Notes: generated by a model from the letters alone, not told the origin. A DNA stretch of 64,000 nt from Chloroflexota bacterium (GCA_963662335.2 CAXXVD010000001.1:416001-480000); one strand, 5' to 3'. Shown: positions 1 to 64,000, counted from the first letter of the stretch. A program made the numbers and translations.

Positions 1-8
1 CCGCAACA

Positions 9-1067
9 ATGGCGCATACTATCTTCGGCCTGGAGCGTGGCGCGCTCTACGCTATCCAACTGAACTACCTCACCGACGACGGCTGGGTCTTCTCCGCCCG
101 CGACGCCTACGTCTGGCCCTCAGGAGTTCAGCCGGGTCCGGGCAAGAGAGTGGCAGGCTATCCGTTTGTGGGCCATTTTCCCAGCAGAACCTACACGTAC
201 AGCATCTGCAAGGACACTTTCCATGACACGAATGACACGATTCGAATTGCTTGGGCAGACCTCATTGAGCATGCGTTGGGGCAATGGCAGAAGGCAACCG
301 GCGGTTTCATTTCGATGGTGCGTTCAAATGCAACATGCACAACCTATCCGGAATTTACTCCTACCACTAAGCCCATAGACTGGTGGGTTGAGATTAGCAG
401 CAGGCTGGGTGGAGACGACGGGTTAAGTGAAGTACGCATGGTGGATCCGCCATCTCCAGGCGAACAGGTGCAAGGTTCCTTTATTGAGATGCTTCTAACG
501 GATCCCTTTAAAGCGTGCATTTTGTACCCAGATTTTGTAGCCTGCGCTAGTTCGCATTCCGGCTTCCTAGCACCTCGCCAGCAGGCCAGCACCACTTTGC
601 CGAGTGCAGACATCATCTTCAACCATGATGTAATATATGCTCCCCCAATTGCCACCCCTACTATCGGTCCCAACAAGCCTGACGATGTTGTCTTTAACTC
701 ATGTGTGGACAAATCCACGCTAAGACCCGATCTAGATGATAGCCAGCATCAAGCCTATGCAGCAGCAGTGCATGAGGCGGGACACGCGTTAGGTCTATCA
801 GGGGGACTGCCGTGGAACATTACTTTCGCGCTAGTAGCCTCGGTGCTGACAGCCTACCAGCCACCTGCAACACCGATTAACATCCCATCCGACATTGTGC
901 AGCAGGTATATGAGGCGTCACATGCAGGTACAACCGATGCGGCTATGAACTACGACGAGCACGCAGGAGAGCAAGAGCCAGATTGCGCGCCGCATCCGTT
1001 AGACGTGCTGGCGATCATGGCCTTGTATCAATCGGCGCCAACGCCGACACCGACTCCCTCTCCCTAG
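9..1067 (+). CDS. Zinc metalloprotease (metzincin-like) C-terminal portion; probably 5'-truncated by the window edge
   Basis: HEAGHALGL zinc motif, downstream H...AAMNY Met-turn-like segment and EPDCAPHPLD tail. The frame is open to the window start and is collinear with the second half of the 9310-11263 paralogue. Confidence 0.8.
   Translation: MAHTIFGLERGALYAIQLNYLTDDGWVFSARDAYVWPSGVQPGPGKRVAGYPFVGHFPSRTYTYSICKDTFHDTNDTIRIAWADLIEHALGQWQKATGGFISMVRSNATCTTYPEFTPTTKPIDWWVEISSRLGGDDGLSEVRMVDPPSPGEQVQGSFIEMLLTDPFKACILYPDFVACASSHSGFLAPRQQASTTLPSADIIFNHDVIYAPPIATPTIGPNKPDDVVFNSCVDKSTLRPDLDDSQHQAYAAAVHEAGHALGLSGGLPWNITFALVASVLTAYQPPATPINIPSDIVQQVYEASHAGTTDAAMNYDEHAGEQEPDCAPHPLDVLAIMALYQSAPTPTPTPSP
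27..124 (+). repeat. 98-bp conserved block shared with 10237-10334 (GLERGxLYAIQLNxLTDDGWVFSARDAYVWPSG)
   Basis: Manual alignment gives 6 mismatches in 98 nt; DNA identity falls off soon after. Confidence 0.9.
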
Positions 1068-1086
1068 AGTTGAAGAAGGAACGATC

Positions 1087-3141
1087 ATGTGGAATCGAAT
1101 TAAGGTCGTCGTGGGCTTGGCGGTGCTGGGAAGCGCACTGCTGCTAACGGGGTTGAGTTGTGATGGGCCGCCATATCCGCCGAATGACATTTCTCCTCAT
1201 CCAACGCTCACTTGGTCGCCGGACGGGAAGCACATAATCTTCTCGCCTATAGGTTTGGGGGTCTTTGTGATAGATGCTGCAGGTACGCGCTTGTGGACTT
1301 TTCCTGAGAACAATCCGCTTGGTGACGAATACCTCCCTGGCAACGCCGTGCCGGCGCTCTCTCCCGATGGGTCTCGGATTGCGTTTGTCATGCTCGGGAG
1401 ACGTCACCAAGCAGCGATTTACACGGCAGCGCTCAATGGGACAGCACTACGCAGGCTGACAGATCACGAGGGCTTTTCTTCGAACCCGGTGTGGTCGCCG
1501 GACGGGAGCCGAATCGCCTACACATCAGGTGATAGAGTTGTGCATCTGAAAGTCATGGACGCAGATGGCTCAAACGATCGGATACTCGCGTCGGAGGTTA
1601 GCCTTGAACCGTATCCATTCGGACGACCACCGGAGTGGTCGCCTGACGGTAAGTGGATTGCGTTTGTGAGCCAGGGCGAGAGGAGCGATGAGGAAGGATT
1701 TCTCCTAACTCTATACACGGTCCGGCCGGATGGGTCGGAGTTGAATAGAATAGGGGAACTTGCTCAATGGTGGTTGGACTTGTATAGCAATTCTCCTGTG
1801 GAGAGCACTCCTGTTCTTCGAGGCCCTCCAAATACTAGTATCAGAATCTGGGCCCACATGTGGCGGTGGGCGCCCGATAGCAGTCGGATTGCATTAATCG
1901 GCGCAAGTGAAGTGGATGATGAGGGAAAACAGCGAAATCTCCTCTACACGGTGCGTCCAGATGGGTCAGAACTCACCAGAGTAGCAGAGGCGCATAGTCT
2001 ACCGGTTTGGTCTCCCGACGGCAGCAGTCTTGCTTTCGTGGGCACTGAGGTGGGTAGGGAAGAGGCGCGCCACGACATTCTATACACGGTCCGGCCAGAT
2101 GGGTCTGGATTGACCAGAATAGCCGACATGCTTGGCACGGTGCAGTTGTACGATTCAATAGATAACTTACTGGGCGAGGTTCATGCTTCACCGGCGTGGT
2201 CGCCGGACGGAGAGTGGTTAGCATTCTCAAGGGGTGTTGACGAGGAACGCAGCATCTACGTAGCGCGGTCCGATGGCACGGACCTGCGCAAGCTAGTTCA
2301 TGGGCACAGCAGTCCGGTTTCGTGGTCCCCAGATGGAACGGAGATCTTCTTTCAGGGTATGGAATACGCTGTGCTGGCGGACGGCAGCGGCATGCGCCGC
2401 ATGTTGCAAGACCAGGCACCAAGCCTCTTGACAACGTGGTCCCCGGATGGCTCGCAACTGGCTGTACTTCTCGGCTCACGCAATGGCAGGCATAAGCTAA
2501 TATCAGCGCCCCAAGAGGTGCTATATACGATCACGCGAGACGGAATCGTGAAGCGACTGTTGGTGCGAGGAGATCCGCTACTTCTCGTAGCGGAGCACTC
2601 CAATTGGCGCGATGTGACTAACGATATCGCGTCCTGCGCGGATGGCTACGTTGTGCCGCATGCGGAAACGAATAAGAAACTAGTGCTAGATTGCGAGACG
2701 CTGCTGGCAATGCGGGAAGTGCTCGCCGGAGAAGGTTTTCTGAGCTGGAGCGCCACTGTCCCTATCGAAAACTGGCGCGGTGTCACGGTCGAAGGCTCTC
2801 CAGGTAACCCCTCGCGGGTTACAAACCTGTATCTCACTGACCTGGGACTTACTGGCACAGTGCCGCCAAGACTAGCTGACCTCACCGCGCTGAAGTCCTT
2901 GAATCTCGCAACTAATGCTCTAACAGGAAGCATCCCGCTTGAACTCGCAAACCTTGAAAACCTAGAGTACCTGAACCTCTCAAACAACAACTTGGATGGC
3001 ACCATTCCTCCTGAGTTGGGAGAGCGTGTCAACCTGAGGAGACTGTACCTCCAAGGAAACAACCTAACGGGATGCGTGCCAGCAGCGTTATCCGACCGCT
3101 TGACAGAACTCAAAACCGATGGCTTGGAATACTGCGAGTGA
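1087..3141 (+). CDS. Lipoprotein: TolB/PD40 beta-propeller + ~4 plant-type LRRs (paralogue 1)
   Basis: Signal peptide with GLSC lipobox-like Cys; many WSPDG repeats; DCETLL..LSW..W.GV cap; LxLxxNxLxGxIPxxL repeats; ends GLEYCE; AAGGA RBS upstream. Confidence 0.85.
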   Translation: MWNRIKVVVGLAVLGSALLLTGLSCDGPPYPPNDISPHPTLTWSPDGKHIIFSPIGLGVFVIDAAGTRLWTFPENNPLGDEYLPGNAVPALSPDGSRIAFVMLGRRHQAAIYTAALNGTALRRLTDHEGFSSNPVWSPDGSRIAYTSGDRVVHLKVMDADGSNDRILASEVSLEPYPFGRPPEWSPDGKWIAFVSQGERSDEEGFLLTLYTVRPDGSELNRIGELAQWWLDLYSNSPVESTPVLRGPPNTSIRIWAHMWRWAPDSSRIALIGASEVDDEGKQRNLLYTVRPDGSELTRVAEAHSLPVWSPDGSSLAFVGTEVGREEARHDILYTVRPDGSGLTRIADMLGTVQLYDSIDNLLGEVHASPAWSPDGEWLAFSRGVDEERSIYVARSDGTDLRKLVHGHSSPVSWSPDGTEIFFQGMEYAVLADGSGMRRMLQDQAPSLLTTWSPDGSQLAVLLGSRNGRHKLISAPQEVLYTITRDGIVKRLLVRGDPLLLVAEHSNWRDVTNDIASCADGYVVPHAETNKKLVLDCETLLAMREVLAGEGFLSWSATVPIENWRGVTVEGSPGNPSRVTNLYLTDLGLTGTVPPRLADLTALKSLNLATNALTGSIPLELANLENLEYLNLSNNNLDGTIPPELGERVNLRRLYLQGNNLTGCVPAALSDRLTELKTDGLEYCE

Positions 3142-3189
3142 CGCAAGATTGCGCTTGGTGCAGAGATGGAACTAGACCATGAATTGGCT
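3116..3189 (+). repeat. 74-bp direct repeat shared with 4956-5029 (gene end plus intergenic junction)
   Basis: ccgatggcttggaatactgcgagtga(c/t)gcaagattgcgcttggtgcag(a/t)gatggaactagaccatgaatt(g/a)gct; 3 mismatches. Confidence 0.9.
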
Positions 3190-3279
3190 GAACAACAAAG
3201 CAAACTCAAAGAGCCAGATTGCGCGCCGTACCCGTTGGACGTGCTGGCGATCATGGCGCTGTATCAATCGGCGCGGTAG
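3166..3279 (+). pseudogene. Relic of metalloprotease 3' end (37-aa open frame MELDHELAEQQSKLKEPDCAPYPLDVLAIMALYQSAR)
   Basis: Translated by hand; nearly identical to the EPDCAPHPLDVLAIMALYQSA tail of ORF 9-1067. Confidence 0.85.
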
Positions 3280-3295
3280 CAAGCGGAGGAACTTG

Positions 3296-4981
3296 ATGAA
3301 ATCAAAGGGAATCCTAGTTGCTCTGACGTTACTCGGGGGCGTGTTGCTTATAGGCTTGGCGGCAGGCTGTTACCCCGTAGAAGAGGAATATCGCGACTAT
3401 CAAGAGACAAGACTCTTCTGGTCGCCGGACGGCAGGCACATAATTCTTGCGCGTGACTTTACAGGGATTTTTGTGATTGATGAGGCAGGGACGCGACTGC
3501 GTACTGTCGATGGAGGCTGGGCGACTGGTGGATCACTGTCTTCAGCCAGCTTTGGGGCGACACTATCCCCCAATGGGTCGCGCATAGCGTACGTTGAGGA
3601 ATTGCGCTCCAACGACCTAGCCATCGTAACAGTGGCCCTGGACGGCACCGACAAGCGCCGCCTTACACCCATTGGCGCCAAAGAATCACTAAACTCCAAC
3701 CCTGTGTGGTCACCCGACGGACTGCAAATTGCTTTCACATCGGATGCAAGGCTCATGGTTATGGATGCGGACGGGTCGAACCTCCGAATGCTGGCGCCGT
3801 CCGTAGGGCTGGAGGAACGACCAGCGGGCAGGGGACAACCACCGGCGTGGTCGCCTGACGGCAGTCGCATCGCATTTGTAGGCGCTGCAGCGGATTACGA
3901 TGAAGGCTACGAGTTCACGCTCTACACAGTGCAACCGGATGGGGAAGAGCTAGTCGCTATAGGAAAACTGGCACTCAACTGGGCGTGGTGGTGGTCCCCT
4001 GACGGCAGTCGCCTCGCACTCTTGGCTGCGGAGATAGGTGAAGCAGGTGAGCGCGGCGAAGTCCTCTACACGGTGCAACCTGACGGGTCCGACTTGGCCA
4101 GGATAGGGGAAGGCTTCGTTCAACCGGCGTGGTCACCGAACGGCGCGTGGTTGGCATTCGTGCAGAAAAGTGCAGAAGAGAGCAGCGTCTACATCGCAAG
4201 ACACGACGGCTCGGACGTGCGGCAGGTTGCTCGTGGCTATGGGGGGCCGATTTCATGGTCGCTGGATGGCACCGAATTGTTCATTGAAGGATTAGCGTAC
4301 GCGGTGCGATCCGATGGCAGCGGTCTACGCCAATTGGTTCCGGGCGGGATAGGTGGACTGTTTGCCTGGTCTCCCGACGCTTCGCGGCTTGCTGTCTTCA
4401 CCGGTATTTCCGATGATTTCCAACAAGAGGTGGTCTTTACGCTCTCCCGAGACGCGACGGAAAAGCGTGTACTAGTGCGGGGTAATCACAGCGGTCTAGT
4501 TGCGGAACACTCGGATTGGCGTGATGTGTCTCGTGCCAGCGAGGCGTGTGCACAAGGACCTGCCGTGCCGTATCCCGATACAAACTCGGCATTGGTGCCG
4601 GACTGTGAGACGCTGTTAATGCTACGGGACAAGCTGGCCGGAGACGCCTTTCTGAACTGGAGTGTCGCCGTTCCCATAACTGCATGGCAAGGAGTCCATC
4701 TTGAAGGCTCACCAGGAAACCCCTCGCGAGTTACAGGTCTTCTTCTTGATGATGTAGGCCTAACCGGTACCATCCCGCCAGAGTTGGGCAATCTCACCGG
4801 CCTACAGCGGCTAGACCTCAGCAACAATGACCTGAGGGGTGACGTCCCACCGGAACTGGGCGATCTCTTCGCTCTCCAGGTCTTGTATCTTCACGGAAAC
4901 TCTCTGACTGGGTGTGTACCCGCGGTCCTCTCTGATCACTTAAGGGTAATGGAGGCCGATGGCTTGGAATACTGCGAGTGA
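3296..4981 (+). CDS. Lipoprotein: TolB/PD40 beta-propeller + ~3 LRRs (paralogue 2)
   Basis: Start moved to ATG 3296 (GGAGG RBS; MKSKGILVALTLLGG...LAAGC lipobox); WSPDG repeats; LRRs; ends GLEYCE. Confidence 0.85.
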   Translation: MKSKGILVALTLLGGVLLIGLAAGCYPVEEEYRDYQETRLFWSPDGRHIILARDFTGIFVIDEAGTRLRTVDGGWATGGSLSSASFGATLSPNGSRIAYVEELRSNDLAIVTVALDGTDKRRLTPIGAKESLNSNPVWSPDGLQIAFTSDARLMVMDADGSNLRMLAPSVGLEERPAGRGQPPAWSPDGSRIAFVGAAADYDEGYEFTLYTVQPDGEELVAIGKLALNWAWWWSPDGSRLALLAAEIGEAGERGEVLYTVQPDGSDLARIGEGFVQPAWSPNGAWLAFVQKSAEESSVYIARHDGSDVRQVARGYGGPISWSLDGTELFIEGLAYAVRSDGSGLRQLVPGGIGGLFAWSPDASRLAVFTGISDDFQQEVVFTLSRDATEKRVLVRGNHSGLVAEHSDWRDVSRASEACAQGPAVPYPDTNSALVPDCETLLMLRDKLAGDAFLNWSVAVPITAWQGVHLEGSPGNPSRVTGLLLDDVGLTGTIPPELGNLTGLQRLDLSNNDLRGDVPPELGDLFALQVLYLHGNSLTGCVPAVLSDHLRVMEADGLEYCE

Positions 4982-5005
4982 TGCAAGATTGCGCTTGGTG
5001 CAGTG

Positions 5006-5124
5006 ATGGAACTAGACCATGAATTAGCTAGGACAAAAGGGGCTTTAAGGAACCGGATTGCTCACCGCATCCGCTGGACGTGCTGGTGATTATGGCCCTG
5101 TACCAGTCGACGACACCACCATAG
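5006..5124 (+). pseudogene. Second relic of metalloprotease 3' end, frameshifted (..KEPDCSPHPLDVLVIMALYQSTTPP*)
   Basis: Hand translation from 5050; same tail motif, out of frame with the upstream ATG at 5006. Confidence 0.8.
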
Positions 5125-5137
5125 GGAGACGAACGCA

Positions 5138-7033
5138 ATGAGGTTGTTGAAACTGAATCTGCGCAAGGTTAGGGTAGGCCTAGTCTTGCTGGGAAGCGCG
5201 CTTCTCATGGCTTCTTCCCCGGGGGCCTGCGGTAGTAGCACCTCTGAATCGCCATTCCCGGCAGCATTCACTGGGGCCCCGAGTGTGGCCTACTTAGCTG
5301 AGGTTCCAAGTCTACTGTGGTCGCGGAACAGCGAGCACATCGTCTTCTCAAGGGGTTTACACGGGGTCTTCGTGGTAGACGCGGCAGGGAGGCGCTTGCG
5401 GGCCTTTCCCGAATACGCGCCGACAGTCGGAGACTATTACAACCCGGGGGCATTTGCCCCGGCGCTCTCTACCGATGGGACGCGAATGGCGTATAGCGTG
5501 TTTGTACCGACCAACGGCGCCCAAATCGAGACTGCAGCGTTCGATGGGTCTGACGTGCAACGGGTGACAACTTTCCGAGATCTCGATGGTGACGGAAGGA
5601 CCGATACCGTCCAAAATACGAATCCGGCTTGGTCACCGGATGGAGAAAAGATCGCCTTTGTTTCAGACCGCAGACTCTCCACTATGGCTGTGGATGGGTC
5701 AAACGCGCGGACACTCTCGCTCTTGGTAAGACTCGATCGACATCAGTCACCTCATTGGTCGCCGGATGGCACTCACATTGCGTTTGTCGGCTTCGACAAG
5801 GAATACAACCCTGGCTTTTACACGGTTCGGCTCGATGGCTACGAACTGACCCGCTTGGCGGATGCCCGTGCGTCCTCTGTAGCGGCCCCGGTGTGGTCGC
5901 CGAATGGCGGTTGGCTTGCGCTCGCCACTGTTGAAACCGACGCCGAAGGAACTAAACACGATGTTCTCTATACGGTGCGACCGGATGGGTCGTTCCTAAC
6001 CAGAGTAACACCTACAGATTATGGCGGCTCCGTGTTCGCGTGGTCGCCTGACGGCGACTGGTTGGCATTTTCGAACGGTCAGACAGTCTATGTCACGCGA
6101 CCCAATGGCGCCGAGTTGCGGCAGGTGGCAATTGGCAATGGCGTACCGCTGGTGTGGACGCCGGATGGAGAAGAAATCCTCATCAAAAGGCTAGGCCACG
6201 CTGTGCGGGCGGACGGCGGCGGGTTACGCGAGTGGGTTTCGGGCGGCGTGCCAGGCATTGTGCGAACCGCGTGGTCCCCCGACGGTTCGCGGCTAGCCGT
6301 TCTATCCGCTCCTGAGAGCCATAGCCTAATGCTGTATACGATAGCGCGAGACGGGATGGACAAACAGCTAGTGGCACGGGGAGGTGGAAGTCGCTTGGTT
6401 GCGGAGCACTCGGATTGGCGCGATGTGTCCGATGACATTGCAGCCTGCACGGAACAATATAAGCGCAACCCAGCCTTGGTGGAAGACTGCCAGACGCTGC
6501 TGAGCATACGCGATACATTGGCCGGGGAGACCCTTCTGAACTGGAGCGCTGACGTTCACATAGGGGACTGGGAAGGGGTCTCAATTGAAGGTGGCGAGGG
6601 AGCCGACCTTCGTCCGCCGCGCGTTCGGAAGTTGGTGTTATCAGGGGAGTATTCTCATGCGTTTATTACAGGGGTAATCCCACCAAAGATAGGCGCCCTT
6701 GGCGAGTTGGAGTTCTTGAACCTATCAAGAAATAGCTTGACCGGCGGCATCCCGCCAGAGTTGAGCATGCTCAGTAAGCTGGAGACGCTGTATCTCGAAG
6801 ACAACAACCTTACGGGCAGCATCCCGCCGGAACTAGGGAACCTTGCGAGCCTGAAGTACCTATCCCTCAGTGGCAATACGCTCAGCGGAGACGTCCCGCC
6901 GGAATTGGGCAACCTGGAGAACCTGAGAACGTTAGAACTTCACCGCAACTACGACCTGAGCGGCTGTGTGCCTGCCGTGCTAGCCAGCCGCTTGACTCAG
7001 GAGTATGGCACTGGCTTGGAATACTGCGAGTGA
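5138..7033 (+). CDS. Lipoprotein: TolB/PD40 beta-propeller + ~5 LRRs (paralogue 3)
   Basis: Signal peptide with GAC; WSPDG repeats; LRR cap and repeats; ends GLEYCE. Confidence 0.85.
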   Translation: MRLLKLNLRKVRVGLVLLGSALLMASSPGACGSSTSESPFPAAFTGAPSVAYLAEVPSLLWSRNSEHIVFSRGLHGVFVVDAAGRRLRAFPEYAPTVGDYYNPGAFAPALSTDGTRMAYSVFVPTNGAQIETAAFDGSDVQRVTTFRDLDGDGRTDTVQNTNPAWSPDGEKIAFVSDRRLSTMAVDGSNARTLSLLVRLDRHQSPHWSPDGTHIAFVGFDKEYNPGFYTVRLDGYELTRLADARASSVAAPVWSPNGGWLALATVETDAEGTKHDVLYTVRPDGSFLTRVTPTDYGGSVFAWSPDGDWLAFSNGQTVYVTRPNGAELRQVAIGNGVPLVWTPDGEEILIKRLGHAVRADGGGLREWVSGGVPGIVRTAWSPDGSRLAVLSAPESHSLMLYTIARDGMDKQLVARGGGSRLVAEHSDWRDVSDDIAACTEQYKRNPALVEDCQTLLSIRDTLAGETLLNWSADVHIGDWEGVSIEGGEGADLRPPRVRKLVLSGEYSHAFITGVIPPKIGALGELEFLNLSRNSLTGGIPPELSMLSKLETLYLEDNNLTGSIPPELGNLASLKYLSLSGNTLSGDVPPELGNLENLRTLELHRNYDLSGCVPAVLASRLTQEYGTGLEYCE

Positions 7034-7079
7034 CGGCAAGACTATGGTGGATCACATTCTGCATCGAGGCAAGTCAGAG

Positions 7080-9287
7080 ATGCCGCGGTTGAGATACGCG
7101 CTCCGGGTCTTGAGCTTCCTGGGGCTGCTCCTTCTCGGTCTGGCTGCCGCGTGCGGCGGCCAAGGGGATAACGATCACGATAGGCGTAAGAATGTAGATT
7201 CGCCCGTGGCCGGGACTCTGGCGCCGCCCCAGGTTAGCGATCCAGACGCACCGCAGGACACACAGGTCCAGGCCTCTAGCGATGCAAAAGCAGGCAGTCA
7301 GCCCTGCTCTGAGGATGCGGGGGAATCTTGCAGACCTCGCGAGGTCAGCGGCCTCAACCTCTTCGAGCCAAGGCCGCCGGCAGCCGGGTACTACATCCAG
7401 TCCGATGCCGACAGTGTAGAGGCAGTCCTGGAGAAAGGCCTGCGGTTGGCGGAGGCGTCTCCAGTGCACATCGCAATTCGCGGGAGAACAGCGGGTAGTA
7501 CCTTCCGCTGCGCGTGGCGCGGCGTAGCCAGAACCGCCGGCCAGCGAGAGCGGGCGGTCCGTTACTGGTTGGGTTTGGCCGCTACCGATGCCCTGCCGTC
7601 GGCGACCGAGGTCGAACGCCGGTTCATGCAGTCGATCAACAACGCAAGCCTCCAATTTCTGGAAACTGAGAAAGCGAACTTCAAGACTTTGGCTCGTGGC
7701 GGGTTGACGACCGAATACCTCTTCCTGACCTGCTACGCCGACTACGCCATCCGGGAATACTTGCTGGGCGCGGGGCCGTCCACTCTGACCGTGGCGTACG
7801 ACCACATGGCGGAAGCTCGCTCCTACGACCTCTACAAACGCGCGCACACGGCGGGCGAATTCGGCAACACGGCCCTGCTGGGCAAAAGCGCCTACCAGGT
7901 TGCGCTGGAAAACGCCGCGTGGGCCGTTGAGTCGTCGCTGAGCGCCATCGTGGGGGACCGCCAGACCGTGGTCTTCCTGGCTCCTATGGCTGCGCATCAT
8001 GCCATTGCCATCGAGGCCTGGCAGGCGATCGACCAGTGGGACGTGCAGTTGGTGAACGGCACGCTGAACGCGGTGCGCTTCGGGGCCTATCCCGGCGATC
8101 CGGAGCACACCCAATCGCTGAACAACCTGCGCAACCGCGTCACCAGCGCGGCGAGCACGGACTCCTTTGCCGGCAAGCGCATCGGCAACGTCAGCGGCCT
8201 GCGCACGTACTATACCGACATCGGCGCGTACGGCGACATCACACCCGACGACGGCAAGACCGATACCTTCACCCCCAGCCAACCGCCGCCGGTGCTGCCC
8301 TGCGAGAACGGCACCGCCGTCCCGAACCCCAGCGCCAACCCCGGCCTGGTCTTCGATTGCCGCACCTTGCTGGGGCTGAAGAGCACGCTGGCCGGTTCCG
8401 CTACCCTGAACTGGAGCGGCAGCACGGCTATCACCGCGTGGGACGGCGTGCTGGTCGGCGGCTCGCCCCAGCGCGTCAACCGCCTCTCCCTGAACGGCAA
8501 GCAACTGAACGGCCGCATCCCGCCTGAGCTCGCCAACCTCACCAAACTCCACTTCCTCTACCTGCGGAACAACCGCCTGCAGGGCGCAATCCCGCCGGAA
8601 CTGGGCAATATGGCCGAACTCCAACACCTCTACCTGAACCAAAACTGGCTCACCGGCGCCATCCCCGCCGAACTCGGCAACCTGGCCAATCTCACCCGCC
8701 TCTTCCTGGACCGCAATCAACTCTCCGGCGCCATCCCCAAAGAACTCGGCGGCATGGCGAGACTCCATCAACTCTACCTGAACCACAACCGCCTGACCGG
8801 CAGCATCCCGAAAGAATTGGGCAACCTGAGCAAACTCTGGTACCTCTACCTGGAACACAACGAACTGACCGGCAGCATTCCCAAGGAACTGGGCAAACTG
8901 TCCATCCTCACGCGGATGGACCTCTACGACAACCGGTTGAGCGGCGCCATCCCCAAAGAACTGGGCGGCCTGACACTGGTCACCCGCCTGGACCTGAGCA
9001 AGAACAAACTCACCGGCGCCATTCCCCCGGAACTGGGCACTATGGCCAAGCTGGAGTTCCTCTACCTGCACTGCAATGCGCTGACCGGCACAATCCCCGC
9101 CGCCCTGGGCAACATCACCACCCTGCGGGAACTCTACCTGCTGGGCAACACGATCACCGGCGACGTCCCCGCCACCCTCGCCGGCGTCGACGTGCGCACG
9201 GGCGCGTCGTCGGTCTGCACCTCGGTTTCCCCAACTCCCACGCCGTTCCCCACGCCGACGCCGACACCCACGCCCGCCTCCGGCTGA
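7080..9287 (+). CDS. Lipoprotein: unrecognised N-terminal domain + ~10 plant-type 24-aa LRRs + Pro/Thr tail
   Basis: LAAAC lipobox after a hydrophobic stretch (start 7080, alternatively 7044); regular LxxLYLxxNxLTGxIPxELG repeats at ~8470-9180; PTPTP tail. Confidence 0.85.
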   Translation: MPRLRYALRVLSFLGLLLLGLAAACGGQGDNDHDRRKNVDSPVAGTLAPPQVSDPDAPQDTQVQASSDAKAGSQPCSEDAGESCRPREVSGLNLFEPRPPAAGYYIQSDADSVEAVLEKGLRLAEASPVHIAIRGRTAGSTFRCAWRGVARTAGQRERAVRYWLGLAATDALPSATEVERRFMQSINNASLQFLETEKANFKTLARGGLTTEYLFLTCYADYAIREYLLGAGPSTLTVAYDHMAEARSYDLYKRAHTAGEFGNTALLGKSAYQVALENAAWAVESSLSAIVGDRQTVVFLAPMAAHHAIAIEAWQAIDQWDVQLVNGTLNAVRFGAYPGDPEHTQSLNNLRNRVTSAASTDSFAGKRIGNVSGLRTYYTDIGAYGDITPDDGKTDTFTPSQPPPVLPCENGTAVPNPSANPGLVFDCRTLLGLKSTLAGSATLNWSGSTAITAWDGVLVGGSPQRVNRLSLNGKQLNGRIPPELANLTKLHFLYLRNNRLQGAIPPELGNMAELQHLYLNQNWLTGAIPAELGNLANLTRLFLDRNQLSGAIPKELGGMARLHQLYLNHNRLTGSIPKELGNLSKLWYLYLEHNELTGSIPKELGKLSILTRMDLYDNRLSGAIPKELGGLTLVTRLDLSKNKLTGAIPPELGTMAKLEFLYLHCNALTGTIPAALGNITTLRELYLLGNTITGDVPATLAGVDVRTGASSVCTSVSPTPTPFPTPTPTPTPASG
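9080..9287 (+). repeat. ~208-bp segment duplicated at 13215-13422 (last LRR + PT tail)
   Basis: Near-identical DNA and protein (TIPxALGNITTLRELYLLGNTITGDVP..ASG*); weaker similarity continues ~40 bp past the stop. Confidence 0.9.
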
Positions 9288-9309
9288 ACCGCGGCCTAAT
9301 CAACTGCTC

Positions 9310-11263
9310 GTGCGCTTGGAGACCAACGTCATGGTCACTCCCACCGCCCAGACCAGCATCACCGTCAGTTGGGATACGGACACCGCGGTCGCCACCTACA
9401 AGTTGGAGCGCGCCATCGCCGTCACGCCCACGGCCACGCCCGCGTGGACGCAGGTTGCCGTCGTCACCCCAGCCCCGAGCTCCACGACCACAAGCTACCC
9501 GGACCCCAGCCGGAGTTGCGGCACGGCCTACCTCTACCGCGTCAGCGCCATCGGCGACGGCACAAACTACAGTAAGTTCGAATACGGCGACCCGTCACAA
9601 CCGGAACCGGCCAGCACCGACTACTACTGCACGCCGCAGGATCTCACCATCATCCCAATGCCGCAACGTAAAGCGGAGTTGTGTTGGGGCGCCGTGAATG
9701 GCGCGACGTACACAGTGCAGGTGCGCAAGCCGAGCGGGAATTGGCCAACGCCTATACCCGGCGGTACCGTACCTAATGAGCAAGACAAAGGAACGAGTAC
9801 CTCCTATGAGATCAAATTGGATGAGGTTTTCAACGCTGGCACAGTAGCGGCGCCGACCCCTGAAGGCCTCGCTCATGCCACGGCCTACCAACTCCGCGTG
9901 CGCGCAAAAGTGGCTGGCAAAGACTACTACAGCAAGACGATTACGCTCAGAGATAGTCCGATCGTCAGGGTGAACGGACACAGCCCAGGTACTGGTGCCA
10001 ATACCGGTAAGGCAGTCGTCACGTGGAAGCCGCCCAGCGGAGCTACGGCATACTACGTGCGCTGGCGGAAACTTGGGCGCGACAAAGACTCTAACCTCCA
10101 TACGAGTCCAAATTGGCAGTTGGACAGCAAGTCTCTCTCGGCAACTGCGTTTGATGGTACGCCCACACCCACGCCTCTGGCCGTTCCCTCTCCTTCACCC
10201 ATTCCCGCTGACCAAACTGTGGAACACGAGATCATGGGCCTCGAGCGCGGCACGCTCTACGCTATCCAACTGAACTTCCTCACCGACGACGGCTGGGTCT
10301 TCTCCGCTCGCGACGCCTACGTCTGGCCGTCAGGCGCCATACTAGCCCCGGGTAAGAAAGTGGCAGGCTATCCCACATTCGGTCACTTTGCGAGCAAGAC
10401 CTACAAGTATAGAATCTGCAAGAGCACATTTCCTTTGGGCGAGGAGGACGCTTGGGCTTTGCTCATTGAGGATGCGCTAATGCGGTGGCAGAAGGCAACC
10501 AATGGCTTCATAACCATGATGCCTGAACACTCGAGTACTCACACCCCGTCAAGTCCTCAGTATAAACCGTGTTCAAATCTCTCAGTCCCACTGTTTCTTG
10601 TCTCGGTGATGTTTAGCGCAAATCCAGACAATGCGCTGAGCGAGATACGTATGATAGATCCTCCAAATGATTTGGCAGGACTATCATCTATGCGCGAGAT
10701 GATTTTCGATCCTTACAAGCTGTGCATCTTACGCAGTGCAGCGTGTGTCACGTCTGTTTCCGGTTACACGACTTTACATAACCCCATCGTCGGTGGCGAG
10801 GTGCCAAGTGCGGACATCACTTTCAATCAGGATGCGGAAGGGGAAAATCGTAGCAACACCAACGACAGTTGAATTTGGTGCATGCATAGGCGATTCCGGA
10901 CCGGTTTACAACGACAACACAGGGAAATTCTATGTATATGCAACCACCGTTCATGAAGGCGGACACGCTCTAGGACTATCGGGCTGGTCGCCTATTGCCT
11001 CACTAAACACGGCACTTGTAGCAACAATTAGACTAATCTTGAAGGCATATAACCTCCTCCCGTACCCAGACATACCTGAAGAGATAGTTCTGGTTCTTAC
11101 AGACCCTAAAGCAATGAGGGAGTATTCGGCGGCGCATCCGCGCACTGTTGACTCTGTATTGAACTACGACAAATATGCGGGATTGCCCAAGGGTGAGCCA
11201 GATTGCGCACCACACCCGCTGGACATTATGGCGATTCACGCAATATACCAGTCGGTGCGATAG
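9310..11263 (+). pseudogene. FN3-like repeats + zinc metalloprotease, split by a +1 frameshift near 10840-10847 (ORFs 9310-10872 and 10736-11263)
   Basis: FN3-like motifs (TSITVSW, YLYRVSA, YTVQVR, YQLRVRA, YYVRWR). Homology to ORF 9-1067 switches frame at a GGGGAAAA run and continues to HEGGHALGL and EPDCAPHPLDIMAIHAIYQS. Confidence 0.75.
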
Positions 11264-11303
11264 TCAGCGCAGCGGCACTTTGAGGGCCCTCGGGAGATGG
11301 GCG

Positions 11304-13052
11304 ATGAAAAAGCACCTGAAACGGATTGCGGCTGACCGGATCCTCTTTGGCGCGTTACTGGTGAGCGCAATGCTTGCCTGTAGCGACAATGAATTCCTGT
11401 CACGTGAGGTTGAGATTAACGCGACTCACGTACAGTCAAGGCCGGTCTGGAACCCAGATGGGTCGCATATAATCTTCTCTCGGTATACGGGAGGCTACAT
11501 CGTTGACGGCCTATACATTGTTGACCGCGAAGCCACGCAATTGCGGACCATGATTTGGGACGCTTTCAATCCAAGCAATTTTTCACCTTCGCTTTCTCCG
11601 GATGGCTCGCAGGTGGCGTTCGTTTCAATGCTGGGAAACAATGCAGAGATTGTAGTGTCAGGAATGGATGGCTCTAGCGTGCGTCGACTTACTGACCAAG
11701 CTGTCGACGCTGAACACGACGGTATCGAGACGAACCCGGCGTGGTCCCCAGACGGCAGCCGCATTGCCTTTACTTCTAATCGAAGACTAACCGTCATGGC
11801 TCCGGATGGGACGAGTCTCCAGGCCCTCGTGCCCTCGGTTAAGTCACTGGGCTATCCACCGGTGTGGTCTCCCAACGGCAGTTGGGTTGCCTTTGTGGGC
11901 ATTTATGGAAGGTATGATGAGCAAGCTCGTTTTCCCCTATACGTGGTGAGGTCGGATGGATCCGGACTCAGGGAACTTGCGGACACGGTTAGCGTGCCGG
12001 CATGGTCACCAGACAGCAGCCAAATCGCCTTCTTCATACTGACTGAAGAAAGTGCGGTACTGTATACAATGGCCAGAGATGGCAGCGAGGCCAAGGCACT
12101 GTTGTCTATCGACAAGTCGAACCTCGAGGGTTCCCTCAGGTCTGCGAAATCCTATGGGGAAGTACTGTACAGTTCGCTTTCGTGGTCGCCGGACGGCACA
12201 GCGCTCCTCTTTGCGTCTGAACATGCCCAAGGACATGTTGTCAGCGCAAGGGATGGGAGCATACTTGCCGACATAGAGCGGGGCTGGGCAGAATGGTCGC
12301 CCGATGGTTCCCGCATTGCCGTCCATGACCTACCGCACAGAGACTTTGACTTTCACGCCTTTAGAGTCGTTCTGTATACCATGGCTCGAGATGGGTCGGA
12401 TAGACGAATACTTGTGCGTGGGACAGCCAAACATCTAGTTGCAGAAAACTCTGATTGGGAGGACATATCGACAGACATTGAGGCGTGCGCAAAACACCAC
12501 CCTCTGGCCCGGGGCATGGCAGAGGACTGCCGGACGCTGCTGAAACTACGTAATGCGTTGGCCGGGGAAGGGACCCTCTTAAATTGGAAAGGCGATGTCT
12601 ATCCGCCAACTTGGGAAGGAGTCTCGGTAGATGGTACGCCAATGCGTGTCAGAAAGCTAGTGTTTTCGCCATCATTTCAGCCTACGTTGAGAGGCACCAT
12701 GCCGCCGGAGTTAGGCAATCTCAAGGAGTTAGAGATCTTGAACTTTGGCACGAACAGTCTTACGGGCAGCATTCCGGCAGAGTTAGGAAACCTTACCAAG
12801 CTGAAGTGGCTAATACTTGATGGAAATCATCTTACAGGAAGCATTCCACCCGAGTTGGGAAACCTTGCTAATCTGCAAGTTTTAGATCTCAGCAACAATG
12901 CGCTGAGTGGGAATATCCCACCAGAGTTAGGAAATCTAGAAGAATTGAAAGAGTTGTACCTCGACGGCAACAACCTGACTGGCTGTATACCGGCAGCCCT
13001 CTCTGTTCGCTTGATTAACTTCCGGACAGATGACTTAGACTACTGCGAGTGA
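11304..13052 (+). CDS. Lipoprotein: TolB/PD40 beta-propeller + ~5 LRRs (paralogue 4)
   Basis: Start ATG 11304 after GGGAG; MLAC lipobox; WSPDG repeats; LRRs; ends DLDYCE. Confidence 0.85.
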   Translation: MKKHLKRIAADRILFGALLVSAMLACSDNEFLSREVEINATHVQSRPVWNPDGSHIIFSRYTGGYIVDGLYIVDREATQLRTMIWDAFNPSNFSPSLSPDGSQVAFVSMLGNNAEIVVSGMDGSSVRRLTDQAVDAEHDGIETNPAWSPDGSRIAFTSNRRLTVMAPDGTSLQALVPSVKSLGYPPVWSPNGSWVAFVGIYGRYDEQARFPLYVVRSDGSGLRELADTVSVPAWSPDSSQIAFFILTEESAVLYTMARDGSEAKALLSIDKSNLEGSLRSAKSYGEVLYSSLSWSPDGTALLFASEHAQGHVVSARDGSILADIERGWAEWSPDGSRIAVHDLPHRDFDFHAFRVVLYTMARDGSDRRILVRGTAKHLVAENSDWEDISTDIEACAKHHPLARGMAEDCRTLLKLRNALAGEGTLLNWKGDVYPPTWEGVSVDGTPMRVRKLVFSPSFQPTLRGTMPPELGNLKELEILNFGTNSLTGSIPAELGNLTKLKWLILDGNHLTGSIPPELGNLANLQVLDLSNNALSGNIPPELGNLEELKELYLDGNNLTGCIPAALSVRLINFRTDDLDYCE

Positions 13053-13098
13053 CGGCTGGACGGTGAAATACAACCCACTGCATCAAGGCAGGCTTCAA

Positions 13099-13422
13099 AT
13101 GCTGCGTTCGGAAGTATTGCTAAAGGGCGTTTGTTTGCTTGGGCTGCTACTGCTGGGGTTCTTTGCTGGCTGCGGCAAGCGATCCTCTGACGACCTCGTT
13201 GATCGGGAAGGGATGCTGATCAGCACAATTCCCGTTGCGCTGGGCAACATCACCACGCTGCGGGAACTCTACCTGCTGGGCAACACGATCACGGGGGACG
13301 TGCCCGCCAGCCTCGCCGGCGTCGACGTCCGCACGGGCGCGTCGTCGGTCTGCACGTCGGTCTCCCCAACACCCACGCCGTTCCCCACGCCGACGCCGAC
13401 ACCCACGCCCGCCTCCGGCTGA
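13099..13422 (+). pseudogene. In-frame internal-deletion derivative of the 7080-9287 LRR lipoprotein (signal peptide fused to last LRR + PT tail)
   Basis: LLGLLLLGFFAGC signal matches the 7080 gene N-terminus and joins at ~13215 to its last ~68 codons. Confidence 0.75.
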
Positions 13423-13628
13423 GCCTCGGCCCGACGTGCTTCTCGTGCGCTTGGCGGTCAACGCCCGGGTTGGGGTGAGCACTCTTGTCAATCTGGACAG
13501 GCATGCCGCGAACCGGCCGGCCGCGCGCATTCCTCAAGTTGACAACGCTGCCGCCAGCGCCTATGTTCAAGTGCGAGTACAGGGCTTGGCCCCGGCAGAC
13601 TAAGTCCCCCTTTTAGAAAGAGCGCGCT

Positions 13629-14915
13629 ATGCCACGCATGACATTCACCGTCCGCGCCGGTAACCACGTCCGGCGGCACTGTCCGGTCTGGGTCAAGGCT
13701 GCGGGGCTCGACCCGGCCCGCGACTATGCGGTCGTTTCCCGTGAGAGCGGTGCGGCGCTGCCCGCGCAGGCGGTGGCTACGCCGGGCGGCGTCCGCTTGG
13801 CCTGGATTGTGCCCGCGCTGGTCGCCAATGCGTCGCAGACCTTTACGCTGGAAGAAGGCGGGAAGGGCAGCCGGATGGATTCCCGCTTTCGCGGGAATGA
13901 CGGTCCGGATTCCGGCCCGCGCGGGAGTGACGGCGTGGACGCCCGCCCGCGCGGGAATGGCGGCGTGGATTCCCGTTTTCACGGGAATGACGCTGGGGTG
14001 AGCGTGGCTGACGGCAGATACGGGTTGGACGTTATGCTCGACGGCGCGCTCTTCACCACCTATCACCACGCCGCCGCGCACAACAAGCTCTTCCTCTACC
14101 CGCTGATCGGCCCCACCGGCAAGGGCATGACGCGCGGCTATCCTATGGTGTCGGACATCCCCGGCGAGAAGCACGACCATCCGCACCACAAGTCGATTCA
14201 CGTGGCCCACGGCGACGTGAACGGCGTGGACCTCTGGAGCGAGTTGGACGACCACGGCTACCAGCGCCATGAATCTTTTCTGCCGGCCTTTGGGGTTGGC
14301 GATGCCTATGTGAGCGGGCCGGTCTGCGGTGCGTTTCGTTCGCGCAGCCTGTGGGTGAGCCGCGCCGAGCAGCCGGTGGTGACGGAGGAGAAACACGTGG
14401 TAGTCTACGCCCCGGCGCCGGACGCCCGCATCCTGGATGTTTCCGTGACCCTGCGCGCCACGGAAGGCCCGGTGCGCTTTGGCGATACCAAAGAGGGCGC
14501 GATGCTCTCGGTGCGCGTGGCCAGCAGCATGGACGCGGACGACGCCGGGCGCTACGAGAACGCCTACGGCGGCACGGGCGAGGATGAGTGCTTCGGCAAA
14601 CGCGCCCAGTGGCTGGACTACACCGGCCCGGTGGACGGCGCGACGGTGGGCCTGGCGGTCTTCGACCATCCCGCCAACTTCCGCGCCCCCACCTACTGGC
14701 ACGTGCGCGACTACGGCCTGGTGCACGCCAATCCCTTCGCCTGGCGCGAGTTTCTCGGCCACCCCGGCCTGGACGGCAGCTACGTCCTGCCCGAAAGCGC
14801 GCGCCTGCGCTGCAAATTCCGCGTCTACCTCCATACGGGCAATACGCAAGACGCCGGGGTGAAAGAGCGGTACCATGACTTTATCACCCCGCCGGCGGTG
14901 GAAGTATCCGAGTAG
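13629..14915 (+). CDS. PmoA-like/DUF6807-type beta-sandwich protein (not particulate methane monooxygenase)
   Basis: LYPLIGPTG..TRGYP..DHPHH, FGDTKEG, DHPANFRAPTYWHVRDYGL motifs. Confidence 0.7.
   Translation: MPRMTFTVRAGNHVRRHCPVWVKAAGLDPARDYAVVSRESGAALPAQAVATPGGVRLAWIVPALVANASQTFTLEEGGKGSRMDSRFRGNDGPDSGPRGSDGVDARPRGNGGVDSRFHGNDAGVSVADGRYGLDVMLDGALFTTYHHAAAHNKLFLYPLIGPTGKGMTRGYPMVSDIPGEKHDHPHHKSIHVAHGDVNGVDLWSELDDHGYQRHESFLPAFGVGDAYVSGPVCGAFRSRSLWVSRAEQPVVTEEKHVVVYAPAPDARILDVSVTLRATEGPVRFGDTKEGAMLSVRVASSMDADDAGRYENAYGGTGEDECFGKRAQWLDYTGPVDGATVGLAVFDHPANFRAPTYWHVRDYGLVHANPFAWREFLGHPGLDGSYVLPESARLRCKFRVYLHTGNTQDAGVKERYHDFITPPAVEVSE
13877..13996 (+). repeat. Four tandem 30-bp palindromic units (GGATTCCCGC-N4-GCGGGAATGAC type) in frame within the CDS
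   Basis: Period 30 nt; encodes DSRFRGNDGP DSGPRGSDGV DARPRGNGGV DSRFHGNDAG. Confidence 0.9.
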
Positions 14916-15168
14916 CACATCTTCTCGTGGTTGCAGCCCTACCTGTTGACAAGGCAGCCGCCGCACCTAGCACTCCCACGTGTGGCAACTGCGTTTGGCG
15001 ACTCTGTTACTTTGACCCTTACTGCGTGGTTGACTATGATGAAGCCTGTAGCATGTGCCGCTATGGCTGCATGGCTGCTAACCGGGTAATCGCTTTGACC
15101 GTACGGCGGCCCACTAAGCGAGTGGAGACATGACCTCAACCTTACCGGGACAGAAGCTACCTGATTGA

Positions 15169-15242
15169 CCGTCACTCCCGCGAACGTGGGAGTCCATCGG
15201 GTGCGCGGCAAAGATGGATTCCCGCGTTCGCGGGAATGACGG
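15169..15242. repeat. Palindromic repeat family A (GTCATTCCCGC-N4-GCGGGAATCC / GGATTCCCGC-N4-GCGGGAATGAC), paired copy
   Basis: Two inverted hairpins; other copies at 16992, 31805, 36338, 45665 and 51815. Confidence 0.85.
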
Positions 15243-15373
15243 AGGGCGACGTTTGACGAAATGACGGAGTGAATCGCGAGACACGCAACGTAGTTGCGGA
15301 GAAGTGAGCGCCGATTCCGTGGCAAGAGGTCAAGCATAAACGCGCGATAGTTTGAAAGCAGGACACAAGAGTA

Positions 15374-16498
15374 ATGGCCTTTGTCGATGAAGTGCGCGCA
15401 CTCTCATGCGCCCTTGTTGAGAAACTAGACTATCTCGCCACCGAAGAAGCCACCAAAGTAGCGCTTGTGCTGCCATTCATTCAACTCTTGGGCTACGATA
15501 CTCACAATCCGACCGAGGTCGTGCCGGAGTTTACGGCTGACGTGGGGGTCAAGAGAGACGAGAAGGTAGATTACGCGCTGCTGCAAGACAGCGAGCCCGT
15601 GGCGCTCTTCGAATGCAAGACTTACGGTACCGCCCTCAATGAGAAGCACGTATCTCAACTCATGGGTTACTTCTCCAACACGGACGCACGCTTTGGCGTC
15701 CTCACTGATGGCATCGTCTATCAGTTCTTCGCAGACCTTGTCAAGCCTAACCTAATGGACAGTGAGCCATTCTTTGAATTCAACATGCGGGACTATACCG
15801 AAGCGCAGGTCGAAGAACTAAGGCGTTTCACGAAGTCGGGTTTCCGTGTCGAAGCGAACATCGAAGCCGCGAGAAGACTGAAGTACACCACAGCGATTAA
15901 GCGGGTCCTTACTCAGGAGTTTGCAAATCCTTCAAAGGAGTTCGTGAAACTCATCGTGCGACAGGTATACGAGGGAAAGCTGGTCCAAAAGATTCAAGAG
16001 CAATTCGATCCTCTTGTGAGGCGGGAGTTGGCGCATTTCGTCGCAGAAGAGATACCCACGCCACAGCCAGTCCCGCCTGACGTGAAACCCGACCCACCAA
16101 AACCGCTTCCTCCACCTGTGCCCGGGGAATGGTGCCCTTTGTCAGCCCTGAATCCGGCTAAGGGAGACCCCAAGCCAACCGGCATACGGTTCCCGGATGG
16201 TTCTCACCGGCCCATCAAGAATTGGAGTGATCTGATGGTGGAAGTCGCCGGCTGGCTCATCCGAGAAGGGCACATGGATAGGCAGGCTTACAAAGTCAGG
16301 CGCAGCAATCGCAGCAAACACTTTCTAGTCGCCACTGAACCTATCCACGCGAGTGGCAAGCCGTTCAAGCGACCGCATCAAGTGGAATCGCTATACATTG
16401 AGGGGAACTACAGCGCGCCTAACCACGCTAAGAATACTCAATTCGTCATTAAGCACGTTGGCCAAGACCCGGCGGAGTTTTCGGTGCGTTTCGATTGA
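15374..16498 (+). CDS. Stand-alone type I restriction enzyme R N-terminal (HSDR_N-like) PD-(D/E)xK nuclease protein
   Basis: TEEATK..LPFIQLLGYD..P.EVVPEFTAD..KVDYAL..ECK..QL..YF..GVLTDG motifs; Pro-rich linker; separate C-terminal domain. Confidence 0.8.
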   Translation: MAFVDEVRALSCALVEKLDYLATEEATKVALVLPFIQLLGYDTHNPTEVVPEFTADVGVKRDEKVDYALLQDSEPVALFECKTYGTALNEKHVSQLMGYFSNTDARFGVLTDGIVYQFFADLVKPNLMDSEPFFEFNMRDYTEAQVEELRRFTKSGFRVEANIEAARRLKYTTAIKRVLTQEFANPSKEFVKLIVRQVYEGKLVQKIQEQFDPLVRRELAHFVAEEIPTPQPVPPDVKPDPPKPLPPPVPGEWCPLSALNPAKGDPKPTGIRFPDGSHRPIKNWSDLMVEVAGWLIREGHMDRQAYKVRRSNRSKHFLVATEPIHASGKPFKRPHQVESLYIEGNYSAPNHAKNTQFVIKHVGQDPAEFSVRFD

Positions 16499-16549
16499 CA
16501 GGCAAGGGCCATGTGGTGGCACGCACTATGCTAGCGCGGAAGAAAAACG

Positions 16550-16816
16550 ATGATGACTAGACCGACTGCCGTTGAGCCGCGCGAGGGATATCGGATTTGG
16601 CTGCGGTACGGGGATGGGACTGCCGGAGAGGTTGACCTATCTCATCTGGCGGGACGGGGCGTATTCAAGGCGTGGGAGGACCGCGCCTTCTTTGAGGCCG
16701 TTCACGTCGGTTCATGCGGAGAAATCGCCTGGGGTAAGGAAATTGACCTGTGTCCTGACGCGCTCTACATGCAGCTTACGGGCATGTCTGTTGCAGAGTT
16801 CTTGTCTGGCGGGTAA
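16550..16816 (+). CDS. DUF2442 family protein (putative antitoxin)
   Basis: YRIWLRYGDG..GEVDLSHL...F..W.D..FF..V...IAW..IDLCPDALY pattern. Confidence 0.75.
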   Translation: MMTRPTAVEPREGYRIWLRYGDGTAGEVDLSHLAGRGVFKAWEDRAFFEAVHVGSCGEIAWGKEIDLCPDALYMQLTGMSVAEFLSGG

Positions 16817-16877
16817 CGCCCGGCGGGAGTGGGGCGGCTAGGGGCTTCGGGCCGCGGACATCTATGCGCAGTTCCTT

Positions 16878-16904
16878 AGATTCCTCGCTGCGCTCGGAAT
16901 GACA
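16878..16904. repeat. Palindromic repeat family B half-unit (AGATTCCTCGCTGCGCTCGGAATGACA)
   Basis: Same sequence at 37931-37957 and inside the MITE copies. Confidence 0.8.
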
Positions 16905-17030
16905 GACGTTGTCAATTCGGACTTGCATAAGGCTTTTGAACAGGGCACTTCTACCCTTGGCCACTTAGAACCGGGCGCGAAACGGCAGACTGGATTCCGG
17001 CTTGCGCCGGAATGACGATGGAGACATCTC

Positions 17031-18752
17031 TTGGCAAGAACTGACCGTACCTACGAGGTGACGCGGGAAGATAACGTCCCCGTGCCTATGCGGGACGGCA
17101 CGATTTTGCGCGCCGACGTGTACCGTCCCGACGCGCCGGGTAAATACCCCGTGCTGTTGAGCCGGACGCCGTATGACAAGCAGCTTGACAGCATGGCGGG
17201 CCTCGGCGCGGGGCACGCCGCGAACGGCTACATCAGCGTGGTGCAGGACGTCCGCGGGCGCTACGCCTCGGACGGCGAGTTTCGCCCCGGCTTCTACCGC
17301 GCCGACACGTTTGACGCCAGCGACGGCTACGACACGGTGGAGTGGGCGGCGCGGCTGCCCGGCGCCACCGGCAGCGTGGGCACGTACGGCAACTCGTACA
17401 ACGGCTGGACGCAATGGGAACTCGCGCCCACGCGGCCGCCGCGCCTCAAGACCATGTACGCCAGCGGCATTGCGGCAAACCTGCTCGACCGCGAACTCTC
17501 GGCCGTGCTGCGGCTGGGCCGGGTGCTGTGGTGGTCGGTCAATACGCTCGCGCCGGACCAGCGGCGACGCGCCGGAGACACTTCCGGGCCGACCACCCAA
17601 GAAGAAGCCGAACGCATCTGGCACGAGCAGGACCGCAGCAAGTGGCTCTGGTTCCTGCCCCTGCTGGACATTCCCGACCACGTGTTTGCCGACGTGGCGC
17701 CGCACTTTCGCCACTGGCTCGCCGACCACGCGCAAGACCACTTTGGTTTCTTGCGGAAGCACCAGGACGTCAATGTTCCCGTGCTCAGCGTCACCGGCTG
17801 GTACGACCAGCAGATCGGCGCCATCAAGCACTTCACCGGCATGGCCGCGAACGGCATGACCGCCCACGCGCGGGAGAACCAGAAGCTCATCGTCGGCCCG
17901 TGGACGCACACCACCGTTGACCTGGACCGCACGGTGGGCGCGGTGGACTTCGGCCCGGCGGCGGAGCGCGATTACTTCGCCATTGCCGACGCGTGGTTCC
18001 GGGCCTGGCTGAAGGACGATCCCAGCGGCATCGCCGAGTGGCCGCCGATCCAGCTCTTCGTGATGGGCGCGAACACCTGGCGCGGCGAGAATGAATGGCC
18101 ACTGGCGCGCACGCGGTACACCGACTTCTACCTGCACAGCGGCGGCGCCGCCAATACGCCCTTTGGCGACGGTGTCCTCTCGCGGGAAGCGCCTACCGAC
18201 GAGCCGCCGGACGACTATACCTACGACCCGCGCGACCCGGTGATGACCCTCTACTCCGGTCCCGGCCAGCAGGAGCCTCACGACCAGAGCGCGCTGGCGC
18301 GCCGGCAGGACATCCTCACCTACGCCACGCCGCCGCTGGAAGAGCCGCTGGAGGTCACCGGGCCGGTTACGGTCACGCTGTGGGCCGCCTCGTCCGCCCG
18401 CGATACGGACTTCACGGTCAAGCTCATCGACGTGCGGCCCGACGGCTTCGCCCAGGAACTCTGCCACGGCATCGTGCGCGCCCGCTACCGGGAGTCCTAT
18501 GCGGAACCTACGCTCATCGAACCGGGCGCGGTCTACGAATACACGATTCAGGTGAACCCGACGAGCAATTGCTTCATGCCCGGCCACCGCATCCGCCTGG
18601 ATATTTCCAGCAGCGACTTTCCCAATTTCGACCGCAACCACAACACGGGCGCGCACGAGTACGCCGACGGTGAACTGGCCACGGCCCACCAGACGCTCTT
18701 CCACGACCACGGCCGGCCGTCGCGCGTGACGCTGCCGGTAATACCGCTGTGA
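17031..18752 (+). CDS. CocE/NonD family hydrolase (peptidase S15-like)
   Basis: PMRDG..L.ADVYRP, RTPY, QDVRGRYASDG, GNSY nucleophile, GWYD, GPWTH, SSDFPNFDRN. Confidence 0.92.
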   Translation: MARTDRTYEVTREDNVPVPMRDGTILRADVYRPDAPGKYPVLLSRTPYDKQLDSMAGLGAGHAANGYISVVQDVRGRYASDGEFRPGFYRADTFDASDGYDTVEWAARLPGATGSVGTYGNSYNGWTQWELAPTRPPRLKTMYASGIAANLLDRELSAVLRLGRVLWWSVNTLAPDQRRRAGDTSGPTTQEEAERIWHEQDRSKWLWFLPLLDIPDHVFADVAPHFRHWLADHAQDHFGFLRKHQDVNVPVLSVTGWYDQQIGAIKHFTGMAANGMTAHARENQKLIVGPWTHTTVDLDRTVGAVDFGPAAERDYFAIADAWFRAWLKDDPSGIAEWPPIQLFVMGANTWRGENEWPLARTRYTDFYLHSGGAANTPFGDGVLSREAPTDEPPDDYTYDPRDPVMTLYSGPGQQEPHDQSALARRQDILTYATPPLEEPLEVTGPVTVTLWAASSARDTDFTVKLIDVRPDGFAQELCHGIVRARYRESYAEPTLIEPGAVYEYTIQVNPTSNCFMPGHRIRLDISSSDFPNFDRNHNTGAHEYADGELATAHQTLFHDHGRPSRVTLPVIPL

Positions 18753-18779
18753 CGATTCTTACATAACGGAGATTGCTCA

Positions 18780-19835
18780 ATGCGCGCCCTCTACTCGAAC
18801 AATCGCGGTGAAATCTACATCAAAGAGGTGCCGGCGCCCACGCTGCAGGGGCCCGGTGTCGTGATTCGGACGTTGGCCTCCGTCTTTGGGGCCGGTTCCG
18901 AAATGGCCGGGGTCGGCCGGCGGCGCGCGGCGTTGGCGGCTGGCCACGACCCGGGACCGTTCAGTGAAAAACCCCACAGCTACCAGTCCGCCGGTGAAAT
19001 CCTGCGGGTGTCCGACGACCTGCAAGCGCGCTTCCGGCCGGGGGACGTGGTGGCGGCGACCGGCGGCGGCTTTGGCTTCCACGCCGAAATGGGCTACGTG
19101 CCCGCGCACTCGTTCGCAAAGGTTCCCCCGGGCCTGCCGCCGGTCGACGCCGCGACCACCAACGTTGGGCTAACGGCGTTTCATGCCATGCGCCGCGCGG
19201 TCTTGCAGCCGGGCGAAACGGCGGTGGTGCTCGGTCTCGGCATGGTGGGGCAAATTACGACGCAACTCGTCGGCATGGTGGGCGGCCGCGCGCTTGGCGT
19301 GGACCTGCACGAGTTCCGGCAGGAGAAAGCCCGCGAACTGGGCGCGGCGGCCACGGCCGGCGGCACGGACGATGAGGTGGCCGCGGCGGTGGCGGATTTC
19401 ACCCACGGCGTGGGCGCGGACGCGGTCTTCGTGGCAACCTCGGCGCGCATACGGGGTCCCGCGTCGCTGGCGGTGCGCTTGGTGCGGCCCAGCGGGCGCG
19501 TGTTGCTCATCGGCCGCGTGAACTGGGACTTCACCCCCACCCACGCCGACGCCGACCCGCACACCAAGGAGATCAACCTCTACTGGGTCAACGGCCGCGG
19601 CCCCGGCAGCCGCGAGCGCGACTACCTGCGCGGCGCGGTCGATTACCCGCAGCGCTTCGTGCCGTGGGACCAGGAGCGTAACTTGCAGGCGCTGCTCAAC
19701 CTGCAAGCGGCCGGCAAGGTGCGCGTCGGCCCCTTGCTCACCCACCGCTACCCGTTCGACCAAGCGCCCCAGGCGGCGGAAGTCGCCATCAACCTGCCGG
19801 CGGAAGCGCTTGGCGTAGCGTTGGAGTACGCGTGA
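18780..19835 (+). CDS. Medium-chain (zinc-binding type) alcohol dehydrogenase family protein
   Basis: GroES-like N-terminus, GLGMVG Rossmann motif, GADAV, DYP..FVPW..RN. Confidence 0.8.
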   Translation: MRALYSNNRGEIYIKEVPAPTLQGPGVVIRTLASVFGAGSEMAGVGRRRAALAAGHDPGPFSEKPHSYQSAGEILRVSDDLQARFRPGDVVAATGGGFGFHAEMGYVPAHSFAKVPPGLPPVDAATTNVGLTAFHAMRRAVLQPGETAVVLGLGMVGQITTQLVGMVGGRALGVDLHEFRQEKARELGAAATAGGTDDEVAAAVADFTHGVGADAVFVATSARIRGPASLAVRLVRPSGRVLLIGRVNWDFTPTHADADPHTKEINLYWVNGRGPGSRERDYLRGAVDYPQRFVPWDQERNLQALLNLQAAGKVRVGPLLTHRYPFDQAPQAAEVAINLPAEALGVALEYA

Positions 19836-19902
19836 CGGGATATTGCGAGAGAGGCGCGGCGCGTGTGGCGGGCCACTCTTATCTGAAGGTTGCGTGACCA
19901 AG

Positions 19903-20006
19903 CCGTTCGCCCTGAGCATCGTCGAAGGGAGAACGGCGAAGAGCGGGTGTAACGGCTCTCGCTGCACATCTTTCCGTTCACGCTTCGACAAGCTCAGCGC
20001 GAACGG
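19903..20006. repeat. Palindromic repeat family D (CCGTTCG..CTGAGC..GTCGAAG / CTTCGAC..GCTCAG..CGAACGG)
   Basis: Inverted pair; related copies at 53301-53407 and 54641-54665. Confidence 0.75.
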
Positions 20007-20209
20007 AAAGATGTGCGTTCACGCTCATTCCCCGCTGCAAATCGAATATTCAGCTTGCGTGGCACATTCGAAAGTCTCGCAATTTGCCGTTGTATGGCCT
20101 GAGAAAGCCCGTGGTGACTGTGTGATCCGGCGGACGCAGGTTGCAAACCTGCGCTACCGGGCGTAAAGCGCACCATAGGCGGTGACCCGCGCTGCCTAGA
20201 GAGAAAGAA

Positions 20210-20243
20210 ATGTACCGCCGCGCTAGCCAGCGCGGCGGTACAT
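20210..20243 (-). terminator. Intrinsic terminator downstream of ctaA
   Basis: 15-bp perfect stem ATGTACCGCCGCGCT/AGCGCGGCGGTACAT followed by TTCTTTCTCT on the minus strand. Confidence 0.7.
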
Positions 20244-20318
20244 GCGTTTCTTCATCTGCAATTGGCGTAAAGCGCGCGCGTAATTCTGCGCAAACGGCTT
20301 AGCCACGGCAGTATGCCA

Positions 20319-21254
20319 TCACGCCGGGTCGGGCGCCGGGTTCTTCACCGGGGCCGCGGGCATTTGCGGCTGCTCGGCTTGGCGCGTGAGCGGCCAGAAG
20401 AAGAGCGCCGTAGACGCGGCCATGATCAGGGCGGCGGTAAAGACGTGGGCCACGCGCAGCACGGCGGGCAGTCCCAGCCAGACTTGCGTAAAGCCCAGCG
20501 TGATTTGCAGCGCCAGCAGCGCAAGCACCATCAGGCCCAGGTACTTGGCCGCGCCCTGGTCCACGCGGACGCGCCAGCCGGCCAGCAAGGCCATGGCCAC
20601 TGAGAAGGCGTAGGCCGCGTAGCGGTGTCCCATGTGCACGTCTTCCAACATGCGGGGCGAGCCGCCGCCGCCGTCGCAGGTCAGGAAGCCGTGGCAGGCC
20701 AAGCCCGACGACGTGCCGACCACGAACGCGCCGGATATTACCACCAGCGCGCCGCACACCAGCGCCGCGATGCCGCGCCACTTGGGAAACCCGTGAATGC
20801 TGAGCGATCCGTTCTGCACCTGCACCGCGCCTATCGTGCACGTGGCCAGGAAGAACATGGATATCGTCAGGTGGGAACCGACCAAGAGCGCCGGTAGATG
20901 CGTAAGCACCGTGACCGCCCCGAGGACGATTTGGAAGAGGAGCAGGGCCGAGAACACGAGCACGATTGGACGGATCTGCCGCAAGGCATCACGGCCCCGC
21001 CACGCGAGAATGGCCAGTTGAATGACCGTGAGGGTCAGGCCCAGCGCCAGCAGGCGATGGACCCACTCGATGACGGCTGCGGTCTGGAACGGCGGTATCA
21101 CCTGGCCGGAACAGAGCGGCCAATCCGGGCAGCCCAGGCCCGAGCCGGTGGCGCGCACCACCGCGCCCCACAAGATGAGCACGAGCGCCTGCACGACGAC
21201 GCTCCAAATCAAAATCTTCGCGCGAGAATCCGGTTGTTTCAATGCATTAGCCAT
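20319..21254 (-). CDS. ctaA: Heme A synthase (COX15/CtaA)
   Basis: GAVVRATGSGLGCPDWPLC, EWVHR, second Cys pair, HMGHR; eight hydrophobic helices. Confidence 0.9.
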   Translation of the reverse strand: MANALKQPDSRAKILIWSVVVQALVLILWGAVVRATGSGLGCPDWPLCSGQVIPPFQTAAVIEWVHRLLALGLTLTVIQLAILAWRGRDALRQIRPIVLVFSALLLFQIVLGAVTVLTHLPALLVGSHLTISMFFLATCTIGAVQVQNGSLSIHGFPKWRGIAALVCGALVVISGAFVVGTSSGLACHGFLTCDGGGGSPRMLEDVHMGHRYAAYAFSVAMALLAGWRVRVDQGAAKYLGLMVLALLALQITLGFTQVWLGLPAVLRVAHVFTAALIMAASTALFFWPLTRQAEQPQMPAAPVKNPAPDPA

Positions 21255-21331
21255 GACTTTCTCCTCTCACAGATTTGATGGCGTATATAGTGTAGCACAT
21301 TTGCCGCGTTCGCGGCACGCCGTCCGCGGCC

Positions 21332-21534
21332 GGGAATTAGTAGACTCAGGCTTGTAGTCTTTGCAAGGTAGCGGTTCCTGTCATTCCGAGGGCAGCGAGG
21401 AATCTAATGAGAGTTCCCAATTCTAGATTCTTCGTCGCTGCGCTCCTCAGAATGACAGTTGGGAGTTGGCTCAGACCTAGGGACGATCACGTGACTTATC
21501 TCTGGTCACCCCAAGCCTGAATCTACTAATTCTG
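21332..21534. mobile_element. ~200-bp MITE-like element with terminal inverted repeats and 8-bp target-site duplication CCGCGGCC
   Basis: GAATTAGTAGACTCAGGCTTG...CAAGCCTGAATCTACTAATTC (20/21 match); CCGCGGCC at 21324-21331 and 21535-21542; second copy at 62271-62470. Confidence 0.8.
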
Positions 21535-21719
21535 CCGCGGCCCTTTGGGTTGCGAGCCAGGCGAATCCGTGTCATCATCAGGGACGAAACTTGCGACCAC
21601 TAAGGCCTTTTCGGGCGCATAGTGGTTATCTGCACTACGGCTGGCGAGAGATTGCGAGAAGCCACGGCTTGGCAAGTGAGGCCGCGCATTTCACGCCAAT
21701 TCCAAGAGAGGAGCACCTC

Positions 21720-22742
21720 ATGTCGGAGAAAATCAAGCTTGTCGCCCTGGAAGCGGCGCACCCCCACGTGCACAGCCTCATCAGAGAGGCGCAAGGCGTG
21801 GCCGGCGCGGAATTCGTCGGCTTTGCCGATCCCAACGCCGAGCGCCGCGCCCAGACCAAAGAACGCAACGAATTCGACGACGACATGGTCTTCGCCGACT
21901 TTGAGCAACTGCTGGACGAACGGCAGCCGGACGCGGCGATCGTGTGTTCGACGAATGCCGACCACGTCAAGTACGTGGAGGCGCTGGCGCCGCGGGGCAT
22001 TCACGTGATGCTGGAGAAGCCGTTTGCCGCGAGCCTTTCCCATGCCGACCGCATGATTGCGGCGTGTGAAGAGCACGGCGTGACGTTGATGGTCAACTGG
22101 CCGACGGCGTGGAATCCGGCGCTGCGGCTGGCGCGGCAGATTGCGCAGTCCGGCTCGCTGGGGCAGGTTTTTCAGATTGCCTTTCGCGGCGGGCACATGG
22201 GGCCGACCGGCGACCACGATAGCTGGTGGTACCGCCCCCAGGACGGCGGCGGCGTGCTGCTGGACTACTGCTGCTACGCGGCCTGCATGTTCACGTGGAT
22301 TCTGGAGAAGCAGCCGCGCCAGGTCTGCGGCATGGCCGACGCGCTGGTGAAGCCGGTCAAGTCCGAGGATAACGCGGTGCTCATCCTGCGCTACGACGAC
22401 GCGCTCTGTGTGAGCCAGGCCACCTGGACGCGCTTCGGGCCGGAACCGATCCAGGGCCCGGTAATCAACGGCACGGAAGGCAGCGTGACGTCCATCGGCA
22501 AGGAACAGATCAAGCACTGCACCCCGGCAAACCGGGAAGGCGAGGTGATCGACGTGCCGCCGCTGACGGAACCGCGCCTGCAAGGCGGGCCGGCGTACCT
22601 TGTGCACTCGCTCTTGAACGGCACGCCGATCGAATCGCCGTGCGATGCGGCCTTCAACCGCGACGGCCAGGAGATTCTGGAGGCGGGCAAGATCGCGGTG
22701 CAGACGGGCGTGACGGTGAACCTGCCAATCCTGCCGTCCTAG
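21720..22742 (+). CDS. Gfo/Idh/MocA family oxidoreductase
   Basis: Start ATG 21720 after GAGGAG; HVMLEKP, GGGVLLDYCCY, EDNA motifs. Confidence 0.9.
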   Translation: MSEKIKLVALEAAHPHVHSLIREAQGVAGAEFVGFADPNAERRAQTKERNEFDDDMVFADFEQLLDERQPDAAIVCSTNADHVKYVEALAPRGIHVMLEKPFAASLSHADRMIAACEEHGVTLMVNWPTAWNPALRLARQIAQSGSLGQVFQIAFRGGHMGPTGDHDSWWYRPQDGGGVLLDYCCYAACMFTWILEKQPRQVCGMADALVKPVKSEDNAVLILRYDDALCVSQATWTRFGPEPIQGPVINGTEGSVTSIGKEQIKHCTPANREGEVIDVPPLTEPRLQGGPAYLVHSLLNGTPIESPCDAAFNRDGQEILEAGKIAVQTGVTVNLPILPS

Positions 22743-22775
22743 CGCCGGTTGTGCGGCCACTGCTGCCGGCTGAAG

Positions 22776-22802
22776 GAGAGGGAGTGCGCCGCATTCCCTC
22801 TC
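22776..22802 (+). terminator. Possible terminator hairpin
   Basis: GAGAGGGAGTGCG-C-CGCATTCCCTCTC stem just after the oxidoreductase stop; weak T tract. Confidence 0.45.
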
Positions 22803-22886
22803 GCTTTGCTTAGACTGATACCGGCTGCGCGCGTGGTCCCATTGCGCATAGTATCGAACGTGACGCGCGATACTCGCGGCCCAACC

Positions 22887-23044
22887 GTAGCGCGAGGGCT
22901 TGTCCCCCGCCGGAGCCACTGAATCTGGCACGCAAAGGATTGCCACGACAGCTTCGCAGGTTACAAACCTGCGCTACCGGAGGAATCGGACGCCAGCTCT
23001 GCTGTCTCTTTCATAAATGCGACGGCATTAGGGCTTGTCCCCCG
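22887..23044 (+). repeat. ~155-bp composite dispersed repeat (family C), copy 1
   Basis: GTAGCGCGGGGGCTTGTCCCCCG ... GCAGGTT(A/G)CAAACCTGCGCTACCGGAG ... AATGCGAC..ATT(A/G)GGGCTTG; also at 26098-26245 (inverted), 36149-36305 and 44137-44293. Confidence 0.85.
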
Positions 23045-23155
23045 TCTCTTGGGGCGTACCGCCGACCCGTAGCGCGGGGGCTTATCCCCCTCCTCTTGGC
23101 GAGACCGGCCCACCCCTTCGGCCGGATGTACGGTGGACATGCGCCGCTACACGTC

Positions 23156-23185
23156 TTGACAGAAAATATACTCCCAGATAGTATA
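23156..23185 (+). promoter_or_regulatory. sigma70-like promoter for copA overlapped by a palindromic, CsoR-like operator
   Basis: TTGACA (23156) -17- TAGTAT (23179); TATACT-N7-AGTATA inverted repeat at 23167-23185. Confidence 0.6.
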
Positions 23186-23273
23186 CGTGATAGAGGACGA
23201 ACACACGGATCTGCCGAGCCGCCGCTGCCACACGATGTTCCGGTCGCCATACGCGGAGTGAGGCAGCGCCAGG

Positions 23274-25793
23274 GTGGCGCCTATAGCAAGCGCCGTGGGC
23301 AAAGAGAGAATTGCCGTGGCAACAACCGAGCAGACACAGGCGCAGCAATCGCTCTCGCTGGCCGTGCGGGGCATGACGTGCGCCGCCTGCGTGCGGCGCA
23401 TCGAGACGGCGCTGACGGACGTGCCGGGTGTGCGCCAGGCGGCGGTGAACCTGGCAACGGAACGGGCGCAGGTGGCTTTCGACCCCGCCACTGCCACGCC
23501 CGCCGCCATCGCCCAGGCCGTTACGGCGGCCGGCTACGTTCCGGCCACCGTCAAGCGCGCCCTGCGCGTGCGCGGCCTGCAAGACGCCTCAGCCGTCGGC
23601 CGGGTGGAAGCGGCCCTGCGCGCCGTGCCGGGCGTGCTGCGGGCGGACGTAAATCCGGCGGCGGAGCGGGCGCACGTCGCGTACCTGCCGGACGTTACGG
23701 ACGGTGAGGCGCTCCGGCAAGCGGTCGCGGCCGTCGGCTATGAACTGGAAGCGGCGGAAGACGAGCCGGCAGCAGGCCAGCCGGAGAGCGCCGCGGCAGC
23801 GGGCAGCGGCGAGCAACGCGCCGCGCGCGCGCGCCTGGGCGTCTCGGCGGCCCTTTCAATTCTGCTAATGGTGGGCGGCATGGGCGGCGCGCTCTTTCCT
23901 TTCCTAAGCGGCTTGTGGATTGAAAACCCCTACGTGCTCTGGGCGCTGGCCACGCCGGTGCAGTTCTGGGCCGGCTGGCAGTTCTACCGGGGCGCGTGGA
24001 GCACGCTCAAACACCTCACCTTCGACATGAACGCGCTCATCGTCATCGGCACCAGCGCCGCTTACTGCTATAGTGCGGCGGCGGTCCTCATGCCCGGCTT
24101 CTTTGCCAGCCAGGCCGTGAACGGCCACGCGCCGCTCTACTTCGATACCGCCGCCGTCATCATCACCCTGATCCTGCTGGGGCGGGCGCTCGAGGCCCGC
24201 GCCAAGCGCCGGACCGCGGCCGCCATCCACGCGCTGTTGAACTGGCGTCCGCAGACCGCCCGCGTCATGCGCGACGGCGCGCCGCGCGACGTGCCGCTCG
24301 CGAGCGTCAGCGTTGGCGATCTGGTCTTTGTGCGCCCGGGCGAACGGACGCCGGTGGACGGCGTAGTGACGGAGGGGCGGAGCGCCCTCGATGAGTCGAT
24401 GCTCACCGGCGAGAGCATGCCGGTGGAAAAGGGGCCGGGCGCGGAAGTCATCGGCGGCACGTTGAACACCACCGGCGCGTTCACGTTCCGCGCCACGCGC
24501 GTCGGCAAAGAGACGGCGCTCGCGCGCATCGCGCGCATGATCGAGGAAGCGCAAGGCTCCAAAGCGCCCATCCAGCGGCTGGCGGACCGGATAGCCGCCT
24601 ATTTCGTGCCGGCCGTGATCGGGATCGCGGTGCTGGCGTTTCTCGTGTGGTATCTGGTGGGGCCGGAACCGGCTTTTACGCGGGCGTTGCTGGCGTTCGT
24701 GACCGTGCTCATCATCGCCTGTCCCTGCGCCTTGGGCCTGGCAACGCCCACGGCGGTGATGGCCGCCATGGGCGTCGGCGCGGCGCGGGGCGTGCTGGTG
24801 CGCGACGCGGAAGCGCTGGAACGCCTGCGCAGCGTGACGACGGTCGTGCTGGACAAGACCGGCACCCTCACTGCGGGCACGCCGGCGGTCACGGACGTGA
24901 TCGGCGCAAATCTGGGCCATGAGGACGTGCTGCGTTTCGCCGCCGCGGCGTCCCAGTCGAGCGAGCACCCGTTGAGCCGGGCCGTAGTGCGGGCGGCGGA
25001 AGCCAAGGGCCTGGTGTTGCCAACGGCCAGCGACTTCATTGCCGCGCCGGGACGGGGCATCCGCGCTCAGGCGGCGGGCAAACTCGTGCGGGTAGGCAAT
25101 CGCGCCTACATGGAGGAGAGCGGTGTCGCGTGGGATGCGTCGCACAAGCTGGCGCCGCGCGCGCAGGCGCTCACCGCGCAGGGCAAGACGGTCGTGTTCG
25201 TAGCCGTGGACGGCGTACTGGCCGGGCTGATCGCGGAGGCCGACATCCTCAAGCCCAGCGCCGCGGCGGCCGTGCAGGCGCTGCGCGCGCGCGGGCTTGC
25301 GCTCGTGATGCTTACGGGCGACGCGGCGCGCACAGCCCAGACCATTGCCGGCCAGCTTGGCATCCAGCACGTGGCGGCGGAGGTCATGCCCGGCCAGAAG
25401 GCGGCGGCGATTCAAGAGCGCCAGGAAGCCGGTGAAGTGGTGGCGATGGTGGGCGACGGCGTCAACGACGCCCCGGCCCTGGCCCGCGCCGACGTGGGCA
25501 TTGCGCTCGGCGCCGGCGCCGACGTGGCGGTGGAAGCCGCCGACATCACCCTCATGGGCGACGACCTGCGCGGCCTGGAGACGGCGTTCGCGCTCTCGCG
25601 GGCCGCGCGCCGCACGATTTGGCAGAATCTCGGTTGGGCCTTTGGCTACAACGTGCTGCTTATACCCGTGGCGGCCGGCGTCCTGTATCCCTTCTTTGGC
25701 GTCACGCTGAACCCGATGCTGGCGGCCGCGGCCATGGCCTTCTCCTCAGTCTCGGTGGTGGCGAACTCCCTCCGCCTGCGGCGCTTCGCATAG
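23274..25793 (+). CDS. copA: Copper-translocating P1B-type ATPase
   Basis: GMTCAAC, TGES, CPCALGL, DKTGT, SEHP, GDGVND, YN, MAFSS motifs; exact start uncertain. Confidence 0.93.
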
Positions 25794-25853
25794 AATAGAG
25801 AAAGCACGCGAGGCGCTGCGCCTTGCAAGAGAACGCATTGAAGGAGCACACCC

Positions 25854-26000
25854 ATGGCCACGTGCGCAACCTGCAACGAGTCGGTTGACCCGTCAACCGC
25901 CGAGCACAAAGTCGAGCACCGGGGCACGGTCTACTACTTCTGCTGCGGCCACTGCCAGGCCGCCTTCGAGCGAGAGCCGGAGAAGTTCGCGGAAGCCTAA
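25854..26000 (+). CDS. Small YHS-domain metal-binding protein (48 aa; below the ORF-track cutoff)
   Basis: AAGGAG RBS; hand translation MATCATCNESVDPSTAEHKVEHRGTVYYFCCGHCQAAFEREPEKFAEA; directly after copA. Confidence 0.85.
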   Translation: MATCATCNESVDPSTAEHKVEHRGTVYYFCCGHCQAAFEREPEKFAEA

Positions 26001-26037
26001 CGACGGTTCCGACTCTGCTCTCGCCGATGCCGAACTG

Positions 26038-26316
26038 TAGCGCGGGGGCTTGTCCCCCGCATCGCTCGCGGACCCACGCCCATAGCGCGGGGGCTTGTCC
26101 CTAATGCTGTCGCATTGAACAGAGGGGCAGCAAAACTCGCGTCCGCAATCTCCGGTAACGCAGGTTACAAACCTGCGTAACTGCCAGGTCAATCCTCTGC
26201 GTGTCGGTTTGGATGGCTCGGGCGGGGGACAAGCCCCCGCGCTACGTTAGTGCGACAACATTGGGGCTTGTCCCCCGCATCGCTCGCGGACCCACGCCCA
26301 CAGCGCGGGAGCTTGT
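26038..26316. repeat. Cluster of family C repeats: an inverted composite copy between ~50-bp direct repeats
   Basis: GGGGCTTGTCCCCCGCATCGCTCGCGGACCCACGCCCA at ~26045 and ~26263, with the inverted 155-bp unit between them. Confidence 0.8.
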
Positions 26317-26380
26317 CGCCAGTGCCGCCGCGTTTCAGCGAAAGGGCGTCACCGGAACGCCTCTACTGAATCGGTCGATC

Positions 26381-26414
26381 GGCGTAGGGGCACGACACGT
26401 CGTGCCCCTACGCC
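26381..26414. repeat. GTAG-type REP palindrome
   Basis: GGCGTAGGGGCACGAC-AC-GTCGTGCCCCTACGCC, perfect 16-bp arms; similar element at 47158-47185. Confidence 0.75.
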
Positions 26415-26734
26415 GTCGTGCTAGCATTTCAAGGCTCTAGCTCTTCCTCTAGCCCCTCCGCAACCGTCACTCTTACAACGCTGCCGTCAATACTATTCAC
26501 CCCCAAGCGCTATCCCTGCGCGGACAGCAGGCTGGGCAATCCAGTTCCACGCGCCGCTCCCCAAACGGCAGGACATTCTAACGTTCTTAGCATCTTCTTA
26601 GCTTTCCAGCGCTTGACGGGCATGGCCGCGTGAGATAATGAACCGAAGACCGGCGCCGGGCGGGGCGCGGGAAGTGCCGGGGAAAGGCGCCGACCACGCG
26701 CGCGTTGCACCTTTTGGAGAAAAGGAGGAGAGCC

Positions 26735-28084
26735 ATGCTGACACGACGCTCGCTACTGGCAGGCTCGGCGGCGCTTGCGGTGGGCTGTGGACGCGCCAAA
26801 CCGCCGGTGTCCCAACCTGTGCAATTGAACCTTGCCGCGTACCTGGGTCTGGTGACCGTGCAATTGCGCGGGATGGGATGCTATGAAGGCGCGTACCAGG
26901 AGGTAATGGCGGCGCTTGCGCAGGACCCGGACAACCCGTTCGGCCCGGAGCGCGGCAGGTACCGGCTTGCGATGAGAATGTCGGATGAGTTCTTTCCGGG
27001 AACCACGTGGGAGACGCCCGCGGACGAAGCGCTTGACGCGATTGCGGCCTTCCTGGATGAAATCGAGGCGGACCTCGTGACCGTGTGGCCGGAGTTGGCG
27101 CAGTGGCTGGGCCGCCGCGGCCTCTTGCTGCCGTTAGACCGGTTCAGCGGCACGGACGCAGCGAGTTTGGAGCGAGAGTACTTTCCGGTTGCGCTCGACC
27201 GCTACCGCGCGGATGGTGCGCTCTACGCACTGCCCGTGAGCGCGGTACCGCAGATGGTCTTGTACCATTCCGGTCACGTGCGGCGGCAAGGGCTGCCGCC
27301 GCCGGCCGCGAGCTGGGATTGGGACGACCTGGTGGAATATGGGACAAAGCTGACGACGCGCGACGATGAAGGCCGGGTTACGCGTTGGGGCTTAGTGGCC
27401 CACTTCGACGAAATCTGGTGGGCGCTCTGGCAGAACGGGGCGGATGCGCTCGATCCGGACACGCTGCGTTGCCGCTTGGAGGAGCCGGCGGCGGTCGCGG
27501 CTCTGCAATTCTTCCATGACCTGCTCCACAGGCATCACGCCTCGCCGGCCGCATGGGCCGTCGATCTGTTTGAAATCCTGAATACAAACCCGCCGTCAAT
27601 GCGGTTCGAATACGTGGATGGCTGGCTGGACCCGGCGGTCTATCGCGTGGCGGCGCTGCCGAGCGGCAAGCAGTTCGTCGCGCCGGTGCGAGACGGCTTT
27701 GGCATCGGCATCGCCACGCGCACGCCGCACACGGAAGCGGCCTATACGGCGCTGCAGGGCCTTGTCCGCGCCATGCAGACGCAGGTGACGATGCCCGCGC
27801 GGAGAGATGCGATCGCGAGAATCAGGAGAGTTGTGTTTGATCTACAACCGGCGGAACGCGAGGCGATAGAACGGTCAATGGAACACGGGCGCGCGCTGCC
27901 TCAGGCTTTCTTGCAAGGACTGACCATGGGAAGGGCGACGGAAGCCCTGGTAACGGGCAAGGGCGTGGCAACCGCCGTTAACGAAGCGCGCGGCGTCTTG
28001 CGAAAGTATCAGGATGAAGGTGACTCACCCTTCGGGCCGCCCCTAAAGCCTATGCCGTGGGCCTCCTGTGAGAGCGTACGCTGA
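26735..28084 (+). CDS. Extracellular solute-binding lipoprotein (ABC family 1), Tat-type signal
   Basis: AGGAGG RBS; MLTRRSLL...AVGC; LLPLD, G.LYALP, WDWDDL, WQNGAD motifs. Confidence 0.8.
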   Translation: MLTRRSLLAGSAALAVGCGRAKPPVSQPVQLNLAAYLGLVTVQLRGMGCYEGAYQEVMAALAQDPDNPFGPERGRYRLAMRMSDEFFPGTTWETPADEALDAIAAFLDEIEADLVTVWPELAQWLGRRGLLLPLDRFSGTDAASLEREYFPVALDRYRADGALYALPVSAVPQMVLYHSGHVRRQGLPPPAASWDWDDLVEYGTKLTTRDDEGRVTRWGLVAHFDEIWWALWQNGADALDPDTLRCRLEEPAAVAALQFFHDLLHRHHASPAAWAVDLFEILNTNPPSMRFEYVDGWLDPAVYRVAALPSGKQFVAPVRDGFGIGIATRTPHTEAAYTALQGLVRAMQTQVTMPARRDAIARIRRVVFDLQPAEREAIERSMEHGRALPQAFLQGLTMGRATEALVTGKGVATAVNEARGVLRKYQDEGDSPFGPPLKPMPWASCESVR

Positions 28085-28361
28085 CTCTAGCGCGCTCTAC
28101 AATTAGTCACCAATTGCCGCCGCAATCGTGAATTCATTGCCCCCAGGGGCGCGCATGCAATGAGTGATCATTTACCCAAACACCCACTTTAAATACACAA
28201 CACTTTTGGACGGATGCGCCTTGCGTCTCTTCCGCTTGGATGCGCGCGAACCCTCTGCTTGCGGACGCGGTGTTACAATGGCGCAAAAGAAGACGCCGGC
28301 CAGGGCCTGCCCACAGTGGGGCCTGGGTAATGCCACCAGGAAAGGGTGAGAGAGCACTGAG

Positions 28362-29351
28362 ATGAACGCTGCCGCCAACGAATCCACGTATCAGGGAGCG
28401 GAAGAAGAGATACTTGCGCACGCGTTTTCTGATCCAATCATCGAGAACGAGATGGTGTATCCCGCCCTCACTACGCTCGATTGCATCTACACCGCGAACG
28501 CAACGCTGAACATGCCGGTCGAGCACTTCTTCAGCGCGTACGAGAACCTGCAACTGGAAGCGGCCGAGTCGTTGACGCTGGACGGCGGGGCTACCCACCT
28601 GCTGCACGTCACCTACACGCTGGGCGGCGCCGAGTACCACGCCCACGCCTACGCGCCCGCAGCGCCCGATACGGGCAAGCCGGCGTCGCTGATCATTCCG
28701 GGCAGCGGCCTGAACTGCTCGGAACCGATCTACCGCAGAGACCCGCAGAGCTATCACGACGGCGTCCTGGACGCGCTCGGCGACGGCATCGCGAACTACG
28801 TCTTCATCAAGCCCAACGAGGACTGCCTGGCCTTCCACAACGGCCAGGGCAAGGTGGACGTCAACTTCTTCGTGAATTGGCACCTGAATAACGCCGCGTC
28901 CTACTCGGCCGCGTACATCGTGAACGCGCTGGCCATCACGAAGTGGCTGCAAGAGCGGCACGACGCCGTGGTGGTGGCCGGCCTCTCCCAGGGCGGCGGC
29001 GCGGCGCTGCTCACGTCCTTGCAGGCGCGGCCCACGGCGGCGGTGATTGCCTCCGGTTTTTCGGTCATCATGGAGCGCATCCACTGGTCGGGCCACAACC
29101 AGATCATCATCCCCGGCATCGCCCAGGCCTACAGCAACGAGAACGTGCGGCAGAAGATCTTGGCTTCGCCAACGCAGTTCCTCTTCACCTACGGCCGGCA
29201 GGAGACGGTAATCTACGGCGTCGAGGCGCACGAGCACTATAGCTGCGACTTCCTGAACGCATGCCCCAACGTGCGCTGTGAATCCCACGACGAGGGCCAC
29301 GTCTTCCACGTGGGGCTGACGAGCGACTTCCTGCGCAGTCACGGCCTATAG
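28362..29351 (+). CDS. Alpha/beta-hydrolase fold protein
   Basis: IIPGSG, GLSQGG nucleophile elbow, C-terminal GH. Confidence 0.65.
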   Translation: MNAAANESTYQGAEEEILAHAFSDPIIENEMVYPALTTLDCIYTANATLNMPVEHFFSAYENLQLEAAESLTLDGGATHLLHVTYTLGGAEYHAHAYAPAAPDTGKPASLIIPGSGLNCSEPIYRRDPQSYHDGVLDALGDGIANYVFIKPNEDCLAFHNGQGKVDVNFFVNWHLNNAASYSAAYIVNALAITKWLQERHDAVVVAGLSQGGGAALLTSLQARPTAAVIASGFSVIMERIHWSGHNQIIIPGIAQAYSNENVRQKILASPTQFLFTYGRQETVIYGVEAHEHYSCDFLNACPNVRCESHDEGHVFHVGLTSDFLRSHGL

Positions 29352-29412
29352 CGTTGGTTGACGCAAGTCGAGAGCGGTGACGGGCGTGCATTCTTGACCC
29401 GCACAAGCAGTG

Positions 29413-30303
29413 CTAGGCAAACGTCTCTAACGCCACGAACACGAAGAACACCGCGGAGAGGGAGCTATTCACATGGAAGAAGGCGGTGTTGACGCGGGAG
29501 AGGTCGCGGGGGGTGACGAGCAGGTGTTCCCAGACGAGCAGGGCGGCGGTGGCGGCGACGCCGAGCCAGTAGAAGAGGCCGAGGTTCAGCAGCAGTCCCA
29601 CCGCCGCCAGGCAGAGCGCGGTGGCGGTGTGGGATATGGCGGAGAAGATGAGGGCGCGGGGGATGCCAAAGCGGGCGGGCATGGAATAGAGGCCCTCTTT
29701 CAGGTCGATTTCGTAGTCTTGGCAGGCGTAGATCATGTCGAAGCCGGCCATCCAGGCCACCACCGCCGCGCCCAGCAGCACCGTGCTCCAGGCGAATTCG
29801 CCGGTGACGGCAATCCAGCCGCCCATGGGGGCCATGGAGCCGGAGACGCCCAGCGCGAAGTGGCTGAGCCAGGTGAAGCGCTTGGTGTAGGAGTAGAACA
29901 CGAGCCAGAAGATCGCCACCGGCGAGAGCAGCGCGCAAAGCCAGTTGAGCATGGCCGCCGCCAGCACCATGAGCGCCAGATTGAAGATGCTCGCGCCCCA
30001 CATGAAGCGCGGCGTGAGAATCCCTTGCGGCAGGGCGCGGATTGCCGTGCGGGGATTGCGGCTGTCCAGGTGGCGGTCGATGATGCGGTTGAGCGACATG
30101 GCGGCGGTGCGGCTGAAGTAATCGGCGGTCATGGCGACCGTGACCCAGATGAATTGCCACCAGGTGGGCAGTCCCTCCGCCGCCAGCAGCATGGCGAGAT
30201 AGGCGAACGGCAGCGTAAACGCCGCGTGCTCGATCTTGATCGCTTCCATGAAGACCGGCACTTTGCGGATGACGGAGCCTATGGAAGCGGTCACTGCGCT
30301 CAT
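29413..30303 (-). CDS. UbiA-family prenyltransferase (MqnP/4-hydroxybenzoate polyprenyltransferase-like)
   Basis: IKIEH..F.LPFA, NRIIDRHLDSRNPRT..R, YSYTKRFT, GFDMIYACQD. Confidence 0.88.
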   Translation of the reverse strand: MSAVTASIGSVIRKVPVFMEAIKIEHAAFTLPFAYLAMLLAAEGLPTWWQFIWVTVAMTADYFSRTAAMSLNRIIDRHLDSRNPRTAIRALPQGILTPRFMWGASIFNLALMVLAAAMLNWLCALLSPVAIFWLVFYSYTKRFTWLSHFALGVSGSMAPMGGWIAVTGEFAWSTVLLGAAVVAWMAGFDMIYACQDYEIDLKEGLYSMPARFGIPRALIFSAISHTATALCLAAVGLLLNLGLFYWLGVAATAALLVWEHLLVTPRDLSRVNTAFFHVNSSLSAVFFVFVALETFA

Positions 30304-30329
30304 GTCGCTTTTCTCACCTATCTAAAGAG

Positions 30330-30920
30330 CTATTGCACGTTAAGCATCTCCGCCAGCAGTGTTTCCATCGTTTCCAGCGGCAGCGGGCCGATGAACTTGG
30401 CGGCGATCGTGCCGTCCGGCGCAATGAAGAATGTCTCGGGTATGCCGGAGACGCCGTACTCGATGGCGATCTTGCCGTTGGGGTCGGGCCCGCTGAGGTA
30501 GGTTTGGCCGTAGGCCTTGCGAAATTCGGTAGCGGCATCCTCGGAATCCCACAGGTTTATGCCCAGGATGACCACGCCCCGGTCGCGATAGCGCACGTGA
30601 GTTTCTTCCAACGCCGGCGCTTCGGCGCGGCACGGGGCGCACCAGGAAGCCCAGAAGTTGACGACCACCGCCTGGCCGCGCAAGTCGCTCAAGCGCACCA
30701 CGCGCCCGTCGCTCAGGGTCAGGCTGAAGTCCGGCGCGGGCCGGTTGTCCTGGCGAATGAGCGTCGGCTCCAGGTTGACGCCGGGCTCGAAGCCGCCTAG
30801 TTGCCCGCTCTGTGTCATTACGTAGTAGAGCAGCGCCAGCAGGCCCGCAACCATCGCCGCGAAAAGCGGAATGAGAATGTACCGCAGGGGAATCGTGCGC
30901 GGCGGGGCAGTCGCGCTCAC
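30330..30920 (-). CDS. TlpA/ResA-like thiol-disulfide oxidoreductase
   Basis: N-terminal transmembrane helix, APDFSL, VNFWASWCAPC, YGVSGIPETFFI. Confidence 0.9.
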   Translation of the reverse strand: MSATAPPRTIPLRYILIPLFAAMVAGLLALLYYVMTQSGQLGGFEPGVNLEPTLIRQDNRPAPDFSLTLSDGRVVRLSDLRGQAVVVNFWASWCAPCRAEAPALEETHVRYRDRGVVILGINLWDSEDAATEFRKAYGQTYLSGPDPNGKIAIEYGVSGIPETFFIAPDGTIAAKFIGPLPLETMETLLAEMLNVQ

Positions 30921-31720
30921 TGCACGCTCTCCCAGACGCGCTCGACCAGATAGGCGAGGTCGTCGCCGCGAAAGACGGCGGTGCGCCCGTCGACCCGCTC
31001 CTGCCGCCGCGAACTGAAGGCGGTACGGTCCCAGACTTCGGTCTGCGTGACGGTGACCTGAATCTCGAACGGCGGCTCCAGCGCCAAGGGCTTGGGCAAG
31101 GACTCGACGGCGAGCGCGGCGTGCACGGCATTGCCAAGCTCCTCACGGACGACAGCGGGGATGCGCAGCTTGGCGGCCTGGTAGCCAAAGCCCCACTTGG
31201 TTGTGCACGTTTGCACGCCCGGCAGCAGCGCCTCGGCCTCGGCGCAGGCGTGATTGTCGCCGCTCACCAGCGCCACCGGCACGTGGATTGCGCCGCAGAG
31301 GGCGGCGTGGACGCCTATGGTCCCGAGGTCTAGTCCGTTGACTAGCAGTTGTAAAACATCCGGGGCGAGGGTTTGGCAGAGCACCGCGCCCCACGTCCCG
31401 GCCTGGGCCGGGTGCCCCAGCAAGACGGCGGCGTCGGCATCGGCAAGCGCGGGAAACCGCACCTGCTGCTGCTCGCCAAAGACGTACGTTGCGCCGGGGT
31501 GCAGCAGGTCTTCGTGATACGGCACGAACCCGGTGGCGTCGTGCACGGTGATTTCCTGCGCGCCTGCCGCTTGCGCGCCGTCAACCGCCGCCGACACTTC
31601 ACGCGCCATCAGCGCGCGGGCCTCCGCGTAGAGATAGGGGGCTTCGCTTGCCGGGTCTATTTGATTGCGATGCACGACGCCGGCCGTGCCGGCGAAGAGG
31701 GAGATGATGACGACGTTCAC
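30917..31720 (-). CDS. Peptidase M55 (DppA-like) homologue with degenerate metal site
   Basis: G.AGVV, R.LM..EV.AAV.GA..AGA.EI.V.D, VPVALVSGD..AC.EA..LLP scaffold motifs; metal ligand residues absent. Confidence 0.75.
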   Translation of the reverse strand: MNVVIISLFAGTAGVVHRNQIDPASEAPYLYAEARALMAREVSAAVDGAQAAGAQEITVHDATGFVPYHEDLLHPGATYVFGEQQQVRFPALADADAAVLLGHPAQAGTWGAVLCQTLAPDVLQLLVNGLDLGTIGVHAALCGAIHVPVALVSGDNHACAEAEALLPGVQTCTTKWGFGYQAAKLRIPAVVREELGNAVHAALAVESLPKPLALEPPFEIQVTVTQTEVWDRTAFSSRRQERVDGRTAVFRGDDLAYLVERVWESVQ

Positions 31721-31804
31721 GTGGGTATGACCCTTGGCTTCTCTGGGCTACTGAATTACCGGGCTACATGACTATACGAAGAGTGGGCAGGCAACGTGCC
31801 GACG

Positions 31805-31885
31805 GTCATTCCCGCGCACGCGGGAATCCATCTTCGCCTCGCGCCCAGCCAAGAGGGGATGGATTCCCGCGTGCGCGGGAATGAC
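31805..31885. repeat. Palindromic repeat family A, paired copy
   Basis: GTCATTCCCGCGCACGCGGGAATCC...GGATTCCCGCGTGCGCGGGAATGAC. Confidence 0.85.
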
Positions 31886-31969
31886 GGATTCCGGTGCGCT
31901 CACTTTCATAGGACACTTTGGGCAGTCGGCAAGCTGTTCGCAAATGCGCTCACGCCACTCTTGGCGTCC

Positions 31970-33139
31970 CTACATCGTCGGCCCGATGCGGTGCGGCGCG
32001 AACTCGCGGTGTCCCAGAATCTCCGTGGCCGTCAGCAGGCCGTTGACGGTGTCGAGCGTCAGGTCGAACAGCCGCTCGCCGAGTTCGCGGATGCTGGCCG
32101 TGCCGTCCAGCACTGGCACGCCGGAGAAGTCGATGTTGTCCTGCATTTTGGTAACGGTTTGCGGATTGGCGCAGACCTTGATCACCGGCGCTACCGGATT
32201 GCCCAGCGGCGAACCGCGGCCGGTGGTGAAGATGCAGACTTGCGCGCCGCCGGCGATCATGCCGGTCACCGACTCCGAGTCGTAGCCCGGCGTATCCATC
32301 ACCACCAGGCCTTTCTTGGCGGGATAGTCGGCGTAGCCGATCACCTCTTCCAGCACCGTGGTCCCGCCCTTGTAGATGCAGCCCAGCGATTTCTCTTCAA
32401 TCGTCGTCAACCCGCCTTTGATATTGCCCGGGGCGGGATTGGCGCCGCGAATGTCCACGCCCATGTTCAGCGCGTCCTCTTCCGCCTTGCGTACCACCGC
32501 GAGAAGCTGCTCGCCGATTTCCGGTTCGCGGGCGCGTTGGGCAAAGATGTGCTCCGCGCCGATGAATTCCGCCGCCTCGCTGATCATCACCGTGCCGCCG
32601 GCTTCCACCAGCATGTCCGAGACCACGCCGACGATGGGATTGCTGGAAAGGCCGCTGGTCGTGTCCGACCCGCCGCACTCGGTAGCCAGCACCAACTCCG
32701 AAAGGGGAAACTCTTCCTTCTGCATGGTGGAGAGCTTGGCCTGGAGTTTTTGCGCCATTTGCGCGCCTTCCTGGATGGTGCGAATGGAGCCGCCGGCCTC
32801 CTGGATGACGATGAGTTCCACCGGCTTGCCGGTCTTGGCGATGCCCTCGGCGATGAGGGGCGCTTCCGCCGTTTCGCAGCCCAGCCCCACCACGATTGCC
32901 GCGCCCACGTTGGGATTGCTGCCGGTGCCCACCATGGTGCGCACGAAGAGGTCCGCGTCCGGCCCCAGTTGGCCGCAGCCGTACTGGTGAATGGTCGTCA
33001 CCGCGCCGGGCACCAGTTCGGTGATGCGCTGGCCGACGGTGGACGAACAGATTACCGACGGCAGGATTGCCAGGTGGTTGCGCGCGCCCACGCGGCCGTC
33101 CGGCCGGCGGTAGCCTTGAAACGTCTCTGCACGTGCCAC
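31970..33139 (-). CDS. UxaA/GarD-family dehydratase large subunit (altronate dehydratase/SuyB-like)
   Basis: FQGYRRPDGRVG.RN, HQYGC, GLGCE, ECGGSD..SG, NP.PGN.KGGLTTIEEKSLG, FTTGRG. Confidence 0.88.
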   Translation of the reverse strand: MARAETFQGYRRPDGRVGARNHLAILPSVICSSTVGQRITELVPGAVTTIHQYGCGQLGPDADLFVRTMVGTGSNPNVGAAIVVGLGCETAEAPLIAEGIAKTGKPVELIVIQEAGGSIRTIQEGAQMAQKLQAKLSTMQKEEFPLSELVLATECGGSDTTSGLSSNPIVGVVSDMLVEAGGTVMISEAAEFIGAEHIFAQRAREPEIGEQLLAVVRKAEEDALNMGVDIRGANPAPGNIKGGLTTIEEKSLGCIYKGGTTVLEEVIGYADYPAKKGLVVMDTPGYDSESVTGMIAGGAQVCIFTTGRGSPLGNPVAPVIKVCANPQTVTKMQDNIDFSGVPVLDGTASIRELGERLFDLTLDTVNGLLTATEILGHREFAPHRIGPTM

Positions 33140-33598
33140 GATCTGAACTCCCTCTCAATGGCCGCGCTTGACGCCGCGGCCGCTCCAGCTCGCGTTGCTC
33201 ACCCTCGTATTGTACTCTTCTTGGCGCAACCGTGTTGCCAGCGCACACAGGTTGCATTGGGGAAATGCGCGCCAAGCCCCGCGGTAGGCGCGGTCGGCGT
33301 CTTTGGGCGGGGTGAACGGCGGCCCGCGATTCGATTGCAGGCTGCGTCGCCCCGCGTGACACTGTGCCACGGTATGCTGCGTCGCACGCGGAAGCTGAAT
33401 TTCTGCAAGAAAAAGCCCGATTCCGTGCAGATTTTTGGCTTAATTTGACAACGCAACGCGTCTCGAGTACCGTGAATCATTGTGCGCTTGCACGATTGTG
33501 CCCGGCACGGCGCACGACACGCGCCGCAACCCGCCACGCGGGCAACCGACGCGCCGGGCGCTCGAAACTACAGATTGCCGAATGAGGAGACTGCATAC

Positions 33599-35221
<1,623 letters not shown>

Positions 35222-35244
35222 GCAATTTCGCAGCGCTTGAGGCA

Positions 35245-35275
35245 AGAGAACCCCTCCAACGCGGAGGGGTTCTCT
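35245..35275 (+). terminator. Terminator-like hairpin after groEL
   Basis: AGAGAACCCCTCC-AACGC-GGAGGGGTTCTCT, 13-bp perfect stem. Confidence 0.65.
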
Positions 35276-35381
35276 GATTCTCAGGGAGCATTCGCGGGCT
35301 CGCGGCTGCCGCGCCACGTCAAGGTGATAGTATGTAGTCGTGTGAGTTATCGGAAGAGGCCGCAAAGTAGGAGCAATTGCC

Positions 35382-35999
35382 ATGGATAAACGCGGAGTGT
35401 TGATCGTCGTCGTGCTGCTGGTCGCCGGCGTTGGTGTCGCCGCGGCGTGGTGGCTGGGGTCGCCGTTGTTCGTCGATACCGTCGTCGAGGAGGAACTGCC
35501 GTTCACGATACCGAGCGCGGAAGAGATGGAGGCGATGTCGGAGGACGAACTCGCAAAGGTGACCGCGGACGTGCTGGACGCGGCGGCCAAGATGCCGGAC
35601 ACGGAGATGGAAGAAGAGATGCCGGAGATGGCCGACGACGCCCAGCCGATAGTGGTGGCGCAGGGCCAATTTGCCGACGCGGACGACTTCCACAAAGGCA
35701 GCGGCACGGCCACGCTCTACCGCCTGCCGGACGGGACGCACCTCCTGCGGTTCGAGGACTTCCGCGTCACCAACGGCCCGCAACTGCACGTGCTGCTGGC
35801 CACCCACGCCATGCCCGCCAGCCGCGAGGACGTGGATGAAGGGTACGTCGATCTGGGCGGCCTGAAGGGCAACGTGGGCAGCCAGAACTACGAGATTGGC
35901 GCCGATATTGCCGTCGCTGACGTCAAGAGCATCGTAATCTACTGCAAGCCCTTCCAGGTGGTCTTCTCCACGGCAACGCTTAGCAGCGGCGGCAGCTAA
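35382..35999 (+). CDS. DM13 domain protein, membrane-anchored
   Basis: SPLFVD..VEEELP, GQF..AD.FHKGSG.A, NGPQLHV.L, LG.LKGNVGSQNY, IYCKPF.V.F. Confidence 0.88.
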   Translation: MDKRGVLIVVVLLVAGVGVAAAWWLGSPLFVDTVVEEELPFTIPSAEEMEAMSEDELAKVTADVLDAAAKMPDTEMEEEMPEMADDAQPIVVAQGQFADADDFHKGSGTATLYRLPDGTHLLRFEDFRVTNGPQLHVLLATHAMPASREDVDEGYVDLGGLKGNVGSQNYEIGADIAVADVKSIVIYCKPFQVVFSTATLSSGGS

Positions 36000-36097
36000 A
36001 CGCCCGGTCCCGGTTGACGCGCTCTCGCACTGCAAGAGCGCGCCTCTCGGCAAACCGCGGTACCGAAGGCTTGCGCCCATGCTGTCGCACCAACGGA

Positions 36098-36462
36098 GCG
36101 CGGGGGCTTGCCCCCAATGGTGTCGCAGCGCGGGGGCTTGCCCCATAGGTAGCGCGGGGGCTTGTCCCCCGCCGGAGCCATTGAAACTGGCACGCACAGG
36201 GTTGACCCATCAGCTTCGCGGGTTGCAAGCCTGCGCTACCGGAGATTTTGGATGCGAGTTCTGCTGTCGCTCAGTCTAATGCGACAGTATTAGGGCTTGC
36301 CCCCGCCCAAGCAGGCACATACGCGCACGCACAAGCTGGATTCCCGCTTTCGCGGGAATGACGGGACATTTCTACACGCCCGGAGTGCTGTTCTTCGCTT
36401 TCTTGTGACCCTCTCGGTCGAATGGACCCTCACCCTCGCCCTCTCCCAGCGGGAGAGGGGAC
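36098..36462. repeat. Mixed repeat cluster: family C hairpins and composite copy (36149-36305), family A half-unit (36338-36362), CCCTCACCC..CCCTCTCCC-N-GGGAGAGGG element (36427-36462)
   Basis: Direct sequence matches to copies elsewhere in the window. Confidence 0.75.
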
Positions 36463-36519
36463 ATGAGAGCGCCCAAGGGATTAATGACCCAACGTTTGCT
36501 ATTTTCCGCCTTAGAATAC

Positions 36520-36549
36520 TTGACGAAATGCCAGAGAGAGTTCTATAAT
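36520..36549 (+). promoter_or_regulatory. sigma70-like promoter upstream of the PspC-domain gene
   Basis: TTGACG -18- TATAAT. Confidence 0.55.
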
Positions 36550-36593
36550 CGTAAAGAGGATGTTTAGACTTGACCGATGAGGAGGAGTGAGCG

Positions 36594-37748
36594 ATGACGG
36601 AGACGGTAGAACCCGCCGTGCGGCGCCTGCTGCGGAGCCGGACGGAACGCACCTGCGCCGGCGTCTGCGGCGGCATTGCGGAGTATATCGAGTGGGACCC
36701 AACGATCGTGCGCCTGCTCTGGATTCTCGCGCTCTTCCTCTCCGGCGGCGCGGCGCTGTTCGCCTACATCGTCTGCTGGATCGTCATGCCGGAAGCGCCC
36801 GAGCACGCGCAGACCGGCGATGTCTTCACGCACGGACAGCGCCTCACCCGCAGCCGCGACGAGCGCATGTTGGCCGGTGTCTGCGGCGGCCTTGCCGCTT
36901 ACCTAGGCATGGACGTCACGCTTATGCGCGTGCTCTGGGTCGCCGCCACCTTCATCAGCGGCGGGCTGACGCTAATCGCCTATCCCATCTTCTGGCTGGT
37001 CATGCCCGAAAGCGGCCGCTTTGCGTCCGCCGCGGACGATACGTTTCGGAACGTGGCGGAGCGCGTAGACCCAATGGTGGACCGGATTGGCGACCGGGTG
37101 CGCGAGACGTTCAACCAAGCGCCGCGCCCATCCGACCCGGCCGCCGCCAAACGCGCCCAGGAACAGGAATTGGAGAACGAGATACTCGGCATCAGCGAGG
37201 ATGACCTGCAAGAAGAGCGGCCGCAGGCGGCGGCCAGCGCCCCGGCCGCCAAACCGGCGCAGCGCTGGCTGCCCGTGCTCGGCATGGCTCTGGTAACCGT
37301 GGGACTCATCGTGCTCGCGAACAGCATTGACTGGCTGTGGTTCTCGCCGGAGTCCCTGGTCATCCTCGTGATTGGCGCGCTCTTGCTCTCCTATCGCAGC
37401 GGCGACGAGCCGCGCCCGGCCTGGCGCACCGTGGCCGGCGGGGTGTTGGTCTTCGTCAGCGTTCTCGCGCTGTTGGATAGCATCAGCATATTCTGGAACT
37501 CCGACGGCGTGATCGGCTCGCTCTTCATCATGGGCATCGGCCTGGCCCTGCTGTTGCACCGCCGGCGCGCGGCGCCGCGGCCGGCGTGGCGCGCGTGGAT
37601 TGGCGGCGGCTTGGTCGCCCTCGGCGCGCTCGTGCTCATCGATACCGTCTTGCCTTCGTTCGTATCCGACTTCACCTGGCCGCTGGCCCTCATCGGCGCC
37701 GGCGCGCTGCTGCTCTGGCAATGGAGCCGCCGCAAGGCAACAGGCTAG
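36594..37748 (+). CDS. Membrane protein with two PspC domains and LiaF/LiaI-like transmembrane repeats
   Basis: Two LxRSRxER..AGVCGG.A.Y...D.T..R.LW repeats; GAGGAGG RBS. Confidence 0.88.
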   Translation: MTETVEPAVRRLLRSRTERTCAGVCGGIAEYIEWDPTIVRLLWILALFLSGGAALFAYIVCWIVMPEAPEHAQTGDVFTHGQRLTRSRDERMLAGVCGGLAAYLGMDVTLMRVLWVAATFISGGLTLIAYPIFWLVMPESGRFASAADDTFRNVAERVDPMVDRIGDRVRETFNQAPRPSDPAAAKRAQEQELENEILGISEDDLQEERPQAAASAPAAKPAQRWLPVLGMALVTVGLIVLANSIDWLWFSPESLVILVIGALLLSYRSGDEPRPAWRTVAGGVLVFVSVLALLDSISIFWNSDGVIGSLFIMGIGLALLLHRRRAAPRPAWRAWIGGGLVALGALVLIDTVLPSFVSDFTWPLALIGAGALLLWQWSRRKATG

Positions 37749-37880
37749 CGCCTGTCGCCCCGCCGTTCACGCCCCGGCAAGAGCCGCTGAGGGCTTATAC
37801 TGCTGGCGCGCCCCTCTTGCCATACGGTCACTCTGAGGAGCCCGACTGTCTGTGCGACGGCATTGGGGCCCACCCCCAAT

Positions 37881-37957
37881 TGTCATTCTGAGGAGCGCAG
37901 CGACGAAGAATCTAGAGCGCGGGAAACCATAGATTCCTCGCTGCGCTCGGAATGACA
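37881..37957. repeat. Palindromic repeat family B, paired copy
   Basis: TGTCATTCTGAGGAGCGCAGCGACGAAGAATCT...AGATTCCTCGCTGCGCTCGGAATGACA. Confidence 0.85.
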
Positions 37958-38000
37958 GAAGCCGCAGCAAGCTAGTTAGGCTCCAAGGTCTTTCAGTCGC

Positions 38001-38028
38001 TTGACAGTGATGCCCTATTTTGCATAAT
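38001..38028 (+). promoter_or_regulatory. sigma70-like promoter
   Basis: TTGACA -16- CATAAT, ~40 nt before the aminotransferase start. Confidence 0.5.
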
Positions 38029-38066
38029 GGTGCTAGTCAAGCGTTCTATCGCACCCGTGAAAGAGG

Positions 38067-39365
38067 ATGTCCATGGCACAAACACTCAGCGCCGCCGCAG
38101 TTCTCGCCATCGATGGCGGGCCGCCGGCGGTGACCGCCCCGCTCGACGACCGCTGGCAGCGCGTCACCGACCTGGAAAAGGAGTACGTGCTGCGGGTGAT
38201 GGACGACTTTGGCGACGCCTACGCCGAATTGGACCGGTTCGAGCAAGAGTGGCGGGAGTTCATCGGCACGAAACACGCCCTGGCCATGTGCAACGGCACC
38301 GCCACCCTGCACTCCGCCATCTTCGCGGCCGGCGCGCACGCGGGCAAAGAGGTGATCGTGCCCTCGGTGACCTGGCACGCGAGCATCAGCCCCATCCTGC
38401 ACTGCGGCGCGACTCCCGTGTTCTGCGACGCCGATCCGCAGACCTTCTGCGCCGACCCTGCGGACGCGCGGCGCAAGATCACCGACCGCACCTGCGCCAT
38501 CGTCGTCACGCACGTCTACGGCAATCCGGCGGACCTCGACGCCTTCCGCGAGATCGTGGACGGCACCGACATCGTCCTCATCGAGGACGCCTCCCACGCC
38601 CACGGCGCGACGTGGGACGGCAAGCCGGTTGGCTCGTTCGGCCATATCGGCTGCTTCAGCCTGCAGAAAGGCAAGGCCATGACCGGCATCGAGGCCGGTG
38701 TGGCCGTGACCGACGACGAAGCGCTCTACGACCGCATGTTGGCGCTGGGCCAGTACGGGCGCTGCGGCAAGCTGTGGGCAACCGCCGAGTTCGCCGACCT
38801 GCGCAACATGGGATTCGGCGTGAAGTACCGCGCCAATCCGCTCGCCATCGCCATGGTGCGGGCGCAGTTTACGCGGCTGCCGGCAATGAACGAGAAGCGC
38901 CGGGCGTGGTTCGACCGGCTCGACTCGCTGCTGAGCGCCATTCCGGGCGTTTATCCGCAGCAGGTGTATCCTCAGGCGGTGCGGGGCGGCCTCGTGCACT
39001 ACGCCGGTACGCTGGATGCTAGGGAAATCGGCGCGCCTGTGAATGCGATTCTGAAAGCCTTGGTCGCCGAAGGCGTACAGACGAAACCGGAGATCACGCC
39101 CTTCGGCTACGGCGTGATGCACCTGGAGCCGCTCTTCAACGACTACGCGCTGGATAACGTGGGCGGCCCCTGGAAAGACCTGCCCGCGGAGTCGCGCGTG
39201 CGCCGGCGGCGCGGCCACCTGCCCGTGAGCGAACGCATCCACGCTTCGGCCTTCTGGATCAAGACGCCAATCGACCCTAATCCTGAATGGGTTGAACAAG
39301 TCGGCGCGGCCTTCCGCAAGGTGGTCGCCAACGCGGATCGCCTGGCCGAGTTTGCGCCGGCTTAA
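38067..39365 (+). CDS. DegT/DnrJ/EryC1/StrS PLP-dependent aminotransferase
   Basis: LAIDGGPP, NGTATLH, HVYGNPAD, IEDASHAHGA, FSLQKGK. Confidence 0.9.
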   Translation: MSMAQTLSAAAVLAIDGGPPAVTAPLDDRWQRVTDLEKEYVLRVMDDFGDAYAELDRFEQEWREFIGTKHALAMCNGTATLHSAIFAAGAHAGKEVIVPSVTWHASISPILHCGATPVFCDADPQTFCADPADARRKITDRTCAIVVTHVYGNPADLDAFREIVDGTDIVLIEDASHAHGATWDGKPVGSFGHIGCFSLQKGKAMTGIEAGVAVTDDEALYDRMLALGQYGRCGKLWATAEFADLRNMGFGVKYRANPLAIAMVRAQFTRLPAMNEKRRAWFDRLDSLLSAIPGVYPQQVYPQAVRGGLVHYAGTLDAREIGAPVNAILKALVAEGVQTKPEITPFGYGVMHLEPLFNDYALDNVGGPWKDLPAESRVRRRRGHLPVSERIHASAFWIKTPIDPNPEWVEQVGAAFRKVVANADRLAEFAPA

Positions 39366-39462
39366 AGCGCGAAATCTGCCGACAAAGGATTAACGGATCT
39401 ATGCGCCATTTCCCTGCCGCGATTGGTGGATGGGAAGACCTGGCGGCCCCGTGAACGAGAAC

Positions 39463-39488
39463 GCGGCCTGTGCTGCAGCACAGGCCGC
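39463..39488. terminator. Perfect palindrome between convergent genes (possible bidirectional terminator)
   Basis: GCGGCCTGTGCTGCAGCACAGGCCGC. Confidence 0.5.
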
Positions 39489-39534
39489 TCCATTTGTGAC
39501 CTCAGTTCGTCGTCTCAATCCCTCTTCTCCCGAC

Positions 39535-41253
39535 TCAGCCGCTTCCCGCCCGGCAGCGGGCCGTGGCTTCCACGTCCAGTTCGCCAGTGGCCGTTACCAC
39601 GACCCCGTAGACCTCACGGGCGCGTTCACGCGACACCTTCTCGTTGCGCACGTCGTCCTGCACCAACTGCGGGTCGCGCGCACGCGGGTCGCCCCAACCG
39701 CCGGCGCCTGAGACCATGTGGCGGAACAGGTCGTTCTCGTAGATCGTCTCCGTTGCCTTGCTGGTCAGCACGCGCGCCTCGGTATCGGGATTGAGGATGT
39801 TGCGCGAGGGCGCGCCGGGGTGGCCGCCGGCCAGGCCGTAGGCGTGGTTCTTATGTCGATCCGAACGGAGTTGCAGCGTCGCGCGCTTCTCCCGCAGGCG
39901 GTAGTCGCGCACCAGCGCCAAACCGCCGCGGTACGCGCCCGCGCCTTCCGAATCCGGCACGTAGCCGTAGCGTTCAATGCGCAGCGGCAACTCGGCCTCC
40001 ACCACTTCCACCGGATTGTTGGAAAAATTCACCACGATGCTTGCCATGGCGTCCGTGCCGTCGCTCCAGGGCTTGCCGCCCCACGAGCCAAAGAGAAACT
40101 CCAGGTAGACGAAGGGGTTGCCGTCGTCGTCGTAGCCGCCGATGCTCACGCCGGTATCGCCGCCCACCTCGCAGGCCGGAATGCGCTCAGGCGCCAACTT
40201 CGCCAGCGCGCCCATCACGGCATTGGCGGTGCGGTAGCCGGTGAGGCCGCGCGCCGCCACCGGCGCGGGCATACTGGGATTGATGACCGAACTCTCCGGC
40301 GCGATCACGTTTATCGGGCGGAAATATCCCTCGTTGTTCGGAATCTCTTCCCCCATCAGGCTGCGCACGCAGGCGTAGACCGCCGAGCGCGTAAACGGTA
40401 TCGGCGAGTTGATGCCGCCGCGCACCTGGGGCGACGTGCCCGTGAAGTCCACCGTCATGGAATCCCCGTGCACGCGCACGCACACGGCAATCGGAATCGG
40501 CCCCGGGTCGAAGCCGTCGTCGTCGATGTAGTCGGTAAAGGCGTACTCCCCGTCCGGCAGGTCGGCAATGGCCTGCCGCGCCAGCCGCTCGGTGTAGTCG
40601 AGCAGCGCCGTAAACCGCGCCTGCAACTCGGCGTGTCCGTAGCGCGCGAAGAGCGTTTTCACCCGCCGCTCGCCCACGTGGCAGGCGGAGAGTTGGGCGC
40701 GAATGTCGCCCAGCACCAGGCGCGGCACGCGCACGTTGGCGCGCAGGAGTTCGAAGACGGCCTCGTTCGGCTCGCCGGCGGCGTAGAGCTTGAGCGGCGG
40801 GATGCGGATGCCCTCCTGGAAGATTTCCGTGGCGTCGCAGCCGTTGCCGCCGGCCACCATGCCGCCCACGTCGGCGTGATGCGCGATCGAAACTAAGAAA
40901 CACGCCAATTCGTCATTCAAAAATACCGGCTTGAAGATGTAGATGTCCGGCAGGTGCGTGCCGCCGGCGTAGGGATCGTTGAGCATGTAGACATCGCCGG
41001 GCCGCACGTTTTGCCCAAACGTGCCGAAGATGCTTTCCATCGCGTGGGGCACCGAACCCAGGTGCAGCGGCAGGGTCAGGCCCTGGGCGATGAGTTCGCC
41101 GCTGGGCTGGCAGAGCGCCGTCGAAAAATCCATGCTGTTCTTCAGGTTGTTGGAGTACGCGGTGCGCAGCACTGTCATCGCCATCTCGTCCACCAGCGAT
41201 TCCAGCGCGTTCTTGAGGATTTCCGTTTCGACCGGATCGAATTCGCGGCTCAC
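39535..41253 (-). CDS. Hydantoinase B/oxoprolinase family subunit
   Basis: RTAYS, DFS, NDPYAGGTHLPD, HHADVGG, EIFQEG, GAGGWGDP; GTG start overlaps the upstream stop (GTGA). Confidence 0.92.
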   Translation of the reverse strand: MSREFDPVETEILKNALESLVDEMAMTVLRTAYSNNLKNSMDFSTALCQPSGELIAQGLTLPLHLGSVPHAMESIFGTFGQNVRPGDVYMLNDPYAGGTHLPDIYIFKPVFLNDELACFLVSIAHHADVGGMVAGGNGCDATEIFQEGIRIPPLKLYAAGEPNEAVFELLRANVRVPRLVLGDIRAQLSACHVGERRVKTLFARYGHAELQARFTALLDYTERLARQAIADLPDGEYAFTDYIDDDGFDPGPIPIAVCVRVHGDSMTVDFTGTSPQVRGGINSPIPFTRSAVYACVRSLMGEEIPNNEGYFRPINVIAPESSVINPSMPAPVAARGLTGYRTANAVMGALAKLAPERIPACEVGGDTGVSIGGYDDDGNPFVYLEFLFGSWGGKPWSDGTDAMASIVVNFSNNPVEVVEAELPLRIERYGYVPDSEGAGAYRGGLALVRDYRLREKRATLQLRSDRHKNHAYGLAGGHPGAPSRNILNPDTEARVLTSKATETIYENDLFRHMVSGAGGWGDPRARDPQLVQDDVRNEKVSRERAREVYGVVVTATGELDVEATARCRAGSG

Positions 41254-43337
41254 GATTGCTCCTCTCCCACGGCGATCACCACGTTGTCCCACTCATCCCG
41301 CCGCACCGCGCAATTGGGGGGCACGAGGATGGTCGTATCGTACTCCTCGACGATGAGCGGGCCGGGCCGCTCGTTCCCGTCAAGTTCATGGCGGCCCAGC
41401 AGCGGCACGGTGCGCTCGCCCAGCGCCGCGCCAAAATAGGCGGTGCGTTCGCGCGGCAGGTGCGCCAGGCGCTTGCCCGCGCCCGCGCTGCCCCAGCGGT
41501 GCGCGCCCTCGCGGGGCAACGTCACTTCCACGCGCAGGTTGACAAGCTCTACCGGGTCGTCCGGGGCCTTGTGCCCGTAGGTGCGCTCGTGCTCGCGCTC
41601 GAAGGCTTCGCGCATCACCGCCGGCGTGGACTCTTGGAAAGGCACGGTCAACTCGAACGACTGTCCCGCGTAGCGCAGGTCCGCGAAGCGCTGCCAAGAG
41701 CCAGCTTCCCCCGCGCCGGTGTCGACGCCAATCTCGGCCGCCAGGCGGGACTCGAGCGCCGCGTACTGCCGGTTGATCTCTTCTTCACTCACGTTATCCA
41801 GCGGCAGCAGTACCGTCTGCGAAACGTGCTGCGCAACGTCCACGCAGAGGAGGCCGAGTGAGCTAAACAGCCCCGGAAACGGCGGCGCCACTACCTGCCG
41901 GATGCCGAGTTCCTGCGCCATTTCCACGGCGTGCAACGGCCCGCTGCCGCCAAAGGCGAAGAGCGCGAAGTCGGCCGGCGAACGACCCCGCTCCACCGTA
42001 ACCGCCCGCACCGCGCGGCTCATGTGAGAGACCGCGATGCGGTGGATGCCGTGGGCGGCGTCAGCCACGCTCAGGCCCAGCGGTTCCGCCAGCCGCTTCT
42101 CCAGCACGGTACGCGCCCGCGCCGCGTCGATCGGCAGTTCGCCGCCGAGGAAATGCGTGGGATTCAGAAAACCCAGTGCCACGTTTGCGTCGGTGAGCGT
42201 CGGCTCTTCCCCGCCCTGGGCGTAACAGACCGGCCCCGGTTCCGCGCCCGCGCTATTGGGGCCCACGCGCAGGCCGCCGGCCGGGTCGAGCCACGCCACG
42301 CTGCCGCCGCCGGCCCCAACCTCCGCAATGTCGATGGCCGGCACCCGCAGCGCGTAGCCCGCGCCCCGCTGCAAGCGCGCGCTCAGGCTGATGCCGCCGC
42401 CCACCTCGTAGTCGTTGGTGCGGGTGATGCGGCCGTCCTCGATCACCGACGCTTTCGCCGTAGTGCCGCCCATGTCGAGGGTGATGGCGTTGGCAACCCC
42501 CATCGCGTTCGCCAGCGAGAGCGCGCCCATCACGCCCGCGGCCGGGCCGGACTCGATCACGTGGATGGGCTGCTCCGCCGCTTTGGCCGCGCCCATCATG
42601 CCGCCGCCGGACTGCATCATGTAGACCGGCGCGGTAATCCGCCGTTCGTCGAACGACTCTTGCAGCCGCTCCAGGTACGAGCGCATCACCGGCGCGATAT
42701 AAGCGTTGATCACCGTCGTGCTGGTGCGCTCGTACTCGCGGATCTCCGGCAGCACGTGGGACGAGAGCGAAACGAAGACGTCCGGCGCGGCGGCCTGGAG
42801 CAGTTCGCCGATGCGTTCTTCGTGCGCCGGATTGCGGTAGGCGTTGATGAGGCAAACCGCGATTGACTGCACGCCCGCGTCCAGCAGGCGCGCGATTGCC
42901 GCGTGGACGCTGTCCTCATCCAATTCCCGCACCACCGCGCCGCCGGTGTCGATGCGTTCGTCAACCTCGCGCCGCAGCGCCCGCGGGACCAGCGGCTTGG
43001 GTGGCTCCCAATGCAGGTCGTAGAGACGCGGCATGCGCAAGCGCCGGATCTCCAGCACGTCGCGAAAGCCGGCCGTGGTGATGAGTCCCGTCGGCGCGCC
43101 CTTGCCCTCCAGAATGGCGTTGGTCGCCACCGTGGTGGCGTGGATGACCTCGTGCACGTCGGCGCTGGCGGCGTGCGTCTCGCGGATAAGCGCGTCCAGA
43201 CCCCGCACGATGCCCTGGGCAAAGTCGTCGGCGGTGGATGAAACCTTGGTCCACGCCTGCAGCCCCTGGGCGTCCATGAAGACGAGGTCGGTGAAGGTGC
43301 CCCCAATATCGACGCCGACGCGCAACGCTGAGTCCAC
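41250..43337 (-). CDS. Hydantoinase A/oxoprolinase family subunit
   Basis: GVDIGGTFTD, HATTVATN, EYERTSTT, ESGPAAG, DMGGTT, GAGGGS, FGGSGPLH. Confidence 0.92.
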   Translation of the reverse strand: MDSALRVGVDIGGTFTDLVFMDAQGLQAWTKVSSTADDFAQGIVRGLDALIRETHAASADVHEVIHATTVATNAILEGKGAPTGLITTAGFRDVLEIRRLRMPRLYDLHWEPPKPLVPRALRREVDERIDTGGAVVRELDEDSVHAAIARLLDAGVQSIAVCLINAYRNPAHEERIGELLQAAAPDVFVSLSSHVLPEIREYERTSTTVINAYIAPVMRSYLERLQESFDERRITAPVYMMQSGGGMMGAAKAAEQPIHVIESGPAAGVMGALSLANAMGVANAITLDMGGTTAKASVIEDGRITRTNDYEVGGGISLSARLQRGAGYALRVPAIDIAEVGAGGGSVAWLDPAGGLRVGPNSAGAEPGPVCYAQGGEEPTLTDANVALGFLNPTHFLGGELPIDAARARTVLEKRLAEPLGLSVADAAHGIHRIAVSHMSRAVRAVTVERGRSPADFALFAFGGSGPLHAVEMAQELGIRQVVAPPFPGLFSSLGLLCVDVAQHVSQTVLLPLDNVSEEEINRQYAALESRLAAEIGVDTGAGEAGSWQRFADLRYAGQSFELTVPFQESTPAVMREAFEREHERTYGHKAPDDPVELVNLRVEVTLPREGAHRWGSAGAGKRLAHLPRERTAYFGAALGERTVPLLGRHELDGNERPGPLIVEEYDTTILVPPNCAVRRDEWDNVVIAVGEEQS

Positions 43338-43346
43338 AAGCGCCGC

Positions 43347-44117
43347 CTAGACCGAAATCGGCGCGGCGCTTGGAACCGGCGCCCCGGTGGGCAGTTCGAA
43401 CAACCGGCCGTAGCCCGGAATGGCCGCCGTGTGCCCCAGGTCGCGCAGGCACTGCCAATAGGTCGCCTGGTTGCTGGCCACCACCGGCATGCCGAGGTCT
43501 TCTTCCAGAGCCTGGATAACGTCCAGCGTGCGCAGATTGGTGCAGCTAATGAAGAGCGCGTCGGCGTCGGGCGCGGCGTGCTCGCGGGCAAAGCGGTAGG
43601 TCTCCGCCAGCGGCACCACGCCGATGTCGAAGGCCGTGAGAATGCCCATACCGGCCTGGCTCACCACGTCGAAGCCCCAATCGCGCAGGAACGTGACCTC
43701 CAGGTTGTTGAGTTCCGGGATGTAGGGCGTGACCATGGCGACGCGCTGCGCGCCCAGCGCCCGCAGGCCGCCGGCCACCGCGCCGGCCGTGGTCACGGCC
43801 GCGATGTCGCTGCCGCCGCGCAGCCGCTCCCGCAGTTCCTCTTCGCCGTCGGCGCCCTCGAAGAAGCTGCCGGCCGTGCAGGCAAAGGCGATCGCGTCCA
43901 CCCGCGCGCTGAGCAGTTCGTCCACGCCCCGGTCCACGTGGGCGCACATCTGCGCCATGTCGTCCGCGTCCGAGCGCGAGTTGCGCATGCGCGTGGCGAA
44001 TACCGAAAAACCCTCCGGCAGCAGCGCGCAGCCCTCCGGCTCCACCACCGTATTCACCGACGGCACCAGCAAACCGATGCGTCCCCGCCAACCAAACATG
44101 CCAGTTCCTCCAATCAC
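43347..44117 (-). CDS. Maleate isomerase / Asp-Glu racemase family protein
   Basis: RIGLLVPSVNTVVE, FACTAGS, TPY, FISCTNL, PVVASNQA; start may be at MFGWRG. Confidence 0.88.
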   Translation of the reverse strand: MIGGTGMFGWRGRIGLLVPSVNTVVEPEGCALLPEGFSVFATRMRNSRSDADDMAQMCAHVDRGVDELLSARVDAIAFACTAGSFFEGADGEEELRERLRGGSDIAAVTTAGAVAGGLRALGAQRVAMVTPYIPELNNLEVTFLRDWGFDVVSQAGMGILTAFDIGVVPLAETYRFAREHAAPDADALFISCTNLRTLDVIQALEEDLGMPVVASNQATYWQCLRDLGHTAAIPGYGRLFELPTGAPVPSAAPISV

Positions 44118-44136
44118 CTACACACGGTATACAAAG

Positions 44137-44293
44137 TAGCGCGGGGGCTTGTCCCCCGCCAGAGCAAGACAAGAGCACACACAAATGATTAACCTTCAGC
44201 CTCGCAGGTTGCAAACCTGCGCTACCGGAGATGCGAGGCGCGCTTCTCATCGCCATTATGTCTAATGCGACAGCATTGGGGCTTGTCCCCCGC
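44137..44293 (+). repeat. Family C composite repeat copy
   Basis: Same three motifs in the same order as 22887-23044. Confidence 0.8.
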
Positions 44294-44545
44294 CGGAGCA
44301 AGAGAAGAGTACGCGCAAAGGATCGATCCCACAGCCATCCCGCCCCGCCCATACCACACCGATAATAGCGCAGCCACCGGGTCAAAACAACCTCGGTTGT
44401 CGCTGGCGCGCCCGCGCCCTACAATACGAGGCGGATGCCGGGCTGCGGACGCGCGCTAACAGGCCGCGCGGCCGCGTAAGAGTACGGCCGCACTCTCCTG
44501 GCGTCTCTCCTGAGCTTCTTGAGTTTCCACAGGGAGCGCGCCCCG

Positions 44546-45610
44546 GTGCAGATCGGCATCATCGGACTGCCATTTTCCGGCAAGACCACCGTCTTCACCG
44601 CCATCGCCGGCGGCGCGGCTGCGGAGCGCCACCAGTCACACGGCCTGGAACCGGCGCTGGCCGCCGTAGCGCTGCATGACCCGCGCCTGGAGGCGCTCTG
44701 CGGCCTCTTCCAGACCGAGCGCTGCATCCCCACCGAGGCGCAGTATCTGGACTTTCCCGGCGCCGGTTTTGGCAGGCAGGAGAAGGAAGCCGCCTGGGTA
44801 GCCACGCTGCGAACGGTAGACGCCCTGCTCATCGTGATTGGCGCATTTAGCGGCGCCCAAGACCCCGCCGACGAACTGGAGAGCATCCACCTCGACCTGC
44901 TGCTGCCCGACCTGCAAATCGTGGAGAGCCGCCTGAAGCGCATCGAGCCGCAGTGGCGCACGGCCCCGGCGGCGGAACGGCAGCAGCTTGACCGCGAGCG
45001 GGGGCTCCTGGAACGCATCCAAAGCGCCCTCGAACAGGGCGTTCCCGTGCGCGCGCTGGAGCTCGCCGCCGAGGAAGAGCAGGCGATCCGCGGCTTCCAA
45101 TTCCTCACCAATAAGCCCACGCTCGTGGCGCTCAACCTGTCCGAGGAACAGTGGCCGGAATCCGGTAAACTGGTTGCGCGGGCGCGCGCCGCCTACCCGC
45201 ACCCGCGGACAACGGTACTGGCCCTCAGCGCCCAACTGGAGATGGAAATCGCGCAACTGCCGCCGGACGAGGCCACGCTCTTTCGCGCCGACCTGGGCAT
45301 CGACGAACCGGGCGCGACGCGGGTCGTGCGCGAATCCCACGCGCTGCTTGGACTTATCCACTTCTTTACCCAGAATGAGAACGAAGTCCGCGCCTGGGCC
45401 ATCCCGCGCGGCACGCGGGCGCAAGACGCCGCCGGCAAGATCCACACGGACATGGCGCGCGGGTTCGCTCGCGCGGAAGTGATCGCCTGGGAGCAACTGG
45501 TCGCCTGCGGCGGTTACGGCGAGGCGCGCAAGCGCGGCCTGGTGCGCCAGGAAGGCCGCGACTACGTGGTGCAGGACGGCGACGTGCTCTATATTCTGTT
45601 CACGCGCTGA
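44546..45610 (+). CDS. ychF: YchF-like Obg-family ATPase with C-terminal TGS/DUF933 domain
   Basis: IGIIGLP.SGKTT.F, FLTNKP, E.RAW.I..GT.A..AAGKIHTD..RGF.RAEV, EG.DYVVQDGD; GTG start inferred after GGGAG. Confidence 0.8.
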   Translation: MQIGIIGLPFSGKTTVFTAIAGGAAAERHQSHGLEPALAAVALHDPRLEALCGLFQTERCIPTEAQYLDFPGAGFGRQEKEAAWVATLRTVDALLIVIGAFSGAQDPADELESIHLDLLLPDLQIVESRLKRIEPQWRTAPAAERQQLDRERGLLERIQSALEQGVPVRALELAAEEEQAIRGFQFLTNKPTLVALNLSEEQWPESGKLVARARAAYPHPRTTVLALSAQLEMEIAQLPPDEATLFRADLGIDEPGATRVVRESHALLGLIHFFTQNENEVRAWAIPRGTRAQDAAGKIHTDMARGFARAEVIAWEQLVACGGYGEARKRGLVRQEGRDYVVQDGDVLYILFTR

Positions 45611-45664
45611 TTGCTTTCAAAGCAGCACGACAGAGGCCGTCTCTAGCATGAAAGTAGCGCGACG

Positions 45665-45746
45665 GAATCCGTCATTCCCGCTTGCGCGGGAATCCAGCGG
45701 CTGCGTGACCAAGATGGATTCCCGCTTGCGCGGGAATGACGGATTC
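45665..45746. repeat. Palindromic repeat family A, paired copy
   Basis: GAATCCGTCATTCCCGCTTGCGCGGGAATCC...GGATTCCCGCTTGCGCGGGAATGACGGATTC. Confidence 0.85.
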
Positions 45747-45867
45747 TCCTGCGCAATCTTGAAACAAGCGGCAGTCAGGCATCCCGCTTCCATTTTCGCT
45801 CAGACCGGTCATCCTTTCCCAAACCCTACCGCATGGTTATATAATTGCCGGTGAACGAATTCCCATA

Positions 45868-47058
45868 TTGAGAACACCTGGAGGCAATCCGCTCGTGGCA
45901 TCCTCTCCCAGCGGCCAGGCCGTAGCCGACCGCATTCTGGCGCTTACCCCTTCCCCCACCATGGCCATGGACGCCAAGGCCAAAGCCATGGTGCGCGCCG
46001 GCAGCGACGTCATCAATCTCTCCGTCGGCGAGCCGGACTTCGATACGCCGGCGCACATCAAGGCGGCCGCCATCGGCGCGATTCAGGACGGCTTCAACAA
46101 ATACACCCCGGCCGGCGGCATTCCCGAACTGAAAGAGGCCATTGCGGAGAAACTCGCCCGCGAGAACGGCGTCGCCTACAGTCCCAACGAGGTGGTGGCC
46201 TGCGTCGGCGGCAAGCAGGCGGTCTGCAACGTCTTTCTGGCGATTTGCAACCCGGGCGACGAGGTCATCGTCCACGCCCCCACCTGGCCGACGTTTCTCG
46301 AACAAATCAAACTGGCCCAGGGCACACCCGTTACCGTGCCGCTGGCCGCGCCGTTCGCGATCACGGCGGACCCGTTGCTGGAGCGCATCACCGGCAACAC
46401 CCGCGCCATTCTGCTCAATTCGCCCTGCAATCCCACGGGCGAGGTGGCGCCGCCGGACGAAATCCGCAAACTGGCGCGCGCGTGCGTGGAGCGCGGCATC
46501 TACCTCATCGCCGACGAGACGTACGAACACTTTCTCTACGGCGACACGGAACACCTCTCACCGGCCTCCATGGGGCCGGACGAAAAGGCGCACGTCATCA
46601 CGGTGAACACCGTTTCCAAGACCTACGCCATGACCGGCTGGCGTCTCGGCTACGTGGCCGGGCCGGAGCCGGTGATCGCGGCCATCAACGACCTGATGAC
46701 GCAGATCACCAGCAATCCTACGTCGGCGGCGCAGAAAGCCGCTATTGCCGCGCTCACCGGGCCGCAGGACTGCGTGCGCGAAATGGTGGCGGAGTTCAGC
46801 GAGCGGCGCGCGCTGCTGGTGAACGGACTGCGGGACGCGGGCTATGCCTGCGCGCTGCCCGGCGGCGCGTTCTACGCTTTTCCGCACGTGAAAGGCGGCG
46901 CGCAGGACATGGCCGTGGCCGACCGCCTGCTGGAAGAGGCGCACGTGGCTACCGTGCCGGGGTCGTCCTTCCTGGCCGACGGCCACCTGCGCATGTCCTA
47001 CGCCACCAGCCGCGAGAAATTGCACGAGGCCCTCGACCGCCTGCGCAAGCTAACGTAG
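45868..47058 (+). CDS. Aspartate aminotransferase-like PLP enzyme (class I/II)
   Basis: GEPDFDTP, GGKQA, NSPCNPTG, DETYE, SKTYAMTGWRLG, LRMSYA; start uncertain. Confidence 0.9.
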   Translation: MRTPGGNPLVASSPSGQAVADRILALTPSPTMAMDAKAKAMVRAGSDVINLSVGEPDFDTPAHIKAAAIGAIQDGFNKYTPAGGIPELKEAIAEKLARENGVAYSPNEVVACVGGKQAVCNVFLAICNPGDEVIVHAPTWPTFLEQIKLAQGTPVTVPLAAPFAITADPLLERITGNTRAILLNSPCNPTGEVAPPDEIRKLARACVERGIYLIADETYEHFLYGDTEHLSPASMGPDEKAHVITVNTVSKTYAMTGWRLGYVAGPEPVIAAINDLMTQITSNPTSAAQKAAIAALTGPQDCVREMVAEFSERRALLVNGLRDAGYACALPGGAFYAFPHVKGGAQDMAVADRLLEEAHVATVPGSSFLADGHLRMSYATSREKLHEALDRLRKLT

Positions 47059-47065
47059 CGTATCT

Positions 47066-47185
47066 GTAGCGCGGGGGCTTGTCCCCCGCCGTCTGGCACA
47101 CATCGTAGCGCGGGGGCTTGTCCCCCGCCTCTTGGCACAGGTCAATAGGGGGCCTGCGTAGGGGCGCTTCGCGAAGCGCCCCTGC
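47066..47185. repeat. Two GTAGCGCGGGGGCTTGTCCCCCGCC hairpins and a GTAG-type REP
   Basis: Copies at 47066, 47105 and 47158. Confidence 0.8.
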
Positions 47186-47239
47186 CGGGCACAGGCAACC
47201 GCTCGCGAAACTAGAAGCAAGTAGCAGTGGAGGCACACC

Positions 47240-48373
47240 ATGAGAATCAGCGACGTCCAGACCCACATCGTCAACAACGGCTCCCGCAACTACACCTTCG
47301 TCACCGTCACCGAAGAGAACGGCCTGTACGGCATCGGCGAATCCGGCTGTTCCGGCAAGGACAAAGCGGTGGCGGCGGCGGTGGAACACTACCGGCCCAT
47401 GCTCATTGGGCAAGACCCCGCCCGCATCGAGCACATCTGGCAAGACCACTTTCGCGGCAACTTCTGGCGCGCCGGCCCGGTGCTCACCGCCGCGATCTCC
47501 GCCTTGGACATTGCCCTGTGGGACCTCCTCGGCAAGGCGTTGGAAGTCCCTACCTACCAATTGCTCGGCGGCAGGACCCGCGACAAAGTGCGCTGCTACG
47601 CCCACTTCAGCGGCGGCAGCCCGGATGCGTCTGCGCAAGCCGCCAAAGCGCGGATGGATGAAGGCTTCGAGGTGGTGCGGTTCGGCCTGCCCTCCGGCCC
47701 CGGCGACATCCTGGAGCCGGCGCGGGCCGTCTGCGATACGGTGGAAGCGTTTACAGCCGTGCGCGAGACCGTGGGGCATGAAATCGAGATTGCCCTGGAC
47801 GTACACACCCGCCTCAATCCCACGTGGGCGATTCAGTTGTGTAAACGGCTTGAGCCGCTGCGCCCCTTCTTCATCGAAGACCCGATTCGCTCGGAAAACC
47901 CGCAGTCGTTCGCCAACCTGCGCCACCACACCAGCGTCCCTATCGCCACCGGCGAGCAACTGCTCACCAAGTGGCAGTTCCGCGAGCTGATCGAGAACGA
48001 GTGGATCGACTACATGCGCGCGGATCTCGGCCTGGTCGGCGGCATCACCGAAGGCAAGAAGATCGCCGCCATGTGCGAGACGCACTACATCGACACGGCC
48101 CTGCACAATCCGCTGGGGCCCGTGAACACCGCCGCCAGCGTGCAACTGGACCTGTGCATTCCCAACTTCGGCATCCAGGAACTCGCCATGGCGCCGCCGG
48201 CCATGACCGACGTCTTCCCCACCCAGTGCCGGGTGGAGGCCGGACATCTCTATCCCGCCGACGTACCCGGCATCGGCATCGAATTCAACGCCGAGGCGGC
48301 GGCGCAGTATCCGTACCAGGACTGGGAACACGCCCGCCTGCACCGGGACGATGGGTCGTTTACGGACTGGTAG
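47240..48373 (+). CDS. Mandelate racemase/enolase-superfamily sugar-acid dehydratase (galactonate dehydratase-like)
   Basis: SALDIALWDL.GK, LDVH, FIEDP, ATGE, GGITE, HNP.GP, QE. Confidence 0.88.
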   Translation: MRISDVQTHIVNNGSRNYTFVTVTEENGLYGIGESGCSGKDKAVAAAVEHYRPMLIGQDPARIEHIWQDHFRGNFWRAGPVLTAAISALDIALWDLLGKALEVPTYQLLGGRTRDKVRCYAHFSGGSPDASAQAAKARMDEGFEVVRFGLPSGPGDILEPARAVCDTVEAFTAVRETVGHEIEIALDVHTRLNPTWAIQLCKRLEPLRPFFIEDPIRSENPQSFANLRHHTSVPIATGEQLLTKWQFRELIENEWIDYMRADLGLVGGITEGKKIAAMCETHYIDTALHNPLGPVNTAASVQLDLCIPNFGIQELAMAPPAMTDVFPTQCRVEAGHLYPADVPGIGIEFNAEAAAQYPYQDWEHARLHRDDGSFTDW

Positions 48374-48404
48374 CCATCCTGGCTTGCAGGGCTTTCCGAA
48401 GCGA

Positions 48405-49676
48405 CTATTGCGCCGGGTGGGCAGGTGCTAAGTCGCCGTCGGCATCTAGGGTAATCAGGTCGCGGCGGTCAGCGCCGTCGCGGGCCATTGTGTAGAGTTG
48501 GGGCGGCACGCTACTCTGCGCATCTCCAGGGATATAGAAAGCAATGCGCGTGCCGTCTGGAGAGAGCACGCCATCCGCAGTCCACCATTCTGGGATCTCC
48601 TGCCGCAAGTCCGTGCCATCTGGACGAACCGTATAAATGCCGGTGGGCTTCCCTTCCTCATTGGCCATCACAAAAGCAAGTCGTCCTCCGTCCGGCGACC
48701 ATGCTGGCAATACTAGTGCGGTGTCCCCTGAGTTGTGCGGCGGCTGTAGCTCGCCCGCTATTCCCGCGATTCGCGTCATCTCCGTGCCATCCACTCTCAC
48801 GGTGTAGAGTATCTTGCGATACGGCCAAGATCGCCCTTCATCAACTAGAAACGCAATGCGTTCTCCGTCTGGAGACCATGCTGGCGGGGCAAAGGCCAGC
48901 CCTCCCAACCACGCGCTTTCGGTCTCATTGACTTCCTCGGCGCTCTTTCCTTGTATGCGCGTGGATTCTGCGTTCGTATACCACACTGTGCGGCGATCCT
49001 GAGTGTGCGCTACCTTGAGCGTAGAAGCGACCAATTGAACATCCGAACCATCTGCCGCCATCGTGTACAGTTCGGCGGCGCCAGAGCCGGAGCGACGGGT
49101 AGAAATGAAGGCGATCCGGCTGCCGTCAGGTGACCATTCCGGGTAGTGATCCGTGTACTTGCTTTCTGTGAGCCGCTGCTGAATACTGCTGTCGAGGTCT
49201 ATCAATGCTAACTCATAGTGGAAGTCTGACCGCTCAAAGACTGTTGCGCTCTCCGCGCTTCGACTAGCCGGGAACGCACAGGACGAATAGACAAGCCGTT
49301 GCCCATCTGGAGAGAGGTCAGCGTGGAATCCATACCACATCATGTATCCAGAGCCTGCGTCTACGATCTCACGAACTTGCGTACCAGCGGCATCGACTGC
49401 CAAAATGACCGTTGCCGTGGGAGAATCGGGGTCGGAGCGCGCATATACGTAGTTGAACAGGAGCAGCGAACTGTCTGGCGTCCAGATAACAAATGAATCC
49501 TTGTATCCAGGGCCGTAGGGGCTCCAGTAAGGGCCGCACACGTAACTGTCATGGCTGATTTCGATTGGACCGACAGGCGGCTCATCCTCGTAGGAGCAAC
49601 CTAAGACTCCTAGGGCAACGATTAGAGCCGCTGTCTTTAGGAAAGTAAAGTGGTCTGCTTGATTGGCGCCGATCAT
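48405..49676 (-). CDS. Lipoprotein: TolB/PD40 beta-propeller without LRRs (orphan paralogue 5)
   Basis: VLGC lipobox; WSPDG repeats; LYTVRxDG and LYTMARDG motifs shared with the array paralogues; lower GC than flanks. Confidence 0.82.
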   Translation of the reverse strand: MIGANQADHFTFLKTAALIVALGVLGCSYEDEPPVGPIEISHDSYVCGPYWSPYGPGYKDSFVIWTPDSSLLLFNYVYARSDPDSPTATVILAVDAAGTQVREIVDAGSGYMMWYGFHADLSPDGQRLVYSSCAFPASRSAESATVFERSDFHYELALIDLDSSIQQRLTESKYTDHYPEWSPDGSRIAFISTRRSGSGAAELYTMAADGSDVQLVASTLKVAHTQDRRTVWYTNAESTRIQGKSAEEVNETESAWLGGLAFAPPAWSPDGERIAFLVDEGRSWPYRKILYTVRVDGTEMTRIAGIAGELQPPHNSGDTALVLPAWSPDGGRLAFVMANEEGKPTGIYTVRPDGTDLRQEIPEWWTADGVLSPDGTRIAFYIPGDAQSSVPPQLYTMARDGADRRDLITLDADGDLAPAHPAQ

Positions 49677-49694
49677 GTCATGAACTCCAGCAGG

Positions 49695-49811
49695 TTAGTG
49701 CGACTGATAGATTGCAAAGATGGGCATGCTGTGAATGAGACTTGGCGAACAGTCATGTGCAACTACACCTGTAACGGAGGGATCGTTCTTAATCGAGTCA
49801 GCGATTGATGG
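49695..49811 (-). pseudogene. Decayed metalloprotease 3' end (PSIADSIKNDPSVTGVVAHDCSPSLIHSMPIFAIYQSH*)
   Basis: Hand translation of the minus strand; aligns with PRTVDSVLNYDKYAGLPKGEPDCAPHPLDIMAIHAIYQSVR* of the 11263 protease. Confidence 0.7.
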
Positions 49812-50106
49812 AAACCTTAGAGTCTGTGGTCTGCCGCCTTCTCAGATGATCCGCGCATCCCGACGGCATGTCCTGCTCCATGTACCTTCAAAATATACGT
49901 ACTCGCCCGAAAAATCGGGAATGCACTTTGACCACGCGCAGCGGATTGCGCGCCCCTCTCAATAGAGACGACCGTTCGCGGAAGTAGCAGAAGTCCGCAT
50001 CTTGCTCTCTTGGATGTATTGGGCGCGGGTGCCTAAGAATTTGCGCGTGGCTCGCCGGCGCCGTGCCTATCGGCGCACCCCGCTTCGACGGAATCGTATC
50101 GGTCCT

Positions 50107-50709
50107 TTAGGGCTGCGGACACGTCAGCAGGCGCTCGGCAATGCGCAGCACGATGTCCCAGTCCTGTTGCGTGGGCTTGAACTTGCCGCTGATCTGCACC
50201 GTCCAGCCCTGAAACTCGCCGGCGTGGCTCTTGATCTCCACGTCGCCGGTCTTCTTGACGAACGCCTTTACCGCCGGATCGTTGGCGAAGGCGCTGAGCA
50301 ACCGGCTGGCGTGGTCTTCGCCCTGCCACGTCACGTCCACCACCTTGCCAAAGAGCGGTATCGACTTCTTGCGCACCGTCTTGATTTTCACCAATCGTTG
50401 ATCCGAAAACGTCCGCTCGTCCGGGATGCCCAGCACGGCCCACCATTGCGGCGGGCTGTACTGCGACCCGTCATGCTTCAAGCAGTTTATCCAGCGGATC
50501 GGCCCGGACGGCAGGTCGATGATGCCCTGCGAACGATTCGACCACGTATCCTGGATCTTCTCTTCCGGCCGCCCGCGCTCGGCCATGGTGGCGGCGATGC
50601 CCAAATCGTTGAGCGCGCGGGTGATTTCATCCCGCGTCTTGTCGCGTAGGCGTTCTTTCATGCGCTCTCTCCTCCCTGGCGCCGCTAACTCTCGTCCCGC
50701 AACGAGCAT
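50107..50709 (-). CDS. Hypothetical protein (start possibly 50661)
   Basis: Co-oriented ORF with typical codon usage; no family recognised. Confidence 0.55.
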   Translation of the reverse strand: MLVAGRELAAPGRRERMKERLRDKTRDEITRALNDLGIAATMAERGRPEEKIQDTWSNRSQGIIDLPSGPIRWINCLKHDGSQYSPPQWWAVLGIPDERTFSDQRLVKIKTVRKKSIPLFGKVVDVTWQGEDHASRLLSAFANDPAVKAFVKKTGDVEIKSHAGEFQGWTVQISGKFKPTQQDWDIVLRIAERLLTCPQP

Positions 50710-51729
50710 TCACCCTCCGGTGAACGTAATGCGCGCGCCGTTGAACACGCGGCAGGTGAAGCGCACGCGCCGCTCGCCGGCGGGCGCTACCAGCGCCGCG
50801 CCGTCCGGGCCGTGGACGCGCACCGGGCCGGGATCGTCGGCAAAGGAGACGAGAAACGTCAGTTCGCCCTCCACGATCTGCGGCGGCAGATGCGGTAAGT
50901 CCAGCGCAATGGTGGCCTGTGCCTCCGATTCCTGCTCGATAGCGGTCTCGCAGTGGCGGCGCAGGTAGCGATACCGCACCACGTCGTCCGGATTCGCCGC
51001 CCACAGCGCATCGCCAAATGCCGTGCGCATCTGGTCGAAGCGCCCTTCCAGCGCATACGGCGAGATGCACTTGTGCCCCTGCGGCGTCTTGTACATGACC
51101 AGGTGGGTCACGTCCACCAGCCACTTGCCCCGCGCCCGCTCCGGCGCAAATCCCCGCCGCGAGAGCCACTCGGGCAGGTACTCGATTTCGTCATCCTCGC
51201 ACAGGCGGTTGCGCCAGATGCTGAAGGGATCGAAGTCCGGCGCGTTGATGTGCTCGGCGTCATTCGAGGCGTGGGTGAGGCCCAGGTAGCCCGGCGTGCG
51301 CTCCACCCAGGCGCGCACCGTGTCGTAAAGCTCGAAGCTGTTCCACGAGGAGAACACCGGCGCCGGCCGCCCCAGCGCGCGCTCCAGGATGTGGTACGAC
51401 TTCACGATCTCCTGGGCGAAGTCGATGCGGCTGGGGTCCCGCAGCGGCGGATGCGAATAACTGTGGTTGCTCACGCTCCAGCCTTGGGACAAGAGGAACT
51501 TCAGGTGTTCCGGCCCCATATGAAAATAGTCGTTGAGCGAACTGCGCTCCACGTGGCGCTTCTCCCCCAGTTGGCCGGCCACCACCGCCGCGTCGCCGGG
51601 AATGCCGTATTTCTGGTTGAGAGGAAAGGCGTTTGCCAGGCAATCGAGCGTGCCTTCGTCGTAGACCACCGAGTAGACGAACGCGGCGTCATCCTGCCAC
51701 GGCGCAATCTCAACGGACGTAATCCGCAT
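50710..51729 (-). CDS. Polysaccharide deacetylase (NodB/CE4)-like protein
   Basis: SVVYDEG, GWSVSNHSYSH motifs. Confidence 0.7.
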   Translation of the reverse strand: MRITSVEIAPWQDDAAFVYSVVYDEGTLDCLANAFPLNQKYGIPGDAAVVAGQLGEKRHVERSSLNDYFHMGPEHLKFLLSQGWSVSNHSYSHPPLRDPSRIDFAQEIVKSYHILERALGRPAPVFSSWNSFELYDTVRAWVERTPGYLGLTHASNDAEHINAPDFDPFSIWRNRLCEDDEIEYLPEWLSRRGFAPERARGKWLVDVTHLVMYKTPQGHKCISPYALEGRFDQMRTAFGDALWAANPDDVVRYRYLRRHCETAIEQESEAQATIALDLPHLPPQIVEGELTFLVSFADDPGPVRVHGPDGAALVAPAGERRVRFTCRVFNGARITFTGG

Positions 51730-51814
51730 GGCAACTCACTCCAAACTGGCTATCTTCTACCGGCAACCGGCCGGAGGATGCCCCTTACTTCTACAGAGTC
51801 CGGCGGCAGACTCC

Positions 51815-51888
51815 GTCATTCCCGCGAACGCGGGAATCCATCTTCTCTGCGTGCGACAAGGATGGATTCCCGCGTTCGCGGGAATGAC
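51815..51888. repeat. Palindromic repeat family A, paired copy
   Basis: GTCATTCCCGCGAACGCGGGAATCC...GGATTCCCGCGTTCGCGGGAATGAC. Confidence 0.85.
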
Positions 51889-51922
51889 GATCGGGACGCC
51901 AGCCCTCCACTCTCATTCAGAA

Positions 51923-53263
51923 TCAAGCAATCCGCGCCGAGTCGTACACGCCCGCCATGCCCGCGTCCAGCGGGTTGACCTGCACCCACACCTCCTCCGG
52001 CATGGCATCCCCTTCCAGTTCAAGGGAAATTGAGACCTGCTCAAAGCCGTGCACCGGCGCGATGCAGTGCCCGATCTGCCGCCGGATGAGGATATTCGAC
52101 TCCTCGCGCGTCGCGGCGGGATCGGCGGCGGTCTTGGGATCGCCGTTGAAGGCCACCGCCAGCAGCCGGTTCACGTCGAACGCGCCGGTGTTTTCTACGA
52201 TGATCTCCGCCAGCAGCCGTCGATCCTGGCGGCGCACCCGCGACGCCTGCGTATCGATGCGCAGTCCCGCGCAGAGTTCCTGCGGGGTGAGCGAAACCGC
52301 CCGATACGCGTCGAAGATGCCGTGTCCCAGCAGCGGGTCCCAGCCGGCGCCCTGCGCCGTATTGCGCAGTATCTGCCGTATTTCGCCATTCGAGAGATGC
52401 GGGTAGCGCGCAAAGGCCAGCGCCGCCACGCCGCCGCCAAAGGCCGACGCCATACAGCCGCCCTCGAACGGAATGTAGTCGCGGTCGCCGCCGGTGCCCC
52501 AAATCGATTCCGTTGGGTCGTCCGTATTGCGTTCGCCGCCGGGGGTGGCCGCCTCCACGTAGTCCGCCGAAGCCGCGATGTTCGCCGCCCGGCCGTGGCG
52601 GTTCGATGAGCCAACGGCAAAAACGCTGTCGATACCGGCGTTCACGGTCGCCACCCGCCGCCCGCGATTGTCGGCGGTGCCCTTGAAGACCAAGCAGCCC
52701 GACTGATAGGCGTAGTCCAAAGCCTCGAGCAGGCCGATGTTGTCGTACGGATAGCTGAAATCGGTGCCCTTGTAGAACAGCGGGACGCCGTCGGTGTGGT
52801 CCAGCGTGATGTAGCCGTGGGGCATCACCAGCACCTTGGCGCCGTGGTCCACCGCGTAGCGCACCGCGCGGGGCCAACTCTTCTGGTGGTGCGGTTCGTA
52901 GCCCACGCGCAGGACCATGATCGGGCACTGCGGCGCGGTGGCCGCGACTTCCCCTACGACGAACGCATGGTGTCCCCGCTGGTAGGTGGCATCTGAGCGC
53001 ATCCCCTCGTATTCGAGGGTAGCGTCTTCCTCGGCAAAGTCCCAGCCGTGCACGTCGCCCCGCGTAGGCCGCGGATTGACCCACAAGTGGCCCTCATGAT
53101 CGGGATGAAAACGATAGCCCAGGTCGATGACCGCCACCACCACGTCCGGGCTGCCCTGGGTGATGGCGTGGGCCTCCGGCACCCGCATCTGCTCCAGCGC
53201 CCAATCATACGGCGCGCGCACGCCCGCCGGCAGCGCGCCAACCTGCTTCTCCGCGATGGCCAT
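51923..53263 (-). CDS. Subtilisin-like (S8) peptidase homologue with Cys at the nucleophile position
   Basis: VVVAVIDLG (Asp), GWDF, GHHAFVVG (His), ADN (oxyanion Asn), FAVGS, FEGGCMASAFGGGVAAL in place of GTSMA. Confidence 0.8.
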   Translation of the reverse strand: MAIAEKQVGALPAGVRAPYDWALEQMRVPEAHAITQGSPDVVVAVIDLGYRFHPDHEGHLWVNPRPTRGDVHGWDFAEEDATLEYEGMRSDATYQRGHHAFVVGEVAATAPQCPIMVLRVGYEPHHQKSWPRAVRYAVDHGAKVLVMPHGYITLDHTDGVPLFYKGTDFSYPYDNIGLLEALDYAYQSGCLVFKGTADNRGRRVATVNAGIDSVFAVGSSNRHGRAANIAASADYVEAATPGGERNTDDPTESIWGTGGDRDYIPFEGGCMASAFGGGVAALAFARYPHLSNGEIRQILRNTAQGAGWDPLLGHGIFDAYRAVSLTPQELCAGLRIDTQASRVRRQDRRLLAEIIVENTGAFDVNRLLAVAFNGDPKTAADPAATREESNILIRRQIGHCIAPVHGFEQVSISLELEGDAMPEEVWVQVNPLDAGMAGVYDSARIA

Positions 53264-53300
53264 TTCTGTTTCCTCCTGAGAGTTTCCTTACCGCCCACTC

Positions 53301-53407
53301 TCACCGTTCGTGCTGAGCCTGTCGAAGCATGAACGGTGAGACGCGCGTTTGGAGTTGCTGCACGCTCAACCCGCCGTTCACCCTTCGACTCCGCTCAGGG
53401 CGAACGG
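53301..53407. repeat. Palindromic repeat family D
   Basis: CACCGTTCGTGCTGAGCCTGTCGAAGCATGAACGGTG and CCGTTCACCCTTCGACTCCGCTCAGGGCGAACGG. Confidence 0.75.
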
Positions 53408-53496
53408 CTAGGTTTCGCTGTGCTCAGAGTAATGAAGATCAAGTAACCGGCTGCCCTTTCCATCCCCTCACGCGGCCCACGCACGACCATGGCAAC

Positions 53497-54606
53497 TTAC
53501 ACTATCGCCACCTCTTGCGGTATCGTGCCCAGCCGCTCGAACCCGTCTGCCTTCAGCACGTACATGTCCTCCTCCAACCACGAGGACTCCAGCGAGACCA
53601 CGTTATTCTCCGCGAACGTGATCTCCGGCCGCACGTCAACGGCGGCGGGGAGCAAACTGCCGATCAGCGGCTCCTCGTGCTTGTCCATGCCGACGCCGTG
53701 AATCCACCAGGCGTATGCGTCCGTGTCCGTGAATTCGCGCTGGCACGCCGCAAAGACCTCTCGCTTGGTCTTGCCGGGGCGCACGAACTCTTCCATGAAG
53801 AGTTGCCGCTCGCGGTGCGCGCGCCAGACGGCCAGGCTCGCCGGGCGCGGCTCGCCCACGCAGAAATTGAACTTCTGGTCGGAAAAGTAGCCGCCGGATA
53901 TAGCCGCAAGGTCAACGCGGTAGACCAACCCCGCTTCCACAATGCCGGGACTGCGAATTACCGCCGCGCCGGGTTGCTCCCGCAAGCTCGTGCCGCCGCC
54001 GGGCAGCATCCACGAGACCGGCGAGGTATTGATTGGCAAGGCCCCGTTGTCCAGCACTGCCTTTGCCCACACGGTCACGAGTTCCTGGAATGAGATGCCG
54101 ATGCGCACTTCCCGCAGCATGGCGCGGTACCCGGCTTCGGAAGCGGCAATTGCCTTGCGCAGCCACGCGATTTCCCGCGGCGTCTTGCAGGCCCGCGCTT
54201 GTGCGAGCAGCAGGTCGGCGGAGACGAACGCCGCCTCCGGCAGCAACTCCCGCAGCCGCGCCAGGTCGCTCGCCGAGGCGAAGTCCATGTCCAGGCCGAC
54301 GCGCGCCCGCGCCAAGCCGCGTTTGCCCATCTGCGCCGCCAACTCAGTCAGCCGCGCCGCGCGCGTATGGTCGGGCGCAAGACCCGCCACCGGCATGTCG
54401 GCTTCTTTGGGAAGACCGCCGAATGCAAACGATTGATCTGGCGGAACGAGACACGTCATCCACGGTGCGAGACCCTGCGGCTCGTTCAGCCACGGTCCCT
54501 CGCTCACGGCCCCGGCCAGGTATGCGCAATTGCGCATACCTAAGACAACCAGCGCGTCCAGCCGCTGCTCGGCCATTGATTGCGTTATGCGCGCAAAGTC
54601 AGCCAT
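53497..54606 (-). CDS. Peptidase M24 (Xaa-Pro aminopeptidase/creatinase-like) family
   Basis: N-terminal creatinase-like domain, R..KT..EI, VD..GGYFSD, HGVGMDKHEEP, SLE, EED; start set at ATG 54606. Confidence 0.82.
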   Translation of the reverse strand: MADFARITQSMAEQRLDALVVLGMRNCAYLAGAVSEGPWLNEPQGLAPWMTCLVPPDQSFAFGGLPKEADMPVAGLAPDHTRAARLTELAAQMGKRGLARARVGLDMDFASASDLARLRELLPEAAFVSADLLLAQARACKTPREIAWLRKAIAASEAGYRAMLREVRIGISFQELVTVWAKAVLDNGALPINTSPVSWMLPGGGTSLREQPGAAVIRSPGIVEAGLVYRVDLAAISGGYFSDQKFNFCVGEPRPASLAVWRAHRERQLFMEEFVRPGKTKREVFAACQREFTDTDAYAWWIHGVGMDKHEEPLIGSLLPAAVDVRPEITFAENNVVSLESSWLEEDMYVLKADGFERLGTIPQEVAIV

Positions 54607-54712
54607 GTTCCGCCTCAGCGCTTCCGCCTGCGCCGTTTGTGCTTCGACAAGCTCAGCACGAACGGGAAACCCATGCAAGAGCCACGAACGGACTTTCCGG
54701 CTGCACCCCCAC

Positions 54713-56539
54713 CTATGAGAGCGGCTCCAGCCAGATTGGACTCGTCCACGCCCGGTTGCCGTCTACCTGCCGTACGCGCAGGTAGCAATAGTGGGCGTCC
54801 ACCGGCGAAAACCGCAGCGGCACGTCGTCATCCAGTTGCGCGTGCTGCCGGTTGGGCGTGTAGGACAAAGCCGTATCGCCGTTCACCACCAGGTCGATCT
54901 GTTCGATGTCCGCCGTCCCAACTACGTCGGCGGTAAAGCTAAAGCGGTCGGCGCGCACCGTATCGCCCACCCACGCGCCGTTCACGCGGAAGTCCACGAT
55001 GATGCGCGCGCCGGTGGTGGCGTAGCAGCGGCGGTTGCGCAGCGCGTCGAAGAGCGCCGGGCGGTCCAGCCGTTCCGCCCACACGCCGGTCAGACCGGCC
55101 GGCCCGGACGGTCCCGGCTCTTTGTAGGGATTGGCGGGCCGGTTGTCGTGGGTATCGCTGCCGCTGACGATGCCGAGTTTCGCGCCCCGCATCAGAAACT
55201 GGTTGATCTTCTCTTCCTCGGTAACGCCGTCGGTCTGCTGCTTCTGGTAGATTTCGGCCAGGTGCTCCTGCACGTAGAAGTGCGTATGGTGGTGGCCGTG
55301 GATGACCGCGCCCCGGCGCTTCATCTCCCGGTAGAACTCCTGATAGTCGCGGCAGTAGACCGTATCGGGATGGTAGCGGGCGTGGAGTTTGGGGTCGTTC
55401 GCGCCGGGGCGGTCTTCGCAGAAAACCGGCGGCTGTCCTTCAGGATTTGGAAAGAAACCGTGGCGGTGGCTGCCGTCCGGGCCGGTGGCGAACTCCGCCG
55501 ACGGCAACGCGACGAACTCGCCCGGCAGGTTGTATTGCGCCCACGCTGCCTGCAATTCATCCCAAATCTCGCTGATGCAGATGCTGTAGGAAAAGAGTTG
55601 CCCGCCGGCAAAGTCGAGCGCGTTCACGTCTTTGCCCCAGGCAAAGTGCTCCACAATCGGGCGCTGGTTGAACAACATGCCGTGCGGGTCGCCCCAGTAG
55701 AGCGTGTACGGCTCGGTATCCGCAGCGATGCGCACCGGATTGCTCACGGCCTGGATGCCCTGGTATGCCGCCGCAATACGAGCCACCGGCCCTTGCACGG
55801 CTACCGCGCCTGCCGCGCTGAACGACTGCAGCGGCGCGGTCGTCTCAGCGCTGCCGGCGCGCAAAGTCACTTCGCCTTCCGCGCCGCGCACGGGATTGCC
55901 GAATCGATCGGTGACCACGACGCGCGTATGCGCCTCCCCGCTCACATAGGAAGGCGCGGTCACTTGCATCGCGGCCGCTTCCGCTTCACGGATGGTGAGC
56001 GCGTTGCTCTCCAGCACTGAGAGCGCCGCCGCGCGCGGCAGAAAATAGTGGTACTTGTCGCGCTCCGGGTGATAGAGCGTCAGTTCGCCCGCTGGGTCTT
56101 CCACCAGCCAGAAGCGGAAAGCGTCGATGGCGTTAGTGGGCAGCACGAAACCCTCGGGGGCGGTGCGCAGTTCCACCTCGATGTGGTCGCCCGCGTGCAG
56201 CGCGCCCGCCGTGCAGGTCACGCGCACCGCGTGCAGAAACTCCGGCGCCGGCGGATGGATGTCGAACGTGCGCACCGTGCCGCCGCCCAGCAGCGCCTCG
56301 GCTTCCCACACCGTGCCCGCCGGCCCGGCCACGCGAATGCCGCCGTCGGACTCATACGCATGTTTGCGCGCGCCAAACTGCCGGATGTCGTAGAAGACCC
56401 ACAAATTGCCGCCGGTCTGGAAGCCGCCGGCCGGCGCGGTATAGCGCAGCGCCAGCGGGACGGTCTCCGCGACCCGCAGCGGCCCCTCGGCAACGACCTG
56501 AAACCGTCCGTTGGCGTTCGCAGACATGGCGTGCCGCAC
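54713..56539 (-). CDS. DUF3604/PHP-like metallohydrolase
   Basis: LYWGDPHG, LDF, GIVSGSDTH, GLTGVWA..L.R.ALFDAL.NRRCYATTGARI. Confidence 0.78.
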   Translation of the reverse strand: MRHAMSANANGRFQVVAEGPLRVAETVPLALRYTAPAGGFQTGGNLWVFYDIRQFGARKHAYESDGGIRVAGPAGTVWEAEALLGGGTVRTFDIHPPAPEFLHAVRVTCTAGALHAGDHIEVELRTAPEGFVLPTNAIDAFRFWLVEDPAGELTLYHPERDKYHYFLPRAAALSVLESNALTIREAEAAAMQVTAPSYVSGEAHTRVVVTDRFGNPVRGAEGEVTLRAGSAETTAPLQSFSAAGAVAVQGPVARIAAAYQGIQAVSNPVRIAADTEPYTLYWGDPHGMLFNQRPIVEHFAWGKDVNALDFAGGQLFSYSICISEIWDELQAAWAQYNLPGEFVALPSAEFATGPDGSHRHGFFPNPEGQPPVFCEDRPGANDPKLHARYHPDTVYCRDYQEFYREMKRRGAVIHGHHHTHFYVQEHLAEIYQKQQTDGVTEEEKINQFLMRGAKLGIVSGSDTHDNRPANPYKEPGPSGPAGLTGVWAERLDRPALFDALRNRRCYATTGARIIVDFRVNGAWVGDTVRADRFSFTADVVGTADIEQIDLVVNGDTALSYTPNRQHAQLDDDVPLRFSPVDAHYCYLRVRQVDGNRAWTSPIWLEPLS

Positions 56540-56643
56540 CCTTTCGTCTTACCGCTTGCATTGCCGCTTCGTTGACACTCCAACCCTGCGGTATCGTATC
56601 ACAGCATACGGCAAGGCGTTCCGGCTCGCTGCCCGTGTTCGGA

Positions 56644-57948
56644 CTATGCCAGGACCTCGTTGACCAACGTGAGGCCGGCGGCCAGCCGCTGCGGCCAGTC
56701 GGGGGCAAGGTGGCGGATGGGGTTGGTGCACACCCGGAAGATGCACACCGCCTCCCGCAGATCCAGCGCGCGCTCATCCCAGCCAAAGCGCTCCAACGCC
56801 GCGGCGCGAAACTCCTGGTAGCAGACGCCGCTCGCCCGCGCCTCGGTTTCGCCCCCAAAGCGAGCTGACCAATGCGCGTGGGCGAGAAAGTTGCCCACGT
56901 CCAGCATGGGGTCGCCCGGCCCGGCCTCTTCGAAGTCCACCAGCGCGAATCTGCCGTCGGGCGTGCGCACCATCTGGTCGTCGTAGAAGTCGTTGTGCGC
57001 GATGGTTGTGGGTTCCCAGGCCCTGGCAAAGCCGTCCAGCGCGGTGGTTGCGTCCTTCAGCGCCCGGCGGACGTCGTCGTGGCCCTCGCGTACCTGCCGG
57101 AAGATGCGCCGGGCGCGGCGGTACGCGCCATAAAGATCAAACTGATGCGTTTCGCCGGCGGGCATGGGCGTTTCCCAAAGCTGGGACAGGTTCTCCAGGA
57201 TTTGGCCGAGGTCCGGCCGCTCCCCGCCGCGGACAAGCCGGCGCACGTTCTGCCCCGGAATCTCGGAGAGCCATACGACGCCGCCTGCCGGCCAGCGTCC
57301 GGCCAGCCGGGGCAGCACGAAGCCGGTCTGCCCAACAAGCTCTGCCGCCGCCAGCAGCCGGGGCACCCGGCGGGGCCGCATTACCCGCGCGTAGAACCGC
57401 ACCCGCCCGTGCCGGTGACGGAGCACGGCGTGCCCGCCCGGCCGGTAGCGCGCCACGCTCACGCGCACGCGCTGCCCGCCGGCCGCGAGCACGTGCCGGC
57501 TGAGCAAATCGGCAGCGGTTTCCGCGGAAGCGGCGCGCGACAGCCCGGGCAAGTGCGGGTCGTCCGGGTAGCGGTAGAGCCTGACCGGCCGGTCGTGCGC
57601 CAGTTCGATTGCGAACTGCTCTTGCGTGACGAAATCATCCCACGGCCACTCGGCGTAGTAGGACGCGAGCGCCCGGCGGCCGGGATTGTAGCTGAGTTGA
57701 CGGAGGCGCAGGCTGGCGGGAGCCTCCGCCGGCGCGCCCAGCCGGGAGCGGTAGTGGCGCCAGACCCACTCACCGTTGAAAAGCTGGGAAAACTCCGGTA
57801 GGCCCCGGTCCGCCGGCAATGCCGCCGCCGTAATGAGAGAGGGCGCGGCCGGCGCACCAGGGCCGTGTGCAAGCGCTTCCGCCACGCTATCGCCGCTCGC
57901 GAGCGCGGCCGCTTCGCTTTCGCCGCTTGTGAACGCGTCCACCGCCAA
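56644..57948 (-). CDS. Aminoglycoside-phosphotransferase-like kinase
   Basis: HNDFYDDQ (Brenner motif), LVDFE, DVGNFLAH; N-terminal D..LP repeats. Confidence 0.75.
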   Translation of the reverse strand: MAVDAFTSGESEAAALASGDSVAEALAHGPGAPAAPSLITAAALPADRGLPEFSQLFNGEWVWRHYRSRLGAPAEAPASLRLRQLSYNPGRRALASYYAEWPWDDFVTQEQFAIELAHDRPVRLYRYPDDPHLPGLSRAASAETAADLLSRHVLAAGGQRVRVSVARYRPGGHAVLRHRHGRVRFYARVMRPRRVPRLLAAAELVGQTGFVLPRLAGRWPAGGVVWLSEIPGQNVRRLVRGGERPDLGQILENLSQLWETPMPAGETHQFDLYGAYRRARRIFRQVREGHDDVRRALKDATTALDGFARAWEPTTIAHNDFYDDQMVRTPDGRFALVDFEEAGPGDPMLDVGNFLAHAHWSARFGGETEARASGVCYQEFRAAALERFGWDERALDLREAVCIFRVCTNPIRHLAPDWPQRLAAGLTLVNEVLA

Positions 57949-57959
57949 ACGCTCCGCCC

Positions 57960-58871
57960 TTAGCCGCTGCCGTCAGTGTCATCGGTGTCGCTCGCAGTGT
58001 CGGTGTCGGCGGTTGAGTCGGTTGCGGTGTCCGTCACCGAAGTCCCGTCATCCGTCGCCGTGGCCGTGGCGGTCGCCGTCTGCGCGCCGGTAGCGGTGGC
58101 GGTGGCCGTGTCCGTTGCCGTAATCGTCGCCGTGGCCGTACTAACGGTAGCGGTGTCCGTCACCGAAGTCCCGTCATCCGTCGCCGTGGCCGTGGCGGTG
58201 GCTGTCTGCGCGCCGGTAGCGGTAGCGGTGGCCGTTGCCGTGGCGGTATCGGAATCCTCGTCATCGTCGTCATTGTCGTCGCCGTCCAGCGCGCTCAGGA
58301 TGCGCTGCAAGACCGCCTCCCGGGTCAGCGGCAACGATAGGAATGGCGACGGATCCGGACTTGCCGGATTGGCGGCCGATTCAAGGGTGGAGCGCTCCAG
58401 AGCCTCTACCGAGAATCCATAGCGGGATTCCCATGCCGCCCGCTCCCAAACGAGATCACCGTAATTGCTGCCGTCGATCCCAAATAGCTCGACGTCGGCA
58501 ATCGACGGTATGTGCAGCAGCTTGGGCCGGGGCCAGCCGCTTTCCCACTTGACCAGGTAGATGGGATTGCCCTCCTTGAGCAGTCCCGCGGAGAGCCAGG
58601 GGCTGCCGATTTCCAGGACTTTCAATTCCTCGAGACTGACCTCAACCCGCAGGTTCCAGTCGATGGTACGCCCGCCGAGCGCCCGCGTGTCCCCACCCCA
58701 ATGCAAGACACCCTGCGCATCGGCTAGCCAGAGGTGCGGCGTGCCCTGAAGCTGCACGACGGTGCCTTCGGCAAGCCGCGCATCCGATTGGCTGGCCAGC
58801 GCGGGCATGAACGAGGCGCCGGCAAGGATGGCGGCAACTACCACGCAAGACACAAAGCGGAGGCTCTTCAT
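57960..58871 (-). CDS. Secreted protein with Thr/Ala/Asp-rich low-complexity tail
   Basis: Signal peptide MKSLRFVSCVVVAAILAG...ALA; globular N-domain; ATATAT-rich tail. The ORF extends to 58952 if the upstream start is used. Confidence 0.7.
   Translation of the reverse strand: MKSLRFVSCVVVAAILAGASFMPALASQSDARLAEGTVVQLQGTPHLWLADAQGVLHWGGDTRALGGRTIDWNLRVEVSLEELKVLEIGSPWLSAGLLKEGNPIYLVKWESGWPRPKLLHIPSIADVELFGIDGSNYGDLVWERAAWESRYGFSVEALERSTLESAANPASPDPSPFLSLPLTREAVLQRILSALDGDDNDDDDEDSDTATATATATATGAQTATATATATDDGTSVTDTATVSTATATITATDTATATATGAQTATATATATDDGTSVTDTATDSTADTDTASDTDDTDGSG
58024..58235 (-). repeat. Internal duplication, 126-bp period (~85-bp near-identical units)
   Basis: GCGGTGTCCGTCACCGAAGTCCCGTCATCCGTCGCCGTGGCCGTGGCGGT at 58024 and 58150. 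Confidence 0.85.
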
Positions 58872-58956
58872 CAAATCCCTTTCTCGATCACTATCGAAGC
58901 GGCATATTCCGTTCGCTCCACGTAGGGGCTGCGTGCCCAACATCCTCGTCATCCTA

Positions 58957-58990
58957 ATTGGGAAAGGGTTTGACTGTCAAATTTCCCAAT
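58957..58990. promoter_or_regulatory. Nested AT-rich palindrome, candidate operator
   Basis: ATTGGGAAA-GGG-TTTGAC-T-GTCAAA-TTTCCCAAT upstream of the secreted-protein gene. Confidence 0.4.
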
Positions 58991-59090
58991 GTACGTAAAC
59001 CTTCGTTTAGCGCTGGAAACTGAGCGTAACATCCCTTAAGGCGCAATACGCGCGCTTCAACCGGCGCCGCCGAGGCGGGCCCCGGCCCGC

Positions 59091-60638
59091 TTAGAAGACC
59101 CGCCGGGCGTCTTCGAGCCAAATCGGACTCGACCACGCCATCTCGCCGTCCGTTTGCGTCACCCGCACGTAGTACCAGTCCGTGCGGTCTTGCGGCATCT
59201 CGATTTCATCCAGCGCAAAGGCGCACTCCCAACCGGGCTTTTCCACCACGTGCCAGTCGCGGTTATTCTTCACCACGACCACTTTGGCAATGGGCGCGGC
59301 GCCGTGGACGCGCACGCGCATCTCCTGCGGCGGGGTCTGCACACTGATGATTTCGCCCATGGGCTGATTGTCCACGTCGAAGTCGAGAAGGATGCGCGCG
59401 CCGGTTGTGCCGATGGCGCGGCGGTTCCAGAGCGCGCTGAACATGGCGTCGCGCTCACGGCGGCGCGACCAGAGGCCGGTCATGCCGGCGTGGTGGTTGA
59501 ACGTGGTCACCTTGATGGGCAAGTGGGCTATCTGCACGCTGCTCGTCGCGCGGCCGTCGTGGCTCTCGCTGCCGCCCACGAAGCCAAACCGGAATCCCCG
59601 ACGCAGTCCGTCCTGCAAGAAGTGTCCGGTGGCCTCATAGGGCGGATAGTCCGCCTGTGGCTCGTCCCACTGGGTGCGCTCGTTGCGGGCTTTCAGGGCG
59701 TACGGTTCGCCCGCGTGTTCGCTGCTGCCCCAGTGGCTGTAGACCTCCATGAGCCGCTCGAACTCGGGGTCCATGGTCTCCCAGTTATGCCAGATGCGGT
59801 TCCCCAGGCGCGCCGGATGGTGGGGAATCGAGAGAATATCCCGGCCCGTGCGCGAGATGCTGCGGAAGATGTTGAAGAGGTCCTGGGGCGTATTCGAGCC
59901 TTTCCAATTGCTGGAGATGAGCGGCATGTCGCCGTGACGAAAGATGACGTTGCGGTGGCCGCAGTCGGCGTCCGGCCCCCGGTTCCACGACCACTCGTAG
60001 CCGAGCAGCGTGACAAAACGCTCCGGCTGGTTGTAGTATTCCGCTCCTTCTTGAATCTCCCGCCACTCGTTTGTGCTCAGCGCGTAGTCGTGGTCGGTCA
60101 GCGCCGTAAAATCCAGATTGACCACGTCCCGCGCAAAGCGGTACACCTCATGCACGGTGGCGGGCCCGTAGCTCCATAACAGCGGGTCTTGCCGCTTGCG
60201 GCTGGGGTTTTCCAGGCGGTGGCAGTGCAAATCGCCCCAGTAGAGCTTGTGGTCGCCGCCGTACATGTAGGCCGGCGCCCAACCGGGATTGCTGAGCGCC
60301 TCGACGCCGGTCTCCCGGTCGCGCGCCCGCACGCGAAAGACCTTGTCCGTTTCGTCAATCCGGCCGCGCACGGCATGGTGACTGTCGTACTCCGGCAGCA
60401 TCGGCACGGTCGGCGGGACCTCACCGCCGGCGCCTTCCAGAGTTAACTCCAGGTGGGCGGCCTGCTTGGGCAGATGAAAACCCCACTTGTCCCGCAATTC
60501 CAGGCCGATTCTGAACGTGCCGCCCTCGTCCGGCGGCACGACGCTGGGCACGGTGACGCGAATCTCCGCCAATTCCGGCGTGCCCTGGTAGTCCAGCGGC
60601 AGGCGAATGAGGTTTGGGTCAAACTCCGTGGCGCTCAT
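59091..60638 (-). CDS. DUF3604/PHP-like metallohydrolase (second paralogue)
   Basis: LYWGDLHCH, LDFTALTDHD, GYEWS, GHRNV, IPHHP, EVYS.WG, FGFVGGSESH; start ATG 60638 after GGAG. Confidence 0.82.
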   Translation of the reverse strand: MSATEFDPNLIRLPLDYQGTPELAEIRVTVPSVVPPDEGGTFRIGLELRDKWGFHLPKQAAHLELTLEGAGGEVPPTVPMLPEYDSHHAVRGRIDETDKVFRVRARDRETGVEALSNPGWAPAYMYGGDHKLYWGDLHCHRLENPSRKRQDPLLWSYGPATVHEVYRFARDVVNLDFTALTDHDYALSTNEWREIQEGAEYYNQPERFVTLLGYEWSWNRGPDADCGHRNVIFRHGDMPLISSNWKGSNTPQDLFNIFRSISRTGRDILSIPHHPARLGNRIWHNWETMDPEFERLMEVYSHWGSSEHAGEPYALKARNERTQWDEPQADYPPYEATGHFLQDGLRRGFRFGFVGGSESHDGRATSSVQIAHLPIKVTTFNHHAGMTGLWSRRRERDAMFSALWNRRAIGTTGARILLDFDVDNQPMGEIISVQTPPQEMRVRVHGAAPIAKVVVVKNNRDWHVVEKPGWECAFALDEIEMPQDRTDWYYVRVTQTDGEMAWSSPIWLEDARRVF

Positions 60639-60823
60639 GGCGTTTCTCCAGTGTTGCGCAAAATAGAGAGAGGCATCCAGTATGCGCGCGCGACGCAGTA
60701 CTGAATGCCTCACCTACCGACAAACGCGGGGCTAGGCTGCTCTCGCCGGCGGGGCAAACACCGCAATCGCGGTTCGCGCCCCGAGAAGCCTCTCAGCCTC
60801 GTGTTTCGTTGCTTACGCCGACG

Positions 60824-62188
60824 CTATTCGCGCGCCAGCCACTCGTCGAGCACCGCCTGCGCCTGGGCCTCGGTATTGCGCAAGCCTTCCTCGATGGTGG
60901 TCTTGCCGGTGAGCATATCCGGCACGCCGCCGCTCATGATGCCGAGCATCTCGTTAGCGCCGGGCGCGGAAACGACAAAGCGCCGGCCTTCCATCACGTC
61001 AACCTGATGGATGACGAACGGATCGCCGCCGTGGTACGCCTCGCTGTACGAGGTGTCCACGCGGATGGGCAGGCGGTCGAAGTGCTTGGCCCAGCGGATG
61101 TTCACGTCGTCATTGCCGAAGTGCTCCATGAATGTCCAGGCCAGGTCCTTGTGCGTCGCGCCCACGGGCAGCACCCACGTGTGGCAGCCGCCGTAGGTGC
61201 GGTTGAAACCGTCGGCGGGCTTGGGCCAGTGACCCCAGTGATATTCCAGATCCGGCGCTTCCTTGGCGATGCTCTCGAAGCGTATTGAGCCGGTATCGTA
61301 GAGATTCGCGAGACGGCTGGCGTAGAAGTGGGCGCGGGCGTTCTCATCGCCCTTGAACTCTTGCAGCGCGTCGTAGCCGCCCTGCATGTCGTGCACCTTC
61401 TTCAGCCACGCCATGCCCTCACGGCCTTCCTCGGTGTTGAGGGTAATCTTGGTGCGGTCGTCGTTGATGTTCTCGCCGCCGAGTTGCCACATGGGCACCA
61501 TCCACACGTGGCGGTTGGCCCACAACGGCCCCCAGGCCACCTGCTCGATCGTATTGCCGCCCTTGAATGACTTGGAGATCACGTCTTCCAGGTCGGTCCA
61601 CGTCACCGGCGGGTTTTCCGGGTCCAGGCCCGCGTCCAGGTAGAGGTTGTCGTGGATGTAGAAGAAGCGCACGTCGGGGCCGAAGGGCATGCTCCACACC
61701 TGGCCCTTGTGGTCCATGTCGATGCGCAGTGAGGGCCAGATGTCGTCCTTGTTGATCACCGGCGACTGGGCGTAGTAACTCTCCAGGCTATCGACGATGC
61801 CGCCGGCGGCCACTTGCTGGTTCTGCCAGACGCCCACCTGGCCGATGTCGGGCGAGGTGCCCGCCGCCTGGGCTGCAATCAAGATGGTGAAGCGGTTGCC
61901 TTCCGGGATCAGGTCTTTGACGGTGAGGCCTTCCACCAAAGCCTCGATTTCCTGCTTGACCTCCAGGCCCAGACCCTGTGAGAGGTCCCAGCGCCGGGTC
62001 GTCCACACTTCAAGCTCAACCGCTTCCGCGGCTGCGGGCTCCGCTGCCTGTTCTTTAGGCGCTTCTTCCTCTGCCGGCGCATCCGCCGTATCCATGGGCG
62101 CCGCCTGGCCGCACGCTACGAACAACGCGCCGGCCGCGGTCGCGCCAACGCCACCGAGAAACGTCCGTCTCAGAATCCGGTCTCGCAT
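60824..62188 (-). CDS. Extracellular solute-binding lipoprotein (ABC family 1), Tat-type signal
   Basis: RRTFL...FVAC, Ala/Glu/Pro linker, AAGTSPD, GLDPENPPVTW. Confidence 0.85.
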   Translation of the reverse strand: MRDRILRRTFLGGVGATAAGALFVACGQAAPMDTADAPAEEEAPKEQAAEPAAAEAVELEVWTTRRWDLSQGLGLEVKQEIEALVEGLTVKDLIPEGNRFTILIAAQAAGTSPDIGQVGVWQNQQVAAGGIVDSLESYYAQSPVINKDDIWPSLRIDMDHKGQVWSMPFGPDVRFFYIHDNLYLDAGLDPENPPVTWTDLEDVISKSFKGGNTIEQVAWGPLWANRHVWMVPMWQLGGENINDDRTKITLNTEEGREGMAWLKKVHDMQGGYDALQEFKGDENARAHFYASRLANLYDTGSIRFESIAKEAPDLEYHWGHWPKPADGFNRTYGGCHTWVLPVGATHKDLAWTFMEHFGNDDVNIRWAKHFDRLPIRVDTSYSEAYHGGDPFVIHQVDVMEGRRFVVSAPGANEMLGIMSGGVPDMLTGKTTIEEGLRNTEAQAQAVLDEWLARE

Positions 62189-62270
62189 CGCGTTCTCCTC
62201 TCACTTCACGCTGAAACTAAACGCACAACGTGTATAACGTACACGCTACTTCTGCATCAAGGCAACCGCG

Positions 62271-62470
62271 GGGAATTAATAGAACCAGGCTTGTAGTCTT
62301 TGCAGGCAGCGTTCATGTCATTCCGAGCGCAGCGAGGAATCTACGCGGCTCCCGATTCTAGATTCATCGTCGCTGCGCTCCTCAGAATGACAGTTTAGGA
62401 GATTGCAGAGACCTTGCAACGAATATGCGTCTTGCCTTTGACCGACCCAAGCCCCAAAACGCCATTTCCT
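62271..62470. mobile_element. Second MITE copy with 8-bp target-site duplication CAACCGCG
   Basis: Collinear with 21332-21534; CAACCGCG at 62263-62270 and 62471-62478; right terminal repeat degenerate. Confidence 0.75.
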
Positions 62471-62547
62471 CAACCGCGTGGGTTCGCGATTCTCTATACT
62501 GAGGTGCAGAAGCGGTCCGATGGGAAGCGCTCATCAAGGGTGAACGC

Positions 62548-63345
62548 ATGACAGAGTGGCGTTACGCAAAACTTACCTGGCCGGAAGTGCGCGCGGCCGC
62601 GCGGGAGCGGAAAGCGATCTTGCTGCCGGTGGCGGCCATCGAGCAGCACGGCCCGCACCTGCCGATCGACACCGACAACGTGGCGGCGATTGCCGTGTGC
62701 GAGCGCGCCGCGCACGCCGCGCCGGACAAGCTGCTCTGCGCGCCGCCGATCCACTACGGCTTCAACGAGCACAATATGGACTTTCCCGGCACGATCTCCG
62801 TCCAGGCGCAGCGCTTCAGCGACTACTGCTACGACGTGGCCGTGAGCTTTGCCCATCACGGTTTTCCCATCGTGCTCTTCGTGAACGGGCACGCTTCCAA
62901 CGACCCGCTGCTGCAAGTCGCCGCGCGCCTCGCCACGCTGCACTCCGATGCCGCCTGCGCCCTGGTTTCTTACTGGGACTTGGCGCAGGAGGAGGTCGAG
63001 CAGTGGCGCGAATCCGAGTATCCCGGCGGCATGGACCACGCCGGCGAGTTCGAGACCTCTATCTACCTCGCATTGGATCCCGCGCGGGTGCAAATGGACA
63101 AAGCCAAGGCCGACTACCGGGTGCGCACAAAGTGGCACTACCGCGATTTGATGGGCGGCTCGCCGGTGAAGTACGTGGACCACTTGAGCAAGATGTCGGC
63201 GGACGGCACGGGCGGCGACCCCACCCTCGGCGCGGCCTGGAAAGGCGAGCGCATCCTGGAGACGGTAAGCGCAGCCATCATCGAGGTGGTGGAGGATCTG
63301 CGCAATCTGCCGTACGGCCCGCGGGTAGACCATCACGAGGCATAG
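62548..63345 (+). CDS. Creatininase family amidohydrolase
   Basis: EQHGPHLP..TD, H..FPGTIS, NGH..N, DHAGEFETS, GDPT. Confidence 0.9.
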   Translation: MTEWRYAKLTWPEVRAAARERKAILLPVAAIEQHGPHLPIDTDNVAAIAVCERAAHAAPDKLLCAPPIHYGFNEHNMDFPGTISVQAQRFSDYCYDVAVSFAHHGFPIVLFVNGHASNDPLLQVAARLATLHSDAACALVSYWDLAQEEVEQWRESEYPGGMDHAGEFETSIYLALDPARVQMDKAKADYRVRTKWHYRDLMGGSPVKYVDHLSKMSADGTGGDPTLGAAWKGERILETVSAAIIEVVEDLRNLPYGPRVDHHEA

Positions 63346-63370
63346 CGGCCTCAGTCATTGGCGCCGCAGC

Positions 63371-64000
63371 CTACACCGGGGCCGGGAACGCCTCGCAGAG
63401 GGCGCGCACGTCCTCTTGCACCCGTTGCAGCGCGGCCGCGTCCTTGCGCTTCCGCACCGCTTCCGCAATGTCAATGCCAATGCGTTGCATCTCCGGCACG
63501 CCCATACCCCGCGTGGTGACGGCGGGCGAGCCGAGCCGGATGCCGCTGGTTACGAACGGCGAGCGGGTCTCGCGGGGCACGGTGTTCTTGTTCACCGTGA
63601 TATTCGCCTTTGCCAGCGCCGCCTCCACCACCTTGCCGGAAGGCCCGCCCTTGCCAAAGTCCACCAGCATGAGGTGATTGTCCGTGCCGCCGGAAACCAC
63701 CCGCAGGCCGTTGGCCGTCAGGGTCTCCGCCAAGACGCGCGCGTTCTCGATCACCGCCGCGCTGTAGGCCTTGAAGGCCGGCGTCATCGCCTCGGCGAAC
63801 GCCACCGCCTTGCCGGCCATGATGTGCATGAACGGCCCGCCCTGCAGGCCGGGGAAGACGGCGCTGTCCACCTGCTTGGCGAACTCCGCTTGGCAGAGGA
63901 TAAGCCCACCGCGCGGGCCGCGCAGGGTCTTGTGGGTGGATGAGGTCACGAAGTGCGCGTGGGGCACCGGGCTGGGATGCAAGCCCGCGGCCACCAGTCC
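63371..64000 (-). CDS. glyA: Serine hydroxymethyltransferase, 3' part (truncated by the window end)
   Basis: [44 protein letters not shown]. Confidence 0.95.

Follow-up and report, generated by a model that had tools for sequence, protein, structure and literature searches.

The window, by which we mean the whole 64,000-nt stretch of DNA under analysis, from an uncultured Chloroflexota bacterium, opens inside an array of protease and lipoprotein genes on the plus strand. ORF calls and Pfam bear out the order and shared orientation given by an earlier sequence-only reading: protease A, three propeller-LRR lipoproteins, an LRR lipoprotein, protease B, a fourth propeller-LRR lipoprotein and a deleted LRR lipoprotein. 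Protease A, which comprises FN3 repeats and a predicted matrixin-like catalytic domain with the motif HEAGHALG, starts about 816 nt before the window, which takes in its C-terminal 354 residues (1–1067, codons from 3). Lipoprotein 1 (1087–3141), a PD40 beta-propeller with plant-type leucine-rich repeats (LRRs), lies 20 nt past the protease A stop codon. Two further lipoproteins of this type are each preceded by a short stump of a protease 3′ end: the first stump (3160–3276), which ends in KEPDCAPYPLDVLAIMALYQSAR and a stop codon, precedes lipoprotein 2 (3296–4981; likely start MKSKG, lipobox AAGC), and the second (5032–5124; FKEPDCSPHPLDVLVIMALYQSTTPP and a stop codon) precedes lipoprotein 3 (5138–7033). 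A 760-aa lipoprotein (7005–9287; likely start 7080, lipobox AAAC) follows, then protease B (9331–11263), with a GGAG ribosome-binding site and the start MVTPTAQ, and lipoprotein 4 (11304–13052; likely start MKKHL, lipobox MLAC). By Pfam, each of the four propeller genes has PD40 and LRR repeats, the 760-aa protein has LRRs and protease B has fn3; the lipobox pattern is matched by six of the eight lipoprotein candidates, the other two having a hydrophobic segment followed by Cys. Protease B is split over two frames in the window (9310–10872 and 10736–11263), and public contigs from three runs of one study carry, at full depth, two extra letters behind 10836 that rejoin them; the "frameshift" is probably an assembly error.

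The island ends on the right (13063–13470) with an internally deleted closing lipoprotein (13063–13422) and, after it, ~25 nt from the very start of a protease, up to 13470. What remains of the lipoprotein is a signal peptide, one LRR (the last) and the Pro/Thr tail; it is 93–94% identical to the final 68–69 residues of intact copies. This deleted copy had been correctly placed by the sequence-only reading, but the array is not confined to the window: it spans about 23 kb and begins 9.5 kb upstream, with a 1662-aa protease bearing about ten FN3 repeats and a signal peptide, a PD40 lipoprotein without LRRs, and a 738-aa LRR lipoprotein, after which protease A starts. The repeat unit, present in three copies, consists of a protease, one or more PD40 propeller lipoproteins and an LRR lipoprotein, so the last of these closes the unit rather than opening it, as had been proposed; its LRRs had been recognized, but a conserved N-terminal domain of about 340 residues (Ndom) had been overlooked. 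Two and a half units of this three-gene surface cassette, which is recombining and specific to its lineage, fall within the window.

To the catalytic parts of the window proteases there was no match in Pfam, including PF00413 (Peptidase_M10), or in NCBIfam. In the 15–24 relatives compared, H, E, G, H, L and G of HExGHxLG are invariant, as is, fully or almost, a His farther downstream. The canonical HExxHxxGxxH spacing occurs in two of the 23 parsed relatives, while the remaining sequences, proteases A and B included, have inserts of 8–46 residues before the third His. Between this His and the C-terminal helix, 17 of the 23 carry a Met-turn motif, [VIA][ML]x[YH] (SVMNY, AAMNY, SVLNY; consensus DSVMxY). 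Two loops beside the active site, one from HExxHxxG to the third His and the other from the Met-turn to the last helix, vary greatly in length, and the catalytic domain stops exactly at that helix with no domain beyond. With the predicted structure, which is of moderate quality (pLDDT 65, pTM 0.70), the top 13 Foldseek matches were all MMP catalytic domains, at weak E-values (0.025–0.1; best probability 0.95), and VIA, run with model residues 37–325, ranked MMP-9 (Z 8.9, rmsd 3.5, 148 aligned, 22% identity), MMP-2 (8.8), MMP-12 (8.7) and MMP-20 (8.4) ahead of serralysin, astacin, snapalysin and ADAMs. On the modeled fold, the protease is a matrixin-like metzincin; since the window proteases match no curated family (PF00413), we class it as a new family of metzincins, closest to the matrixins, and not as a member of M10A. 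One relative, P0015, has a precomputed PF00413 label. The protease had been described as exported, and this holds for the upstream 1662-aa copy and 9 of the 23 relatives, in which a Sec signal peptide is present, but not for proteases A and B, in which none was found and which may therefore be non-exported orphan copies. We saw no trafficking domain (TpsA, Rhs, LXG or other); beyond an FN3 stalk the proteases show no more than a Sec signal.

The propellers carry PD40 repeats (PF07676, E 1e-21 to 1e-39). We also considered TolB of the Tol-Pal system, but TIGR02800 scores of 137 and 75 bits fall below the equivalog cut-off of 343, which, together with PF07676, identifies a PD40-repeat propeller and not TolB. 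The neighborhood is conserved across genomes: a PD40 gene lies directly 3′ of 29 of 32 full-length proteases in 13 genomes (3/3 in this genome, 22/23 at L013–L030, 1/1 at L004, 2/2 at L010, 1/2 at L008 and 0/1 at L003), with ORF edges −175 to +47 nt apart. At L003 the protease is followed by an Ndom gene, without a PD40 gene. Viewed from the propeller side, a protease 3′ end lies just upstream of all 12 PD40 genes in this genome, ten matches being strong and two weak (E 0.019 and 0.56) yet at the expected spot; propellers commonly standing without a protease or its relic, which would have spoken against the sequence-only reading, are thus not what the genome contains. Protease and downstream propeller lipoprotein form a conserved module. 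As to whether the two vary together, as had been suggested, their distances correlate (Mantel r = 0.62), a value that co-inherited neighbors give in any case; nearest neighbors in the two trees agree in only 7 of 24 cases.

In the closing lipoprotein a linker is followed by Ndom (residues ~100–440), then by some ten LRRs of 24 residues each and finally by a Pro/Thr tail. Ndom has no Pfam match, and its model, although confident (pLDDT 90.2), gave no match in Foldseek. In VIA, NTR-type modules made up 10 of the top 11 matches, with Z scores at the tool's stated background of 7–8: agrin NtA 8.0 (rmsd 3.1, 107 aligned), N-TIMP-3 7.0, complement C345C 6.6 and TIMP-1 6.0. The best structural matches of the modeled domain are TIMP/netrin-like OB folds, at marginal Z scores. 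No TIMP or NTR sequence match was obtained at E ≤ 10 in PDB sequences, nor in Pfam for 30 Ndom members. TIMPs are characterized by three conserved disulfides and by a Cys at the free N-terminus through which the catalytic zinc is chelated. Ndom, in contrast, is separated from the lipobox Cys by ~50–100 residues, its N-terminus is not a free one, and across 30 sequences no more than two Cys are invariant, so that the TIMP cysteine pattern is absent. Among 41 related genomes, 12 have Ndom together with the protease or its tail, two have protease or tail alone and one has Ndom alone, and at 22 of 27 Ndom places there is a protease or tail match no more than ~6 kb away. The third gene is part of the cassette. 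Ndom also stands at the head of hundreds of other proteins built from LRR, FN3 and cadherin domains (496 representative clusters, 25 scanned), and in 5 of the 25 scanned a PD40 propeller is fused to an Ndom-LRR-cadherin/FN3 chain.

The two window stumps are 91% (3160–3276) and 82% (5032–5124) identical to the protease A tail over 57 nt; both lack a start codon and are preceded by stop codons. Some protease tails have clearly degenerated (LICWPHPFD and YALCETK are examples), and tail differences fall 158/68/372 on the three codon positions. Arrays of stump plus PD40 gene occur at six loci (L002, L015, L017, L018, L031 and L032), and in the 97% complete genome G008 the matches comprise six stumps but no full-length protease; trains of orphan modules, which the sequence-only reading had named for known toxin loci, thus exist here. 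Stumps of about 90 codons share one 5′ boundary in G008 and G005, with pN/pS of 0.13/0.38 to 0.28/0.59 and dN/dS of about 0.17–0.36 at dS 0.5–1.6, rates that indicate purifying selection. Given the common boundary in two genomes and the low dN/dS, these stumps appear to fit orphan modules better than debris.

Divergence within paralogues, near-identical junction DNA and recombination had all been claimed for the array, and all three stood. The propeller paralogues are 35–43% identical to one another, and the junction DNA takes two forms, the protease stumps and a 1.6-kb block (~8054–9650, plus strand) that is 90–97% identical to the upstream unit, amid flanks of 30–70%. This block, a candidate homology anchor for recombination, runs from the last part of Ndom across the LRRs and the Pro/Thr linker and reaches ~340 nt into the protease; it recurs at the deleted lipoprotein copy. 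Judged by these identity profiles, the array is a mosaic produced by recombination. In another genome, P0003 is near-identical over the first ~130 residues and then drops to 42% overall. The cassettes are far more diverged than the genes around them: the nearest catalytic domains differ at 43–66% of residues even among congeners, compared with 79–85% identity for the flanking DUF6807 gene among the same congener genomes. They also occupy a strain-specific island. The 23-kb array is absent from the same site in all four relatives examined; in G005 and G007 both flanks are ~3.7 kb apart with no cassette genes between, and in G001 and G003 no cassette genes were found upstream of DUF6807. Island genes have 52–59% G+C against 64.5% for the genome, and across 217 Chloroflexota genera the family turned up in 4. 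Taken as a whole, the earlier interpretation is partly supported; at the genomic level it is borne out.

Several known systems resemble the cassette in part. In animals, an MMP, a TIMP and a hemopexin-domain propeller form a triad, and here too we find a matrixin-like predicted fold, a beta-propeller partner and TIMP/netrin-type best matches. The three parts are, however, separate, lipid-anchored gene products, the propeller is PD40 and not hemopexin, Ndom lacks the TIMP cysteine pattern and free N-terminus, and searches of PDB sequences and Pfam (E ≤ 10) found no similarity of Ndom to TIMP/NTR. The KLIKK-peptidases of Tannerella forsythia, as presented in the available part of PMC9890683, are secreted, one of them (karilysin) is MMP-like, and each is linked to and co-transcribed with a lipoprotein, a potempin, that specifically inhibits its peptidase and shields the surface of the producing cell; some of the potempins are OB-fold barrels of five strands. 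Lipoboxes and linkage beside an MMP-like peptidase are present here as well, and OB folds are the class that the Ndom core most resembles. Yet potempins have 98–132 residues and lie upstream of the peptidase, whereas our linked partner is a downstream PD40 propeller of ~450–650 residues, accompanied by a third lipoprotein of 740–760 residues; all proteases here belong to one family, with arrays of orphan stump and partner, and inhibition is established there while our cassette is known from genes and models. In Listeria monocytogenes, the secreted metzincin Mtz is likewise encoded beside a lipoprotein, Tim, structurally similar to TIMP, which it cleaves and releases; as described in PMC8235301, the pair is conserved and of phage origin, occurs singly and is controlled by a CI/Cro-like switch, with no propeller partner, LRRs or arrays. 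CDI, Rhs and MAF loci, as far as the available text of PMC3482391 goes, share a variable C-terminal domain with the partner gene immediately downstream, trains of 5′-truncated C-terminal pieces with partner genes, conserved upstream homology for recombination, and islands whose presence varies among close relatives. The proteases here follow the same conserved 5′/variable 3′ pattern, with the 90–97% block giving way to 35–70% and active-site loops of varying length, but they have at most an FN3 stalk with a Sec signal in place of TpsA, Rhs or LXG domains, the putative toxin would be a matrixin-like protease acting outside the cell, its partner is a large beta-propeller lipoprotein of a class unrecorded among immunity proteins in that text, and the toxin and immunity roles are putative, being read from gene layout.

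The best explanation, which we advance tentatively, is a cassette in which an exported protease and a propeller lipoprotein acting as its cognate inhibitor or immunity protein are diversified via orphan modules. Gene 1 would encode an exported zinc endopeptidase composed of an FN3 stalk and a catalytic domain of matrixin-like fold, gene 2 a lipid-anchored PD40 beta-propeller with or without C-terminal plant-type LRRs, and gene 3 a closing lipoprotein with a conserved OB/netrin-like N-domain and LRRs. The propeller would bind its own protease on the variable C-terminal half and, most probably, block it at the producer's surface; the protease would be used against other cells. Truncated C-terminal pieces, each with a propeller gene, would accumulate downstream as orphan modules, and new specificities would arise as these trade places with full-length genes by way of conserved stretches of sequence: the 1.6-kb LRR/5′-protease block, the FNxC...HEAGHALG stretch and the 3′ tail. 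Several observations speak against cognate immunity. The stump adjacent to the propeller is the most conserved and not the most variable part of the protease, so recombination there would separate partners and not hold them together. Proteases A and B lack a signal peptide, nearest neighbors in the protease and propeller trees agree in only 7 of 24 cases, beta-propellers are not found among immunity proteins in the available part of the 2012 survey (PMC3482391), and an immunity protein of ~450–650 residues would be unusually large. The PD40-Ndom fusions point to a general surface-protein toolkit, and the L003 protease is followed by an Ndom gene without a PD40 gene.

A rather unlikely alternative is a heteromeric surface protease in which the PD40 lipoprotein would tether a secreted catalytic chain to the membrane and act as its substrate-recognition (exosite) subunit, with Ndom-LRR as its regulator, the cassettes varying as subunit interfaces and substrate ranges co-diversify. 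Animal membrane-type MMPs are served by a hemopexin propeller, which offers an analogy, and the strict adjacency, the tight coupling of ORF edges (−175 to +47 nt), a catalytic domain that ends at its last helix with nothing after it, the matrixin-like fold and the TIMP/netrin-type matches of Ndom would all suit such an arrangement. An anchor without its enzyme is nevertheless hard to explain, and G008 has six intact propeller genes with no full-length protease among the matches; in the arrays, moreover, propeller genes outnumber proteases. We also consider it unlikely that the PD40, LRR, FN3 and cadherin proteins are simply variable envelope proteins of a hypervariable island under phage or adhesion pressure, with the protease a linked maturation or shedding enzyme and no variant-specific inhibition. 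The strain-specific array of atypical G+C, the hundreds of Ndom-headed proteins, the PD40-Ndom fusions and, in the part of PMC8235301 available, the Listeria metzincin that cleaves and releases its TIMP-like lipoprotein are in its favor, but it leaves unexplained why a protease 3′ stump is kept before every propeller gene and why truncated catalytic halves are kept under purifying selection. That there is no system, and that a protease-propeller pair was duplicated in tandem and then decayed with stumps as debris, is very improbable, as it accounts for the window stumps without start codons and for the degenerate tails but not for the third-position bias, the dN/dS of the common-boundary stumps, stumps still recognizable beside propellers 30–45% identical, or the same layout in 13 genomes.

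Finally, a bolder form of the inhibitor reading, which we regard as distinctly improbable, makes the cassette a bacterial split-gene counterpart of the MMP/propeller/TIMP triad with a built-in specificity-switching library. The stumps, which would hold the active-site helix, third His, Met-turn, S1′-type loop and last helix, would be silent or mini-gene cassettes under selection, swapped with their matching propeller into a full-length protease; each swap would alter both the cleavage target of the enzyme and the surface inhibitor that neutralizes it, and the lipoprotein with the OB/netrin-like N-domain would be a second, TIMP-like regulator. If true, a beta-propeller lipoprotein would here serve for the first time as immunity partner in a polymorphic effector-immunity system.

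At the left edge of the window lies an array of cassette genes, all read from the forward strand. From the ORF listing, translation and Pfam, we identified the C-terminal 354 residues of protease A with its HEAGHALG motif (3-1067), three genes that join a PD40 beta-propeller to LRRs (1087-3141, 3296-4981 and 5138-7033), an LRR lipoprotein of 760 residues (7005/7080-9287), protease B, an FN3-protease with the motif HEGGHALG (9331-11263), and a fourth propeller-LRR gene (11304-13052). The run closes with a copy of the LRR lipoprotein that carries an internal deletion (13063-13422). The lipobox pattern was matched in six of the eight lipoprotein candidates, and the remaining two show a hydrophobic stretch and then a Cys; the propeller paralogues of the window share 35-43% identity. 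The tightly packed, same-direction run described in the sequence-only reading was borne out by the ORF listing, translation and Pfam, and its genes and gene order stood. Its extent and its definition of the unit had to be revised, as the array outruns the window and the unit starts with the protease. In the genome that holds the window (G000; 3.23 Mb in 5 contigs, 64.5% G+C, the window being contig C1:416001-480000) the array continues upstream with a 1662-residue protease, a PD40 lipoprotein without LRR, a 738-residue LRR lipoprotein and the start of protease A. Besides a signal peptide and a Pro/Thr linker, the 1662-residue protease carries many FN3 repeats, and it shares its type of catalytic domain with A and B. 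When G000 was read alongside 13 other genomes, the unit emerged as a protease, one or more PD40 lipoproteins and an LRR lipoprotein headed by a conserved N-domain (Ndom); G000 has three such units in tandem, with the closing gene gutted in the last.

The protease family is rare: 35 proteins at E<=1e-3, the window's two counted in, were found among 5.8 billion, and the relatives come from Dehalococcoidia/Chloroflexota metagenome-assembled genomes. Conservation in these relatives is complete or almost complete at the H, E, G and H of HExGHxLG, at a downstream His and several Cys, and in the C-terminal motif EPDC[SA]PHP[LF]D..AI.ALYQ, which we take to be similar to the last helix in the catalytic domain of MMPs. 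Among the 23 of 24 sequences that could be parsed for loop length, only two show the metzincin motif HExxHxxGxxH with its canonical spacing; in the remainder the third His lies 10-48 residues past the Gly, and 5-26 residues separate the Met-turn from the tail, so two loops next to the active site differ widely in length. The catalytic part had no match in Pfam or NCBIfam, and a PDB profile search with alignment A3 returned FN3 proteins only, because its rows carry FN3 repeats. AlphaFold gave a model of only moderate confidence (pLDDT 65, pTM 0.70). Its top 13 Foldseek matches are all MMP catalytic domains, with weak E values, and VIA placed MMP-9, MMP-2, MMP-12 and MMP-20 first (Z 8.4-8.9, 19-24% identity), with serralysin, astacin, snapalysin and ADAMs next in rank. 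The protease reads as a new metzincin family closest to the matrixins.

A PD40 ORF directly follows the full-length protease on the same strand in 29 of 32 cases examined (3/3 in G000, 22/23 in loci L013-L030, 1/1 in L004, 2/2 in L010, 1/2 in L008 and 0/1 in L003), with ORF edges -175 to +47 nt apart. As these loci were fetched around protease matches, the count carries no bias toward propellers. Approached from the other side, the 12 PD40-family genes of G000 (five in the island, six in a second array at C1:612.8-621.7 kb and one at 48408-49694 of the window, reverse strand) all have a protease 3′ tail just upstream, ten at E<=1e-10 and two weak (E 0.019 and 0.56) at the expected spot. Propeller genes without an upstream protease or relic, which the sequence-only reading had named as the finding that would count against it, are thus not common in this genome. 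The gene at 48408-49694 (reverse strand) is a lone lipoprotein gene of the same PD40 family without LRR, 35 kb from the island, and the weak nhmmer match to the protease tail directly upstream of it lies at 49701-49754 (E 0.56 genome-wide). The second array (L002, C1:610001-624000) holds six PD40 lipoprotein genes without a full-length protease, each preceded by a stump of 32-78 codons or a decayed trace. The distances of proteases and propellers are correlated (Mantel r=0.62; 0 of 5000 permutations as high), which is not decisive because co-inherited neighbours correlate anyway, and co-phylogeny was rejected as a decisive test of cognate pairing. The catalytic domain of the 1662-residue protease and the adjoining PD40 lipoprotein were modelled as a complex (alignments A5 and A6) in two runs without controls; both scored 0.00, a value that speaks neither for nor against binding. 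A TolB identity of the propellers was ruled out by the curated cut-off.

The best conserved part of the cassette is Ndom, residues ~100-440 of the LRR lipoprotein, with about 50% identity across genomes. An exhaustive HMMER search returned 496 representative clusters (264 at E<=1e-30), and Ndom had no sequence relatives in PDB sequences, Pfam, NCBIfam or the protein atlas; with no Pfam model and a confident predicted structure (pLDDT 90.2, pTM 0.88), these 340 residues make up a large unannotated family. Ndom stands at the head of LRR, FN3, cadherin and Ig-like domains in the 25 proteins scanned, and in five of them, all from other genomes (P0041, P0045, P0051, P0063 and P0068), a PD40 propeller is fused before it, so that a single chain joins the two kinds of cassette lipoprotein. 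Across 41 related genomes, which are non-independent samples, Ndom and a protease or tail occur together in 12, a protease or tail only in two (G004, G007) and Ndom only in one (G040); of 27 Ndom places, 22 have a match to a protease or tail no more than about 6 kb away. Foldseek against the PDB found nothing for the Ndom model. With VIA, ten of the top eleven matches are netrin/TIMP-type OB modules, among them agrin NtA (Z 8.0), N-TIMP-3 (7.0), complement C345C (6.6) and TIMP-1 (6.0), all at the tool's stated background. As modelled, Ndom would be an OB/NTR-like fold and not a member of the TIMP family, since searches of PDB sequences and Pfam gave no match to TIMP or NTR families and the domain lies away from a free N-terminus and has only two invariant Cys.

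Units 2 and 3 of G000 have in common a 1.6-kb block of 90-97% identity (8054-~9650), flanked by sequence of 60-70% (Ndom), 35-70% (protease) and 30-50% (propeller) identity, and the deleted third copy of the LRR lipoprotein retains the same junction. In public contigs, the Pro/Thr-linker and protease 5′ block at 9000-9700 shows several alternative joints and higher summed depth, as expected of a repeated, recombining segment or of related strains. Between different cassettes, 43-66% of residues differ in the nearest catalytic domains, even within one genus; in the same genomes, copies of the flanking DUF6807 gene share 79-85% identity. The island flanks lie ~3.7 kb apart in G005 and G007, with the cassette genes absent between them, and no cassette gene was found upstream of DUF6807 in G001 and G003. 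Island genes have 52-59% G+C, the LRR lipoprotein excepted (63-64%). Among the matches listed for 17 genomes of the genus, eight have a full-length protease, three tails only and six neither. In the phylum sample, where up to five candidates were scored per genome, at least 24 of 401 genomes matched, belonging to 4 of 217 genera in three families of one class. Two neighbours of the island merit mention. The DUF6807 gene (13629-14915, forward strand) has an N-terminal repeat stretch (SRFRGNDG...) at about residues 80-120, unmatched in the orthologues of G001, G003 and G006, where alignments split at ~79 and ~115-122; that of G005 and G007 aligns throughout, and the stretch may be an in-frame insertion of a repeat element. 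Just past the island, in a stretch of 53% G+C, a gene at 15374-16498 (forward strand), part of which is present in G005, encodes restriction-endonuclease-like N-terminal domains (HSDR_N, HSDR_N_2 and a weak Mrr_cat).

Across genomes, the stumps all reach the protease end, and their 5′ cut points vary between residues 451 and 607 of protease A. Differences among nine tails of G000 number 158/68/372 in codon positions 1/2/3, and those between two stumps of the second array 0/0/7. PD40 genes without LRR terminate in ...GNLxPANPPQEG[SP] and the stop (L002, L015, L017, L018, L031, L032), encoded by GGAGG...GTGATGA, that is, a ribosome-binding site and an ATG overlapping the stop. Many stumps start exactly at this ATG; the next ORF starting there may be a stump, an Ndom gene or a protease. 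Stumps of ~90 codons, three in G008 and one in G005, have in common the boundary M[NSY][FY][GS]SFNP... and retain HEAGHALG, the third His, the Met-turn and the tail. Their pairwise dN/dS is 0.17-0.36 at dS 0.5-1.6, by our own Nei-Gojobori count over 71-90 codons and near saturation. Purifying selection has thus kept truncated catalytic halves in place through a speciation. Judged from their sequences, the stumps do not appear to be plain debris, and those of the G008/G005 type would be either translated mini-proteins or orphan cassettes whose fitness is maintained through exchange with full-length genes. Both stumps inside the window are short and lack a start codon, with stop codons upstream. 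Proteases A and B have no signal peptide and may thus be orphan copies too, standing behind the complete gene upstream.

Protease B switches frame near 10836. Contigs of three public runs, from one study and possibly the source sample, have two extra letters behind this position at full depth, which join its two frames; the break is probably an assembly error or a strain variant. Cassette genes of relatives are also split over two or three frames, namely one PD40 gene, one protease and one Ndom gene (L015 11291-12664, L031 15261-18950, L030 7345-8192), and these splits may be errors too, given that of protease B. A programmed frameshift or read-through fusing the LRR lipoprotein to the protease found no support: in all three copies the protease frame is +1 relative to that of the lipoprotein and runs open through the Pro/Thr linker, yet the lipoprotein frame stops at a TGA, with a TAA four codons later, and the protease comes with a GGAG and an ATG of its own.

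The genomic behaviour of the cassettes matches polymorphic effector-partner cassettes well. The best-supported mechanism would be a secreted matrixin-like protease whose cognate propeller partner is anchored at the surface and most likely inhibits it. The partner could instead serve as an anchor; that propellers are kept in arrays where no full-length protease resides (G008, among the matches found) favours an immunity-like role. We found no description of this architecture in open-access papers and preprints. The KLIKK/potempin system combines secreted peptidases, the MMP-like karilysin among them, with linked lipoprotein inhibitors, some of them OB-folds (PMC9890683), and in Listeria a secreted metzincin cleaves a TIMP-like lipoprotein (PMC8235301). 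A 2012 survey of polymorphic toxins includes metallopeptidase toxin domains; according to it, beta-propellers had not turned up among immunity proteins, and just one family of immunity proteins is a lipoprotein (PMC3482391). If the propellers are cognate inhibitors, they would be a new structural class of partner protein for polymorphic effector-immunity systems, and the extracellular matrixin-like protease a new effector type, both from a little-studied, mostly uncultured phylum. The cassettes also provide a set of naturally occurring protease variants with differing active-site loops, each accompanied by a putative matched binder, in which the evolution of protease-inhibitor specificity can be studied.
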